From: Macrostomum lignano | Lineage: Eukaryota | NCBI GenBank assembly: GCA_002269645.1 | Contig: NIVC01000150.1 | Location: forward strand, 620,001 to 684,000 | Reading direction: 5' to 3' | Length of the DNA stretch: 64,000 bases | In this document: positions 1 to 64,000 of the stretch, in pieces | How positions within the stretch are numbered: the stretch's first letter is position 1 | Layout of the letters: every line of letters starts with the position of its first letter | The notes under the pieces: model-generated | Told to the model about the DNA's origin: nothing | Seen by the model: only the letters and a program-made list of their open reading frames with translations | Database searches by the model: none | Translations under genes and position numbers: made by a program

Positions 1-605
1 GTCAGTCAGTCAGTCAGTCACGTCAGTCAGTCAGTCAGTCAGTCAGTCAGTCAGTCAGTCAGTCAGTCAGTCAGTCAGTCACATCAGTCAGTCAGTCACA
101 TCAGTCAGTCAGTCACATCAGTCAGTCAGTCAGTCACGTCAGTCAGTCAGTCAGTCACATCAGTCAGTCAGTCACATCAGTCAGTCAGTCAGTCACATCA
201 GTCAGTCAGTCAGTCAGTCAGTCAGTCGGTCACATCAGTCAGTCAGTCACATCAGTCAGTCAGTCAGTCACGTCAGTCAGTCAGTCAGTCAGTCAGTCAG
301 TCAGTCAGTCAGTCAGTCAGTCAGTCAGTCAGTCAGTCACATCAGTCAGTCAGTCACATCAGTCAGTCAGTCAGTCACGTCAGTCAGTCAGTCAGTCAGT
401 CAGTCAGTCAGTCAGTCAGTCAGTCAGTCAGTCAGTCAGTCACATCAGTCAGTCAGTCACATCAGTCAGTCAGTCAGTCACGTCAGTCAGTCAGTCAGTC
501 AGTCAGTCAGTCAGTCAGTCAGTCACATCAGTCAGTCAGTCAGTCAGTCAGTCAGTCAGTCACATCAGTCAGTCAGTCAGTCAGTCAGTCACATCAGTTA
601 GTCAG
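1..605. repeat. (GTCA)n microsatellite with GTCACATCA interruptions, intronic
   Basis: Direct reading; ends just before the pyrimidine tract/acceptor at 638. Confidence 0.97.
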
Positions 606-638
606 TTAGCTAGTTACCTTGACCTTTCCTCTTTCCAG

Positions 639-791
639 TTCGTGCTGGTCCTGCTGGTGAAGGTGGCCTCCGGTCGCCAGAAGGAAGTGGACGATACTCG
701 CGAATTCGACGAGCGGGACAGCGAGAACGGCAGTGGCGGCCACGGGTCGCCAAAACGCTCGGAAGGAGAGAAGCGGAGCCACGCTGATTAG
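639..791 (+). CDS. CERS1: Terminal exon of a ceramide synthase 1 (LAG1/CERS1)-like gene; upstream exons outside the window
   Basis: Acceptor ccttgacctttcctctttccag|639; FVLVLLVKVASGRQKEVDDTREFDERD...SHAD*. KVASGRQKEVDDTREFD resembles the recalled CERS1 C-terminal motif KVLTGQVHELKDLREYD. Confidence 0.62.
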   Translation, partial: FVLVLLVKVASGRQKEVDDTREFDERDSENGSGGHGSPKRSEGEKRSHAD

Positions 792-2399
792 CCATGCAGG
801 GGTTTTGTTTTATTAATTTAAATCCCCCCCCCACCTGGGATGCGGGCGGGCAGGTTTTGCAGAGGGAGACACGGACCTTATGTTTTAAATGAAAACTTTT
901 TAGTTTAGTTATATAGATTTAATGTACATCAACTAATCGGAGTTATTACAAATCTAAACTACAAAATCACCGGGTCCGTGTTGCCCACTTGCCCCCCATA
1001 GCTGGCCCCGGGATCTTCAGTTTGCTTAATTTTGCTTTCGTCCCGAATTGTTTGCCTGCTCCACCCGACTCGGCCGATTCATTACACTTTCTGTTTCCTA
1101 TCCGCTGCATCGCCCAGTTTCGTCTCTAAACTCGCTTGCTCAGACAATTAATTCTCAGCGAGATAGCGTGTTACCAACTATTATATCATTATTTAATTTC
1201 TATTCGTGATTCTTGTCTTTGAGGCTTCCGTTAATATTTCTCTCCTCTGGGCCGCTCTGTTATCTTTAGTTTGTGTCCAATAGTGCCATAGTCTGGCCTC
1301 GCACCAACCTGATCATAAATCATTATAATTGCTGTCGCTTGTTTTGCTATCCTTCAATTGAATTTTTGTTTGTGTCACAAAATATTTACTAGCATCGTCT
1401 GAGCTACTTATATAATTAATCTAAATATAAGTAGTATGCATGCGCTTGACTGACTTTGCGGCTGGACGCTTGATTTGAAAAAGAAATTCACGACGCACGT
1501 TGTTTGTTGCGGCTGTTCTATGGGCAACAAATTTATGCTATAATTTACCTTTTATATTGCTGGCTGGTACAAATTAATTCACGCAGACTAAAGTGATCAA
1601 TCAAGTTTTTTATATTTTTATTATATGCTTAATATGAATATTCGTATTGATGTTAAGTCGATATTGCTTTGTCTTGTTTATTAAATTTTACTGTAATAGG
1701 AACTCCGATGACAATTCAATAGCACCAATGGCCACCTGTCATCTTCCTTGCAAATTGTCTACAAAATAGTTATTATCCGCTTACAAATTAAAATCTATTC
1801 AAAACGGTGACTCTATTTTGATCTTCTTACGGCCTTCTCAATTAGCTTTGTTATATAGTTTTGTTATACCAGACTTTGGCATAAAATTCTCGTTATCATA
1901 TCTTTTTTATTCTATATTTATAAAATATAATTTTTTTCTGCTCCAATATCGACACTCGTGGTTTGCATTATAGAACAATAAAAACTCTTAACACATAGCG
2001 ATACGGAAGCACAGAGCCTGCGAGCGGTCTTTGTGAGTTTCTTTTTCATTTGGAAATTTGAGGCAAAACGGGCATTTTCTTTATTTTATTCTTAGTTGGC
2101 GCCTTCATTACTACTGATGACAAAGAGAAAAGTAGTGTAAACAGGAAGCACTGGATTTTCATATGGAATTCTTACTTAAACGTACAGTGGAAGGCTGCGA
2201 TTCAAATAAATACCGAGAACAGAATGCAGAATTACAAAACAAATAATAAATATAATTATACCAGTTAAAGCTGGGAAAATCATTACCTATCAAATTGTAT
2301 CTAGCGAAAATGCATCAACTTGTAATAATAAGTATTAACTGCGTTTTTGTTTCGTCATAAATATAAATTTATTTTGACTAGTCTAGAAGTCAATTCTAT

Positions 2400-2650
2400 T
2401 TCCATTAATCCTTAATATCAATTATCCTTATTGGCTAGTCTAGCAATCCATTCTATATCAATTATCCTTATTGGCTAGTCTAGCAATCCATTCTATATCA
2501 ATTATCCTTATTGGCTAGTCTAGCAATCCATTCTATATCAATTATCCTTATTGGCTAGTTTAGCAATCCATCTTATATCAATTTTTCTTATTGGCTAGTC
2601 TAGTAATCCAGAGAATGTAATTGGCTAGTCTAGCAATTCAGAGAATGTAA
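2400..2650. repeat. 40-bp tandem repeat downstream of the DCP1 stop
   Basis: ATTATCCTTA recurs at 2421, 2461, 2501, 2541; unit TATCAATTATCCTTATTGGCTAGTCTAGCAATCCATTCTA. Confidence 0.9.
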
Positions 2651-2689
2651 CGCCAGAAATTCAGGCAACTGTCTACTAGAAGCAGACAG

Positions 2690-4602
2690 TCAGACGCCGC
2701 TAAGCCGTTTCTGCAGGCTGGCAATGTAGGCCTGGTGCAAGAGGCCAATGAGAGCGTCGTCCTGGTCCAGCAGGCAAGTCAGGCTGTCTCGCAGGAGGTC
2801 CTGCATCTGCCCGGTTAATGCTGATGTCGGAGCGGCTTCAAAGTCGCCCGCAGTTCCGGTATCTTCGCCGTCGGGCTGGCTTCGTTGCGGCGGCGGCAAC
2901 CGAGGCGACTCGAGCATGCCCGGGGTCAGCAGAAACTCCTCCTCCACTGGCGGGGGCGACGCCTGCAGTTGACGAATGAATGAATCCAAAATGAATCCGG
3001 AATCTGGGTACACTGTCTGGATGCACTAGTCTGTATCTGTCTGTCTGTCTGTCTGTCTGTGTCTGTCTGCCTGTCTGTCTGTGTGTCTGTCTGTCTATCT
3101 GTCTATCTGTCTGTCTGTCTGTCTGGCTGCCTGTCTGTCTATCTGTCTGTCTGTCTGTCTGGCTGCCTGTCTGTCTGCCTGTCTATCGCCTGTCAGTCCA
3201 GCACCCAGGACGCACAGGCCCGATCTCCCGCCAGTGGCAGCCGGCAGCCAGCCCCCCAGTCTCTGCTGCCGCACGAGTGTCGATGTTGATGCAGGCCGAG
3301 CCCGGCGAAGCCTCAGCCGCCGCCACCGCATTGTCCTCCGGCTGGGCCAGGCCGAGCTGCTCTCTGATCCGCCTGGCAACCTGCGGCCGGGGCGGCAACA
3401 TTGTGGGATCAGGATCCCAGGACTGGGATTCTAAGAATGCACACCAGACAGCAGCACCAGCATCCGCAGCTCACCATCTCGCAGGCCTGAGCTCCCTGAC
3501 CGGCCGCTGCTGTCGCCTCGTACTGCGCCTGCGCTCTGCCCAACATCTCCACTATGCTCTCGCTGGCAGACAGCGCGCCAGTCTCGGCCTGCTGAGCGGT
3601 GGCCACCTCGGCCGGGCCGTCCGCCAGCTGGGCCAGTCGTTTCGCCATCCGTTGGCAGTCGGCCTCGTCGCGAAACCAGACACCCCATTGGCCGCTGCCG
3701 AACAACAGAAACGGCGGCTGGGCGCGGGGCCAATCGGCGGCCGCTGCGGAGGCCAGCGGCTGCAGCCGGTCGGTTGGGCCGCAGCCAATCACGGCCAGGG
3801 CGTGCCGAGGCGAGCCCGACCGGCTGTACAGCACCAGGCGGACCTGTGCGGGGCAAGTGGGAGGGGCGGCTGTTGTGACCGAGGATGGCGCATATAGTGT
3901 GGCGTCGATGATGAGAATGGCGCCGATGATGAAGATTATGGCGCCGATGATGATGAAGATTATGGCGTCGATGATGATGAAGATTATGGCGTCGATGATG
4001 ATGACCATGGCGCCGACGATGAAGATTATGGCGTCGATGATGATGAGAATGGCGCCGATGATGATGAAGATTACGGCGCCGATGATGATGAAGATTATGG
4101 CGCCGATGATGATGATGATTATGGCGCTAACGACGGACCACGCCCCCGAAGACTGCCCATGCCACAAACGGCGATAAAAGGGAAGAAGAAGAAGATGATG
4201 ATGATGAGAATGGCGCGGATGATGATGAGAATGGCGCCGATGATGATGAAGATTATGGCGCTGATGATGAAGAGAATGACGCCGATGATGAAGAGAATGA
4301 CGCCGATGATGAAGAGAATGGCGCCGATGATGAAGATTATGGCGCCAATGATAATGATTATAATGATAATGAGAATGACGCAAATGATGATGAGGTTAAT
4401 GAAATGGCAGAACCAATCCCACAGGGCTCACCTGCTCCCCATCTTGCTCAGTCAGGCATTTGGTCCACAAGCCGTCAGTGTCACGCATATAGAAGTCGCA
4501 CGGGCCCAGCGACAGCTCCAGCAGTTCAGTGCAGGCCGGGTCTGCCCGCTGCACCCGGGATAGCGGCAGTGGCGGCAGCGCGGCTGGAGACGATGACGTC
4601 AT
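2690..4602 (-). CDS. DCP1: mRNA-decapping enzyme subunit DCP1, 4 exons
   Basis: complement(join(2690..2962,3216..3380,3475..3843,4432..4602)), all phase 0; exon 3 limits less certain. EVH1 domain (LSRVQRADP...LWTK; LVLYSRSGSPRH...PPFLLF...GVWFRDEADCQRMAK) and C-terminal trimerisation helix (LRDSLTCLLDQDDALIGLLHQAY) match recalled DCP1 motifs. Confidence 0.9.
3030..3200. repeat. (CTGT)n microsatellite in DCP1 intron 3
   Basis: Direct reading. Confidence 0.95.
3900..4395. repeat. GAT-rich ~21-24 bp minisatellite in DCP1 intron 1
   Basis: Units such as GGCGCCGATGATGATGAAGATTAT; source of the spurious His/Ile/Met ORFs. Confidence 0.92.
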
Positions 4603-4854
4603 AGCTTTAATTTTATTGTCGTTATAGTTGATCATTACAACAATTACAGTCAGGATCGCATGCTTTATCGTAATTAATGTAAAAGCTGAAATTTTACATG
4701 AACTGGAAGCTGGTAGTGAATAGTGCAAAACTGCATCGAAGCCAAATTTTTTATGAAACTGATTTTAAAGATTTTCAAAACAATATATGAAACAGAAATT
4801 TAAATTCCTTATATTTTCTGGTACATTTGGTATATAGAAATCAAATTAGTTAGA

Positions 4855-5260
4855 GAGATTATCTGAACTAGGGTTGAATAGAGGTCAAACGGGGTCAAGA
4901 GCGAAAGAGGGTCATAAAAGGACAAAAAGGAGGTCAAATAAGAACAAGAGAGGGGGTCAAATAGGGACAAGAGAGGGGTCAAATAGGAACTATAGGAGGG
5001 GTCAAATAGGGACAATAGGAGAGGGGGTCAAATAGGGACAATAGGAGGGGGTCAAATAGAGGGAGGAGGGTCGAGTAGAAACAAGAGAGAGGGGGTCAAA
5101 AAGGGACGAGAGGGGCAACTAGGGACGAGAGAGAGGGGGGTCAAATAGGAACAATAGGAGGGGGGTCAAATAGGGTCAATAGGAGGGGGGTCAAATAGGG
5201 ACAACGGGAGGGGGTCAAATAGTTTCAAGAGAGATGTGTCAAAAAGCGTCAACACGCTCA
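4855..5260. repeat. Degenerate G-rich repeat (GAGGGGGTCAAATAGGGAC) between ZFAND1 and DCP1
   Basis: About 15 copies of GGGGTCAAATAGG-like cores. Confidence 0.85.
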
Positions 5261-5389
5261 TATTTGTTTTTAATGAGGTCATTTAGGGTCAACAGGGGTT
5301 AATAAAGGTCAGACAGGGCTAAGAGAGGGAGGGCTGTGACACAATTAAAGCAGCAAGTTCAGGAAGACGCTTGGCAGGCCAAGCCCGGC

Positions 5390-6834
5390 CTAGAAGTCAG
5401 GAGCAGACGGCCAGTAGGTCAGGAGCAGACGATCCCCTTCTGCGAAGTCGCCACGCTGCAGGCAAGTTGCCAGACTGTCGCCAGCAGGCAGGGGAGCACC
5501 CAGCATAGAGTTGGGGTCTTCAACCGCCAGCGGCAGCAGCGAGAGCCGCTGATCCGCTGTCGACTGCTGCTGCTGCAGTTTGCGCACAGGCGGCACACCA
5601 AGGCGAGCTGCAAGACTGTCAGTCGCTTTGCCGACTGGCCAGTGTCGGGAGAAGAAGACTGGAACCGGCTGATGCTGCTGCTTTTGAATGTCTGGTTGAA
5701 CCTGAAGAGAAGGGATTTGCAGATTTGCAATTAAATTTACATTCAGCCCTGTCCACTCTTTAATGTACATTGAACCCTACCCACTCTTTAATGTACATTG
5801 AACCCTATCCACTCTTTAATGTACATTGAACCCTACCCACTCTTTAATGTACATTGAACCCTACCCACTCTTTAATGTGCATTGAACCCAATCCACTCTT
5901 TAATGTACATTGAACCCTACCCACTCTTTAATGTACATTGAACCCTACCCACTCTTTAATGTGCATTGAACCCAATCCACTCTTTAATGTACATTGAACC
6001 CTACCCACTCTTTAATGTACATTGAACCCTACCCACTCTTTAATGTGCATTGAACCCAATCCACTCTTTAATGTACATTGAACCCTACCCACTCTTTAAT
6101 GTACATTGAACCCAATCCACTCTTCAATGTACATTGAACCCAATCCACTCTTTAATGTACATTGAACCCAATCCACTCTTTATGTACATTGAACTCTATC
6201 CACTCTTTAATGTACATTGAACCATATCCACCCTTTAATGTACATTGAACCCAATCCACGCTTCAATGTACATTGAACCCAATCCACTCTTCAATGTACA
6301 TTGAACCCTATCCACTCTTTAATGTACATTGAACCCAATCCACCCTATCCAATCTTCAGTGTACATCCCACCCTATCCACTCCTCAATGTACACTCAGTA
6401 CAATGTACACCCAACCCTGAACAATCTCTCAATGCAGAACCAACCCTCCGCTCAATACAAACACAGATTTCCCAGAGCCAGCTCTCACCATAAAGTACAC
6501 TCTGTCTGCCTGCGGCACAGACTTATCCCCAACAGCCGACAGTCTCAGCTTCATCAGCGCCAACTGCCGCTCCTTCCGCTCCTGTCCGGGCTGCCGCAGT
6601 CGGTGCGGCTTGGCCGGCTCAGCGGATTTCCTGCTGTCGGCTTGGCGCAGCTGCTCAAGCAGGCCGTCGCTCAGTTTGGATTTGCTCACCGCTGCTGCCG
6701 GGTCCTGCTCACCAACTGGACGCTGTCGACGCTCGCACGGATGCGAGTCGCTAAATCGATGCGCCACGCAGACAAAAGTCCAGCTGATTGCAGTCGGGCT
6801 GGCAGCAGTGCAAGCCGATGTCCAGCTCAGCCAT
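5390..6834 (-). pseudogene. ZFAND1: AN1-type zinc finger protein 1, frameshifted and internally deleted as assembled
   Basis: Exons 6489..6834 (346 nt, not 3n) and 5390..5701. ATG 6834 gives MAELDIGLHCCQPDCNQLDF (human MAELDIGQHC...RDF), then stops at 6751; another frame continues CVAHRFSDSHPCE...ALMKLRLSAVGDKSVPQADRVYFM|VQP...FFSRHWPVGKATD. Confidence 0.85.
5752..6430. repeat. 28-bp minisatellite in the ZFAND1 intron
   Basis: CACTCTTTAATGTACATTGAACCCTACC; period 28 (5754, 5782...). Confidence 0.95.
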
Positions 6835-6954
6835 CTCAGCCAACTCAACTGCTGTAAGCGCCAGGGAAACTCCACTTTTAACAATACCTCATTTAATACA
6901 AATATTTCAAGTCTTCAAGAGCGTCGAGATTTCTTACTGCCTATCACCCACCTC

Positions 6955-7540
6955 TCACTCACTACCCCAAATATACGCACGCTCATCGCCAACCCCTCAT
7001 TCTCTACCCCAGTGTACGCACGCTCATCGCCAACCCCTCATTCTCTACCCCAGTGTACGCACGCTCATCGCCAACCCCTCATTCTCTACCCCAGTGTACG
7101 CACGCTCATCGCCAACCCCTCATTCTCTACCCCAGTGTACGCACGCTCATCGCCAATCCCTCATTCTCTACCCCAATGTACGCACAATCATCGCCAATCC
7201 CTCATTCTCTACCCCAGTGTACGCACGCTCATCGCCAATCCCTCATTCTCTACCCCAATGTACGCACAATCATCGCCAATCCCTCATTCTCTACCCCAGT
7301 GTACGCACAATCATCGCCAATCCCTCATTCTCTAACCCAGTGTACGCACGCTCATCGCCAATCCCTCATTCTCTACCCCAATGTACGCACAATCATCGCC
7401 AATCCCTCATTCTCTAACCCAGTGTACGCACGCTCATCGCCAATCCCTCATTCTCTAACCCAGTGTACGCACAATCATCGCCAATCCCTCATTCTCTAAC
7501 CCAGTGTACGCACGCTCATCGCCAACCCCTCATTCTCTAC
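6955..7540. repeat. 41-bp minisatellite between the AKR gene and ZFAND1
   Basis: GTACGCACGCTCATCGCCAACCCCTCATTCTCTACCCCAGT, about 14 copies. Confidence 0.95.
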
Positions 7541-8079
7541 AACAAAAGCAAAACATAGTAAAGAATTGAGAATTGATTTCTCGTTGATTCAATCAATTTG
7601 TTGATTTCATCTATAAAAATTGTATTTCATAAACAATTTGCACAGAAAGAGGTACTACAATCGAAGTACACAGTAATGAAAATCTAGGCGAAATCGTGAA
7701 AATTGCGAGGACAAAGCTAAATAAAAAAAATTAATATGGCAAAGAACTTCACATAGTCTAAGATAACAGAATAGAGTGAATGAATGAATGAATAAATTAG
7801 GAATAAATTAGAATCATTTATCGGTAATGAATTAAAAATTCATTATGAATTAAAAAAACTACGAACGTAACACTTAACGCCAAATTCAAGACACCCACCC
7901 CACGCCGATTAAGTACACCCATTCCACGCCAATTCCACGCCAAGAGTCACTTAATGAAAATTAAGTATACCCATTACCCACCCCACACCAATAAAAAACA
8001 CCCACCCCACACCATGTTTAAACACACCAATGCTAATTCAAGACAACAACCCCATGCCAATTAAGACAACCATCCCAGT

Positions 8080-10351
8080 CTACCACACGCAGTTGGCATT
8101 TCTAACTCTGAGCCGGTCAGCCGCCGCCGCATTTCTAGCCTGCATCTCGTAGGGATAGACTCGTTCAACATCAGACGCCATAGTTAAAGATTTCAGCTCG
8201 TCAGCTGTCAGACGCCAACTTTCGCAGGCCAGATTCTCGGCTAGCTGAGTTGGCGTCTTGGCGCCGATAATGACGGAGGCCACGGCGGGTTGGTGCAGCA
8301 GCCAGCGCAGGGCAACCTGGCTAGGCGGCACTCCGCGTTTAGAAGCAACACTGTTGACGGCCTCCATGACGCGCCAATAGGCGGGATCGGCGGAAAACTT
8401 GGCCCAGCTGGGATTGGCCTCGTTGGCAAAGCCTACCGTGGCACCCCAACCAACCCGGGTGCTGGCATCGGGTGCTGTTGCAGTGACAGCGCCGGCTGAG
8501 GTCTCGTTCGGTCGAGAGAATTTGCCTGCGAATTGAACGCATAAGATATGCAAGAGATGTAATAAGACAGGGAGTTTTGCTAAGTAGAAAGTTAAACGCT
8601 AACATGACTTTCGACGATTCTTCGCAACTCTACGATTCTACAACTCACGTGACGCGCTTGTGACGCAACAGTCGCCTCTCCGTCGCATTTGACGCGTTTG
8701 AGTCGTTAAAAAGTCACAAGAGTCGCCCCAGAATCGCTAGAGTCGCTAGTGAGGTGGTGCAATGACTCTTATGAGTAATGTTGCCCTTATGAGTTCGAAT
8801 AGCGTGACAGATTTACCCCAGACGTTTCATGATGGCTTAAACTGAAGACTGAAATATTCTTTAAAAATTTTTACCTTTTCCAAAAGAATCACAGAATACC
8901 GTACATAAAGTATTGGAAAATGGAAAATTCTCCCAACCTGTAAGCAAACCGCCCTTCAGCGGACTCCAAGCTAGTAGGCCGACACCTTCGTTGGCGCACA
9001 CTGGCAGCAGTTCGAGTTCGACCTGCCTGGACAGCAGACTGTACTGCTGCTGTAGGCACAGCACCGGCTCCAGGCCCAATCTCTCGCTGGTGCAGACTGC
9101 TTTCTGCAATTGCCAGCCGCTAAAATTGCTAACGCCAAAGTAGTGCACCCGGCCTGAGCGGATCAGGTCGTGAGCTGTACGCAGAGTCTCTTCAAGAGGC
9201 GTGGCCGCGTCGAAACAGTGCTGCTGCAGCAGGTCCACCTTGTTGGTTGGCAGGACAGATGTCGACTATTTTGTTTGTTACTAAAGATAATATGTTAATT
9301 TAAAGTAAAAGCGAAATAGGTGTTTAGGCGGAGAGTGAGGTGGGTGTTGGGGCAGGGAGTGAGGTGGGTGTTGGGGCAGGGAGTAAGGTGGGTGTTGGGG
9401 CAGGGAGTGAGGTGGGTGTTGGGGCAGGGAGTGAGGTGGGTGTTGGGGTAGGGAGTGAGGTGGGTGTTGGGGCAGGGAGTGAGGTGGGTGTTGGGGCAGG
9501 GAGTGAGGTGGGTGTTGGGGCAGGGAGTGAGGTGGGTGTTAGGGCGGGGATTAAGGTGGGTGGTCAGGGAGTGAGGTGGATGTTGGGGCAGGGAGTGAGG
9601 TGGGTGTTGGGCAGGGAGTGAGGTGGGTGTTGGGGCAGGGAGTGAGGTGGGTGTTAGGGCGGGGATTAAGGTGGGTGGTCATGGAGTGAGGTGGATGTTG
9701 GGGCAGGGAGTGAGGTGGGTGTTGAGGCAGGTAGTGAGGTGGTTGTTGGGGCAGGTAGTGAGGTGGATGTTGGGGCAGGGAGTGAGGTGGGTGTTGTGGC
9801 GTAGAATGAGGTAGGTGTTGGGGCAGGGAGTGAGGTGGGTGTTTGGGCAGGGAGTGAGGTGGGTGTTAGAACAGACAGTGGTGGGTGCGGGCGTTGAACA
9901 GCAGCAAGCCACTCACCCTGTCGGTGGCAAGCCTCTCCAGACTGTCATCCAGAGCGGCGATCATGTGCCGCCTGGATGCGCCCCGACAATTCTGATCCTG
10001 GCTCGAATCGTCCACAGGGCCGTAGAACTTGGTGGCCAACACCACGGATTGTCGGCAAGATCTGGCGGCTAGCCAAGAGCCAATGATCCGCTCCGATTGG
10101 CCGCTGTTGTACACACCGGCCGTGTCAATGAAGTTGCCTCCAGCTTGGACAAACTGATCGAGCAGGGCGTGCGAGCCGGACTCGTCTGTGTTGCCAGGCC
10201 GCTGCCCGGCCCCGAACGTCATGGTGCCCATGCACAGGGCGGACACTTTCACGCCACTCTGGCCCAGATAGCGGAAGCTCATCTGCGGCAGTTTGGCAGC
10301 CTGCTCTTCCGATTGGGATTGCGCGGTGTCGGCGCTTGACGTTGTTGCCAT
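8080..10351 (-). CDS. Aldo-keto reductase (YajO/aryl-alcohol dehydrogenase-like), 3 exons, 393 aa
   Basis: complement(join(8080..8525,8938..9238,9917..10351)); phases 0 and 1 consistent. Motifs [83 protein letters not shown]. Confidence 0.92.
9335..9870. repeat. 24-bp G-rich minisatellite in AKR intron 1
   Basis: GGGGCAGGGAGTGAGGTGGGTGTT. Confidence 0.95.
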
Positions 10352-11539
10352 GGTAACTAATTGAAGCACTGAAAATTCGCTATTGCAATAAGATGTTGAG
10401 GCTACTGGTTTCCGTGTGTAGGATTAGAAACTCTACTTGATAAAAATCTTGAGTTGAATTTTTTCAACTGTTTTTAAGGTTTGCAAAGCAGTATAATGAA
10501 GACGGAGTTATAGTTGTTGAGTGAGGCGTTGGTGACGTAATAGCAGGGTGACCGTGGGTGAGTGATGGAGTAGTTGGGTGACAGTGAGGTGGGTGACAGT
10601 AGGATGGCAGTGAGGACGGTTACAGTGAGGTGAATTCATACAGAACGAGTTGTTGCCGGCCGTTACAGGCCGTTACAACTGTGTCGCAAGAAAACTGGAG
10701 TCCACTATAATATAATATAACAAGGTACAGTGGTAATGCCATAAATAACTCAGACAGGAAGCATCGGTCAAATATGCCCATAAAGTAAAGTCAAGGTTGT
10801 CAAGTGTAACGCCGACACGCATATAAAGACCAGTTTTTGACTTGCTGCTCTTTTATTTTAAACAACAAAGGTTTTTTGTGTATCTGCACTACTAAAGCTA
10901 AACAGTTATTATGGCTATCTTTTAAATGAAAAACAAATTCACCAAAGTCAGTTATACAATACAGATAAGGTAGGCAATACATATAAAGCAATAAAATACG
11001 TAATTGTAAACATAAGTAGTATATCTGGTTTATTCTAGAATAAAACCGCAACGTAAGCGTTTGTGTCACACGGAGAACTACTATAACCATACGGGTCTGA
11101 CTTGCGCATACGGAGTACTTGCACGACAGTATCGCAAGGAAATGGTTTATTTTTTAAAAATCAATTCAAAATATAATTGAAGAGTATAAAAGAATCGATC
11201 AACTATAAGCGCACTAAATGGATGTAGTAGGCTTACGGTAATAGATAACCATTCTCTACAATTGTAGCGTTAGGAAAATAGTTCCAGTAAGCACAAACCA
11301 CAGCTATTACAGTTAAATAACTGATATGCCACTCGCAAATAAAGTTATGAAAAAGTCTACCCTTTCTACTCATTATTCAGAAGCTTCTCTGCGTGGTGTC
11401 ACTTAAATTCAATGCGGCAGCTAAAAATTTCCTTTCCTTCGGGGTTTGTGGCCCTCGGAGCGTAGGAGGAGCTTAAAAGTGAACAACAAACAGTTAACTC
11501 GATGTGCAAAAGTGAAGGCAAGACGGAAAAAACTCTGCC

Positions 11540-12082
11540 TAGGGACAGGCCCAATCTAGCTCAGCCAATGAGAGAGCGGTAAGGAGAGAAGTTAAAGTCA
11601 GACAGACGAAACTCAGACTGGGGGACAGGCCCAATCTAGCTCAGCCAATGAGAGAGCGGTAAGGAGAGAGGTCAAAGTCAGACAGACGAAACTCAGACTA
11701 GGGGACAGGCCCAATCTAGCTCAGCCAATGAGAGAGCGGTAAGGAGAGAGGTTAAAGTCAGACAGACGAAACTCAGACTAGGGGACAGGCCCAATCTAGC
11801 TCAGCCAATGAGAGAGCAGTAAGGAGAGAGGTCAAAGTCAGACAGACGAAACTCAGACTAGGGCAGGCCCAATCTAGCTCAGCCAATGAGAGAGCGGTAA
11901 GGAGAGAGGTCAAAGTCAGACAGACGAAACTCAGTCTAGGGGGCAGGCCCAATCTGGCTCAGCCAATGAGAGAGCAGTAAGGAGAGAGGTCAAAGTCAGA
12001 CAGACGAAACTCAGACTAGGGGAGAGGCCCAATCTAGCTCAGCCAATGAGAGAGCAGTAAGGAGAGAGTTTAAAGTCAGACA
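11540..12082. repeat. ~80-bp tandem repeat, about 7 copies, two CCAAT motifs per unit
   Basis: GGGGACAGGCCCAATCTAGCTCAGCCAATGAGAGAGCGGTAAGG...CAGACTA; period 80 (11544, 11624). Confidence 0.93.
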
Positions 12083-12659
12083 CAGGCGAGAAAAGGAAAG
12101 CTAAATTGTAAATCAGCCTGGCTGGGGGCTGAAACATGCACACGCACTGGATTTTGGATTTGGTTTTTCATGTTTTCCTGCGCAACCATTGAGTCTTAGT
12201 GCTAATTTCCATCGACTCGAAAGAGCAGATTAGCGCATTTTTTGCGAGTGACATCCAGCTATTCTTGTGGTACAAATATATCAAGCCACAACCGCGAAAA
12301 CTACTTAACAGTAGTATTATATGATTAGCTCTACTAAACCCGAAGAACACTGAAACCTGAATAAAAATGCTGACCTGAACCTTATGTGAAAGAGATTAAT
12401 AAAGTAGAAGAGTAGTGAGTTAACCCACTGTATGCAGTTAAGGCAGTTCGGATGGCCAATGATGAATAAAGTTTCTGGGGCAAGAACGGGTCTGCTTCTA
12501 ATCCAGGTATCCAGAAGTTTCTGTGTACAAAAAAACTACTAAGCCCAACGCCATTGCTGAGACGATAAAAATTGCTTGGATTTCAAACAGAAGGAACTAC
12601 CTAGGGTCCAGGAAAAACCTAGGCTGGCACAGCCCTGCAACAGATAGCAAATTCAGTTT

Positions 12660-14672
12660 TTACTTTTTAAATTTCTCAAACACCTGTCTAACCTGGTCAA
12701 ACACTCGATCGGGCTCAAGCTCGCCGTTGACTTTGAACACCAGGCCCGCCCGATCGTAGTGATCCAGTATTGGCATGGTGTCGCGAACAAACGATTGAAA
12801 CCGTTTGCGCAGTGTCGCCTCATTGTCGTCCAGGCGACCGCTGCCACGGCCGAGACAGCGACCAGCGCAGACGTCGTCAGAAGCGTCGATGAGCAGGACG
12901 CCGCGGACAATGGCTTTGGTTGACATCTGGCGATTCCAGCCGTCCAGGTTGTCCTTGTTGCGAGGGAATCCGTCTATGATGAAGTTTACCTGGAAAATGT
13001 TTAATCAGGCTAAATGCCGAGATTGTGAGATTTGATTCACGCATTGATATTTGATTCTAAGATGGTGAGATTTGATTCTTGATGGTGAGATTTGGTTCTG
13101 GTATTGTGAGATTTGATTCTGGATGGCGAGATTTGATTATGGGATTGTGAGATTTGATTCACGCATTGAGATTTGATTCTAAGATGGTGAGATTTGATTC
13201 TTGATGGTGAGATTTGGTTCTGGTATTGTGAGATTTGATTCTTGATGGTGAGATTTGGTTCTGGTATTGTGAGATTTGATTCTGGATGGCGAGATTTGAT
13301 TATGGGATTGTGAGATTTGATTCTGGTATTATAAGATTTGATTCTGGGATTGTGAAATTTTATTTTGGATGGTGAGATTTGGTTCTGGTATTATAAGATT
13401 TGATTTTGGGATTGTGAGATTTGATTCTGGGTTTGTGAGATTTGATTCTGGATGGTGAGATTTGGTTCTGGTATTATAAGATTTGATTTTGGGATTGTGA
13501 GATTTGATTCTGGGTTTGTGAGATTTGATTCTGGATGGTGAGATTTGGTTCTGATATTATAAGATTTGATTTTGGATGGCGAGATTTGATTCTGGGATTG
13601 TGAAATTTTATTTTGGATGGTGAGATTTGATTCTGGGATTGTGAGATTTGATTCTGGATTGTGAGATTTGATTCTGGATTGTGAGATTTGATTCTGGATT
13701 GTGATAATTGATTCTGAATGGCGAGATTTGATTCTGGGATTGTGAGATTTGATTCTGGCATTATAAGATTTGATTCTGGGATTGTGAAATTTTATTTTGG
13801 ATGGTGAGATTTGGTTCTGGTATTATAAGATTTGTTTCTGGGATTGTGAAATTTTATTTTGGATGGTGCGATTTGATTCTGGTATTATAAGATTTGATTC
13901 TGGGATTGCGAAATTTTATTTTGGATGGTGAGATTTGATTCTGGTATTATAAGATTTGATTCTGGGATTGCGAAATTTTATTTTGGATGGTGAGATTTGG
14001 TTCTGGTATTATAAGATTTGATTCTGGGATTGTGAAATTTTATTTTGGATGGTGAGATTTGGTTCTGGTATTATAAGATTTGATTCTGGGATTGTGAAAT
14101 TTTATTTTGGATGGTGAGATTTGGTTCTGGTATTATAAGATTTGATTCTGGGATTGTGAAATTTTATTTTGGATGGTGAGATTTGATTCCGGGATTGTGA
14201 GGTTTGATTCTGGACGGTGAGATTTGGTTCTGGATGGTGAGATTTGATCCTGGCATTATGAGATTTGATTCTGGATGGTGAGATGCGGAGACTTGATTAT
14301 GGATGGTTAGATTCTATTCGAGAGCAGTCTGAGTTAGTTTGAGCTTATTTTAATAACGCAAGATTTTATGCTAAGAAAACTAGATTAGTCCTGAGCCATA
14401 CACACCAGCCCCTTCTCCTGGTGAAGCGTGTCCATTCGCTTCTCCAACAGGCTGCAGGTGATTTCAACCGGCACAATCTGGCCGTCTCGCATTCTCTGGG
14501 CAATCATTTCGCCGTGCGGCGAGCCGGACTGGACTTCGATTCTGAGCAGCTCGCCAGCCGACATGTGTCCATAGCCGAACTCAGACACAATCCTGTCGCT
14601 CTGCGTGCCCTTGCCGCAGCCGGGCTTGCCCAGAATGAATACAACATTATAGGCTGGCGCATCGCCCGACAT
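12660..14672 (-). CDS. CMPK1: UMP-CMP kinase, 2 exons, about 198 aa
   Basis: complement(join(12660..12989,14406..14672)), phase 0. P-loop LGKPGCGKGTQ, HMSAGELLR, GQIVPVEIT, FIIDGFPRN, RLDDNEATLRKRF. Confidence 0.93.
13020..14300. repeat. ~21-22 bp minisatellite filling the CMPK1 intron
   Basis: GATTGTGAGATTTGATTCTGG variants with ~62-bp higher-order blocks. Confidence 0.95.
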
Positions 14673-15149
14673 TTCTACTGGTTTGGGAGAATCTGCTGGC
14701 GCTGACGCCGTTGGATTTGAGCCACCGGTTGTTGGGTCAATTGCTGCTGCTGCTGTTGTTGAAGCCTCTATTCAGTTGCTAGCTTGTACTACAGAGCCTG
14801 GCGAGCTGGAGCAGTGTGACAGCAAACGTTTCCTTAAAAATTGAGCTTTAAACCCCAAGCCGGCAAACTCCAACCTGCGAGGCCTCTCTATACAGTCCTC
14901 GGGTCCCTTAAAACTTACCAATAGCATTGTGACTTGTTCAACGCTCTTCTCTCTTCTTTTCTTCCATATCTCATCTCTCCTCTTCTCTCACCTCTATTCC
15001 CTCTTTTCCTCTCTTATCTGGCTTTTGAGATAAAAAAAGTTAGCCAACCCCTGTGCTATCTGATATTAAAATAATTTTTTTAAACAAAAAGATGCCCTAA
15101 ATTGAAATGATATAGTCAACAAAAGTAAATAATACTAATAATAATTGAT

Positions 15150-15410
15150 TACAACTGCCCTATTGGTCACATGCGCAACCAACAGCTCACCCGCAGCTAA
15201 GAACTGTGGGGGGGGGTTGCCACATGTACCCTCAATTACCCCATGCCCAGCTAATGCTGGCACACTTTTTACAGCTGGGTGAACTGAAGCAATATCTAGA
15301 TACAGAGTTAAATGTCTAGCTTAAGGATACAAATTGTTCCGATGGGATTGTGAATTGAACCCCCGACATTCTATTCATGAGTCTGGGGCTTTAAACACTA
15401 GACCACAGCT
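15150..15410 (-). mobile_element. Decayed copy of the tRNA-derived SINE also found at 41980-42261
   Basis: Shares CCCTCAATTACCCC, CAGCTAATGCTGGCAC, TTTTACAGCTGGGTGA and ACAAATTGTTCCGA with the younger copy. Confidence 0.8.
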
Positions 15411-18400
15411 GAAGTAAGCAAAGCATAAAAGAATAATATATGATCAAAAGGACAATTGTATTTGCATATATTTGAGACACTATACATAGGATAATTATGG
15501 ATTCAAAAATTATAGCAAAAGATCATGACTTATGCTAAAGATAATGGTTACTTTGATTGCCTATACTAAAAAGCAAGGGAAAAATTTGGTCCAAGCAAAC
15601 CAAATTGCAAGCAAGATAGCAGATATGGTTTATAACACTATGTTATAAGATGTATTGAGAATATTTGGCTTTAAGCACTTGTTAAGCAATGTTTAAATAT
15701 TTCAAGAAGATCATGAAATTCTAAATCCTATTTACTAAAAATTATTTCAAAAGTTGTTTAGTCAAGAGAAAAAGAACTGCAAACCAGCAAATTTGAATAA
15801 TACCAATGGATGATGCTCTAGATAGCTTTCTTAAAAGATCTATTAAATGATTTCATGGAGGAACTGGAGGCTCTGCCAGTAGTGCACCCAGCCCTGCCAG
15901 CAGTGCACCTGGCCCTGCCAGGAGCTTGGCCTTAAGCTCTGCCACTAATACTAGCAGTTTGGCCTGAACCTAAAGCTAAAGGTTCACACCACCACCAGTG
16001 CCTGAAGCTTGGCCTAAAGCTCTACACCAGTCCTGCCAGCAGCTTGGCCTATGGCAGTCCTTTATAATGGTTCTCCCTATGGCAGTCTTAATAAGCTCTT
16101 ATATGCATATTATATAAATTATAAGATTGTTGCATATGTGTAGGGCAATCTATATTTTTATAATTCAATATTTTTAAACTTGTGCCAAAAACTAGGCAAA
16201 TGATTTGTTATAATGTACGGAAAATATTTTTGTGAATTAATTTTTGTTTAAAACTACTGAAAATTTTAGTATGAATGGACGCGATCTGAGCCAAGGAGAG
16301 AGCAACTTGCCTTCGTGCAGTTCCTACGAAAGAAATGAGCATAATAGGAAAGGAGTGTTCCAAATAAATATAAGAGGAGCCAATTTCCGAGTTATTCATT
16401 TGTAGACATAAGAGTGAAGTAGACCAAAGCATATACAATATACATTATTGAGAAGTGGAAGTAGTAAGAGGATATGAAGTAGATCCGAAGTCAATAAATA
16501 ACTGGAGGCTGTGACCCTCTGATCTTGGTAACGCCCAAGGACTTGCAAAGTACATGAAATGCATATACCAATATAGCTAGTTGACTACTCAGGCCAAAGG
16601 TACAGTAAACGCTACTGGAATCAGAATAAATGCTGCCAGAATAACAGAGGAATAATACTTATAAGGGCTAATAGTTTCCAAGAATAATCCTGGTGGGAGC
16701 TACCAACTTAACAAGAAAACTTAAAGATTAGTGTAGGAAGCTAGCCCTAGAACAACTTTAGTGGCAGCATAAGGACTAGGCAGAGGCTAAGAATTAGGAC
16801 TTTATAGGACAGAGCCAAGAGGCCTAGCACACATACTAGGCCTATACATAGGCCTATGACAAATAAGTTTACATTTAATTAGAATGAAAATTATTAACTA
16901 AGTTTATGATATGCCTTACTCTCATAAAAATGATAGTCCACTAATAAAATAATTTAACGTGCGAAACTACAGGATAGCCATAACTTGTATTATATATAGG
17001 CCTATATATACTTGGGCCTAGGCCTATGCCATAGCAAATGCTAATTAATTGCACTCAGTGTTGGGCACCAATCTGTTAATAACTAAGTGTTAATCTATTA
17101 ATAAAAATTAATAAGCATTAAGATTTTTAGTAATGTTAATGGACTGCCATTAAGATTTTTTCAATATTGTAATAATATTAATTAACTTAACTGTTCATAA
17201 AGTTCCTAGGCCTAGTAATTTTGTCATATGGGTGTCTGGAGTGCTCACCTTGACTATGGTCACTTTTTCATCTTAATTAGCATGCACTACCTGAAGAGAG
17301 TCATTCCAACTTCAAGTGAATTAATGTGGCAATCAAACATATTTATTTACTTGGAATCCTAATGATATAGTCATTTTGTCATCTTGATTGATAAAACCTG
17401 TCAATCGATTGGTTCTGCTTGCCGCAGCTTATAGTTATTAAACAAAAAATATTTTACAATAACTTAACTCCCACCCACACAGATTGATTGGTTGATGACG
17501 AAGTATCCAGCATAACTAAATATTTTATATTTGGTCACTTCGTCATATCATTTTTCAAGCTACTTTGCTTCTTCTAGTCACTTCGTCATCCGATACTACT
17601 TCGATCAGTCATCACTACTGTAGAAAAAACAAGTTTTAATAGTATTTACGATGTAAAATTCAATTTTTCTAAAATACGATTGTTTCTCTTTTACTTTAGT
17701 TACTTTCTTGTAACTTTCAATGCCCTAGACAAGTTGTTATAATATTAAAACTTTTTGAAAAAAAGAACATGCCGTTGTGCCTTCGGAATTCTCAATCGCA
17801 TGTTCTGTCCGTTATGAAAGTAAGCTTTGAAATTACGAATAAAGACATAACTTAAATGTATTAAGATGTGTTTACAGAAATTCCGCGAACAACTAGTTGT
17901 ATTTTTGCGTTAACTTTAGCCTAATACATTTAAACAGTATCATGTGAAGTATGCATTATGCATAAATAAACATTCAAGACTGAAATGCCCTGACTGGCTG
18001 GGTGGATTAAAAAACGAACATGCATCCTTTATATCACATGTATGAATTCATGTAACATAGCTTCTTTGCTTTAGCCAAGCCTAGTTACATGGTTTATTAT
18101 TCTATGTCTTTAATTGCCAATGGCAATTGTAGCACCAGGACCAGAGCCAGCACCAGGACCATACAAATAAGCTCGCCACTATTTTTTTGGCAGTGCTAGG
18201 CTTATCCTGTACGTGCCCACTGCCAGTCAAATATGCTTGTCACTATTTAGCTAGCTACATTTGTAATATAATTTATAATTTATAAAATATTTCTTGTTTT
18301 GATAGGCCTAAACAGTTAATTAGATTAATAAACCTTTTTAAGTCTGACAGAATGTTCTCCATTGTCCATTGTAAAATGAATGAGGCATTTTTCATTCCCA

Positions 18401-19669
18401 TCTATTAAACTTTTGGCACTTCTTATAATGGTTAGGCCTAATAGATCCTAGGTAGGCAGACCTAGCTTTGTCCAATCTATTAGTCTATTGGCATATGACC
18501 AAGATAGCCGCATACCAAGATGGCTGCATACCAAGATGGCTGCAACTCTAAATGTATAAATAGATAATAATAAGCCTATATTATGTATATATATATATAT
18601 ATATATGCACTCAATTCTTATTTTTAAAACATTAAATATTATAACAGTAAATTGGTAATTTTTTTAAGATAGGCCTGTGCTATAAGAAATTAGATATATT
18701 AATAAAAGGTGCCCATATGAAACATTTCAATCTCTTGGCCTAAAAAAATCTAGTGAATAAAGACGCTGTCATCTTTAAAGGTGGGACAATAGTTTATTTG
18801 CTCATTATTGTTTATGACCCAAATAAAAAACAAAGCTATATTCAATTATTATATGCTCACCCCATACTATGCCTCCATTTGACTTTGCTGTTGGGTAGAA
18901 TAGGTCATAAATAAGGGGGCTCGCCATCCCCCACAGTCCACACCCCTGGCTTTAATAAGGTTTTAGTCCACCTATACAATGTACACAGATCTAATTGTTG
19001 TAATGTTAAGATGAAAAGGCACAACATCTGCTACCAATATGTATAAAAGAATATATTTTATAGTAGATAAATGTAGAATTGTGGCTGCACTTTGAGTTTT
19101 AAAGTTACTCTTAAAAATAAAAGTAATTTAAGTCACATTTAATTTAAAAATTTTTAAAAGGTTGAAATGCAAAATTTCTATTTGCTACAAATTTCAAAAT
19201 AAAAAATAATTGTACCACTTGGGGTTCAAACCCTATTACAGCAATTACAAGGCAAGTCACTTATCCCATATGCATGTGTGATAGGCCTATAATATACGCA
19301 TTTTACATTGATTGATTGCCAAAAGCAGCCAATTCTACTATTTTTGCTGCTTTTTCATACATTTCTGCTCACTTTCTCTACTCACTTTCTAAATAGGTCT
19401 TACTTAAAATGACAGAAGACTATGTCTAGCCATAAAACATAATTGTATGCTAGTCAAGACTTCTATACTTTTAAAAAGAATCGTTAGAATATAGAATTTG
19501 CAATTTGGGTATCATTTTTTCTAAAACCAAAATGTTAGGTTAATGTATTGGGATCATTTAGCAATACATATATTAAGTCTATTTGTTTTATATATGCTTT
19601 ATTTTAATTATTTATTTTTGCATTTTTTTATTTTGACCTATTTACAAATATTTCAGACTGATTGATAAA

Positions 19670-20755
19670 ATGAAGTTAACATTGGAGTTTGGAGGTGGAG
19701 CAGAATTTCTTGTTGGCAATGTTAAAAAGCATACAATTGATCTGCCAGACACGCAGCAATGTAAATAGTTGGCCAGTTTAGTGATATTTACTCTTGTTAT
19801 TTTATCTTAATATAATGTCAACTAGCTGATGACCACGCTTCCATTTTATAGGGACCCTTGGGCAGTTGCTAGAATGGATCAAAGCTAATAAGCTGCAAGA
19901 GAGACCAGAGCTCTTCCTGCAAGGATCTTCTGTGTAAGCTGTTTTCAAACTTGTGTAGTTTTATTTCCTTCCTTATGGCACATTTAAACCAGCTCTCCCT
20001 GTGTCTTCTATTACTGATTTTAGTCGGCCAGGCATTCTTGTACTAGTGAATGACACTGATTGGGAATTGCTGGTAAGCCATACTGAGCAATGGTGGAGGG
20101 TAAAGCAGTTCAGCAATAAATGCGTCCGCAGCTCTCACGCCACAACCAGTCCCATGCGTGGCCACATTTATTTGTGACTTGTTTATGGGGTTGTCTTGCA
20201 ATTCACACCCATGAGCACAGAACACCACAATGCTCATTCAGGCACCCTGAAGAAAAAAACTTTCGTTTTGTGCTACTCTTCCAGTGAAGCTGTGGGAAAG
20301 TAGTAGGGAGAAGAATCACCATAGACGATGTCACACGCATGGGCTTGTGATTTTTGCTTTGTGTTTTTGAGTAATCATGGATAAGCAGTGCAGGCAGTAA
20401 TCTCAAGCCTATTCAGTGCCCATAAGGGCAAACCCTCAAGTCACAGTGTACAAATAAAATTTTTTCGGTCTGTTGTACACCCTGTGTGAGCGCGTGCTGT
20501 GCCCTACGTACAGTATTTGCACATTTGTATGCCTCGCTACTGGTTGTGGGACAATGTTGCCAAATGCTTTGCGCCAGGTTTGCCGCGGCCCTCCTGTGAA
20601 TAATTTGTTTAATAATCTTAGCAACTAAAATATTATAGGTCTGCTAACAACTCTGTGTCAAATGTCACTGTTTTCATCTATTTTAGGGCGAGCTATCCTA
20701 TCAGCTGAAGGACAATGATGATGTGGTATTCATATCCACTCTGCATGGCGGTTGA
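19670..20755 (+). CDS. URM1: Ubiquitin-related modifier 1, 4 exons, 96 aa
   Basis: join(19670..19760,19852..19933,20024..20072,20687..20755)=291 nt; MKLTLEFGGGAEFL...[50 protein letters not shown]. Absent from the ORF track because the exons are short. Confidence 0.96.
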
Positions 20756-20991
20756 AATTATTGCCAACAATGACTTCGATTTCTGCAATTAGATGTAAAT
20801 ATTGATTCTCACTGTCTTCAACACAAAAATCTTTACTGTCATTTGCTGTCCTCAAACTATTGTATATTGTTGTTGTAGTTGAAAAGACGAGTGTGATCAG
20901 ATTAAACAAGAGGTACCTCCATTCAATTAGCATCAGTGGACCATCTGAATAAATCACAATGTGAGCAGCTGGTGTAACGCAAATAGACAGC

Positions 20992-21183
20992 CAGTGGCGT
21001 ACGCGGGAGGGGGGGTGACGGAGGTTAGTGGTGCGGAAGTGCGGAGGAGGCTGATTAGCACTTTCCGCCGCTCTCCACCTTTTACTGGACAGGCTATACT
21101 TTAAAGAAGGTTCTTTATTGTCGCAAGCCACCAAAAACGGTCTTTTATTGTTGCCCCCCATGGAAATCCTGCGTACGCCACTG
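20992..21183. mobile_element. hAT-like MITE
   Basis: 13-bp TIRs CAGTGGCGTACGC / GCGTACGCCACTG; flanks TAGACAGC and GACACAGC (6/8 match). Confidence 0.75.
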
Positions 21184-21524
21184 GACACAGCAGGTGTTCT
21201 GCTTTTATCAGGTTCGTTTTGTTTATATTTTAATTCCAATGAAACAATTCCCTATGGTGCCAGGTCCCATGGATGTAGCAAATTTATACTCGCTAGCCAC
21301 TGCGGTTGATATGAAAATCATAAGAAAGTTTAAATATAATGACTTCAATCCTTCTTTAAAAATGATTTTGTTTCCTGTGCGTAAGCACAAGATTAACAAT
21401 TTGGAATAATTGTTCAGTTACGAGATCTGTCTACCATCTTTCTTTTCCCAGATCTATGGGATTGGGATATTGTAGTTGTAGCTCGGTGTGAAAGTATCCA
21501 AAAGAAGTTAGTGTACCTATAGGA

Positions 21525-21700
21525 ACAACAACACAATACTCAGTTAGCGTCACAGGGCGCGCCTCAAGGCCAGGTCGCGAATGAACGACACGCCGCCGGC
21601 TGAATCCGGGGCGCCGGCGTCAGCCAGCAGGCAGTCAACGTCACAGCTTAGGTCGAGCGCTAGCTTTGCCGGTGCCCATCTCCGCCAGGCGGCCTTGGGC
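21525..21700 (-). mobile_element. 3' fragment of an RTE-type LINE
   Basis: VDCLLADAGAPDSAGGVSFIRDLALRRAL* parallels YVDCLLRDARAPDTANRADFVRSQALRRAI* at the end of the 27-28 kb LINE; followed by a short GTT tail. Confidence 0.72.
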
Positions 21701-22452
21701 TTGTGGCAGTTCAGCGTCCCTACCTGAAGCGTGCCATGTGGTACGGCTGGAGCTTGATATAGATGAGCCTCTGGGTCCCTAGCGCCACCCAGAAGATCCG
21801 TATGGGCCAGCGTGGCAGCAGCTCGGCGGGAAGAACCACGTCGCCGACCACGCTGATGCTCAACACGCCGACGCTCGCTCCGCTGCCCTCGCTTGATCCT
21901 GCCGGTGTTGGCCGCCGCAGCAGTTAAGCGCGGCTCACCGCACTGACCACTTGGAATTGAAGCGGCACTTACTTGCACCAATGTGTAAATCTATTTGCAC
22001 CTATAGGAAAAATCATCCTTTGCAGTAGCTAGCCTAAATCACAGTAAAATCCATTGTTATAAAGCTGTAATCTAAATATTTTATAAATGTTTTAGAATAC
22101 ATCAGCTAAACTCTCGAAATAAGGTACCTATGCTTTTCTTCATCCGGATTGTAAGCAAACAATCGAGCAGCTATACTTTATTAACTTTATGAAAAGGCGA
22201 GTAAAGATATCGTACATAATAACTTTTTTATCTGTCTTATCTTCTGACTGAAACATTTCGCAATAATTTTTAGAGACAAGAAGAAACTTTGCGCCAAAAA
22301 TTGAAGAAGTATTCATTCTTTATTTGTCGCAGCGAAGGGCTCCTAACGCACAAGAATCCACGAATAATGTTCATATCATAGATTGGTTCTATCAGAACCC
22401 ATTCACTAACTAAAGCGTCGCAATCTTGTGGTCTTTTAGAGTCGCATCACTT

Positions 22453-23541
22453 TCACTTGCTATCATCCTCGGGAGTTGGAGATGGGCGCGGCCTTCGTGG
22501 ACGGTTCTCCCTCTTGTCGTCATCCTCCTTAGGAGTTGGAGATGGACGCGGCCTTGGACGGTTCTCCCTCTTGTCGTCATCCTCCTCGGGAGTTGGAGAT
22601 GGACGCGGCCTTCGTGGACGATTCTCCCTCTTGTCGTCATCCTCCTCAGGAGTTGGAGATGGACGCGGCCTTCGTGGACGGTTCTCCCTCTTGTCGTCAT
22701 CCTCCTCAGGAGTTGGAGATGGACGCGGCCTTCGTGGACGATTCTCCCTCTTGTCGTCATCCTCCTCAGGAGTTGGAGATGGACGCGGCCTTCGTGGACG
22801 GTTCTCCCTCTTGTCGTCATCCTCAGGAGTTGGAGATGGACGCGGCCTTGGACGGTTCTCCCTCTTGTCGTCATCCTCCTCAGGAGTTGGAGATGGACGT
22901 GGCCTTGGACGGTTCTCTCTCTTGTCGTCATCCTCCTCAGGAGTTGGAGATGGACGCGGCCTTCGACGGTTCCCCCTCATGTCGTCATCCTCCTCAGGAG
23001 TTGGAGATGGGCGTGGCCTTCGACGGTTCTCTCTCTTGTCGTCGTCATCACTATCGTCCTCATCATCATCCTCCTCAGGAGTTGGAGATGGACGCGGCCT
23101 CGATGGACACGGCCTTGAATGACGGTTCTCCCTCTTGTCGTCGTCATTACTATCGTCCTCATCATCATCCTCCTCAGGAGTTGGGGATGAACGCGGCCTC
23201 GATGGACACGGCCTTGAATGACGGTTCTCTCTCTTGTCGTCGTCATCCTCCTCGGGAGTTAGAGATGGACGCGGCCTTGGACGGTTCTCCCTCTTGTCGT
23301 CATCCTCCTCGGGAGTTGGAGATGGCGGCGGCCTTGGTGGACGGTTCTCCCTCTTGTCTGCATCCTCCTCAGGAGTTGGAGATGGAGGAGGTCTTGGCAT
23401 CTGTAATTTTTCCGATTTTTCCTTGATTTTTGCACTCTGGTAAAGAGGGCTTCTCCAAAGTTATTGCATTTTAGAAACAGTCGAATTTCTTACCGCAGCA
23501 GCCACTGCAATTGTCACCAGAAGAAGCACAATCAACTTCAT
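22453..23541 (-). CDS. Secreted multi-repeat precursor with signal peptide and 13 KR dibasic sites, 331 aa
   Basis: complement(join(22453..23400,23494..23541)), phase 0; exon 1 = MKLIVLLLVTIAVAAA|gtaag; TATA box upstream; AATAAA at 22319-22324 (minus). Confidence 0.85.
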
Positions 23542-23615
23542 GTTGTCAGGAGTAAAGATTTGACCAGCTGTAATTTGACCAAACTCCAAAGATTTGGTTG
23601 ATTTCTGCTGGTACA

Positions 23616-23623
23616 TTTATATA
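23616..23623 (-). promoter_or_regulatory. TATA box (TATATAAA) of the secreted precursor gene
   Basis: 75 bp upstream of the ATG at 23541. Confidence 0.55.
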
Positions 23624-25509
23624 GACAGCCAGCTCCGATTTACTCCAGTGGTCTCACAATGCCTGTTTACTCAGACTGAAAGTCTTCGCTTTGTTTCCAC
23701 GCGCTGAAAATCTTTTGTTTGTCATTGTTTCCTTCTCTGCTTTATTTTTAAGAGAAACTGCTGTATCGTCAAAATCCAGATTATGAAAATAATTGCAACA
23801 AGTAAAACAATGACTTATTCTCTGAGACGAAGCTGTCAATGGATAAAATCCATTTTATTGTTTCGCTGAGACTTTGGGATATCATGTGGCTCTCGATGAA
23901 TAATAGACTTGAAAATAACAGAATAAGACTTAGCATAAGTCTCAGATATTCTTTCAGTTTGAGGACCAGGTGGAAGTTAAGAATTGTGTCAATAGAAGCT
24001 CATTTTCATTTATTCAACTCTGGTCTTTGGGAACAAAATGGATTTGATCGTCTATTCTTAGCCTCAACCCGAAGAAAGTTTGTGCCTGATCGATGTTTTC
24101 AGCTTAGGCTTACCAAAGAAAGTTTCAATGGTCACGTGGGTCATTTAAAATCAATCGTAGTCATCACAAGAAATGTGTGAAACGCGTTTGCATGTGACTG
24201 TATACTTTATGGGTCTTCGTAAAAAGTCCGGACCACTGTCAGCTAGACGAGCTCTCTAGCTGTCAAGTAGCATGCTCAAGCAATCACTAGCTACATATAG
24301 GAGGACTTCACCTGAAAAATAAGATCTTGATAATAAAATATTCTTTGTTCTCACCAATTGATTTTAAACGGTTAAATGGTTCTTTTCAGAAGTTTCCAAT
24401 ATTCGAGATCTGTAGATTAGCCACTGATAATCAATATATAGGACATAAATGTTATTAATATGTAATCAATACGGGGTGCCTTCCCATAGTCGAATTTTCC
24501 CGTCGAAAAGCAAGTCATTTCACAACGTCGAAAACTCTAGCAAGAGACTTCATAAGGTCGAAATTTCACATCAAAAATTTGAATAGCAGTCACTTTCACA
24601 AGGTCAAAGTTTCACAATTGCCGAAAACAGAGTATTCCACGTGCAATTTCAGCCTTATGAAGCCCCTTGCTAAAGTTTTCGATCTTGTGAAAGTGGCTGC
24701 TAATTCAAAATTGAGTTTTCGACCTTTTGAAGGAAGGTGCTTTTTGACGTGAGATTTCGAGTTTATGAAACCCCCATCAATAGACGTATTGGGATTCCTT
24801 GAAATCGATAGCGCGATGCTTTAGGGCGACAAAATAAGTGCTAACACCATCTATTCTCAAAATACATGTAGGAATTAAGTCATGTACTCGTACATGTAGA
24901 ATTTTTGGCTTTGTCTCCCCCCCCCCCTACCATAATCCACATGGCGACGCCCCTGTAGAAAGGTTACAGTTTTTAACTACAAGTAACTACGAGTTTCAGC
25001 TGAAGCAAAGTACTCTTATACTCGTACAATACGAGTATACTGTATATGGTGCACTTTTTCCAAGGCTTTTTCACGGGCTTTTTAGGTTCGTCTCGAAGAA
25101 ACTTCAAGTTCAGTTATAATTCATCATAATTGTCTCTTTCGGGTCTGCATGCTTTCATACATTATACATTAGCAGCTGTTTTATCACTTTTTGAGTAAAG
25201 AAAAAAAGCGTCTGTAAGAGCATTCATTAGCTTTTATCTATTATCTGGTCTTTCTCTGTTTATTCGAGACTGCTAGCTGCTGCCTACATGAACAGAAAGT
25301 GGAAAATTATTTTTTTCGCCTAGAGTCTGGCCAATTTAATCCCTAAAATGTTTAAGAAGCACAGTATACCCGGTATCTTTTGAATCACTGTGGAGTTTTT
25401 CATGTTCCTGAGGTAATGATTGAACTAAAAATAGCAAATAAATGGTGCCGAGTCCTCGTATCGTTTAGGTAGTGGACTGCCAATCAGCGAGGCCTAACAC
25501 TCGCCAATT

Positions 25510-25923
25510 TCACTTCGTCGGCTTCTTCTCGGCCATCTTCATGCGTTTGGCTGATGACTTCTTGGTTGCTCGGCTGCGCTTCCTGCCAGTGGCCTTGGAA
25601 GCGGAGCGTTTCCTGCCGGTGCCCCTGGAAGCAGAGCGTTTCCTGCCGGTGCCCCTGGAAGCAGAGCGTTTCCTGCCGGTGCCCCTGGAAGCAGAGCGTT
25701 TCCTGCCGGTGCCCCTTGAAGCAGAGCGTTTCCTGCCGGTGCCCCTTGAAGCAGAGCGTTTCCTGCCGGTGCTCCTGGAAGCAGAGCGTTTCCTGCCGGT
25801 GCTCCTTGAGGCGGAGCGTTTCCTCTTGGCTGGACGGCCCCGCTGGAGCTGAGCTGGAGCATCCGTTGCCATCTTCTCCGACTGGCTCGATGAGGCGGCA
25901 GGGGATTGTGAACGCGACCGCAT
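25510..25923 (-). CDS. Protamine-like / SNBP-like Arg-Lys-Ser-rich protein, 137 aa, intronless
   Basis: ATG 25923: MRSRSQSP..., about 9 copies of 9-aa RKRSASR(G/S)TG (27 bp), ending KKSSAKRMKMAEKKPTK*. Unique basic sequence flanks the repeat. Confidence 0.65.
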   Translation of the reverse strand: MRSRSQSPAASSSQSEKMATDAPAQLQRGRPAKRKRSASRSTGRKRSASRSTGRKRSASRGTGRKRSASRGTGRKRSASRGTGRKRSASRGTGRKRSASRGTGRKRSASKATGRKRSRATKKSSAKRMKMAEKKPTK

Positions 25924-26955
25924 GCTGGCAGTTAAAGGCCTCAGCTGTATAAATTTGCTTGATTTATTTGTTCTTAAGCGAGTTAAGCGCGCTAGGACTT
26001 TAAATTGGCTATTCAAGCTCTTTTGAAAGACCTGTTCCGAACTAGGAGGAGTGAAATTAAATTTATAGTCTATGTCCACAAAATAGACTATGATACAGCT
26101 TTTTTGTTTAGAAAATTGAATTTCTATAGTCTTTAATTTTTAGTATACGAGTCGTATCTTGAATCGTAAGTTGGGAGAGTTGAGAATTCAGTCATTAGCT
26201 AGTAATTAGTCTTTTAATTTAAGTCTTTCACAACTAACGCGTTCACTCTTGAACAATATCGAGACACGCTTGCTGAATATACTACTTACTGTTACTTTTA
26301 GCAACAGCGTTTTTCTCTTTGACTTCCTCTTCTAAGTAGCTATTGATATTTTCATTGTATTTTTTGTTTTCCATTATTATTCTCTCTGGTCCTACAAAGG
26401 GTAAGCGGGCTGTCTTTCGTTCCCTGATAGTTCCTTCAGTGAAGTTCCTCAAGGATGTTCATTATAATTGTATCCATCCTGGTAATTACGAGGGTCTTCC
26501 CAAAATTCTTTGTGCTGGCTTGTAACTTTTACACTGAAACCGCGCACAAACCTGATTGTCTCAAAGTTCGGCCATTTGATTGTCCAACAGTGCATCATGT
26601 CCTGTGTAAATATTTTGCTTTCAATTGCAACTTTTCCTATTCTTTTATTTTTCGAAAGACAGACAAGAGCGCGGATTTCACCTGTTAAGAAAGTCAACAG
26701 TCAACCAACAATTGTATAGCCAGTGCAATCAGTTGGAACCGGACCTGCAGGTAGCCTTTCTTCTTCGTCAAAAGCTGCACAAATTTGGTAAGCTGTGTAA
26801 ACTGACGCGAAGTTTTATTCAAATTTCTAAACAATGCCTTGTCGGGAAGTTCGGAAGTCTATTTTTGAAGACAGCATGCACTTGATTGGCCCAAAACCAA
26901 AAAAGTTAAACGTGATTCTGTTTCGTCGCACTGATCCAGTAATCTAAGCAACAGA

Positions 26956-27259
26956 ATGAGACTGGTACTGCTTCTGCTGCTGTCAGAGTGGCTCTAACTG
27001 CTGCGGTAAGTATGCAAATTGTTCAATAAGGTCTTGAGTGTAGCGTGTTTAAAGAAATTCAGAATATCCAACTACGCTCGTATTTGGATTCCGATTCCCA
27101 GCTACCATACAGACGCCAGATGATTAGGTCTGAGCATCGCGGAGACGGGCAGCATCATCCGAAATCAACGCATGACGATAGTGAAGATGACGGCCGCGGC
27201 GGCGAGGGTCCTAGACCGAGTCCAAATGAGGACGAAGAAGAAAAAGTCAGTGATTGTAC

Positions 27260-27290
<31 letters not shown>

Positions 27291-27344
27291 GACGACATAA
27301 ACCAACAGACAGAAGACAGACGACAGAAGACACATGCGTCATAA
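26956..27344 (+). pseudogene. Paralog of the 22-23 kb secreted precursor; 1-nt deficit in the signal-peptide exon, 3' end abuts a LINE
   Basis: Exon 1 26956..27005 (50 nt; MRLVLLLLL / VRVALTAA|gtaagt in two frames); exon 2 from acceptor 27102: LPYRRQ...GPRPSPNEDEEEK...poly-D. Confidence 0.6.
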
Positions 27345-28808
27345 ACCGCGTGCTTGCCGGTGCCTCCGCACCCACCGAGTGGATCGTCGCGAACATCGTG
27401 CCGATCCCAAAGAAGGCAGGGACAGCGCGGAAAGAAGACCACCGCGGGATCTCACTGATGTCCTGCACCGCGAAGCTCTTCAACCGGCTGCTGCTCGATG
27501 TCTGCAGTCGGTGCTGGACCCGTACCTGCGGTACGAGCAGAAGGGATTCCGGCCGCAACGCGGTACAGTGACACAGATCCTCGCACTCCGCCGTGTCATC
27601 GAGGAGGCGCGCATCCGCCAGTCTACGCTGATCATCGTCTTCGTTGACTCTCGAAAGGTATTTGACTCGGTGTTGAGAGCCGCGCTTCCCTTTGTTCTTC
27701 GAGCCTACCGGGTACCCCAGCAGCTAGTAGACGCAGTCATGGCGCTGTATCGCGATACTCGAGCTGCTGTGGTGACGGCGGACGGCCTGTCTGACCTGTT
27801 CGATACTTCATCAGGAGTTCTGCAGGGCGACATGCTAGCGCCGTTCCTCTTCGTGCTGCTACTGGACTGGGTGCTTCGGACCGCACTCCCCTCGGCTAAT
27901 GACGGCTTCCTGCTGCGCAGACGCATCGGTCGCCGCCACGGCGAAAAGCGCCTTATTATTTTTTGCTTGGCTACGCCGACAACCTCGCCCTCCTGTCCTC
28001 GTCCGTTGAAGGCGCCCAGCGCCAGATCCACAGGCTGGTCGAAGTGGCATCGAGCGTCGGTCTGATCGTCAACACGCTGAAGACCGAGGTGCTGACTGTG
28101 CCGGCCGACATCCCAGTGGACCTGACGTGCCGCGGCGCAGACGGGCAGACGACCAGGCTCGCACGCTGCCAGCGGTTCACCTACCTCGGCGGTCTGGTGC
28201 CCCACGTGGAAGAAGACCTCTGACGGCGCAGAGGACTTGCCTGGGCGGCCTTTCGTTCGATCCGAGCCGTCCTCCAGTCCGAAGCGCTGCCCGACCGCCA
28301 GAGGGCTCGGCTGTGGCAGGCGGTGGTCGAAACCGTCCTGCTCTACAACGCCGAGACGTGGACGCTGACGGCTACGCTGGAGCGGAAGCTGGACTCGGCG
28401 CACTCAGGGCTGCTCCGTGCGGCCTTTCGAGCTGACGAGAGCGCCGGGACCGAGGCCCTGTACGATCGGGCCAAGCTGCAGCGCCCGTCCACCATCCTGC
28501 GCCGGCGGCAACTTCAACTGGCGGGCCACACGTGATCCGGGCCGAGGGCTACTGCCCCCAAAACCTGTTCAGGACGTCCTGCTGCTCACTCTGCAGCTGG
28601 CCCGCTCAGGCGGGGTCAGGCCAAAACCCATCGATACGTGGACTGTCTCCTACGCGACGCCAGGGCGCCCGACACTGCCAACAGGGCGGACTTCGTCCGC
28701 TCTCAGGCTCTGCGGCGCGCCATCTGACGCACCCTGCTCTGTGACTGCTTGCGGGGCTGCGTAATTTGTTGTTGTTGTTGTTGTTGTTTTTGTTGTTGTT
28801 GTTGTTGG
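27335..28808 (+). mobile_element. 5'-truncated, inactivated RTE-type non-LTR retrotransposon
   Basis: RT motifs IVPIPKK, RGISLMS, EQKGFRP, TQILALRRVIEE, GVLQGDMLAPFLF, GYADNLALL, FTYLG spread over several frames; TGA at 28221; (GTT)n tail 28765-28808. Confidence 0.93.
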
Positions 28809-29126
28809 TAATAATAATTTCGGATACTAGCTAACTAACTTGTTTGGATGCTACGGTACGCGGTATGTCATGCACTCATGCTCAAGCTACGATGTTATTT
28901 TTTGAAACCGACTAATTAGATAGTTTCAACCTGCAATGATCTGATCGAGATAAAATTTACAATTTAAATTAACTCAAATTAAACGAAATTATCGCAAATC
29001 GTTTTTATTTATTCAAATCAATTTCATATGTTCAATGAGTCGACAACAAAAAGACAAAGCGACCTTATGACTGAGTAAGTTATTGCTGGGGTGTCGATGG
29101 AATTCCAGCTTATCGGTTGTTTTATT

Positions 29127-30221
29127 CTACTTAGCTTTTGCCTGCTTTTGTTCTTTTTCGCGTTGTTTCCTTTCCTCTTTCACCCGCTTTATTTCGTCTT
29201 CGCGTCGTTTTTTTTCCTCTTTCGCCTGTTTTTTCGCCAGCTTTTTTGCTTCCTTTTTAGCCATCTTCTCTTGCTTTTTCTTTATCTTCTCATTCTTCTT
29301 GGCTAGCTTCTTTTCTAACTTAGCTTGCTTTTCGGCCTCCTTTTTTCGTTGCTTCTCTTCTTTTTTCTGTTTTACTTCCTCTGGGGTAGGGGTGCGCAGT
29401 ATTCTCATTTGGTTTGCTTCCACCTTCAGGTCAGTTCCATCATCATCTTTAGTATCATACATGTACTCGTACTCTTTATGAGGAGGAGTTGGAGGAGTAT
29501 CATCTTCTTTACTATCTAGAATTTCATCGTCCTCGTCTTCATCATAATCTTCATCATCATCGTCAGCGGGCTGAATGACAGTTCTGGTATTCTCAGTTTC
29601 AGCCTGGTCCTTATCCTCAATCTTCTTGGCTGCTTGCTCTAGCTCTTCAGTCTTCTTGTTGACTTCTTTGTCTTGATCCTCAGTCTCGGATTCTTTGTCT
29701 TCCTCGTCTTGATCCTCAGTCTCGGATTCTTTGTCCTCCTCATCTTGATCCTCAGTCTCGTTGGCTTCTTTTTCATCTTTGCCTTGATCCTCAGTCTTGT
29801 TGGCTTCTTTTTCATCTTTGCCTTGATCCTCAGTCTTGTTGGCTTCTTTGTCGTCTTTGTCTTGATCCTCAGTCTCGTTGGCTTCTTTGTCGTCTTTGTC
29901 TTGATCCTCAGTCTCGTTGGCTTCTTTGTCGTCTTTGTCTTGATCCTCAGTCTCGTTGGCTTCTTTGTCGTCTTTGTCTTGATCCTCAGTCTCGTTGGCT
30001 TCTTTGTCGTCTTTGTCTTGATCCTCAGTCTCGTTGGCTTCTTTGTCGTCTTTGTTTTGATCCTCAGTCTTGTTGGATTCTTCGTCTTGATTCTCAGTTT
30101 CTTGCTTGTCTGCTTGGTCTTGATATCCAGTTGCTGCGTCGGTTTCGTCTTTGGCTTCGCCTTCAGCCTGCTGGTCAACGGGCTTCTCGTCGGTGCCAAC
30201 TTTGAGAGTGTTTTCCGACAT
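29127..30221 (-). CDS. Orphan 364-aa intronless protein: acidic 13-aa repeats followed by a Lys/Glu-rich coiled coil
   Basis: GCCATG context, upstream acceptor-like ttccctttcag, AATAAA near 29005 (minus); 39-bp repeat ETEDQDKDDKEAN; unique N- and C-terminal sequence stays open. Confidence 0.75.
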   Translation of the reverse strand: MSENTLKVGTDEKPVDQQAEGEAKDETDAATGYQDQADKQETENQDEESNKTEDQNKDDKEANETEDQDKDDKEANETEDQDKDDKEANETEDQDKDDKEANETEDQDKDDKEANETEDQDKDDKEANKTEDQGKDEKEANKTEDQGKDEKEANETEDQDEEDKESETEDQDEEDKESETEDQDKEVNKKTEELEQAAKKIEDKDQAETENTRTVIQPADDDDEDYDEDEDDEILDSKEDDTPPTPPHKEYEYMYDTKDDDGTDLKVEANQMRILRTPTPEEVKQKKEEKQRKKEAEKQAKLEKKLAKKNEKIKKKQEKMAKKEAKKLAKKQAKEEKKRREDEIKRVKEERKQREKEQKQAKAK

Positions 30222-31516
30222 GGCAGCGTGTTGCTGAATAGGCAGGCTAGCTAACTACGTGCTTTGCTGAAAGGGAACAGAAATTGATAACTAAACAGAG
30301 TAAAAGATTCTCAAAAATCCTGTCGCGCACAGCGGTGCCAATTCCGCGTTTCAATAAAATTAGCTCTTTCCATAGACATCACAGCTTTGTTTCAGAAAAC
30401 TTAACTGCCGACCGACTGACTGACCAACTAATAGCTCATTGCTACTGAAACTGGTAGCGTAGAGCGAGTTATGTTTATAATTTTTAATACATGTTCAAAA
30501 ATTCCCATCTAAATAATAAACATTTAATTTTAGGGCCTTTTTGGCGCCAAATTTCTAATAATTCCTAATAAGCTCGACAAAAACACGATTTTTGCCTTTT
30601 CACAGGTTACTTTTTGCAACACCGGAATTAGATACATTCTTCTGTTTATAGTGCTCGTAACGTACTTTGTGCAATTGATACTTTGATATTAAAATTCTAA
30701 ATTCAACATGTCGTAGAATTCTAGAATTATAAATATAACTGTCCTAAACTTAAAAAAACCCTTCCTATCCCTTCGAATTTAACTATCGCCCTTAAGCCCG
30801 GTTCCCCGCTTCGCAGTTCCGTCCTTTCCAATCGATCGATAATTTATATATAGCTCGTAATTGTGCAATTCTCACTCCCGTCGCCCGCAACCCTCCATAT
30901 TAGAAAACTTAAGCGCAAAAAGCCCTTAAGGCCGACAAGCCAGCCTTGCCAACCCCCTTTCCCCAGCTAAACACTCGCGCGCATGTGGAGGCCGAGGGGG
31001 CCGAGGGGTTCTGGATCGTAAAACAAATGTACATTGCGCAATGTACATATTGAAATGTCTAGTCCAGAGGGGAGCCCCCTCCTTGAATCGTTGGAGCCCC
31101 TCGTCTCGCTCTCTCCTCACGCGCTGTAAAATAGCCGCCCGGCCCGTAGACTCGCCTTAATTTCCCCAATTGGTTTTGCAATAATATAGATAGTGAGTCA
31201 TTCCAGTCACCTCTGTTCAAGGCCCCCCTGCGATGTTATTTGAATTGGAGGCCTTCTTCTAAAGCAGAAAGAATATATAAGAAAGCCCTTCCAACCCCCA
31301 CAAAAGCAACTATACCGACCGACTGGCTATACATGAGTGGGCATTTCCGTCCTTTCGTTAGCTTGACTTTGTTTCGAAGTAAAGAAAAGCTCTACTTAAC
31401 CTTGTCTCTTTAATTAAATCCAATTCATACTATTTAAACAACGGCCAGGCAATAAACTTCATTAGGCATATTTTTAATAAATCTACCGCTAACTGCTGCT
31501 ATTAACTTAATTAGCT

Positions 31517-34500
31517 ATGGACACAGCCTCATCAATTGAAAATGCAAATCGAAGCAGCGCTGACATAACTTTGCCGCCGATCATCGCTACGACGACTGAC
31601 TGGCGACAACTGGGAGGCGGCAACGGCAATCGAGAAAATATTCAGCGCGGCAAATTTGTAGACAGCGTTTGTAAGTGGTGAAGCTGCTTGCTTTGTCTGA
31701 TCCAGTTATACTCGTACATGTATTTAACAGAGTAGGGCTATACATGAAAATTAAGCCCTAGGCCTGGACGAGTGGATTTCAACTCAAAATTATAGTCAGA
31801 GATCTACATGAGATGCCAACGCCTGAGATGGGCCGATCAATGTTAGAGATCTAGACAAAGCAATTGATATAATCTCGGCGCCATGTTCTAGATCTAGATT
31901 CTAATGCTATAGATCTAGATTCCAATGTAAGAGATCTAGATTCCAATGTTAGAGATCAGAGATTCCAATGTAAGAGATCTAGATTCCAAAATGTTAGAGA
32001 TCTAGATTCCAATGTTAGAGATCAGAGATTCCAATGTAAGAGATCTAGATTCCAATGTTAGAGATCAGAGATTCCAATGTAAGAGATCTAGATTCCAAAA
32101 TGTTAGAGATCTAGATTCCAATGTTAGAGATCAGAGATTCCAATGTAAGAGATCTAGATTCCAATGTTAGAGATCAGAGATTCCAATGTAAGAGATCTAG
32201 ATTCCAAAATGTTAGAGATCTAGATTCCAATGTTAGAGATCTAGATTCCAATGTAAGAGATCTAGATTCCAATGTAAGAGATCTAGATTGCAATGTTAGA
32301 GAACTAGATTCCAATGTTAGAGATTTAGATTGCAATGTTAGAGATCTAGATTCCAATGTAAGAGATCTAGATTCCAATGTAAGAGATCTAGATTTCAATG
32401 TTAGAGAACTAGATTTCAATGTTAGAGATTTAGATTGCAATGTTAGAGATCTAGATTGCAATGTTAGAGATCTAGATTCCAATGTAAGAGATCTAGATTC
32501 CAATGTAAGAGATCTAGATTTCAATGTTAGAGAACTAGATTCCAATGTTAGAGATTTAGATTTCAATGTTAGAGAACTAGATTCCAATGTTAGAGATTTA
32601 GATTTCAATGTTAGAGATCTAGATTCCAATGTTAGAGATCTAGATTGCAATGTTAGAGATCTAGATTCCAATGTTAGAGATCTAGATTCCAATGTTAGAG
32701 ATTTAGATGCTTGCAAATGTTAGACTCCAGCCAGTCTAAAGAAGTATTGAAGTGCACATTGTACCGGTACTGAACGCACATGCTTCTGCATCTGACAGAC
32801 TGAAAAGCAAATTTTCGGTGCAATTATTTCACTCTGCAGAGTTCTTATCTCCCGCCCCAACCCACATCCGCAGTTGGCAGGCTGCCAGACGTGACCGTAA
32901 GCACCATAGGCATTGTGGCTGCAGTTTGCGGCGCCATAATTGGCACCCTGCTGATTGCGCTAATCTGCGTCTGCCATCGTCGGCGGCGCTCGCTAGTGGT
33001 TGCCAAGGCGACTAACAACAATAGGAGCCATGGTCGGCACAGACGGAGGCAGTCGGGCCACTCCTCGCTGGTAACGGGTCTGCCTGGAAGCAGGTGAGCT
33101 GCACTGCATGGCTTTTAATTAGCGGCATTAGTTAACCGAGAGCTTACGGTATTTGTGTCTGGGTCATTTTTATCTGACTGCTTTTGTTCTATACTTCTGC
33201 TCTACTGATTTATAGCTATTTAAAGTTCATGAAGGTAGGGTATGGGGTAGGTTGGCAGTTCATGAAGGTAGGGTATGGGGTAGGTTGGCAGTTCATGAAG
33301 GTAGGGTATGGGGTAGATTGGCAGTTCATGAAGGTAGGGTATGGGGTAGGTTGGCAGTTCATGAAGATGGGGTATGGGGTAGTAGGTTGGCAGTTCATGA
33401 AGGTAGGGTATGGGGTAGGTTGGCAGTTCATGAAGGTAGGGTATGGAGTAGGTTGGCAGTTCATGAAGGTAGGGTATGGGGTAGGTTGGCAGTTCATGAA
33501 GGTAGGGTATGGGGTAGGTTGGCAGTTCATGAAGGTAGGGGGTATGGGGTAGGTTGGCAGTTCATGAAAATCGTGTAAGGGGCACAGATTGGCAGTTCAT
33601 GAAAATCGTGTAAGGGGCAGATTGGCAGTTCATGAAAATCGTGTAAGGTGTAGATATGGTAGATTTTGTAAGTCGTGTTCGTGTAGACTCGAAAATGATA
33701 TTTTTTACATAATTTGCACCACCTGCGCAGGTCCTCATCATACTACTATCAAATTATCAATAAAAAATTTAAAGCACTCCGCATCATTTCTCACAGTTCC
33801 GGGAGTCCCTGTGGCGACGCTGAGGACGACGCTGACGGAGTCGCAGACACGACATTCGCCACCACAGTCAGCGGCGGTGCCTTCTCACCCCGGCTGGCTG
33901 AGCTGGGAGCCCTGCTGCCAGCCGCGTCTGCAGGTTGGTTGGTTTGCTCAGCTTAGGAAACAGTTTGATCTTCTAAATGGTGGATGTAGAAATCTGGACA
34001 CCTGCGAAATAAGAAATCCTTCACGTAAAGCCGATCCAGATTCAGAAAGTCCCGAAATCCAGATTCAGATAGTCCCGAAATCCAGATTCAGATAGTCCCG
34101 ATAGAGGAACCCGATTCAAAAAGTCCCGATACAGAATCCTGATTCACAAAGTCCCGATACAGAATCCCAATTCAAAAAGTCCCGATAGAGAATCCTGATT
34201 CACAAAGTCCCGATAGAGAATCCCGATACAGAATCCCAATTCAAAAAGTCCCTATAGAGAATCCCGATACAGAATCCCAATTCAAAAAGTCCCTATAGAG
34301 AATCCCGATTCAAAAAGTCCCGATAGAGAATCCCGATTCACAAAGTCCCAATAGTCGATAGAGAATCCCGATTCACAAAGTCCCGATAGAGAATCCGAAT
34401 TCACAAAGTCCCGATAGAAAATCCCGATTCAAAAAGTCGCGATAGAGAATCCTGATCCAAAAAGTCCCGATAGAGAATCCCGATCCCAAAAAGTCCCAAC

Positions 34501-35299
34501 TCCCAATAGAGAATCCCAATTTCAAATTCCCGATAGAGAATCCCGATTCACAAGACACAAAGTCCCGATAGAGAATCCCGATTCAAAAAGTCCCGATAGA
34601 GAATCCAGATTCAAAAAGTCCCGATAGAGAATCCCGATTCAAAAAGTCCCGATAGAGAATCCCGATCACAAAAAGTCCCAATAGAAAATCCCAATTTCAA
34701 ATTCCCGATAGAGAATCCCAATTTCAAATTCCCGATAGAGAATCCCGATTCAAAAGTCCCAATAGAGAATCCCGATTCAAAAAGTCCCGATAGAGAATCC
34801 CAATCCCAAAAAGTCCCGATAGAGAATCCCAATCCCAAAAAGTCCCGATAGAGAATCCCAATCCCAAAAAGTCCCGATAGAGAATCCCGATTCAAAACGT
34901 CCCGATACAGAATCCCGACTAAAAAGTCCCGATAGAGAATCCCGATAGAGTCCCGAGATTCCCAAATTGAAACCCCCGTACCCAGGTTCCCACAGAATCG
35001 CCTACTGCAATGCAACGACGAGTTGCCCCAACTCCCACCCAAACGCAGGCGGCCGTCAGCCGACCAAGTCCACATTCGGTCCGCCGCTGACCCGGACAGC
35101 CACGGTTGGCAACAACGGCACCGCCGCCGCCACCTCAGCAGTTTCATCCGCCTCGACGCTTGTCGAACTGAGGCAGAAGAAGCAACAGCAACAGGCAAAA
35201 CCCGGCAACCAGGCAACAACCTCCGCCGCAGCCTCATCAGAAGCTGGAGGCCATAACGAAACGACTCGCGGCAAATTCACATACGAAATTGTGGTGTAA
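31517..35299 (+). CDS. Orphan single-pass membrane protein without signal peptide, 4 exons, 274 aa
   Basis: join(31517..31670,32874..33093,33797..33933,34986..35299)=825 nt, phases 1,2,1 consistent; TM IGIVAAVCGAIIGTLLIALICVC followed by HRRRR; ends KFTYEIVV*. Confidence 0.75.
31890..32710. repeat. 21-bp minisatellite in intron 1 of the TM gene
   Basis: AGATCTAGATTCCAATGTTAG. Confidence 0.95.
33222..33650. repeat. 33-bp minisatellite in intron 2 of the TM gene
   Basis: TTCATGAAGGTAGGGTATGGGGTAGGTTGGCAG. Confidence 0.95.
34030..34960. repeat. ~25-27 bp minisatellite in intron 3 of the TM gene
   Basis: AAAAGTCCCGATAGAGAATCCCGATTC variants. Confidence 0.93.
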
Positions 35300-36339
35300 A
35301 TGTACCAATACGGGACAAAATTTGTAAAAAAGAATTGCTTTTTCATTAAGAAACTCGACCGAAATCTACAATCGCTCAAAAATTCTCACCGGTTTCTTTT
35401 TGTTAAAAAAGTGCATTTTTAACTATGTACTTTTTGGCGTGCAAAAATCCTGTACAAATCATGTTAATGTAATTAATGACCGACTACATTCTGTATAGGA
35501 AAGCTCTGCTTACCATTAATTGCTTTTAACCTGTTCTCATTCTTTATCCGCTAAATATACTACAATGCTCAGGCTTGACGTAATTAAAAAATCAGTAAGC
35601 CAAATTAGGAATAAAAATGACGTCACCGCTTCAATTATTGAGTTCGTGCGTGCTTGCCAGTTAAAAAGGAGGCAAGTTGGTTTAGTTTATTTAATAATTA
35701 GTGGGCAGTTTAATTTAGATAAACATCCAAATCATAATTACATGGTAGTGGTTACTAATGTGAATAGTTATAATACTGGGTGAAGTTTACCGGGGATGGG
35801 CAGACGCAGCAGCAGGGCTGCATCATTGATTACTGATTGGCTTGTTCTCATTGGCTACGGGAAATCAGCGGATTTGAATTTTAAACGATACAGAGTCACA
35901 AGTAGAATTAAAAAAGAATAATATTCGCAACATACTACTACTGTAGTACTTATCAGGCTAAAGGTAGTTTTCAAATCTCTAATTAATTAACAACTGGGAT
36001 AATAGGTAAATTTACCGAGCAAACCAACAGCAATTAAGGTTGGGGATAAAAAAATAGGCAGGGAAATCAACCAGGTAAGCTGAAAGCAAAACGCCAGGTG
36101 AGAGACAATCAATTTCTGCTTCCATCCTAGGGTCGAAACATTTTTGGTGACGTAAATCAGTCAAAATTTAAAGTTAAACCAAGACAGCATATTATCATAC
36201 AGTCAAGTAGGCAATAATAAAAATTCGAAACGCAATATCTACTCTTATGCACCGTGTAGTTACTAACGCGATGTTAATTCGTGCTGAAATTGAAGTCGTT
36301 GAAGAATTTAAAGAAATCTAATTGGCGATTTGGAATATA

Positions 36340-37112
36340 AGGGCACTCACTGGTCAGCTTGGAGTGTTTATGCTGGATAACTCGATAAGGGCACTCACTG
36401 GTCAGTTTGGGGTGTTCAGGCTGGATAAGGGCATTCACTGGTCAGTTTGGGGTGTTCAGGTTGGATAAGGGCATTCACTGGTCAGTTTGGGGTGTTCAGG
36501 TTGGATAAGGGCATTCACTGGTCAGTTTGGGGTGTTCAGGCTGGATAAGGGCACTCGCTGGTCAGTTTGGGGTGTTCAGGTTGGATAAGGGCATTCACTG
36601 GTCAGTTTGGGGTGTTCAAGCTGGATAAGGGCATTCACTGGTCAGTTTGGGGTGTTCAGGTTGGATAAGGGCATTCACTGGTCAGTTTGGGGTGTTCAAG
36701 CTGGATAAGGGCATTCACTGGTCAGTTTGGGGTGTTCAGGTTGGATAAGGGCATTCACTGGTCAGTTTGGGGTGTTCAGGTTGGATAAGGGCATTCACTG
36801 GTCAGTTTGGGGTGTTCAAGCTGGATAAGGGCATTCACTGGTCAGTTTGGGGTGTTCAGGTTGGATAAGGGCACTCACTGGTCAGTTTGGGGTGTTCAGG
36901 CTGGATAAGGGCACTCGCTGGTCAGTTTGGGGTGTTCAGGCTAGATAAGGGCACTCGCTGGTCAGTTTGGGGTGCTCAGGCTGGATAAGGGCACTCGCTG
37001 GTCAGTTTGGGGTGTTCAGGCTGGATAAGGGCACTCGCTGGTCAGTTTGGGGTGCTCAGGCTGGATAAGGGCACTCGCTGGTCAGTTTGGGGTGCTCAGG
37101 CTGGATAAGGAA
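36340..37112. repeat. 40-bp minisatellite, about 19 copies
   Basis: GGATAAGGGCATTCACTGGTCAGTTTGGGGTGTTCAGGTT; period 40 (36423, 36463). Confidence 0.95.
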
Positions 37113-37554
37113 CTGGTTAGTCGGGCAGTGAGGCCGAGAACGTGACACGAGTCTAGCACCTGACCCTACGCGCGTAGATGGCCAACACAGAAATAATAAA
37201 ATAACCATGCAGACACGAAACTGACAGACAATATGAAAAAAGCTTAAAGAAAGCTCATGACTTAAAGAAACAAAGTTTGAAAATAAGAAGCAAGGTTGGG
37301 GACAGTGGAAATTGGCAGGGTGAACAGTTAACTGTGACTGAAATATAACAGTGAATGTCAATCTAACAAGATTTGAGCCTTAAACTCTGATTTGCCTGAA
37401 TTTCGAGTGAGGTGGAGAATTACGAGTAAAAATGGCTGTTTTTATAGAACTTCACTTAATATTAGCTTTAAAAAAATCAATTCGATTAGTTAAAAAACTT
37501 TTGTTTAGAAAAAAATTAAGAAACTAGTACCTGCAATCTAATGAAGGGCAGAGA

Positions 37555-38165
37555 GGGGTGAGGTGTAGAGTGGAATGAGGGGTAGAGGGGCTGAGGGGTA
37601 GAGGGGGTGAGGGGGTGAGGGGTAGAGGGGGTGAGGGGTAGAGGGGGTGAGGGGGTGAGGGGTGAGGGGTGAGGGGTAGAGGGGGTGAGGGGGTGAGGGG
37701 TAGAGGGTAGAGGGGGTGAGGGGTAGAGGGGGATGTGAGGGGTAGAGGGGGTGAGGGGTAGAGGGGATGTGAGGGGTAGAGGGGTGAGGGGGTGAGGGGT
37801 GAGGGGTAGAGGGGTAGAGGGGATGTGAGGGTAGAGGGGGTGAGGGGTAGAGGGGTGAGGGGTAGAGGGGTAGAGGGGTAGAGGGGTGAGGGGTAGAGGG
37901 GTAGAGGGGTAGAGGGGGATGTGAGGGGTAAAGGGGATGTGAGGGGTAGAGGGGATGTGAGGGGTAGAGGGGATGTGAGGGGTAGAGGGGATGTGAGGGG
38001 TAAAGGGGATGTGAGGGGTAGAGGGGATGTGAGGGGTAGAGGGGATGTGAGGGGTAGAGGGGATGTGAGGGGTAGAGGGGATGTGAGGGTAGAGGGGATG
38101 TGAGGGGTAGAGGGGATGTGAGGGGTAGAGGGGATGTGAGGGGTAGAGGGGGCGAGGGGTAGACG
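37555..38165. repeat. G-tract repeat (GAGGGGTA / GAGGGGATGT)n
   Basis: More than 50 runs of 4-5 G on the + strand. Confidence 0.95.
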
Positions 38166-38639
38166 GGGAGAATGAAGGGTGAAGCGACAAGGGACGCAGA
38201 ATTCGGTACACACTATTTAAAGTTTAGCCGCACTGCCATAATGCAAAATTACAAGCAAATAAAGTGTAGCAAAATCTATTTGTAAAAATTAATAGTTCAG
38301 CTACTGTAGCCAGAGTATGCAAGTATGCACGATTCAGTTTGCACAGGAATAAGCATATATTACTCGTATTATTTGGCGAGCCGTACAAGACAAAACTCAG
38401 TGAGCTAGAAAAATATTTAAATTTGCTTCATAACAAAACAAGTTAACAGGTAAATCTATTGGTATTTATCATCCAGATTCTTGCTGAGCACAGAAACCGA
38501 AAGAAGTTTATAACGCAGTAAACAGGTCCCAGCAGAAAATTTTATTGTCATATACAATTTTGTAAGTGCGATTCCTAGAAATAAGTTTAGGTGGGTGACC
38601 TTTCTTAGAAACAAATTCGTGTGTAGAGTCTCATAAACG

Positions 38640-39800
38640 AATTTCAGAGCAACGATTCTTAGAATCGAATTTGAAGCAGCGATTCTTAGAAACGAATTTG
38701 AGCAGCGATTCTTAGAAACGAGTTCGAGCAACGATTCTTAGAAACGAATTTGAGCAGCGATTCTTAGAAACGAGTTCGAGCAACGATTCTTAGAATCGAA
38801 TTTGAAGCAGCGATTCTTAGAAACGAATTCGAAGCAGCAATTCTTAAAATCGAATTTGAAGCAGCGATTCTTAGAGACGAAGTCAAAGGAGCGCTTCTTA
38901 GAAACGAATTTGAGCAGCGATTCTTAGAATCAAATTCGAAGCAGCGATTCTTAGAATCGAATTCGAAGCAGCGATTCTTAGAATCAAATTCGAAGCAGCG
39001 ATTATTAGAATCGAATTCGAAGCAGCGATTATTAGAATCGAATTCGAAGCAGCGATTCTTAGAATCGAATTCGAAGCAGCGATTATTAGAATCAAATTCG
39101 AAGCAGCGATTCTTAGAATCAAATTCGAAGCAGCGATTCTTAGAATCAATTCTGAAGCAGCGATTCTTAGAAACGAATTTGAGCAGCGATTCTTAGAAAC
39201 GAATTTGAGCAGCGATTCTTAGAAACGAATTTGAGCAGCGATTATTAGAATCGAATTCGAAGCAGCGATTATTAGAATCGAATTCGAAGCAGCGATTCTT
39301 AGAATCAATTCTGAAGCAGCGATTCTTAGAAACGAATTTGAGCAGCGATTCTTAGAAACGAATCCGAAGCAGCGATTCTTAGAATCGAATTCGAAGCAGC
39401 GATTCTAATAAATGAAATCGTAGAGGGATACCTAGTAACGAATTCGAAGCAGCGATTCTTATAAATGAAATCGTAGAGGGATACCTAGTAACGAATTCGA
39501 AGCAGCGATTCTAATAAATGAAATCGTAGAGGGATACCTAGTAACGAATTCGAAGCAGCGATTCTTATAAATGAAATCGTATAGGGATACCTAGTAACGA
39601 ATTCGAAGCAGCGATTCTAATAAATGAAATCGTAGAGGGATACCTAGTAACGAATTCGAAGCAGCGATTCTTATAAATGAAATCGTATAGGGATACCTAG
39701 TAACGAATTCGAAGCAGCGATTCTAATAAATGAAATCGTAGAGGGATACCTAGTAACGAATTCGAAGCAGCGATTCTTAGAAACGAGTTTTAGCAGCAAT
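38640..39800. repeat. ~26-27 bp minisatellite grading into a ~59-bp unit, 3' of Pellino
   Basis: GCAGCGATTCTTAGAATCGAATTCGAA; from 39400 the unit gains ATAAATGAAATCGTAGAGGGATACCTAGTAACG. Confidence 0.93.
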
Positions 39801-39990
39801 TCTAAGACGCGAAGTCGAGAGAATAGTCTTTGAACATAGGTTATAAGAGCAATTATTTGAATTGTTCTAATTTAATATAATATTTTCTGCTTTTTCTAAA
39901 AAACTGATTTTTAGAAACAAAACAAACGGGACCCATATTCTTAGAAAGTAGATATAACGAGAGGCTAAATAGTGTGTAATCAACAGGCAG

Positions 39991-42900
39991 TCAAATGTCA
40001 GACTGGAACAGCAGTCTGATTGTGGGCGGAGTAGCCAGCGGTGTTGAGCAGAACGGACACAGCGGCCTGAGCTGGCTGGCCGTGAGTAGCGGCAGCGCAG
40101 ACCAATACTTCACTGTGAGCTCCGAGGCCATATGACCGCACGGGTTAAACGCATAATTTGGCATCCCGTCTCTGTCCAAATAGAGCGCCGCCTCTTCTCC
40201 TAGGCGTAGGGCAATAAAAGCAGATTGTTGCAGACACAGCGGACAGGTTCGCCTGTCCGGCTGCTGCTGTCCGCCGGGCCTGTCCCAGCTGTGCAGGCCG
40301 TGCACGTGGCCGCAGCCGGTGTACACGTACGGCTGCCGATCGTCTGGCATCGAGCCGCCGCCGCCTGCGGCTGAGGCGGGATTCGCTTGCAGGGGCTTCC
40401 GGATCACCAGAGTCTGGTAGCGGACCGGACACAGGATGTGCGTCTGGTTGAGCGATTCAACTCGCGAGCAGAGCTCCAACAGGGTGGGACTGCGCCGCAG
40501 ACCCTCAGCGGAGCGGTACACCAGGCAGACTCCGCACAGGTCGATGACCGTGCCGTCAATCAGCGAGTTGTCAACCGCGTGCAGCACGTCCGAATGCGAC
40601 GGGGTGGCCCGGTGCTCACGCATGGGGTAAAGCCGGCCCTCGATGCTCACCTCGAACCAGGGGCCCGGCTGGCTGCCAGGGCAGTAGCCGCCCACCGGCT
40701 TGTTGATGAGGACGCCGTTGGTTGTCAGGCCGTCAACTTCGTCAGTTGTCACGTTCCAGCGGATAGCGTGCTCACCTGCGCGAGTGGAGGGACAGGGGAC
40801 GAGTGCTGTGAGCCAGTCTGCTTACATTTAGGCATAGCAAATAAGCAAATTTAAGCAAATTTAAAATAGACTAAAAGGCGATCCCTAGAAATGGTATATC
40901 AGGACCGATTCTTTAAAATGCAGCTTCAGAAAGCGATTCTTAGAAATTAGGGTTCCAGAGGGCAATTCTTAGAAATGGGGGTTCCAAAGGGCGATTCTTA
41001 GAAATTTGGCTTTAGAAGGTGATTCTTAGAAATGGGGTTCCACAGGGCGATTTTTAGACATGGGGTTCCAGAAGGCGACTCTTAGAAATGGGGTTTCAGA
41101 GGGCGATTCTTAGAAATGGGGTTCAAGGGGGCGATTCTTAGAAATGGGGTTCAAGGGGGCGATTCTTAGAGATGGGGTTCAAGGGGGCGATTCTTAGAAA
41201 TGGGGTTCTAAAGGGCGATTCTTAGAAATGGGGTTCCAAAGGGCGATTCTTAGAAATGGGGTTCCAAAGGGCGATTCTTAGAAATTTGGCTTTAGAAGGT
41301 GATTCTTAGAAATGGGGTTACACAGGGCGATTTTTAGTCATGGGGTTCCAGAAGGCGACTCTTAGAAATGGGGTTTCAGAGGGCGATTCTTAGAAAAGGG
41401 GTTCCAGAAGGCGATTCTTAGAAATGCGTTTACAGAAGGCGATTCTTAGAAATGCGGCTTTAGAAGGCGATTTTTAGAAATGGGGTCCTAGAGGGTGACT
41501 CTTAAAAATTGGTTGTAAGAAGAAATTAAATTAAGCGAAGATAATTAGAAACGGTCTGGTCACAGGGTGCTTCCGTAACTTTTTTACGCGAGTGGCGTTG
41601 GCAGCATAAAAAAAATTTAATAAAAGCACTAGCAGACTCACCCAGCATGATCCGCTTATTCGAGTCAAATCCCGCCGCAAATATCCTGGGTGTGTAGGGC
41701 GGCGTCCGGTTGACAATGATGCGGCAGGCGTACCGGCTGATGGTGGAGTCTGGGGCAGCTGACTCGCCTGGCGGGGTGGAGTCGCTCACCACCAGGTCAA
41801 TCACTGACTCGGTGGACCGGCCCACCTGCGCGGGGAGAAATTTTCATATTTTTAATACGCATCGGGCATTGACCCAAATGGAAACTTCAATTTCAATTTC
41901 AACATTCTTGAACTACTCAGATCATTGGACAGTCACATCCTTGAGCATATACATCCTATGGCATTAAATAATGATAATATTAATAATAATTGATTACACC
42001 AGCCCTAATGGGCAGATGTACAGCCGACAGATCAGCCGCAGCTGAAGGCTGCGTACGGCTGTTCAGTCCAAGGACTGGGGAGTCGCCACACACGCCCTCA
42101 ATTACCCCAGCTAATGCTGGCACCCATTTTACAGCTGGGTGACTTAAAGCAATGTAGAGCTGAGTGTCTTGCTCAAGGACAAATTGTTCCGAGTGGATCG
42201 GGAATCGAACTACCCAACTTTTTAGTCGCGAGTCTGACGCTCTGACCACTAGACTGCACCCTATGGGCATTTAAGTTCCTTAATATTCACATCCATGGGT
42301 ATTCACATCCATGGGTATTCACATCTATGGGTATTCACATCCGTGGGTATTCACATCCATGGGTATTCACATCTATGGGTATTCACATCCATGGGTATTC
42401 ACATCCATGGGTATTCACATCCTTGGGTATTCACATCCATGGGTATTCACATCCTTAGGTATTCGCATCCATAAGTATTCGCATCCTTAGTATTCACATT
42501 CTTAGGTATTCACATCCTTAAATATTCACATCCATGAGTATTTACATCCGTGGGTATTCACATCCATGGGTATTCACATCCATGGGTATTCACATCCGTG
42601 GGTATTCACATCCATGGGTATTCACATCCATGGGTATTCACATCCATGGGTATTCACATCCATGGGTATTCACATCCATGGGTATTCACATCCATGGGTA
42701 TTCACATCCATGGGTATTCACATCCTTAGGTATTCGCATCCATAAGTATTCGCATCCTTAGTATTCACATTCTTAGGTATTCACATCCTTAAATATTTAC
42801 ATCCGTGGGTATTCACATCCATGGGTATTCACATCCATGGGTATTCACATCCGTGGGTATTCACATCCATGGGTATTCACATCCATGGGTATTCACATCC

Positions 42901-43732
42901 ATGGGTATTCACATCCATGGGTATTCACATCCATTGGTATTCACATCCATTGGTATTCACATCCATGGGTATTCACATCCATAAGTATTCGCATCCTTAG
43001 TATTCACATTCTTAGGTATTCACATCCTTAAATATTCACATCCATGAGTATTTACATCCGTGGGTATTCACATCCTTGGGTATTCACATCCTTGGGTATT
43101 CACATCCTTGGGTATTCACATCCTTGGGTATTCACATCCTTGGGTATTCACATCCTTGGGTATTCACATCCTTGGGTATTCACATCCTTGGGTATTCACA
43201 TCCTTGAACATTGACATGACATCCTAAAACTTAAACCAGCCAACAAGAGCCCAAACACCAGCAATATCATCACCTGGAACATATCGCACTGAGCATCCGG
43301 TTCGTATTCCACAACCACAAAGCCCTGATTCCGGCCAAGCGTATAGGACACAGACGCCTGAGGCCTGCAGCCCTCCAGCTCCTTGATGCTGGTGGCGCGC
43401 CACTGCTTCTTCGTTGGCCGCAACGCGTTGCCGCCATTCGGCCGACGACGAAGCAGCAGACGGGACGTCCGTCGGCCGGCACCGCTGTCGCCTGGCAGAT
43501 GGCCGTTGCAACCGAGCACCACCAGCATGCCATATATGTCGCTCTCTGAGCTGCCGCTGACGCCGCTGCCGGCAGCATTGCCGCTGTGATTGCCGCTGTG
43601 ATTGCCGCCGCTTGGCAGCGGGACTGCTACAGTCGGCTGCTGCTGAGGTGGCTGCTGCTGAGGTGGCGGCGGCGTTGACGGCGGAGGCGATGGCGCCGAT
43701 GCAGATTGAGCCGGGTGCTGAACTGCGCTCAT
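39991..43732 (-). CDS. PELI: E3 ubiquitin ligase Pellino, 3 exons, 475 aa
   Basis: complement(join(39991..40775,41642..41825,43274..43732)); YGMLVVLGCNG, DMFQ|VGRSTE, STISRYACRI, IFAAGFDSNKRIMLGE, DGLTTNGVLI, DGTVIDLCG, CGHVHG, CPLC, FNPCGHM, CPFC. Confidence 0.96.
40925..41510. repeat. ~28-bp minisatellite in Pellino intron 2
   Basis: GGCGATTCTTAGAAATGGGGTTCCAGAA. Confidence 0.92.
41980..42261 (-). mobile_element. tRNA-derived SINE with CORE-like central domain in Pellino intron 1
   Basis: Minus strand: A-box-like CTAGTGGTCAGAG, B-box GTTCGATTCC, then CCTTGAGCAAGACACT...CAGCTGTAAAATGGG (resembles recalled MIR CORE), (ATT)n tail. Confidence 0.82.
42285..43205. repeat. 16-bp minisatellite in Pellino intron 1
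   Basis: GGGTATTCACATCCAT. Confidence 0.96.
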
Positions 43733-45129
43733 TGTTGCGCAGGGCTGAGATGAATCACTTATATTTTATATCCTAGATATAATATATAAGCGGTACGATT
43801 CCAGCTGGCAACACAGCAGATAAGGAGAGTTCAGAAACACTTGATTTTAACAAGTAAATATAAAATAATAAATAATAGCTAAAATGAACTAGTAGACTAT
43901 ATTAATAGTGAAATTTACTAAAAATAAGACTTGAGCTTATAAAAACATTGAAAAAAAGGACTAGTCTATTGATAATGTTGACCTACATGGAGGTACTATT
44001 GATATAAGGGTGAATGCAGTGCTAGAACATATGGGCCTGCCTCTTAGTGCATTGGAGCATATGCCTAACCCTGTCAAATACAAACTATTTACAAAGGTTA
44101 AGGAGTAGAAAAAGCCTAATAGCTACAGAAGAGTCAGGCTTGCAAGGCTTACAATGGTACCTCAAAGTATAATATTCTTAGCCAAGGTGTTTATAGGCCT
44201 ACCTTCCAAGTTAACTCTATTGTTAATGCATTGATAAATGTACATTTAATGACTCTATCTAACTTTTAAACCTACGATTACTATATAATTAAAACTTTCT
44301 AGCATAGTAGGTCTCAGCTATGTCAACAACTGTGCAAGCTATTGCTCTTGCTCAATAAGCCATATACAAGTATAGTAGGCCCTATACATACCAATATGCC
44401 AAATGCTGCATTAGATTCATACTATAGCATTATAGGTACTATCTATAGCACTATCTGATTGCTGCTGCTATCTTCTAAGGTGCTAAGATACTTGCAGCCA
44501 TATTGGCTAGGCTTAGACATGACTATAGTGGACAAGGCAATAAAAATCATACCTATAAAAATAATAGAAGTTGTAAACATAAAAGCAATAGAGGTCAAGG
44601 CCATAGCCATAGATCCTAAGCTAAGTACAACTCTAGAAGTATATTTATCAACAAGTTAAGGTAGAGGATAATAATATATTAATAGTCATAAACCTTCCAG
44701 GTCTTATTAGCTATAGGATAGAGATGCTACCTGCTTAGGCCCCCTATCCTAATAAAAATTAGGAGGAAAACATTATCAAAATATTAGGTATTTGCTATCA
44801 ATAAGTTAAAGTAAGACATAGTGAATCAAGTTTTTTATTTGATAAATTAAATCTTAAATGGCAAGGAGTGTAAGGGCATAATTATATAACTTATAAAAAC
44901 TTATAACTTATATAACTTGCTAAATGATGCCAAAGATAATAAATAAAATAGAAATATGCAATTATGTACATTAGAAGTACACTGGGTAAGAAAACACTAG
45001 GTCTAATCTAAATAAGGTGCCTATTGAGGCACTGTATAGGCCTACCCACTATATGGCTAGTAGGCCTAAGGCTACTAGAATGATAAATTGAAAGAGGCAC
45101 CCAATGAATAAACCATTGGCCTACCCCAT

Positions 45130-45490
45130 CCATAGCATATACATATTAAATTACAGTTCTTAAGAAACTAGTACCATAAGGCTTGACTCAAGGAGCATTA
45201 AGGTATCTACCTTTAGTCTTGTGCTGCAAAATTGTTCAACTACATACTATTATTGCAGTTGCAGTCAGTGTTGATCTATATAGGCTACATCCTGAGCAGA
45301 ACAGCTTCTGTCCCCATTGTAGCATAGTGACATAGATGCAGATTGTGGCTCTTTGGCGAGTCATTAAAAAAGCAAGGATACACCAGTTGATCCAGATTGG
45401 TATCTTCATAGATTTCAAGAAGGCATTCAACTTGGTTATCAGGTCTATGCTCCCAAAGGTACTCCGTGCATATATTATAATGTGCCAGAG
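45130..45490 (+). mobile_element. Heavily mutated RTE reverse-transcriptase remnant
   Basis: QIVALWRVIKKARIHQLIQIGIFIDFKKAFNLV..MLPKVLRAY aligns with QILALRRVIEEARIRQSTLIIVFVDSRKVFDSV..ALPFVLRAY of the 27.6 kb LINE. Confidence 0.8.
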
Positions 45491-45958
45491 TAGTATCCAT
45501 CATCATGGCAATGTACTATGATTTTGCCTTGTGGAATATATTCCTGATATTTAGGAGGGCCTACCCAGTGCCATCACTGCCATTGGCATTAGTGGTATGG
45601 AATTGCAAGAAAAGCTAGCCATGAGATTGTATACATATAAATCTTGCTTGAATACCATTTTCAATGCAAAAATTGAAGAACTACCATTGATGTATATCTA
45701 AAAATTGTAGGCCTACAATATTTTCCACTTTCAATGGAAGCTTTTAAGTTTATATGTATTTTGCATTTTTGGCTCCAAATTTGAACCAATAATGGCAATA
45801 TTGTGCTGATGCATAGCAATAGCTACAAGTCATTTAGATTGGAGAGAGCTCTACATAATTAAATGGTTTCTAGGTACTAAGGCAGTTTTAGCAACTTGCA
45901 CAAAAAACAACCAAAATTTGAATAAAATAATTGCCCTATTTCTCTATTTCTTCTAGCA

Positions 45959-46231
45959 CAGGGCCTTTTTATATTGCTTGTTCTGGTTCCAGAAGTTCCA
46001 GAACCAGAACCAATTTGTGAAGTATAACTTTTTGACTCCATAACTAGAGGGAGATACGTGCTATAAAGTTTTTATTATTGAATGACAATCGCCAAGAAGA
46101 AAGTGAAAGATTGTGCTAAGTTAGGTTGTTAAGGCAGTCAAATATTAACAGAGTTTAATAGTTATACTGCTGTTTTTCTTGGAATTCTGAACCGATTCTG
46201 GTTCTGGAATTGGTAATATGAAAAGGCCCTA
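45959..46231. mobile_element. MITE-like element with (C/T)AGGGCCTTTT termini and GAACCA/TGGTTC subterminal repeats
   Basis: CAGGGCCTTTTTATATT ... AATATGAAAAGGCCCTA; no TSD found; a related end lies near 48015. Confidence 0.55.
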
Positions 46232-46658
46232 CAGTCGGGTAAAGTGTAATAAGTTACCCAGTTTTTTTGGGGAAAACGTTACCTTCAAATTGCGTTCAAA
46301 GAGCGCAATGAAATTGAAAATAATATTGTATTTCGATTTCGTTTGTCCAGTGCAAATTACAATTGCAAGTTAGAAGCTTATAAAATGGGTAAAATAAATC
46401 ACAAGAGCATTTTTATTTTTTCATTGGGTAAGCGTGTGTAAACCCTGGGTAATTGCAGGTAAGTTTTTTGGGGTAATGTCTTACCCAGCAATTAAACACT
46501 CATTTATTAGCCTCATCATCTATATTTTATGAATAATTATTCTATGATTTATGCTGCATAGGCGATAGCAAGTTATTTTCAATTTCACTGCGCTCTTTGA
46601 ATGCAATTTGAAGGTAACGTTTTTGGGTAACTGGGTAACTTTTTACACTTTACCTACA
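46232..46658. mobile_element. Foldback MITE-like element with long imperfect inverted repeats
   Basis: GGTAAAGTGTAATAAGTTACCCAG / CTGGGTAACTTTTTACACTTTACC and AAAACGTTACCTTCAAATTGC...TTGAAAA / TTTTCAA...GCAATTTGAAGGTAACGTTTT. Confidence 0.75.
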
Positions 46659-49391
46659 GTGGTACGTGCAGCAGGAGGTTCAAATTTAATTCTAAAAAAG
46701 GTTACAGATCTGAAATTTTGACAAGTTTCCGAGAAGAGTTTCTTAAGTAAAGCAAATATAACTTGCGTAAAAATCGATATAGAATAAAACCAAAGTTTTT
46801 AATTACTATTTATATGTTTCTAACTAGAATGTGTTAATGCTTCATCTTGAGTAGTAATTTGTTGCATTTTTGGCAGCTGATTACGTTTCTCTATTCCTAT
46901 TCCCATCCCTATGCTGCATCTCTATTCCCAACAAATGTTTCTGTCAGTGGGGCGGCACAAGAGAAGTTTTTTGCATTGGTTATATAATCTGACATACTCA
47001 ATTGAAGGGATTAACTTAAAATTTCAAAGCAATGCCAAAAAACTAGATTTTTATTGCAATAAATAGTGCAAACCTAAAAATTAGCGGGGGAGGCTCACGA
47101 AGCTCACGGATCTCCATGTTTTTGGCAAAATTTCGCTTTCCCCCTTTGATTTTTTCGGATCTCTGCCTTCCCTAGTTTATGTTACTGATCGCAAAACAAG
47201 CCTCAGGTTTCAATTAGAAACAGATTTCCTGTCAGCTGTACGTACATGTTATGTGTACGATACGTGTAGTAGTGCATGTACGAGCGTATATACGTGTACA
47301 AACATGTATAGGGGCAGTGGCGGTCGCGGAGTGTCCCCCTCCCTCCGATCGATCGAGCTGCAACGTTACAGACAAGCCACGTAAATGCAGATGTAGTACA
47401 TGCGCATCTGTTATAAAAGTCAAGATGCATGAGCTTTTGATCTGCTTCAAATAAAACTATATCGCCATTTTGTGGCAAAAAAGAATAATTGTTCTATCGT
47501 TCAGCGTCAGCGTACATAGCACAGCACTTTTCGTGCAACCCCACATATGCGTTCTGATAAAACGATCAAGGTTCCCTTTCCAGCTTATCTTTAGTCCTCC
47601 TTGCATGAGATCATGAACGCCATGCTTAAGTACTACGAGTATAGGAGCCTCTAGGAGAATATAGGAGAATAAATTCTAGTTCTAGAACCAGAACCAGTGT
47701 GAAATGAGGAGCTTCGAACCCATTTTATGTTTGACAGTCTTTACAATTTAATTTTGTCGTTTTTGACTTTGTTTCCACTTGGATATGACAAAAAAGGAAT
47801 AATTATATAACAAATAATAAAAAATTGACGATTTCAAATATATTTTGCTGTTAAGTCTAAACATGACAACGGTTCGAGAAAATTTCTCGAACCATATTCT
47901 AGAACCAGAACCATGTTCCGGAACTGATTCTGTTTTTCGAACCATCGATATGAAGAGCGTCGAACCGGTTCGGAACCGGTTCCGTTTTTCGAACCGGCGA
48001 TATGAAGAGGCTCTAGCTAGACAACTTCACATGCATGCAGAGACGTGTTGACGAGCTATTTACTGTACATAAATTTACTGTACGTAAATTGCACAAGAAA
48101 TCGAAAGCTTTGTTCTTTCTCAAAAGTTCAATCATCAAAATGAATCCTTAGGAAGAGAATCGCTGAAAAGCTGTGGCTCATGGGGGAATTGCTAAGATTT
48201 CAAGGCTTACAGGGAAATTGCAGAGCTGAGACACCAAAAGCTCACGGAGAGATTGCTGAAACGCTGTGGCTCATGGGGCCGGGATCTTGTCAAGACTTAT
48301 AGGGGAATTCCTATAAGATGTCAAGGCTCATGTGGAAATCGCTAAGATGTCAAGGCTCAATAGTAGTAGATTGCTGAACTGCTGTGGCTCAAGGGCGGGT
48401 TTGACAATTGCCAAGTATCAATCGGGAGTTATTGGTAGGCGAAGCATTATAGGGAGTCAGGCTTAACCCATGGCTTAATAAAGCTAGGGGGGCTTTGATG
48501 CCAGGGCTCAAAGGTGGTGCAGCTGATAGGTTAGGCTAGATACATGTAGCTGGCTTTCAGACCTTTTTTGCTGGCTTTTTTGCTTTAAACATCTTTTTCT
48601 CAAGAAACTGACAATAGTGACTGTACAAGGTCAAAAAACTGCATGTTGTTTAATTTTTATTTCTTTCTTTGTTGCCTCCCCCTAAACGGGGCTGGCGCAG
48701 ATTGCTTGCAAGCGTCTAAAAATAGAAACAATGCGGTGTGCTCGAAAGCAACGTTCGAGAGAGGCAGGTAGTTGCCTACTTGTGTAAACAACTCTATGAA
48801 TCTTGAAATTTTCCAAGTTAAAAATACCAAACAAGCAGTTTGTCATCACGAGGGGCTATCTTTTGTTAAGCAATTTAATGCGTCCACTAACGTGACTTTC
48901 AAAAAACACAAACAGGAAAACTAAGGCTGGCGCACTTGTTTTTAGGCGTACGAACCAGCCTCAGTGTAAGGGCATGGAGTACGCAGCACGCAGATGGGCA
49001 GACGGACGGCTATTAGCCTATTTTTAATTCGCTCCTTGAGGCGAGTGGAAATTACCACTGGACTTCACCATTACAGCCACACGACTGATCAGTCATCCAT
49101 GCCGTGCGGGCAACCCGGGATCCCCCGCTGTCAGCCAATGAAAAGGATCGGCGATAAGGTCAAATGGAGGTTTTCCAGCGCTGGCCACGGCTTCACCTCA
49201 TGAACACAGAGTCCGACAATCATAGTTCTTGGCACGCTCCCTCCCCCCCCCCCAAGGTCAAAACAAGTAAAAAATAAGATAAAAATGGGCGCAATCTACC
49301 ACTAACTAAGCAGTAAGCATTTCGGCTTATTCAAATTCCCAAGCAATTCTAAATTAACTGAGTCTATCTGATTCTGTTTGGAGCGTCTAAT

Positions 49392-50153
49392 ATGCTACCT
49401 AGAACTAGAACTAGTTCATTATCTCGGCCGGCTTGCGGCTCTCGCAGTCACAGCACTAGCAGCAGCGCATCTGCAGCCAATGTCACCGGCGATCGGGAGC
49501 TGCTGTGGAGCAGAATTCGCGACACGGACAGCCTGCAGAGCCTGCTAGCGGCTATTGAGGCGGCCGGCTTCCACCCGCTAGTGCTGCCGCGGGCCAGCCT
49601 GCTCAGGAAAGACGCCGCTGATGACGTAGATTTCGGCGCCATCCTCGGCCAGCTGGGCATCTTCGGCGCCATCCTCGACTGCAAGTCAGTCGCCGACTCT
49701 GTTCAGCGAGAGCTAACCCGCCTAGAGCTGAATCTGATCAAGCTGGGCGTAACCAAGATCAGCATTAACTTGCTGTGCCGGCATCTCGAGGTAGCCAAAA
49801 ATGTCGGCAAAGCCTTCTGCCTGGTCATCGACGACCGCGCGCCGCCTGCCACCACGGCTAAGTCGGTGTTCGAAACCATGGAAGCCTCCCGACATCTCGG
49901 CCTGGTGAACGGCGGACGCCTGCCCGCCATCATTTTTGGCGGCGGCGGCGAGAGCGATACGCTGACGCGAATCGAGGACCGCGACGTCGACGCCGCCTCG
50001 TCGGCTTCGTCTGGCGACGAGCAATCGCTGCAGTCGGACTCTGCTGGCGCTGCATCCGGTGAGCCGCTGGAGATGCAGCACAAGCTGTGCCGCTTCACCG
50101 ACCTGATGCTCGTGGCCTACGAGAACAGCTGCGGTCGGGCGCAAGCCGTTTGA
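49392..50153 (+). CDS. Uncharacterised intronless 253-aa protein
   Basis: Non-repetitive ORF with the same GC3-rich codon style as the confirmed genes, in AT-rich flanks; true start uncertain; no family recognised. Confidence 0.7.
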   Translation: MLPRTRTSSLSRPACGSRSHSTSSSASAANVTGDRELLWSRIRDTDSLQSLLAAIEAAGFHPLVLPRASLLRKDAADDVDFGAILGQLGIFGAILDCKSVADSVQRELTRLELNLIKLGVTKISINLLCRHLEVAKNVGKAFCLVIDDRAPPATTAKSVFETMEASRHLGLVNGGRLPAIIFGGGGESDTLTRIEDRDVDAASSASSGDEQSLQSDSAGAASGEPLEMQHKLCRFTDLMLVAYENSCGRAQAV

Positions 50154-53100
50154 TTCAAAATCAGGCAGTTTTGTTTTAACTATTCTATAATGTTGAACAA
50201 AATCTGCATGCCCGTGAACAGTCAGCAGAATTGTATAATGGGTGTCCGATATAGCAGCTTACCATTTTAATTGACACTCGTGTTCGGCACTCAAGTACGC
50301 CCTGATCTCTAGGCTTCGCTGCATACCGAAAGTCAAACATCAGCAATTTGATGATCTGTCAAAAACCGCATTCGACTCTATCACTAGGTGCAGGAGCTAT
50401 AGTCCTTAACGATAGGCAGAAGTAGCTTTGAAAGAACTTCTGAAGGCCAACTTAAATGGCCTTCATTCGTCTGCGTGCAAAGCTTATTTCCAATTAGTTT
50501 CAAGGGCTATAGCTCCCTTGCTATGCCCAGTGCTCGAATTGAATGCGGTTTTAGATGTTAATTTGTACATGTACCCGCACCTGGTATTGGCAGTTAGGAA
50601 ATTCTTGAAATTATCTCTTTTAAATTCGGAGAGCCGATTTCAGGAATTGAAAGCGAGGAGAGCTGTGAAATCTCAATCGTCAATGTAGGTCCGCAAGTCT
50701 GAGTTAATGTATAATTATAGTCAGGACAAAATATTCAACTTCTTACATGTACTGCAGATCTTGCTGGCATGCGTTATTTGCTTTAAAATAATCTTTTATT
50801 ATTAAAAAATGTTTTTTTAATTGCGTCTTCTGAGTTCTGATTGCCCTAAAGGTACATGCTGTCGAGCTTAGAAAACTGATTAATCAGATTAGGCAAGCGA
50901 AATCGTACATGTATGAAAACAAGTTGCGTTTATTGTTTTCTTTTTCGCACAAAAAAATAAAGCTTACATGTAATTTTCATGTTGATTTCAATTTCTACCA
51001 GTCCGATTGGCATGTACATTATCCCTGCGTACTTCGAAGTACCGTAAAGCTAAATCATGCTTAATATCATTTATTTTTACTAGAACGTTTTCACCACCCG
51101 CGAAATGAAACCAGACAAATCTTGTACTATTAAGTAGGCCCTAACCTCCGAAAAAGTGCACTTTAAAAACATGGACCATAAACTCTAAAGAAATTAAAGC
51201 AATGCATTGCTTAACTATAATTGCTAATTAACCTTTACAATTCTTTATCTCATCTATGACCTTATAGCGTTAGCGATTAATGCAATAACACGTGAGCTGA
51301 AACTCTCACACGTCTCTGAAACATTACACGGCTCCATTTTGCAATTAGCGCCCGAGCTATTACTGACTGATAAGGAATTGCATTCGAATTAGGATAATCT
51401 ATAATGAAGAGCTGCCAAAAACACATTTAAGGCTGGGTTCCCATTATCGCTAGTAGCTCCGCGGGTTCAAGATAGATCAAATCAATTTACAGTGGGTTTA
51501 GGCCCATGCTAACAGTGATTTGAACAATCTAAGACGCTTCCATACCACAACTGTACATGCAAACTGAACCCGTTTAGTTTGTTCAGAACTAAACTTAAAG
51601 TAGAATAAAAATTTGTCTTCCACTTCAATCTTGGTAAATTTCGGCGGTTTGTATTTTAAAACTACATCAAACTTGCAAATATATTGTAGAAGTCTATTTA
51701 GCCTACTTTAAGTAGAAAATATAGGCGTTTGTTTTCTTTTCTGAATTCAATACGCTGCTGTAGTGTAGAATCAAGATCTGACAAATTAAAATTGAAAAAA
51801 AAACACGAAGCATAAAAGCAAATGAATTCGCCTAAATTTAATTGCAGTGTGAAATTCGTTCTTAAATTATTTTAAGCTTGTTTTTCTTCCTCGTGTTTTT
51901 ATTTATTAGCTAGAATAAACTACTAGAAAAACCAGACTGCCTACTTGCGCAACAGGCGGATAAGACTTGGAAGTCTGGGCAGCCGCTGCAGCAACAGACA
52001 GCAGTAGCTTGTGTTATACATCTCTCTATATCGCCTCAGATCTACTATGCTTGCAAGCCAGAATTATGCCACAGGTATGCAACAATATTAATAAAGTTCT
52101 TTGCAAATAAAAATTCCTTAATAAAGTTACGACGCTATTAGTTTACGAAACTCTACCGTTCTAGCGGGTGGGGGGAGGAGACGGGAAACGATAACCGATG
52201 GAGCAGCGCTGCAGATCGCGTGCTTTGCGAAAGTAAATTTTTAATAACAGAATTTTAAAAAAGACACGAACTGATTCTTACATAGATATTCTTAAGTTTT
52301 TGTTAAGAAACTACAGATACTTCTATCTACTATATATACTACTAAATAGTACTACAACAACAACGATGTTAGTTTTTATAACACAGAGTTCTGCAGACGT
52401 CTGGGCGGGCCTGGCCTGATCGAATTCCGCTTGCTGTGTGGGAGACTAAGAATGGACTCAAGACGGATTGCTTTACAGAAGCAGAAGAGACAATGGGCGG
52501 GGAAGAGAGAACAAAAAACTAACGAATGCTTGCACAAATTCAATGCTATACAATTAAGCTAGTTCAATTTTCAAAGTCAGATCTGCTATTTGGGCACCGA
52601 AGGGATCGGGATAATCTGGGATTCGAATATTTGGGGAATAAGAGTGGATGAAGAATCGGAATTTAAAAGAAGCACAGAAGGATATGGCGGCCAACTGCTG
52701 TGGACATTAGCTGACTGAGACTGACTGACGAAATCAATTTTGTTAAAATCAAAAAGCGGTCTTATAGAGAACACACCAAAGGAAGGTCTCGGGCAAAAAC
52801 TGTGTGTAAAAGAGAAAAAAACACAAAGCCATATTAGCAGGAACACGCTATTGCCCAATTGATCAATCGCGCACACACAAAAGTACATGCAGGGTAGGTA
52901 AAATCCGGCTTAGAATCCGAAGTGGCCAATACTTGAGTGTGCGCTGCGAATAAATTATTCCTCGACCCTCCCGCCCCTTAATAAGAATTGGATTCGAGAA
53001 AAGGTGACTTTTCTTAAATAGGATTATATCTGCTTAGTACGGTCCGGACTGCACAGGTGTTCTGTTTGCGCGTCATCACTCTCTCTAAATAATATAATAT

Positions 53101-53179
53101 GCAGCATTAATATGTCCGCTCACTGTGCCGCGAGTCACTAAAGTAGCCGATCGGGGCCTGTTTAGACCCGATTGGCTAC

Positions 53180-56100
53180 TCAGGGCGCCGCCTGCGGATA
53201 ATACGGCTGGTGATAGATAGGCGGATAGGCTGCAGCCGACGGCCCTGGCGGCATTGGCGGGTATTGCAAAGCCACGGCAGCCTGCGGCACCTGCTGCGGA
53301 TGAGGCTGCAGTGTATAGTACTGCACAGACTGCACCGACTGCGGGTGGAAGTACTGAGCCGCTAGCGGCATCATCGGAGCCGTTGTCATGCCGGGGGCGC
53401 CGGCGGCTGCTGCGGCGGCGGCAGCAGCGGCAGCCGCTTGTTGATGTTGTTGCTGCTGTTGTTGTTGTTGCTGCTGCTGCTGCTGCGAAGACCGCTGCTG
53501 TTGGTGCTGTTGATGCTGCGAATGCGGCGGTTGTTGCTGTTGCTGCTGCTGCTGCTGAGGCGGCGGCGGCTGCAGCATGTAGTGAGGCCCACTGGGGTAG
53601 CCTGAAGGCATCAGAATCTGGCCAGGAGCGTTCGTCACATGCAGACGGATGGGCGGGTTGGCTGCGGCTGCAGCGGCGGCAGCGGCGGCGGCGACAGCCG
53701 ATTGCTGCTGCTGTTGAGATCCGCCAGCGCCGCCGCCGCCACCACCCGGCTGCTGCTGCTGGCCGTACTGTGAAGGCGGGGCAGACTGGTTTGGCTTCTG
53801 CTGACCCGCTTGCTGCTGCTGCTGCTGTTGTTGTTGCTGCTGCTGCTGATGATGATGCGGCTGCGAGTGCTGATGCTGGTGCTGCGGAGGCTGCTGCTGC
53901 TGCTGCATTGGCGGCATCTGCGGCGGAGGCGCGTAGGCGTGCGGCGCGTAGCCGGCAGCGCCGGGATGCATGATTGGCTGAAAGGGCATGTAGCCAGGCT
54001 GCTGATAGCCGGAGGACAGCTGCATAAACTGGTGCTGTTGCGCAGCGGCGGCTGCGGGCTGCTGAGCCGGGATGGGCCGGCCGCCAGCGTAGCTGCTGTA
54101 GATGCTAACTGAGGAAGTTGGCATCGGCGGCTGCATAAAGCTTGGCGGCATGTTGGCCGCCATTGCCGGAGCCTGCGAGGCCGAATGAGTTGGCAGCGGT
54201 TGAATATTGGGCGGCAGCTGCGACGTTGGCGGAGGCGGCGGCGCAGGCGGCGGTGGCGGAGGCGGCTGAGGCTGAGGATTCGCGCGCGAAGCGGCGGCCG
54301 GCTGAGCAGCGGACGGAGCAGTCGGCACGAACTCTTCAGCGAATACATTCAGGCCCTGCTTTGTTGAGCTGGACGAATTCGAACCCGAGGCGGACGCGCC
54401 AGATTCGGCTGAGGTCGCTGGCGGAGCCGACTGCTGCTGCGGCTCAGGCGACTGCTGGCTCATCTGGCGCGACGGTGTGCGAGAGCCGCCTGGCACAGGC
54501 CGCTGCTGCTGCTGCTGTTGAAGCTGCTGCTGCTGCTTAGCCAAGATGGCCGGCGGCGGAGTCACCTGCTGTTGCATTAGCGGCTCCACTGCCGTCCTAA
54601 CGCCGCCGTTGCCAACCATATTTGGCGGCGGCATACCGGCAGGCATGGGCGGCGGCGGCTGGTGCAGCATAGCGTGCTGCGGAGGCGGTGGTTGCTGCAT
54701 CACAGACGGGATCATAGCCGACTGGGGCAGAGGCGGCGGAGGCTGCAGAACGGCGGCGGCCACCGCCGGCTGCTGCATCATGGCTGGGGGCACGGCAACA
54801 GCCGATGGCGGAGGCACCTGCTGCTGTTGTTGTTGCTGCTGCTGATTGGGCCTGCGGTTAGGCGGGCAGTACTTAGACGGATCGCGAGGCGGTGGCTGTC
54901 CAGTACCTGTAGGAGCCATTGAGGTTGGCGCAGGTGTCGCTGCCGTGGTGGCGGCTGTGGTTGCTGGAGCTGTTGATTGCTGCTGCTGCTGCTGGATAGG
55001 CGGAGTCCTGGCCGGCGGCGGGGTGTCCAGCTTGGACTTGGCCGGCCGAGCAGCGGGAGCGTCCTGTCCGGGCCTGTGCACGGCTGAATAGCGCATCTCC
55101 TCGTCCATGTCGTCGCGACTCTCCCTACAGATATTGTCCCTGTAGTCTCTGTTGCCCTCGATCTCGCGAGCCAATTGAGTCGCCCGCTCCTCGCGACGCT
55201 GCCAATCCGGGTCGTTGGTGCGCACCAGCGGCGTGGTGTACTCTGGCAGGTGGTCCTGGAAGCTGGACGGGCCCATCAGGGTCTCGTTTCGTTTAAACAT
55301 CTCGTGCGGATCGAATAACGGGCCGCCGCTTTTGGCCGACTTGAAGGTGGCCGACTCCAAACCTGATAGGTTCTCGGCGACGGGCTTCTCGTCGAATTCG
55401 AACATCTGCGGGGTGCGTAGGAGGCGGAGTGCTGGAGTGGAGCCATGCTTCGGATTTTTGCGATTATCCAAGATTCTGTAGAAAAATGCGATTCTATAGT
55501 GGAGGGCGATTCTGTAGGGGAGGGCGATTCTATGGGAGGGCGATTCTGTGGGAGAGGTCGATTCTTTAGGAGGGCGATTGCGTAGAAGAGGGCGATTCTG
55601 TGGGAGAGGGCGATTCTGTGGGAGAGGGCGATTGCGTAGAAAAGGGCGATTCTGTGGGAGAGGTCGATTTTGTATGAGGAAGATGTGACAGCGAATGTTA
55701 AGAAGAGGCGGGGAATTCCTTTCAAACAGAGAAGAGCCAATCAGTAGTTACATAATTTTCCTCACGAAATCTCTTACAGTTATTGGTATAAAAAGCAGCA
55801 ATATATTTCCAACAAACCTGCAAGTCACCGCCGCCCTGACTTCCAGCAGCAGCAGCGGCGTCCGCCGGCGCTTTCGCATTCGACGCCGTTGAAGCGTTAG
55901 ACGATGTTGAAGTCTGCGACTGAGGTGGACGGTGGCGCTGCAGCACCACCTGTGGCTTCTTAGTAGCCGTGGCGATGCCCTCGTCAGTGACGAAGCTTTC
56001 AACGTTGCCAGACGGCGTCGATTTTTGCGCTGTCGTTGAACCTGCGGCGGCAATGGAATCGGCGGGGCCAGGCGAAGGCGAGTTGGCGGTCGGGGCCGGG

Positions 56101-56839
56101 CTGGCGCGGTGGTGATTGGCCGCCGCTGCCGCGGAGACGGTTTTCAGCACCTCGTTGCAGTCAACATCGGCCACGGTGAACTCCTTGATGTCGGCCAGTC
56201 GGACAAACATATCGTTGTTGTTGCCGTTGCCGCTGTCCGACTGATAAATGCGCAGAGTGTCCGGCGACATGATGGTGCGCAACACGCCTTCCGGACCTGG
56301 CTGCTGGCTGTCAACTAGCTCCAGCTTCACCGGCTGGCCAATCAGGTAGCGGGTGGCCACGTGGACAAAGGACGGATTGGTCATGATGCCCTGGATATTG
56401 TCCAGCTGGGGCTGCTGCCCGGCACCGCCGGCCTGCTCGGAGATGTTTTTTGGTTAAAAATATGATTTATGCTGATTGGCAAGATTGTTTGATTGACAGC
56501 ATAAATAGGGAATAATTATGTGATAGTGATAGATGAATGATTTAAACAAACAACAACAGACCTGGCCAAATGCGGGCGGAGCGCCGCCGTGGCCCGCGTT
56601 GCCACCGCCGCGACTGTAAGAAGTCAGGCCCTTCCCATAGACGGGGCGGCTAAAAAAGTCATAAATTGCGAATCAAACGGCAGTCAAGACAATGGTTGCA
56701 AAATTGTGAATAAATTCAACCATTCTTGAATAAGTGGACACCCTTCGGCTTACTTAAGATTGTTTTGTCCTGCAGGACGATTGCGAGAAGATGTACCGCG
56801 ACTGTTACGCTGCTGCTGCATGCTCTGACCAGAGGGCAT
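53180..56839 (-). CDS. ATXN2: Ataxin-2 homolog, 4 exons, about 1004 aa
   Basis: complement(join(53180..55405,55818..56432,56562..56649,56754..56839))=3015 nt. Lsm domain, FVTDEGI, LsmAD (FDPHEMFKRNE...REERATQLAREIE...DEEMRYSAVHR), PAM2 LNVFAEEFVP, Q/P/A-rich tail. Confidence 0.93.
55480..55670. repeat. ~19-bp minisatellite in ATXN2 intron 3
   Basis: GGGCGATTCTGTGGGAGA. Confidence 0.88.
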
Positions 56840-58312
56840 GTCAGGTTGAAGCTAAACAAGTGTAAATAACTGTCTTGTATTCCTTTATGCAACTATCTGA
56901 GCAATAATAATTTCACTATGCAGACGTTTCCTTCCTTTAATGCGATTGATTGCTGAGAGATTTTCTTGTCTCAATGTAACAGGATATGTTGTGCTGGAGG
57001 ATCTAAAATTTACAAGGGGCATTAATGCACATGCTTGTTGATGTCAGACATTTTGCCAATACTACAGAGTCCATGCTAACAGATGAACTTACATTTGACA
57101 ATCAAAAGTACCCCCCCCCTCTAGGCTCCTGGTTATTTCTCATGCCTAGCACCATACATGTGCAAGTTTTTACTTTTCTTTACTTTCTATCGTTTTCTAA
57201 TTTCTGTTTTGTTTTGCCTTTTTATTTTTGCTTTGTTTTGCCACTTTTATTGTTTTTTTTCCTCTTGCCTTTATTCTTTTTGATACTCTATGTTTCATTT
57301 TTGATTATCAATTTTGCAACTTGATAATTAATGTTGAGCAACTTTTAATTCTTCCTTATCTCTAATTAGCTAAACACCTGTCTGAATTTAATAAATGAGT
57401 ATGAGCATCATCCCTCTTAACTGCATGCTAGCTGTTCCACTTTCAAGAGTTGGCTGTCTATAGGCTAGTAAAAAAAGAATATTTTTCCTAAAATTAATTG
57501 TCAATCATTGCAATAATTATGTTATCATAACAATGTGAACATAGACATACAGGGGTTAAGATTGGTGCATAGTTTCCTGAGAAAGTCTGTATATCTTTGC
57601 TACATCTTGCATTGGCTTATAGCTATACTGACTCTTGTATAAAAATCTTTGCAAATACTACAAATGAAATTTACATGGCAAAGCACCCAGTAGGCAATTG
57701 CCTTGCTAATATTTCAATGACATCAATATGCCTACTAAGCTGTATGCTTTGATAATGCTCTACTACTTCTATAGCAGCAATAAAAGCTATATAAAATATG
57801 GAAATGGAGATATAAGTAAAAATTAAGCATATTCTATTAAGATTTGAGAAGGCATTTAAGAAAATGAAAGATTAAGAAGCTTGAATTTGAAGAGTTAAGA
57901 GTGTTACAGGTTGTGGGCTTGTGGCTTATAAATGAGGAAAAGAAATTAAGAATGGGAAACCATGTGGTCCATATCTTAAGGAAAATCAAGGGTGCTTAAG
58001 CAGTTGCAAGTATGTTGTGCTCAGATTTTAGACTTTAGAAGAAGTGGAGAATTAAGAATTGAGTTGATAGAACAAAGATTTAAGGGCACTGATTTGGGAG
58101 GGTAAGGTTAGCATTTGGTCTACGCGCATTTCATCGAATAAGAAATAAAGATGCTAGTCTATTTCCCTATAGAAAAAAATTTATAAAACCATATACGGTG
58201 TCTGAGGCACTTTCAAAATTTTTCTAAAGCACAGTGCATACACAGGTGCGCGCGCTGCCCTCTTTGCTAGCTGCTACTCTAGCAAATAAATATACACAGA
58301 AAAGGGTCTAAT

Positions 58313-58895
58313 CCATAGTCCGGATCATGTCGTTTACGCCAGAGATCTTCGGCGTAAATCTGGTTTGGGATCGGAGGCTGGCATAAGTGCTTGGCATAAG
58401 TATAGGCCAAAATGTGCCTTGGTGTAAGTGCTTAGCGTAAGTACATGGCATAAATCAAGTGGCGTAAATGTTGGCACAAATGAGATCATTTACAATCAAA
58501 TGTATCACTATAGAACATTACACATTTGCATTAATTATGATGTTAAAGACCAGCATTAAAACAAAGTTCATTAAAATATTGCAGTTCGTATAAATGAGAT
58601 AGCAGAATATCTATTGTAGGATAGCAAAAGTTTTTTTAGCTTTAAGATGCTTACTTTGATTCTTGATTCAGAATTTGCAACTTGTGAGATTTTCAAACAG
58701 TTGCAACTTCTGAATTTAATTAATCACCGATTAATTGTAAATCATCTATTCTATTCTATTCACAAGAATTGTGAGGGACCTTTTTTGGGTGGCATAAGTC
58801 AGAGGGACCTTTTTTGGTTGGCATAAGTCTGGCGTAAGTGCCAAAAAATGTTGGATTTTTCCTCCGGCATAAGTCCAGCATGATCCAGACTATGG
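58313..58895. mobile_element. MITE with CCATAGTC termini and 8-bp TSD
   Basis: CCATAGTCCGGATCATG / CATGATCCAGACTATGG; TSD GGTCTAAT at 58305-58312 and 58896-58903. Confidence 0.9.
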
Positions 58896-59345
58896 GGTCT
58901 AATACCTTTATGGAAGGGGCTATACACTCTTAATTTTTTGTATAAATGCTTAAAGATGTTCCAAAATTTGGAATTTTTAAAAGTGAATTTTAATTTTGAG
59001 TGTGTAAAGAGTGGCTAAAAATAAACTAATTTGTGCTAAATATACATGTGTTTTGCATAAGCAGTAAATCAAGAGTAAAAAAGTAAAAAAATCTGGGGGC
59101 CATTGCCTAGCAGTAGATTAGCTACTCTGGTATGCCAGCGACCTAGGCTTAATTCCAAGTGCAGTCACATTAATTTGAGGCTGAATTGGAATCTTAACTT
59201 GGCTCTGCTTGGCCTTGAGAGCCAACCCCTTAAGGTGCAATGAATTATACATGCCTAACAATAATATAAAGTTAGGGCCGCTGTACACTCCTATGTGAAT
59301 ATGTGCCTATATATGTATCTGCATGCTTGCATGCCTACTCAGGGC

Positions 59346-60702
59346 CCATAGTCAGGAAGGTGGCAGAGTGTGCGCCGGAACAAATTTTGGCCTCTCCCAA
59401 AATTGTGCGCCGTGCGCCGACACAAAAACCCTCGTGTGCGCCGTTGTGCGCCCGCCACTACCTGCCTTGCGACAATAAAAGACCTTTTTTTACAACATAG
59501 CAACAATTTTTGTGCGCCAATATTTTCAATAAACGTTACACGAGAGTCGAGTCATGAGACAAGAGAATATAATGGTTAATACGGGACGGTTACGGGCTAT
59601 CTATATTATGAGAAATTGAGATCATTAAACCGAAAAAAGAAATTTAAAAAATTTTTAATTTAATTTCTAATTTTTAAAACAAAACAAACATAAAAAGTAA
59701 GCAAATGGCAAAAACAAAGGTAAAAAGGAAAAGGAAAATATTTTATTTTATTTTTTATTTTTTGGTAGAATGCAGTGTTACATTAGATAGAACAGTGAAT
59801 AGTGTACTGTAACAAGTAACGACTTACATCGTTACATGGGATCGCCACAAGGGTAACGCTGCATGTGGCGCGGCGCCCGCCGCGCCGCGCCGCCCGCCGC
59901 GCCGCGCTGCCATGCGCCGGTGTCCTCTGGTGTGCCATAGTCAGGAAGGTGTCCAGTGTACGCCGGAATGAAAATTAAGAAAAAATGTTGTGTACGCCAA
60001 AATTGAAAAGCCCTAAAAAAGCGCTTTTTGACGTACGCCAAAATTTGAATAGCCCAAAAAAGCGTACGCCAAAATTTGCAACTTAAATCTTAACTTACCT
60101 GTATGTCATCTGTTGTAACGTGAAGAAATCTAAAATACTAAAGTAATTATTGTACAGAATTAGTTAATAAGTTAAAATAAATAACTGACTTACACAAAAC
60201 TTTAGTAAAGTTTTGTTAACAATAAATCAGATTTAAAATTTACGTAATTTCAGCGTTTTAAAGATGAAAATAGATTTACCAATTCACTAAAATTGAACGA
60301 TATACAATACTTTGTCGAAGTAATTGGGTTGTTTGCAGGTTTTTTAAACGTTTGTTCGTACGCCAATCACATGCAAATATTGTAGGCCGATTTTTGGACA
60401 GATTTTTGCATGCGAAAACTGTGTTGTGTACGCCAAGAACTCTGTACGCCATTTTTCGGACCGCGTGTACGCGAAACTGTACGCCATTTTTTGGGGGGGG
60501 GCTGATGTACGCCGGAAAATTCCGGCGTACGGACACCTTCCTGACTATGGCTGGTGTGCGCCGTTGTGCGCCGCTGTGCGCCAGTGCGCCGCTGTGCGCT
60601 GTTGTGGCGCACCGCTGTGCGCCGCTGTGCGCCGTTGTGTGCCCAAAAAGGGCTTGTGTGCGCCGGAATTTTCCGACCAAACTGCCACCTTCCTGACTAT
60701 GG
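59346..60702. mobile_element. MITE (host of a nested element), 21-bp perfect TIR, 8-bp TSD
   Basis: TIR CCATAGTCAGGAAGGTGGCAG; TSD CTCAGGGC at 59338-59345 and 60703-60710. Confidence 0.92.
59935..60550. mobile_element. Nested MITE, 20-bp perfect TIR, 8-bp TSD
   Basis: TIR CCATAGTCAGGAAGGTGTCC; TSD CTGGTGTG at 59927-59934 and 60551-60558. Confidence 0.93.
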
Positions 60703-62184
60703 CTCAGGGCAGTTGGTGGAATGGACAGTAATGCCTCTAGCCAGTTGTGTGCCAATGCCGCCTAAAGTGCACTAGGGTACACACAATACCCCTGCCTGAC
60801 TGCCACTAAAAAAGTGCCACTAAAAAGCGCATGTCTGCAAATTTTCAAAATTTATTCTAATAGGTCCATTTGTTGAAGGCTGCTTTCTGCATCTTATGAC
60901 AGTCTAATATTACTATTTATATTAGATGATAGTTGAAGAATTATTTCAAACCAAAGATCCTTGAAGCTTTTTACATTAAATTACACAAGCCTAGTTTAAA
61001 TATGTAGTTTGTTAGAATAAATAACTCAAAGAGCTATTAATGAGTTGGCACCAAATGTGACTCTCTTTTCTTACTAGGCCTAGGTCTAGAAGTTTTGAAT
61101 TATATAGATAGCCTAGAATATTGCTAATTGGTTAAAAAATAACTTTAAAATGTAAAAAATCTGGCTAACATAGGCTTAATGTTTCTTAAATTAACAAACA
61201 AATAACATGCCATAAGCCTACTATGGCTACTAGACCCCTAATGAATAATTCAGAATGCAACTTACCAAGTTCAGTTTCTGTCTTTCTCTACATTCTTTTT
61301 ACATATAGATGAGCATTCTAGTACACATGAAATAATTTCAATCAGGTGAAAAAACAATATAATGGAAACCCTTAACTTAGCACTAACAAGGCTGGCCGAT
61401 TACCGAGAAATGTGGGAAGTTTCTTAGATTATACGCGGATATTACAGACCAGATTGCTTAAAAGCATTAAAACACAGATCCATGTACATTTTTAACATTG
61501 TATAATAAAAATTTAATAAATGGCTAGTTATTGCTATTTTAGTTTTTAAAGTTTATTTTGAATACAAAAACTATCTTTTATTGAAAAGTTTTTTGTTTTC
61601 GTTTAATTTAGTTTTTTACAGGAAAGCTCTAACTTATTTAACTTTAATTTCTTCACTCCATTAATTGAACGCTTTGTTTGGCATGGTTTCCAATTGATTC
61701 TTCTGCTTCCAATTCGTCCGGTATCTGTTATCTCATCTAATCTATTTTATAAAAACCTATGTGACACTTTTGCTAATTACAAAGTTAAAGTTGGCAAAGA
61801 CTGATATTTTACTTCAGTTCCAAATATGTGTATGGAGCATTCACTTCACTGTTCATTTTTTATACATTTTTATGAGTATTTATTTTTTAAAGTGAATAAA
61901 AGACATTCAAATTTCCATTTACACTCAAGAAATTCTTAAATGCATCTCAAAGTGAACTACATAAATTTGTTTTCTGTATCCATTACACAAATGAAAAATT
62001 AAATGCCAATTCTAGGCCCTAACATATATATGTATGTGCATAGAATATAATTTTAAGATGAAATCTGAATTAACAAAGCTAAGATGTTGAGGCTTACTAA
62101 AGTAATTACTAAGATGTCAAGGCTTATTGGAGGAATATTGCTAAGATGTTGAAGCATACTGAGAGAATTGCTAAGTGTCAAAGC

Positions 62185-62297
62185 GGCTATCCTATAGTTT
62201 CGCACGTTTAATTATAACCCCTACCCCCCTACCACCCTTGAATAGAGGGCGAAATAATTCCATAAAAAAATTTAACGTGCGAAACTACAGGATAGCC
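62185..62297. mobile_element. 113-bp MITE with GG-starting TIRs
   Basis: GGCTATCCTATAGTTTCGCACGTT / AACGTGCGAAACTACAGGATAGCC; flanks GTCAAAGC and ATCAAAGC (7/8); a lone right TIR also occurs near 16955-16978. Confidence 0.8.
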
Positions 62298-62949
62298 ATC
62301 AAAGCTTATTGGGGGAATTGTCAAAATATCTAGATTCTAGGCTGAGAGGTCAGAAGCTACATATAGTTTATCAAAAAGTATTATTCTAACAATTTTACTT
62401 GAATAAAGTGATTTATTAAACTGAAATAGATGTTTTTCGGAAAATAGGCTTTTATTTTACGGAGTTACTTATATAGGCACGGCGGCCGTGTTTTTATAAT
62501 ATTTGAGCTTAATGGGTATGGCAATAATCATCAATATAAAACGCGTGTTCTATAGGGCTTTCTTACAAGCAATTGGTGGCTCAGTGGATATTTCAATTGC
62601 CTTGTGATTTTAAGTAGCAGGGGTTCAAATCCCCAATGTTTGGAGATTTTTAACTTGAAATTTTTTAGCAAATAGAATTTTTTTTGCCTTGAATTTTTCC
62701 AGGTTTTTAAATAAACTAAAATAATAAATTAAAATAAATTAAATTAATTATTTTAATAAGAGTAACACTTAATCTTAAAGTGCAGCCTATATATATCAAA
62801 AGAATATTTCTTTTTCATATATAATTGTGGCTGCACTTTTTTAAGATTTCGTGTTACTCTTAAAAATTTAATTTAATTTAATTTTTAAAAACTTTCAAGT
62901 TAAAATACTCCCCGACAACTTTTCTCTTTTTTTCATCTGATTGATAATT

Positions 62950-63300
62950 GTATATATGGCAGCCATGCCTTTAAGCTCCAATATTAGAGACACGGCCACC
63001 CACCATGCCTCTAAGTATGAACCCAGTCAATATTAATGACATGGCCACCCACCGTGTCTTTAAGTGTAAACCCATTCTATATTAACATGGCTGCTGTGCA
63101 AGTTTTATTAACACAGCAACTATGTCTCTAATAGTGACTAGGTCCATACTTATAGACACGGCAGCCATGTCTATAATGCAAAAACTTAGAGACACAACGG
63201 CCATGTCTATAAGTACATGTATAGACCTAGTCACTATTAGAGACACAGCTGCCATGTCTATAAGTTTTTGCATTATAGACACGGTTGCCATGTCTCTAAA
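62950..63300. repeat. Array of ~21-25 bp hairpin units separated by short TAA...TTA spacers
   Basis: Units such as TAGACACGGCAGCCATGTCTA at 63153, 63189, 63240, 63276; spacers recur in inverted orientation. Confidence 0.8.
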
Positions 63301-64000
63301 TGTGGCATTTATTTTAAAGGATACTTCTAAATAGTTTTTATACTTTGCTTATTGGGCATCCCAAAAAGGGCACCAGATTGCTAGTTTAATGAATATAAAT
63401 AAGACTAGTATAAAAGGAAACATTATTTAATGACATGTTTTATGTTGCTTATCACTAGTTTAATTAGTATTTTGTTAAAAAAATTAATAAATTTACATTG
63501 GTATTAATGTATCTAAAATATTTATATTAATTGTTAAATATTTACTATGACAAAAGCAATTTAGAAGCCAACTACAAGGGGTATCCCAGAAATAGTGTCA
63601 CTTTTGCTTGCTTTAACAAGTATTAATGTGTGTTTAAAAAATCATATGCCTTAAAAGTTAGGGGCTTATTTTAGCTTTCATGCCACAAAAGTCCAATTTT
63701 TATAAGTGCTTCCTGCTGTAAGCAGCATGCATTTTTTTGCATACCCTTAGGCTCATTCCATATAAGATAGACATATTTGGAAAATAGAAAAAAGTCAATA
63801 TTTTTGCTTGCCATTGCCTAATTAGCCTATTTTTTTACCAAATGTTTATATTGTGCAATATATACAATCTAAGAATAAAGGAATGGTAAAATGTTGGATT
63901 AGTATGTTATCAATTGGCAAAAAGTCATTTTTGTAAAAATTTGGACATTTTTCAAAGCAAAAGACATCATTAAGATTTTGTACCTTTTAAAAACAAATAG

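What the first reader, a model, noticed from the sequence alone, without database searches (positions are those of the whole stretch)
22453..23541. Secreted precursor predicted to release about 15 Pro/Arg-rich peptides at KR sites (apidaecin/drosocin-like architecture)
Seen: a separate 48-nt exon encodes signal peptide MKLIVLLLVTIAVAAA, spliced in phase to 15 units of ENRP(R)RPRPSPTPEEDDD separated by 13 KR and one MR; two longer variants contain a Cys; TATA box and AATAAA are present. Known: KR is the prohormone-convertase site; insect proline-rich antimicrobial peptides (apidaecin, drosocin) come from precursors with acidic pro-segments and carry PRP motifs, and drosocin is O-glycosylated on a Thr. 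No Gly amidation signal, so these are not typical amidated neuropeptides. Inference: an undescribed gland-secreted peptide family (antimicrobial, mucus/adhesive or seminal fluid); each unit is a cationic head plus acidic tail, possibly activated by tail trimming.
Basis: partly seen in the sequence, partly recalled or inferred. Interest (0 to 1): 0.75.

Follow-up and report, generated by a model that had tools for sequence, protein, structure and literature searches.

The report
Flatworm secreted acidic-basic repeat protein gene
This is a real two-exon gene of the flatworm Macrostomum lignano (not an insect) that encodes a secreted, unstructured protein of 15 proline/arginine/acid repeats with a Lys-Arg at nearly every junction; it may be cut into about 14 small peptides, but those would be acidic, so it does not qualify as an apidaecin/drosocin-type antimicrobial.

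Summary
The sequence observation is confirmed in full. On the minus strand there is a 48-nt signal-peptide exon (23541-23494), a 93-nt GT..AG intron and a 948-nt exon (23400-22453). Together they give a 331-aa product with 15 units of 18/19/20/33 aa, joined by 13 KR and 1 MR.

It is more than a chance ORF in a minisatellite:
- All unit lengths are multiples of 3.
- The signal-peptide-like mini-exon is the only one in 128 kb.
- An RNA-seq-based public annotation calls a gene on the same strand with the same stop codon.

The window is Macrostomum lignano assembly Mlig_3_7, contig NIVC01000150.1, so the insect framing is wrong.

No homolog was found in Pfam, in PDB sequences, among 1.84 billion representative proteins or in metagenomes. 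It is a lineage-restricted orphan.

The mature protein is a disordered, blocky polyampholyte (24% Pro, 56% charged, pI 5.0, no aromatic residues). KR cleavage would release peptides that are nearly all net-anionic (13 of 14 at -1 to -9, one neutral), with no site that removes the acidic tail. P4 is Asp, so the sites are not furin sites. The defining apidaecin and drosocin features fail.

Best reading (about 0.45): a polyprotein processed by a PC2/PC1-type convertase into acidic, probably O-glycosylated peptides. Main rival (about 0.35): secreted intact as gland or granule material. Interest is moderate to low.

The parts
23616..23623 (-). TATATAAA, a TATA-box-like element. Its last A is the A of an upstream in-frame ATG (23616-23614), which the public annotation uses as the CDS start.
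   Evidence: Read directly. The ORF 23461..23616 starts MYQQKS.... The called gene at L001 1057..2220 equals window 23616..22453. Function as a promoter element was not tested.
23494..23541 (-). Exon 1 coding part: the signal peptide MKLIVLLLVTIAVAAA (n-region MK, 14-residue hydrophobic core, Ala at -3 and -1).
   Evidence: It is the only signal-peptide-like mini-exon with a GTAAG/GTGAG donor in both strands of the 64-kb window.
23401..23493 (-). Intron 1, 93 nt, GTAAGA...AAAATTACAG, phase 0.
   Evidence: GT..AG boundaries are also used by the neighbouring UMP-CMP kinase gene, whose intron was solved against its annotated protein. No RNA reads were available here.
22453..23400 (-). Exon 2 coding part, including the TGA stop at 22455-22453. 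It encodes the 315 aa that are the whole mature protein.
   Evidence: It has the same end as the gene called in GCA_002269645.1.
22456..23400 (-). Tandem array of 15 coding units. u1 23400-23350, u2 23349-23290, u3 23289-23230, u4 23229-23131, u5 23130-23032 (u4 and u5 are the two 99-nt Cys-containing units), u6 23031-22975, u7 22974-22918, u8 22917-22861, u9 22860-22807, u10-u13 22806-22567 (four 60-nt units with identical protein sequence), u14 22566-22510, u15 22509-22456.
   Evidence: TRF periods 57/60/99 and the codon alignment of the units. u10-u13 alternate AAC/AAT synonymous codons, which suggests a recent duplication of a 120-nt double unit (inference).
22319..22324 (-). AATAAA polyadenylation signal, about 128 nt downstream of the stop codon.
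   Evidence: Read directly. Use of the signal was not tested.
26956..27344 (+). Probable decayed paralog ('gene B'). Exon 1 is 26956-27005 (50 nt, signal-peptide-like MRLVLLLLLSEWL, then an in-frame TAA). The intron ends at ...ATACAG. Exon 2 is 27113-27344 and encodes ...GEGPRPSPNEDEEEKVSDCTDDDDDDDDDEDD..., running into a truncated LINE reverse-transcriptase fragment.
   Evidence: It shares the 13-mer CTGCTGCGGTAAG at the exon 1/intron junction with the main gene: 2 matches in the window against 0.04 expected. Alignment, sequence, tblastn PRPSPNEDEEE match. The segment 26730-27765 is missing from the homeologous contig.

Best explanation
This is a lineage-restricted gene of the flatworm Macrostomum lignano, transcribed according to the public annotation.

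Its product enters the secretory pathway through a classical 16-residue signal peptide. The rest is a 315-residue intrinsically disordered tandem repeat. Each unit has a Pro-protected basic block (NRP(R)RPRP), a PSPTP linker that is a near-ideal mucin-type O-glycosylation site, an acidic block (EEDDD), and a Lys-Arg.

The most likely mechanism has three steps:
1. In a regulated-secretion cell, a PC2/PC1-type prohormone convertase cuts after each KR. KR is the only dibasic motif in the protein that is not followed by Pro.
2. A carboxypeptidase E/D-type enzyme removes the KR.
3. The cell releases about 14 peptides from one precursor. Most are 16-18 residues, such as ENRPRRPRPSPTPEEDDD in four identical copies. 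Two are 31 residues and contain Cys, and one is a 36-residue fusion across the MR junction.

These peptides are net acidic and probably O-glycosylated. They would act as secreted signalling or gland peptides, not as cationic antimicrobials.

Shown: the gene structure, the signal peptide, the repeats, the charge pattern and the orphan status. Inferred: cleavage, trimming, glycosylation, cell type and function.
For: Structure and coding:
- Gene structure and phase.
- Unit lengths are all multiples of 3, with an excess of third-position changes.
- The signal-peptide mini-exon is unique in 128 kb.
- A gene is called on the same strand with the same stop codon in GCA_002269645.1. That annotation is built from RNA-seq (StringTie/TACO plus TransDecoder; PMC5730564).

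Cleavage-site logic:
- 13 KR motifs are all followed by Glu.
- The other dibasic motifs are RR followed by Pro (7) or by Arg then Pro (2).
- 39 of the 65 Arg are followed directly by Pro.
- KR followed by Glu is a bona fide prohormone-convertase site, for example the ACTH/beta-lipotropin junction of POMC (own knowledge).

The enzyme exists in this species: M. lignano has a PC2 homolog (RNA815_2403.2), expressed in the nervous system and essential for development (PMC4490696).

Composition: 24% Pro, 56% charged residues, net charge per residue -0.05, pI 4.99, no aromatic residues. Charge blockiness is 0.197 against 0.084 +/- 0.015 in shuffles. No folded-domain family matches.
Against: - There is no direct evidence of cleavage.
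- The 13 KR sites are copies of one ancestral unit, not 13 independent observations.
- One junction has drifted to MR/G without being purged.
- P4 is Asp, so ubiquitous furin-type enzymes would not cut. Processing therefore needs co-expression with a PC2/PC1-type enzyme. PC2 is reported as neural in this species, and the tissue of this gene is unknown.
- There is no amidation Gly, no similarity to known flatworm neuropeptide families, and no ortholog with which to test conservation of the sites.
- A 37-kDa blocky polyampholyte is equally plausible as an intact secretory material.
- The annotated CDS starts at an upstream ATG, which would give an atypical 41-residue leader.
Confidence: 0.45

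Rival explanations
1. The protein is secreted intact. It would be a disordered, O-glycosylated, blocky polyampholyte that serves as gland or granule material: a mucus, rhabdite, cement, prostate or adhesive-organ secretion, or a granin-like granule-matrix or coacervate protein. On this reading KR is just part of the alternating charge pattern.
For: - Strong, nearly neutral polyampholyte with segregated charge blocks, 24% Pro and no hydrophobic residues.
- PSPTP in every unit fits mucin-type O-glycosylation preferences (own knowledge).
- P4 is Asp, so constitutive furin would not cut (sequence).
- M. lignano gland cells express many novel secreted proteins without homologs: 76 prostate-limited transcripts, 38 of the 65 with a predictable ORF carrying a signal peptide (PMC5977470).
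- The neighbouring genes also carry in-frame coding minisatellites, so repeat expansion of coding sequence is common at this locus.
Against: - The only dibasic motif that is not Pro-protected sits exactly at each unit boundary.
- S+T content is about 12%, low for a mucin.
- It resembles no known flatworm adhesive protein: Mlig-ap1 and Mlig-ap2 are huge, Cys-rich and domain-containing (PMC6410801).
- The motif is absent from the supplements of the prostate screen and of the adhesion paper.
Confidence: 0.35
2. One reading: a polyprotein precursor of proline-rich antimicrobial peptides (apidaecin/drosocin-like). The cationic PRP-containing head would be the active part and the acidic tail a removable pro-segment.
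For: - RPRP/PRP motifs and a PSPTP segment reminiscent of the O-glycosylated PRPT of drosocin (sequence; PMC10449632 abstract).
- The polyprotein layout of signal peptide plus repeats plus basic processing sites resembles the apidaecin pre-pro-polyproteins (PMC11549390).
Against: - The predicted peptides are net -1 to -9, with one neutral, against +3 to +6 for active apidaecin-type peptides.
- There is no PRPPHPRL pharmacophore and no free C-terminal Leu.
- There is no RR-EAEPEAEP spacer. The N-terminal Glu-Asn is not a substrate for X-Pro/X-Ala dipeptidyl aminopeptidase.
- No Tyr, Leu or Ile anchor residues are present.
- No cleavage site separates head and tail. Acidic C-termini are poor substrates for the usual secretory carboxypeptidases (own knowledge).
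- Apidaecin-like genes were found only in bees and wasps, whereas this is a flatworm.
- No sequence homology was found.
Confidence: 0.07
3. It is not a functional protein-coding gene. It would be a transcribed minisatellite whose open frame and upstream hydrophobic ORF are fortuitous, in a genome where about 15% is simple or tandem repeats.
For: - The window contains 81 TRF rows.
- Several other frames on both strands are also open across much of the array.
- No homolog exists anywhere.
- The codon-position bias is not significant alone.
- The annotated product length (316 aa) does not match the simple two-exon model.
Against: - Only the proposed frame stays open through all 15 units, including the irregular ones.
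- All length variants are multiples of 3.
- The unique in-phase signal-peptide exon has canonical splice sites.
- The stop codon follows directly after the array, with AATAAA 128 nt later.
- An RNA-seq-derived gene model lies on the same strand with the same stop.
- A decayed paralog with the same exon 1/intron junction shows that the two-exon layout has been duplicated as a unit.
Confidence: 0.08

Closest known systems
Multi-copy prohormone / neuropeptide precursors processed by PC2/PC1 and carboxypeptidase E (for example FMRFamide-type and planarian/flatworm npp prohormones)
   Same: N-terminal signal peptide; many tandem copies of a short peptide bounded by KR; acidic residues next to the sites; a PC2 homolog exists in the same species (PMC4490696).
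   Different: No amidation Gly; the 'spacer' and the 'peptide' are not separated by any site; the peptides are unusually acidic and Pro-rich; no similarity to any known family; neural expression is unknown.
Apidaecin pre-pro-polyproteins (type II proline-rich antimicrobial peptides of bees and wasps)
   Same: Signal peptide followed by tandem Pro/Arg-rich units separated by basic processing sites (PMC11549390).
   Different: No RR-EAEPEAEP spacer; no PRPPHPRL C-terminus; net charge negative instead of +3 to +6; flatworm rather than Hymenoptera; no homology.
Drosocin / Baramicin polypeptide immune genes of Drosophila
   Same: One gene gives several secreted peptides by cleavage at basic sites; a Pro-flanked Thr could be O-glycosylated, as in drosocin (abstracts of PMC9233930, PMC8423362 and PMC10449632).
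   Different: Those precursors use furin-type sites, which by own knowledge need Arg at P4 (R-X-K/R-R). Here P4 is Asp. The products here are anionic. There is no homology.
Yeast alpha-factor and fungal Kex2-processed repeat proteins (own knowledge)
   Same: Signal peptide plus tandem short units, each ending in KR, giving many copies of one small secreted peptide.
   Different: Those are fungal, use N-terminal Glu-Ala/X-Ala dipeptide trimming, and are unrelated in sequence. This is an analogy only.
Granins (chromogranin/secretogranin-type granule matrix proteins; own knowledge)
   Same: Acidic (pI about 5), Pro-rich, disordered, heat-stable-type composition with multiple dibasic sites; secreted by the regulated pathway; partly processed into peptides.
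   Different: Granins are not perfect tandem repeats and are vertebrate families with conserved termini. No homology was detected.

Membership tests
[quoted passage not shown] | Pre-pro-polyprotein: signal peptide plus tandem peptide repeats separated by processing signals | tested here: met
   Signal peptide plus 15 units with 13 KR junctions. Family layout as described in PMC11549390.
[quoted passage not shown] | Spacer resembling RR-EAEPEAEP (dibasic site plus X-Pro/X-Ala dipeptides) | tested here: not met
   The junction is DDDKR|ENR. There are no EA/EP dipeptide runs.
[quoted passage not shown] | Conserved C-terminal pharmacophore PRPPHPRL with penultimate Arg and a free C-terminal Leu | tested here: not met
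   After KR removal every unit but the last ends in an acidic run (...EDAD...E(E)DDD); the last ends ...EDDS. The mature protein has a single Leu.
[quoted passage not shown] | Net positive charge (+3 to +6 in tested peptides) | tested here: not met
   Predicted peptides are net -1 to -9, with one at 0; pI 4.1-5.0 (6.3 for the last unit).
[quoted passage not shown] | Detectable homology / taxonomic range (found only in bees and wasps) | tested here: not met
   The organism is Macrostomum lignano. No homolog in the HMMER searches.
Drosocin-like O-glycosylated proline-rich antimicrobial peptides | Cationic PRP-containing peptide released at a furin-type site with Arg at P4 (R-X-K/R-R; site rule from own knowledge) | tested here: not met
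   P4 is Asp at every KR site and the peptides are anionic. PMC9233930 reports furin cleavage for the Drosocin precursor (abstract and term counts only).
Drosocin-like O-glycosylated proline-rich antimicrobial peptides | O-glycosylated Thr in a Pro-rich context | not testable with these tools
   PSPTP is present in 13 of 15 units (the variants are PSLTP and SSPTP). Glycosylation itself needs mass spectrometry or lectin work.
PC2/PC1-processed multi-copy prohormones | Signal peptide and repeated peptides flanked by accessible dibasic sites | tested here: met
   13 KR followed by Glu; every other dibasic motif is followed by Pro or by Arg-Pro.
PC2/PC1-processed multi-copy prohormones | C-terminal Gly for amidation (common, not obligatory) | tested here: not met
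   No Gly precedes any KR. There is one Gly in the whole mature protein.
PC2/PC1-processed multi-copy prohormones | Expression in convertase-positive (neural/neuroendocrine) cells and detection of the mature peptides | not testable with these tools
   No expression or peptidomic data could be linked to this locus. PC2 exists in the species (PMC4490696).
Mucin-like secreted tandem-repeat glycoproteins | Signal peptide and tandem repeats dominated by Pro/Thr/Ser | tested here: inconclusive
   Pro is 24%, but S+T is only about 12% (23 S and 16 T in the full sequence) and 56% of residues are charged. The best database look-alike, P0101, is a mucin-like repeat that matches on composition only.
Flatworm duo-gland adhesive proteins (Mlig-ap1 / Mlig-ap2) | Very large (5,407 and 14,794 aa), Cys-rich, with carbohydrate- and protein-binding domains and Lys/Arg repeats | tested here: not met
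   331 aa, 2 Cys, no Pfam domain. Family description in PMC6410801.

The most novel reading that the evidence does not exclude
The KR-released, poly-acidic, probably O-glycosylated peptides could be the still unidentified 'small negatively charged molecule' that M. lignano's releasing glands are proposed to secrete. That molecule is thought to mask the Lys/Arg repeats of the cohesive protein Mlig-ap1 and so trigger detachment in the duo-gland temporary-adhesion system. It was unidentified in 2019 and still described as unknown in 2022 (PMC6410801; PMC9229212).

Nothing here places the gene in the tail or in releasing glands. Releasing vesicles were reported as PAS-positive with low protein density, which argues against a peptide cargo. 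This reading is only not excluded.
Probability: 0.03. Interest if true: 0.8.

Novelty: new member of a known kind. Interest (0 to 1): 0.35.

Why it matters
If the KR processing is real, one small orphan gene would supply about 14 copies of an unusual zwitterionic, Pro-rich, acidic peptide. The animal offers RNAi, in situ hybridisation, transgenesis and behavioural, adhesion and mating assays, so a function could be assigned quickly.

It would also be a clear example of a secreted peptide family built by expanding a coding minisatellite in a genome that is about 15% tandem repeats.

If the protein is secreted intact, it is one more lineage-specific gland protein of modest general interest.

The practical correction for the scan is twofold. 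The window is a flatworm, not an insect. And a 'PRP motif plus KR' pattern is not enough to call a proline-rich antimicrobial peptide, because net charge and the C-terminal pharmacophore must also be checked.

Tried and rejected
1. Homology searches for the precursor all came back empty or gave composition look-alikes only:
   - Word-indexed search of 5.8 billion proteins: none at E<=1e-3. The 8000-candidate list was probably swamped by low-complexity words.
   - Full HMMER scan of 1.84 billion representatives: 11 weak hits, all unrelated periodic repeats.
   - Pfam and PDB sequences.
   - Metagenome contigs by protein and by a 44-nt degenerate DNA pattern.
   - Literature search for the peptide motifs.

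2. Exact-protein look-ups. The 315-aa exon-2 ORF is not on record.

3. I tried to recover the annotated 316-aa product in order to get its locus tag. I enumerated one- and two-intron GT-AG models and the deletion of two identical units. Eleven candidates were tested and none is in the collection. This was a dead end, so no expression data could be linked to the gene.

4. I looked for a second copy of the gene:
   - The homeologous contig (L002) starts about 640 nt short of where the counterpart would lie.
   - The neighbouring 137-aa protein is not on record.

5. The motif is absent from the supplements of the prostate (seminal-fluid) screen and of the adhesion paper. McVeigh 2009, the flatworm neuropeptide paper, is not held.

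6. Rfam and tRNA scans of the window found nothing.

7. Insect origin is rejected. Pellino gave only 48% identity to insects. The kinase exon then matched an M. lignano protein at 98%, and the fetched contig is identical to the window.

8. I did not run a structure prediction. With 24% Pro, 56% charged residues, no aromatics and no alignment available, a low-confidence model was the only possible outcome.
Full report
**1. What is in the sequence**

- An ATG at 23541 opens 16 codons, MKLIVLLLVTIAVAAA, that end at 23494 directly before GTAAGA.
- 93 nt further on, AAAATTACAG ends at 23401.
- The next base starts a 315-codon ORF (23400-22453, TGA at 22455-22453).
- The junction is in phase 0. The spliced CDS is 996 nt and encodes 331 aa.
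- Splitting at [KM]R gives 15 units: one of 17 aa after the signal peptide, then units of 18, 19 or 20 aa, and two of 33 aa that each contain a Cys. There are 13 KR junctions and one MR junction.
- Tandem Repeats Finder reports periods of 57, 60 and 99 nt.
- TATATAAA lies at 23623-23616 and AATAAA at 22324-22319.

**2. Is it more than a chance ORF in a minisatellite?**

The question is fair. The window has 81 tandem-repeat rows, and other frames on both strands are also open over much of the array. Four things argue for a real coding gene.

1. Unit lengths are 51/54/57/60/99 nt, so every indel is a multiple of three. Only the proposed frame runs through all the irregular units.
2. In a codon alignment of the units, the minimum number of changes is 7/10/16 at codon positions 1/2/3, with 11 synonymous codon variants. 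The direction is right, but the bias is weak on its own.
3. I scanned both strands for a mini-exon with an ATG, a basic N-terminus, a hydrophobic core, small residues at -3/-1 and a GTAAG/GTGAG donor. It returned exactly one hit in 128 kb, this one, in phase with the repeat ORF.
4. An independent, RNA-seq-derived annotation calls a gene here (section 3).

**3. Where the window comes from**

Conserved exons show a metazoan genome: Pellino, an aldo-keto reductase, UMP-CMP kinase, an ataxin-2-like gene with polyQ, and a LINE reverse transcriptase.

Pellino reached only 48% identity to insect proteins. The kinase exon, however, is 98% identical to 'hypothetical protein BOX15_Mlig027059g1 [Macrostomum lignano]'.

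I fetched the contig around that protein. This gave L001 from GCA_002269645.1, contig NIVC01000150.1, which is base-for-base the reverse complement of window 2660-24672. By arithmetic, the window corresponds to about 620,001-684,000 of that contig. The organism is therefore a free-living marine flatworm, not an insect.

In that assembly a gene is called at L001 1057..2220, which is window 23616..22453, on the same strand and with the same stop codon. It has no Pfam hit and a 316-aa product.

The Mlig_3_7 annotation is a genome-guided transcriptome (StringTie/TACO plus mapped de novo transcripts, with TransDecoder ORFs) (PMC5730564). The call is therefore indirect evidence of transcription.

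Two discrepancies remain.

- The annotated CDS begins at an in-frame ATG 25 codons upstream (MYQQKSTKSLEFGQITAGQIFTPDN-MKLIV...), and its A is the last base of the 'TATA box'.
- 316 aa implies 213 nt of introns. That equals the 93-nt intron plus 120 nt, which is two 60-nt units. Units 10-13 alternate AAC/AAT synonymous codons as if a 120-nt double unit had duplicated. The extra 'intron' is most simply a read-mapping junction from an allele with two fewer units (inference).

I could not recover the exact annotated sequence.

**4. Relatives**

None were found.

- Pfam: no family, even at E=1.
- Word-indexed search of 5.8 billion proteins: nothing.
- Full HMMER scan of 1.84 billion cluster representatives: 11 weak hits. 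On inspection they are unrelated periodic low-complexity proteins, such as a mucin-like RPKPSPTPGNTTNTTHKTTI repeat.
- PDB sequences: nothing.
- Metagenome contigs, by protein and by DNA pattern: nothing.
- No paper in the library contains the motifs.

The homeologous contig (L002) is collinear with window 24257-30124 from its very first base. A counterpart of the gene, if present, lies just outside the fetched DNA.

Inside the window there is one probable decayed paralog on the plus strand.

- Its 50-nt signal-peptide-like exon (26956-27005) shares the junction 13-mer CTGCTGCGGTAAG with the main gene: 2 matches against 0.04 expected.
- That exon carries an in-frame TAA.
- Its second exon (27113-27344) encodes ...PRPSPNEDEEE... 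followed by poly-Asp and abuts a truncated LINE.
- This segment is deleted in the homeolog.

The family looks young and is turning over.

**5. What the protein is like** (all)

- The mature protein has 315 aa and a mass of 37.4 kDa.
- It is 24% Pro, with 80 basic and 97 acidic residues: fraction charged 0.56, net charge per residue -0.05, pI 4.99.
- It has no aromatic residues, three aliphatic residues (L/I/V/M), two Cys and one Gly.
- Charges are strongly segregated: blockiness 0.197 against 0.084 +/- 0.015 in 500 shuffles, maximum 0.123.
- This is an intrinsically disordered, blocky polyampholyte.
- Each unit reads [E-N-R-P-(R)-R-P-R-P] [S-P-T-P] [E-E-D-D-D] [K-R].
- Of the 65 Arg, 39 are followed directly by Pro.
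- The dibasic motifs are KR followed by Glu (13), RR followed by Pro (7) and RR followed by Arg then Pro (2). The unit boundary is therefore the only dibasic site that is not Pro-protected.

**6. Mechanism**

KR followed by an acidic residue is a classical PC1/PC2 site (own knowledge, for example the POMC ACTH/beta-LPH junction). M. lignano has a PC2 homolog that is neural and essential (PMC4490696).

P4 is Asp at every site, so furin-type enzymes, which need Arg at P4, should not cut (established specificity, own knowledge). Processing therefore depends on the cell type.

If the sites are cut and the KR is trimmed, the products are:
- four identical copies of ENRPRRPRPSPTPEEDDD (2163 Da);
- nine single-copy variants of 15-18 residues or, for the two Cys-containing ones, 31 residues;
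- one 36-residue fusion across the MR junction.

Thirteen of the 14 are net -1 to -9 (pI 4.1-5.0) and the last unit is neutral.

PSPTP is a near-ideal mucin-type O-glycosylation context (own knowledge), and the N-terminal Glu could cyclise. Both points are inference.

I rate 'processed polyprotein giving acidic peptides' at about 0.45 and 'secreted intact as gland or granule material' at about 0.35. Sequence alone cannot separate the two.

**7.

Apidaecin-type peptides are encoded as pre-pro-polyproteins with RR-EAEPEAEP spacers. They carry a conserved PRPPHPRL C-terminus whose penultimate Arg and C-terminal Leu contact the release factor and the tRNA. Their net charge is +3 to +6, and they were found only in bees and wasps (PMC11549390).

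Here only the polyprotein layout is shared. Spacer, pharmacophore, charge, taxon and homology all fail.

Drosocin and Baramicin products are released at furin cleavage sites (PMC9233930 and PMC8423362, from abstracts and term counts; not read in detail). Nothing separates the cationic head from the acidic tail in this protein. 'Activation by tail trimming' would need an unknown enzyme. I give the antimicrobial reading about 0.07.

**8. A speculative link worth recording**

The M. lignano temporary-adhesion model postulates an unidentified small negatively charged molecule from the releasing glands. It is thought to mask the Lys/Arg repeats of Mlig-ap1 (PMC6410801), and it was still described as unknown in 2022 (PMC9229212).

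Poly-acidic, glycosylated peptides made 14 at a time would fit the charge requirement. However, releasing vesicles were reported as PAS-positive and protein-poor, and nothing places this gene in the tail. I put this at about 0.03.

**9. Verdict**

- The gene is real (about 0.9) and uncharacterised.
- The organism and the antimicrobial analogy were wrong.
- The processing hypothesis is reasonable but unproven.
- It is a new, lineage-restricted member of the general class of secreted tandem-repeat/dibasic polyproteins.
- Interest is 0.35.

Noticed in passing
window 26956-27344 (+): Probable pseudogene paralog of the repeat gene. It has a 50-nt signal-peptide-like exon with an in-frame TAA and the same CTGCTGCGGTAAG exon/intron junction. 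Its second exon has one PRPSPNEDEEE unit plus poly-Asp and is cut off by a LINE fragment. The segment is absent from the homeologous contig.
   Followed up: partly
window 27334-28800 (+): 5'-truncated non-LTR retrotransposon fragment (RVT_1 domain, E=3.6e-12). A shorter copy sits at the same place in the homeolog L002 (2868 onwards).
   Followed up: partly
window 25510-25923 (-): Neighbouring ORF with an in-frame 30-nt coding minisatellite (GRKRSASRGT, about 8 copies) and an AT-hook-like RGRPAKRKR. The homeolog has a called 137-aa gene at the matching place (L002 1308-1841). The exact window product is not on record.
   Followed up: partly
window 29127-30221 (-): 364-aa ORF with an in-frame 39-nt coding minisatellite (KDDKEANETEDQD, about 11 copies) and a Lys/Glu-rich C-terminus. 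It has no signal peptide and no Pfam hit. Three adjacent genes therefore carry coding minisatellites with periods that are multiples of 3.
   Followed up: no
window 8080-30124 versus L002: The two homeologous contigs are rearranged. In L002 the block matching window 24257-30124 is followed, after about 4 kb, by the kinase/aldo-keto-reductase block in inverted orientation. The segment carrying Urm1 and the repeat gene does not lie between them. This could be an inversion or an assembly difference.
   Followed up: partly
window 39991-43732 (-): A Pellino E3 ligase gene (FHA and RING domains) whose introns are filled with 28-nt and 16-nt minisatellites. No M. lignano Pellino protein appeared in the protein search (best hit 48%, insects), so it may be missing from, or mis-modelled in, the public annotation.
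   Followed up: no
window 12663-14672 (-): UMP-CMP kinase gene. Its single 1416-nt intron consists almost entirely of a 41/62-nt minisatellite (13021-14284).
   Followed up: yes
window 53180-56384 (-): Ataxin-2-like gene (LSm-like N-terminus, LsmAD-like segment, PAM2-like NVFAEEFVP) with very long polyQ, polyA and polyP tracts. The assignment is from reading the sequence; Pfam gave no hit for the N-terminal exon.
   Followed up: no
window 23568-23616 (-): The annotated CDS start (ATG at 23616-23614) overlaps the TATA-like element. An acceptor-like AAATTACAG ends at 23568, 27 nt before the MKLIV ATG, and could be a spliced-leader trans-splice site. About 39% of M. lignano genes are trans-spliced (PMC5730564).
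   Followed up: no
window 1-606 and throughout: A 600-bp (GTCA)n microsatellite lies at the window start, and there are dozens of 16-80-nt minisatellite arrays of 0.4-1.3 kb. This is consistent with the reported 15% simple/tandem-repeat content of this genome.
   Followed up: no
window 49392-50153 (+): 253-aa ATG-initiated ORF with ordinary, non-repetitive composition and no Pfam match. It may be an exon of an unannotated gene.
   Followed up: no
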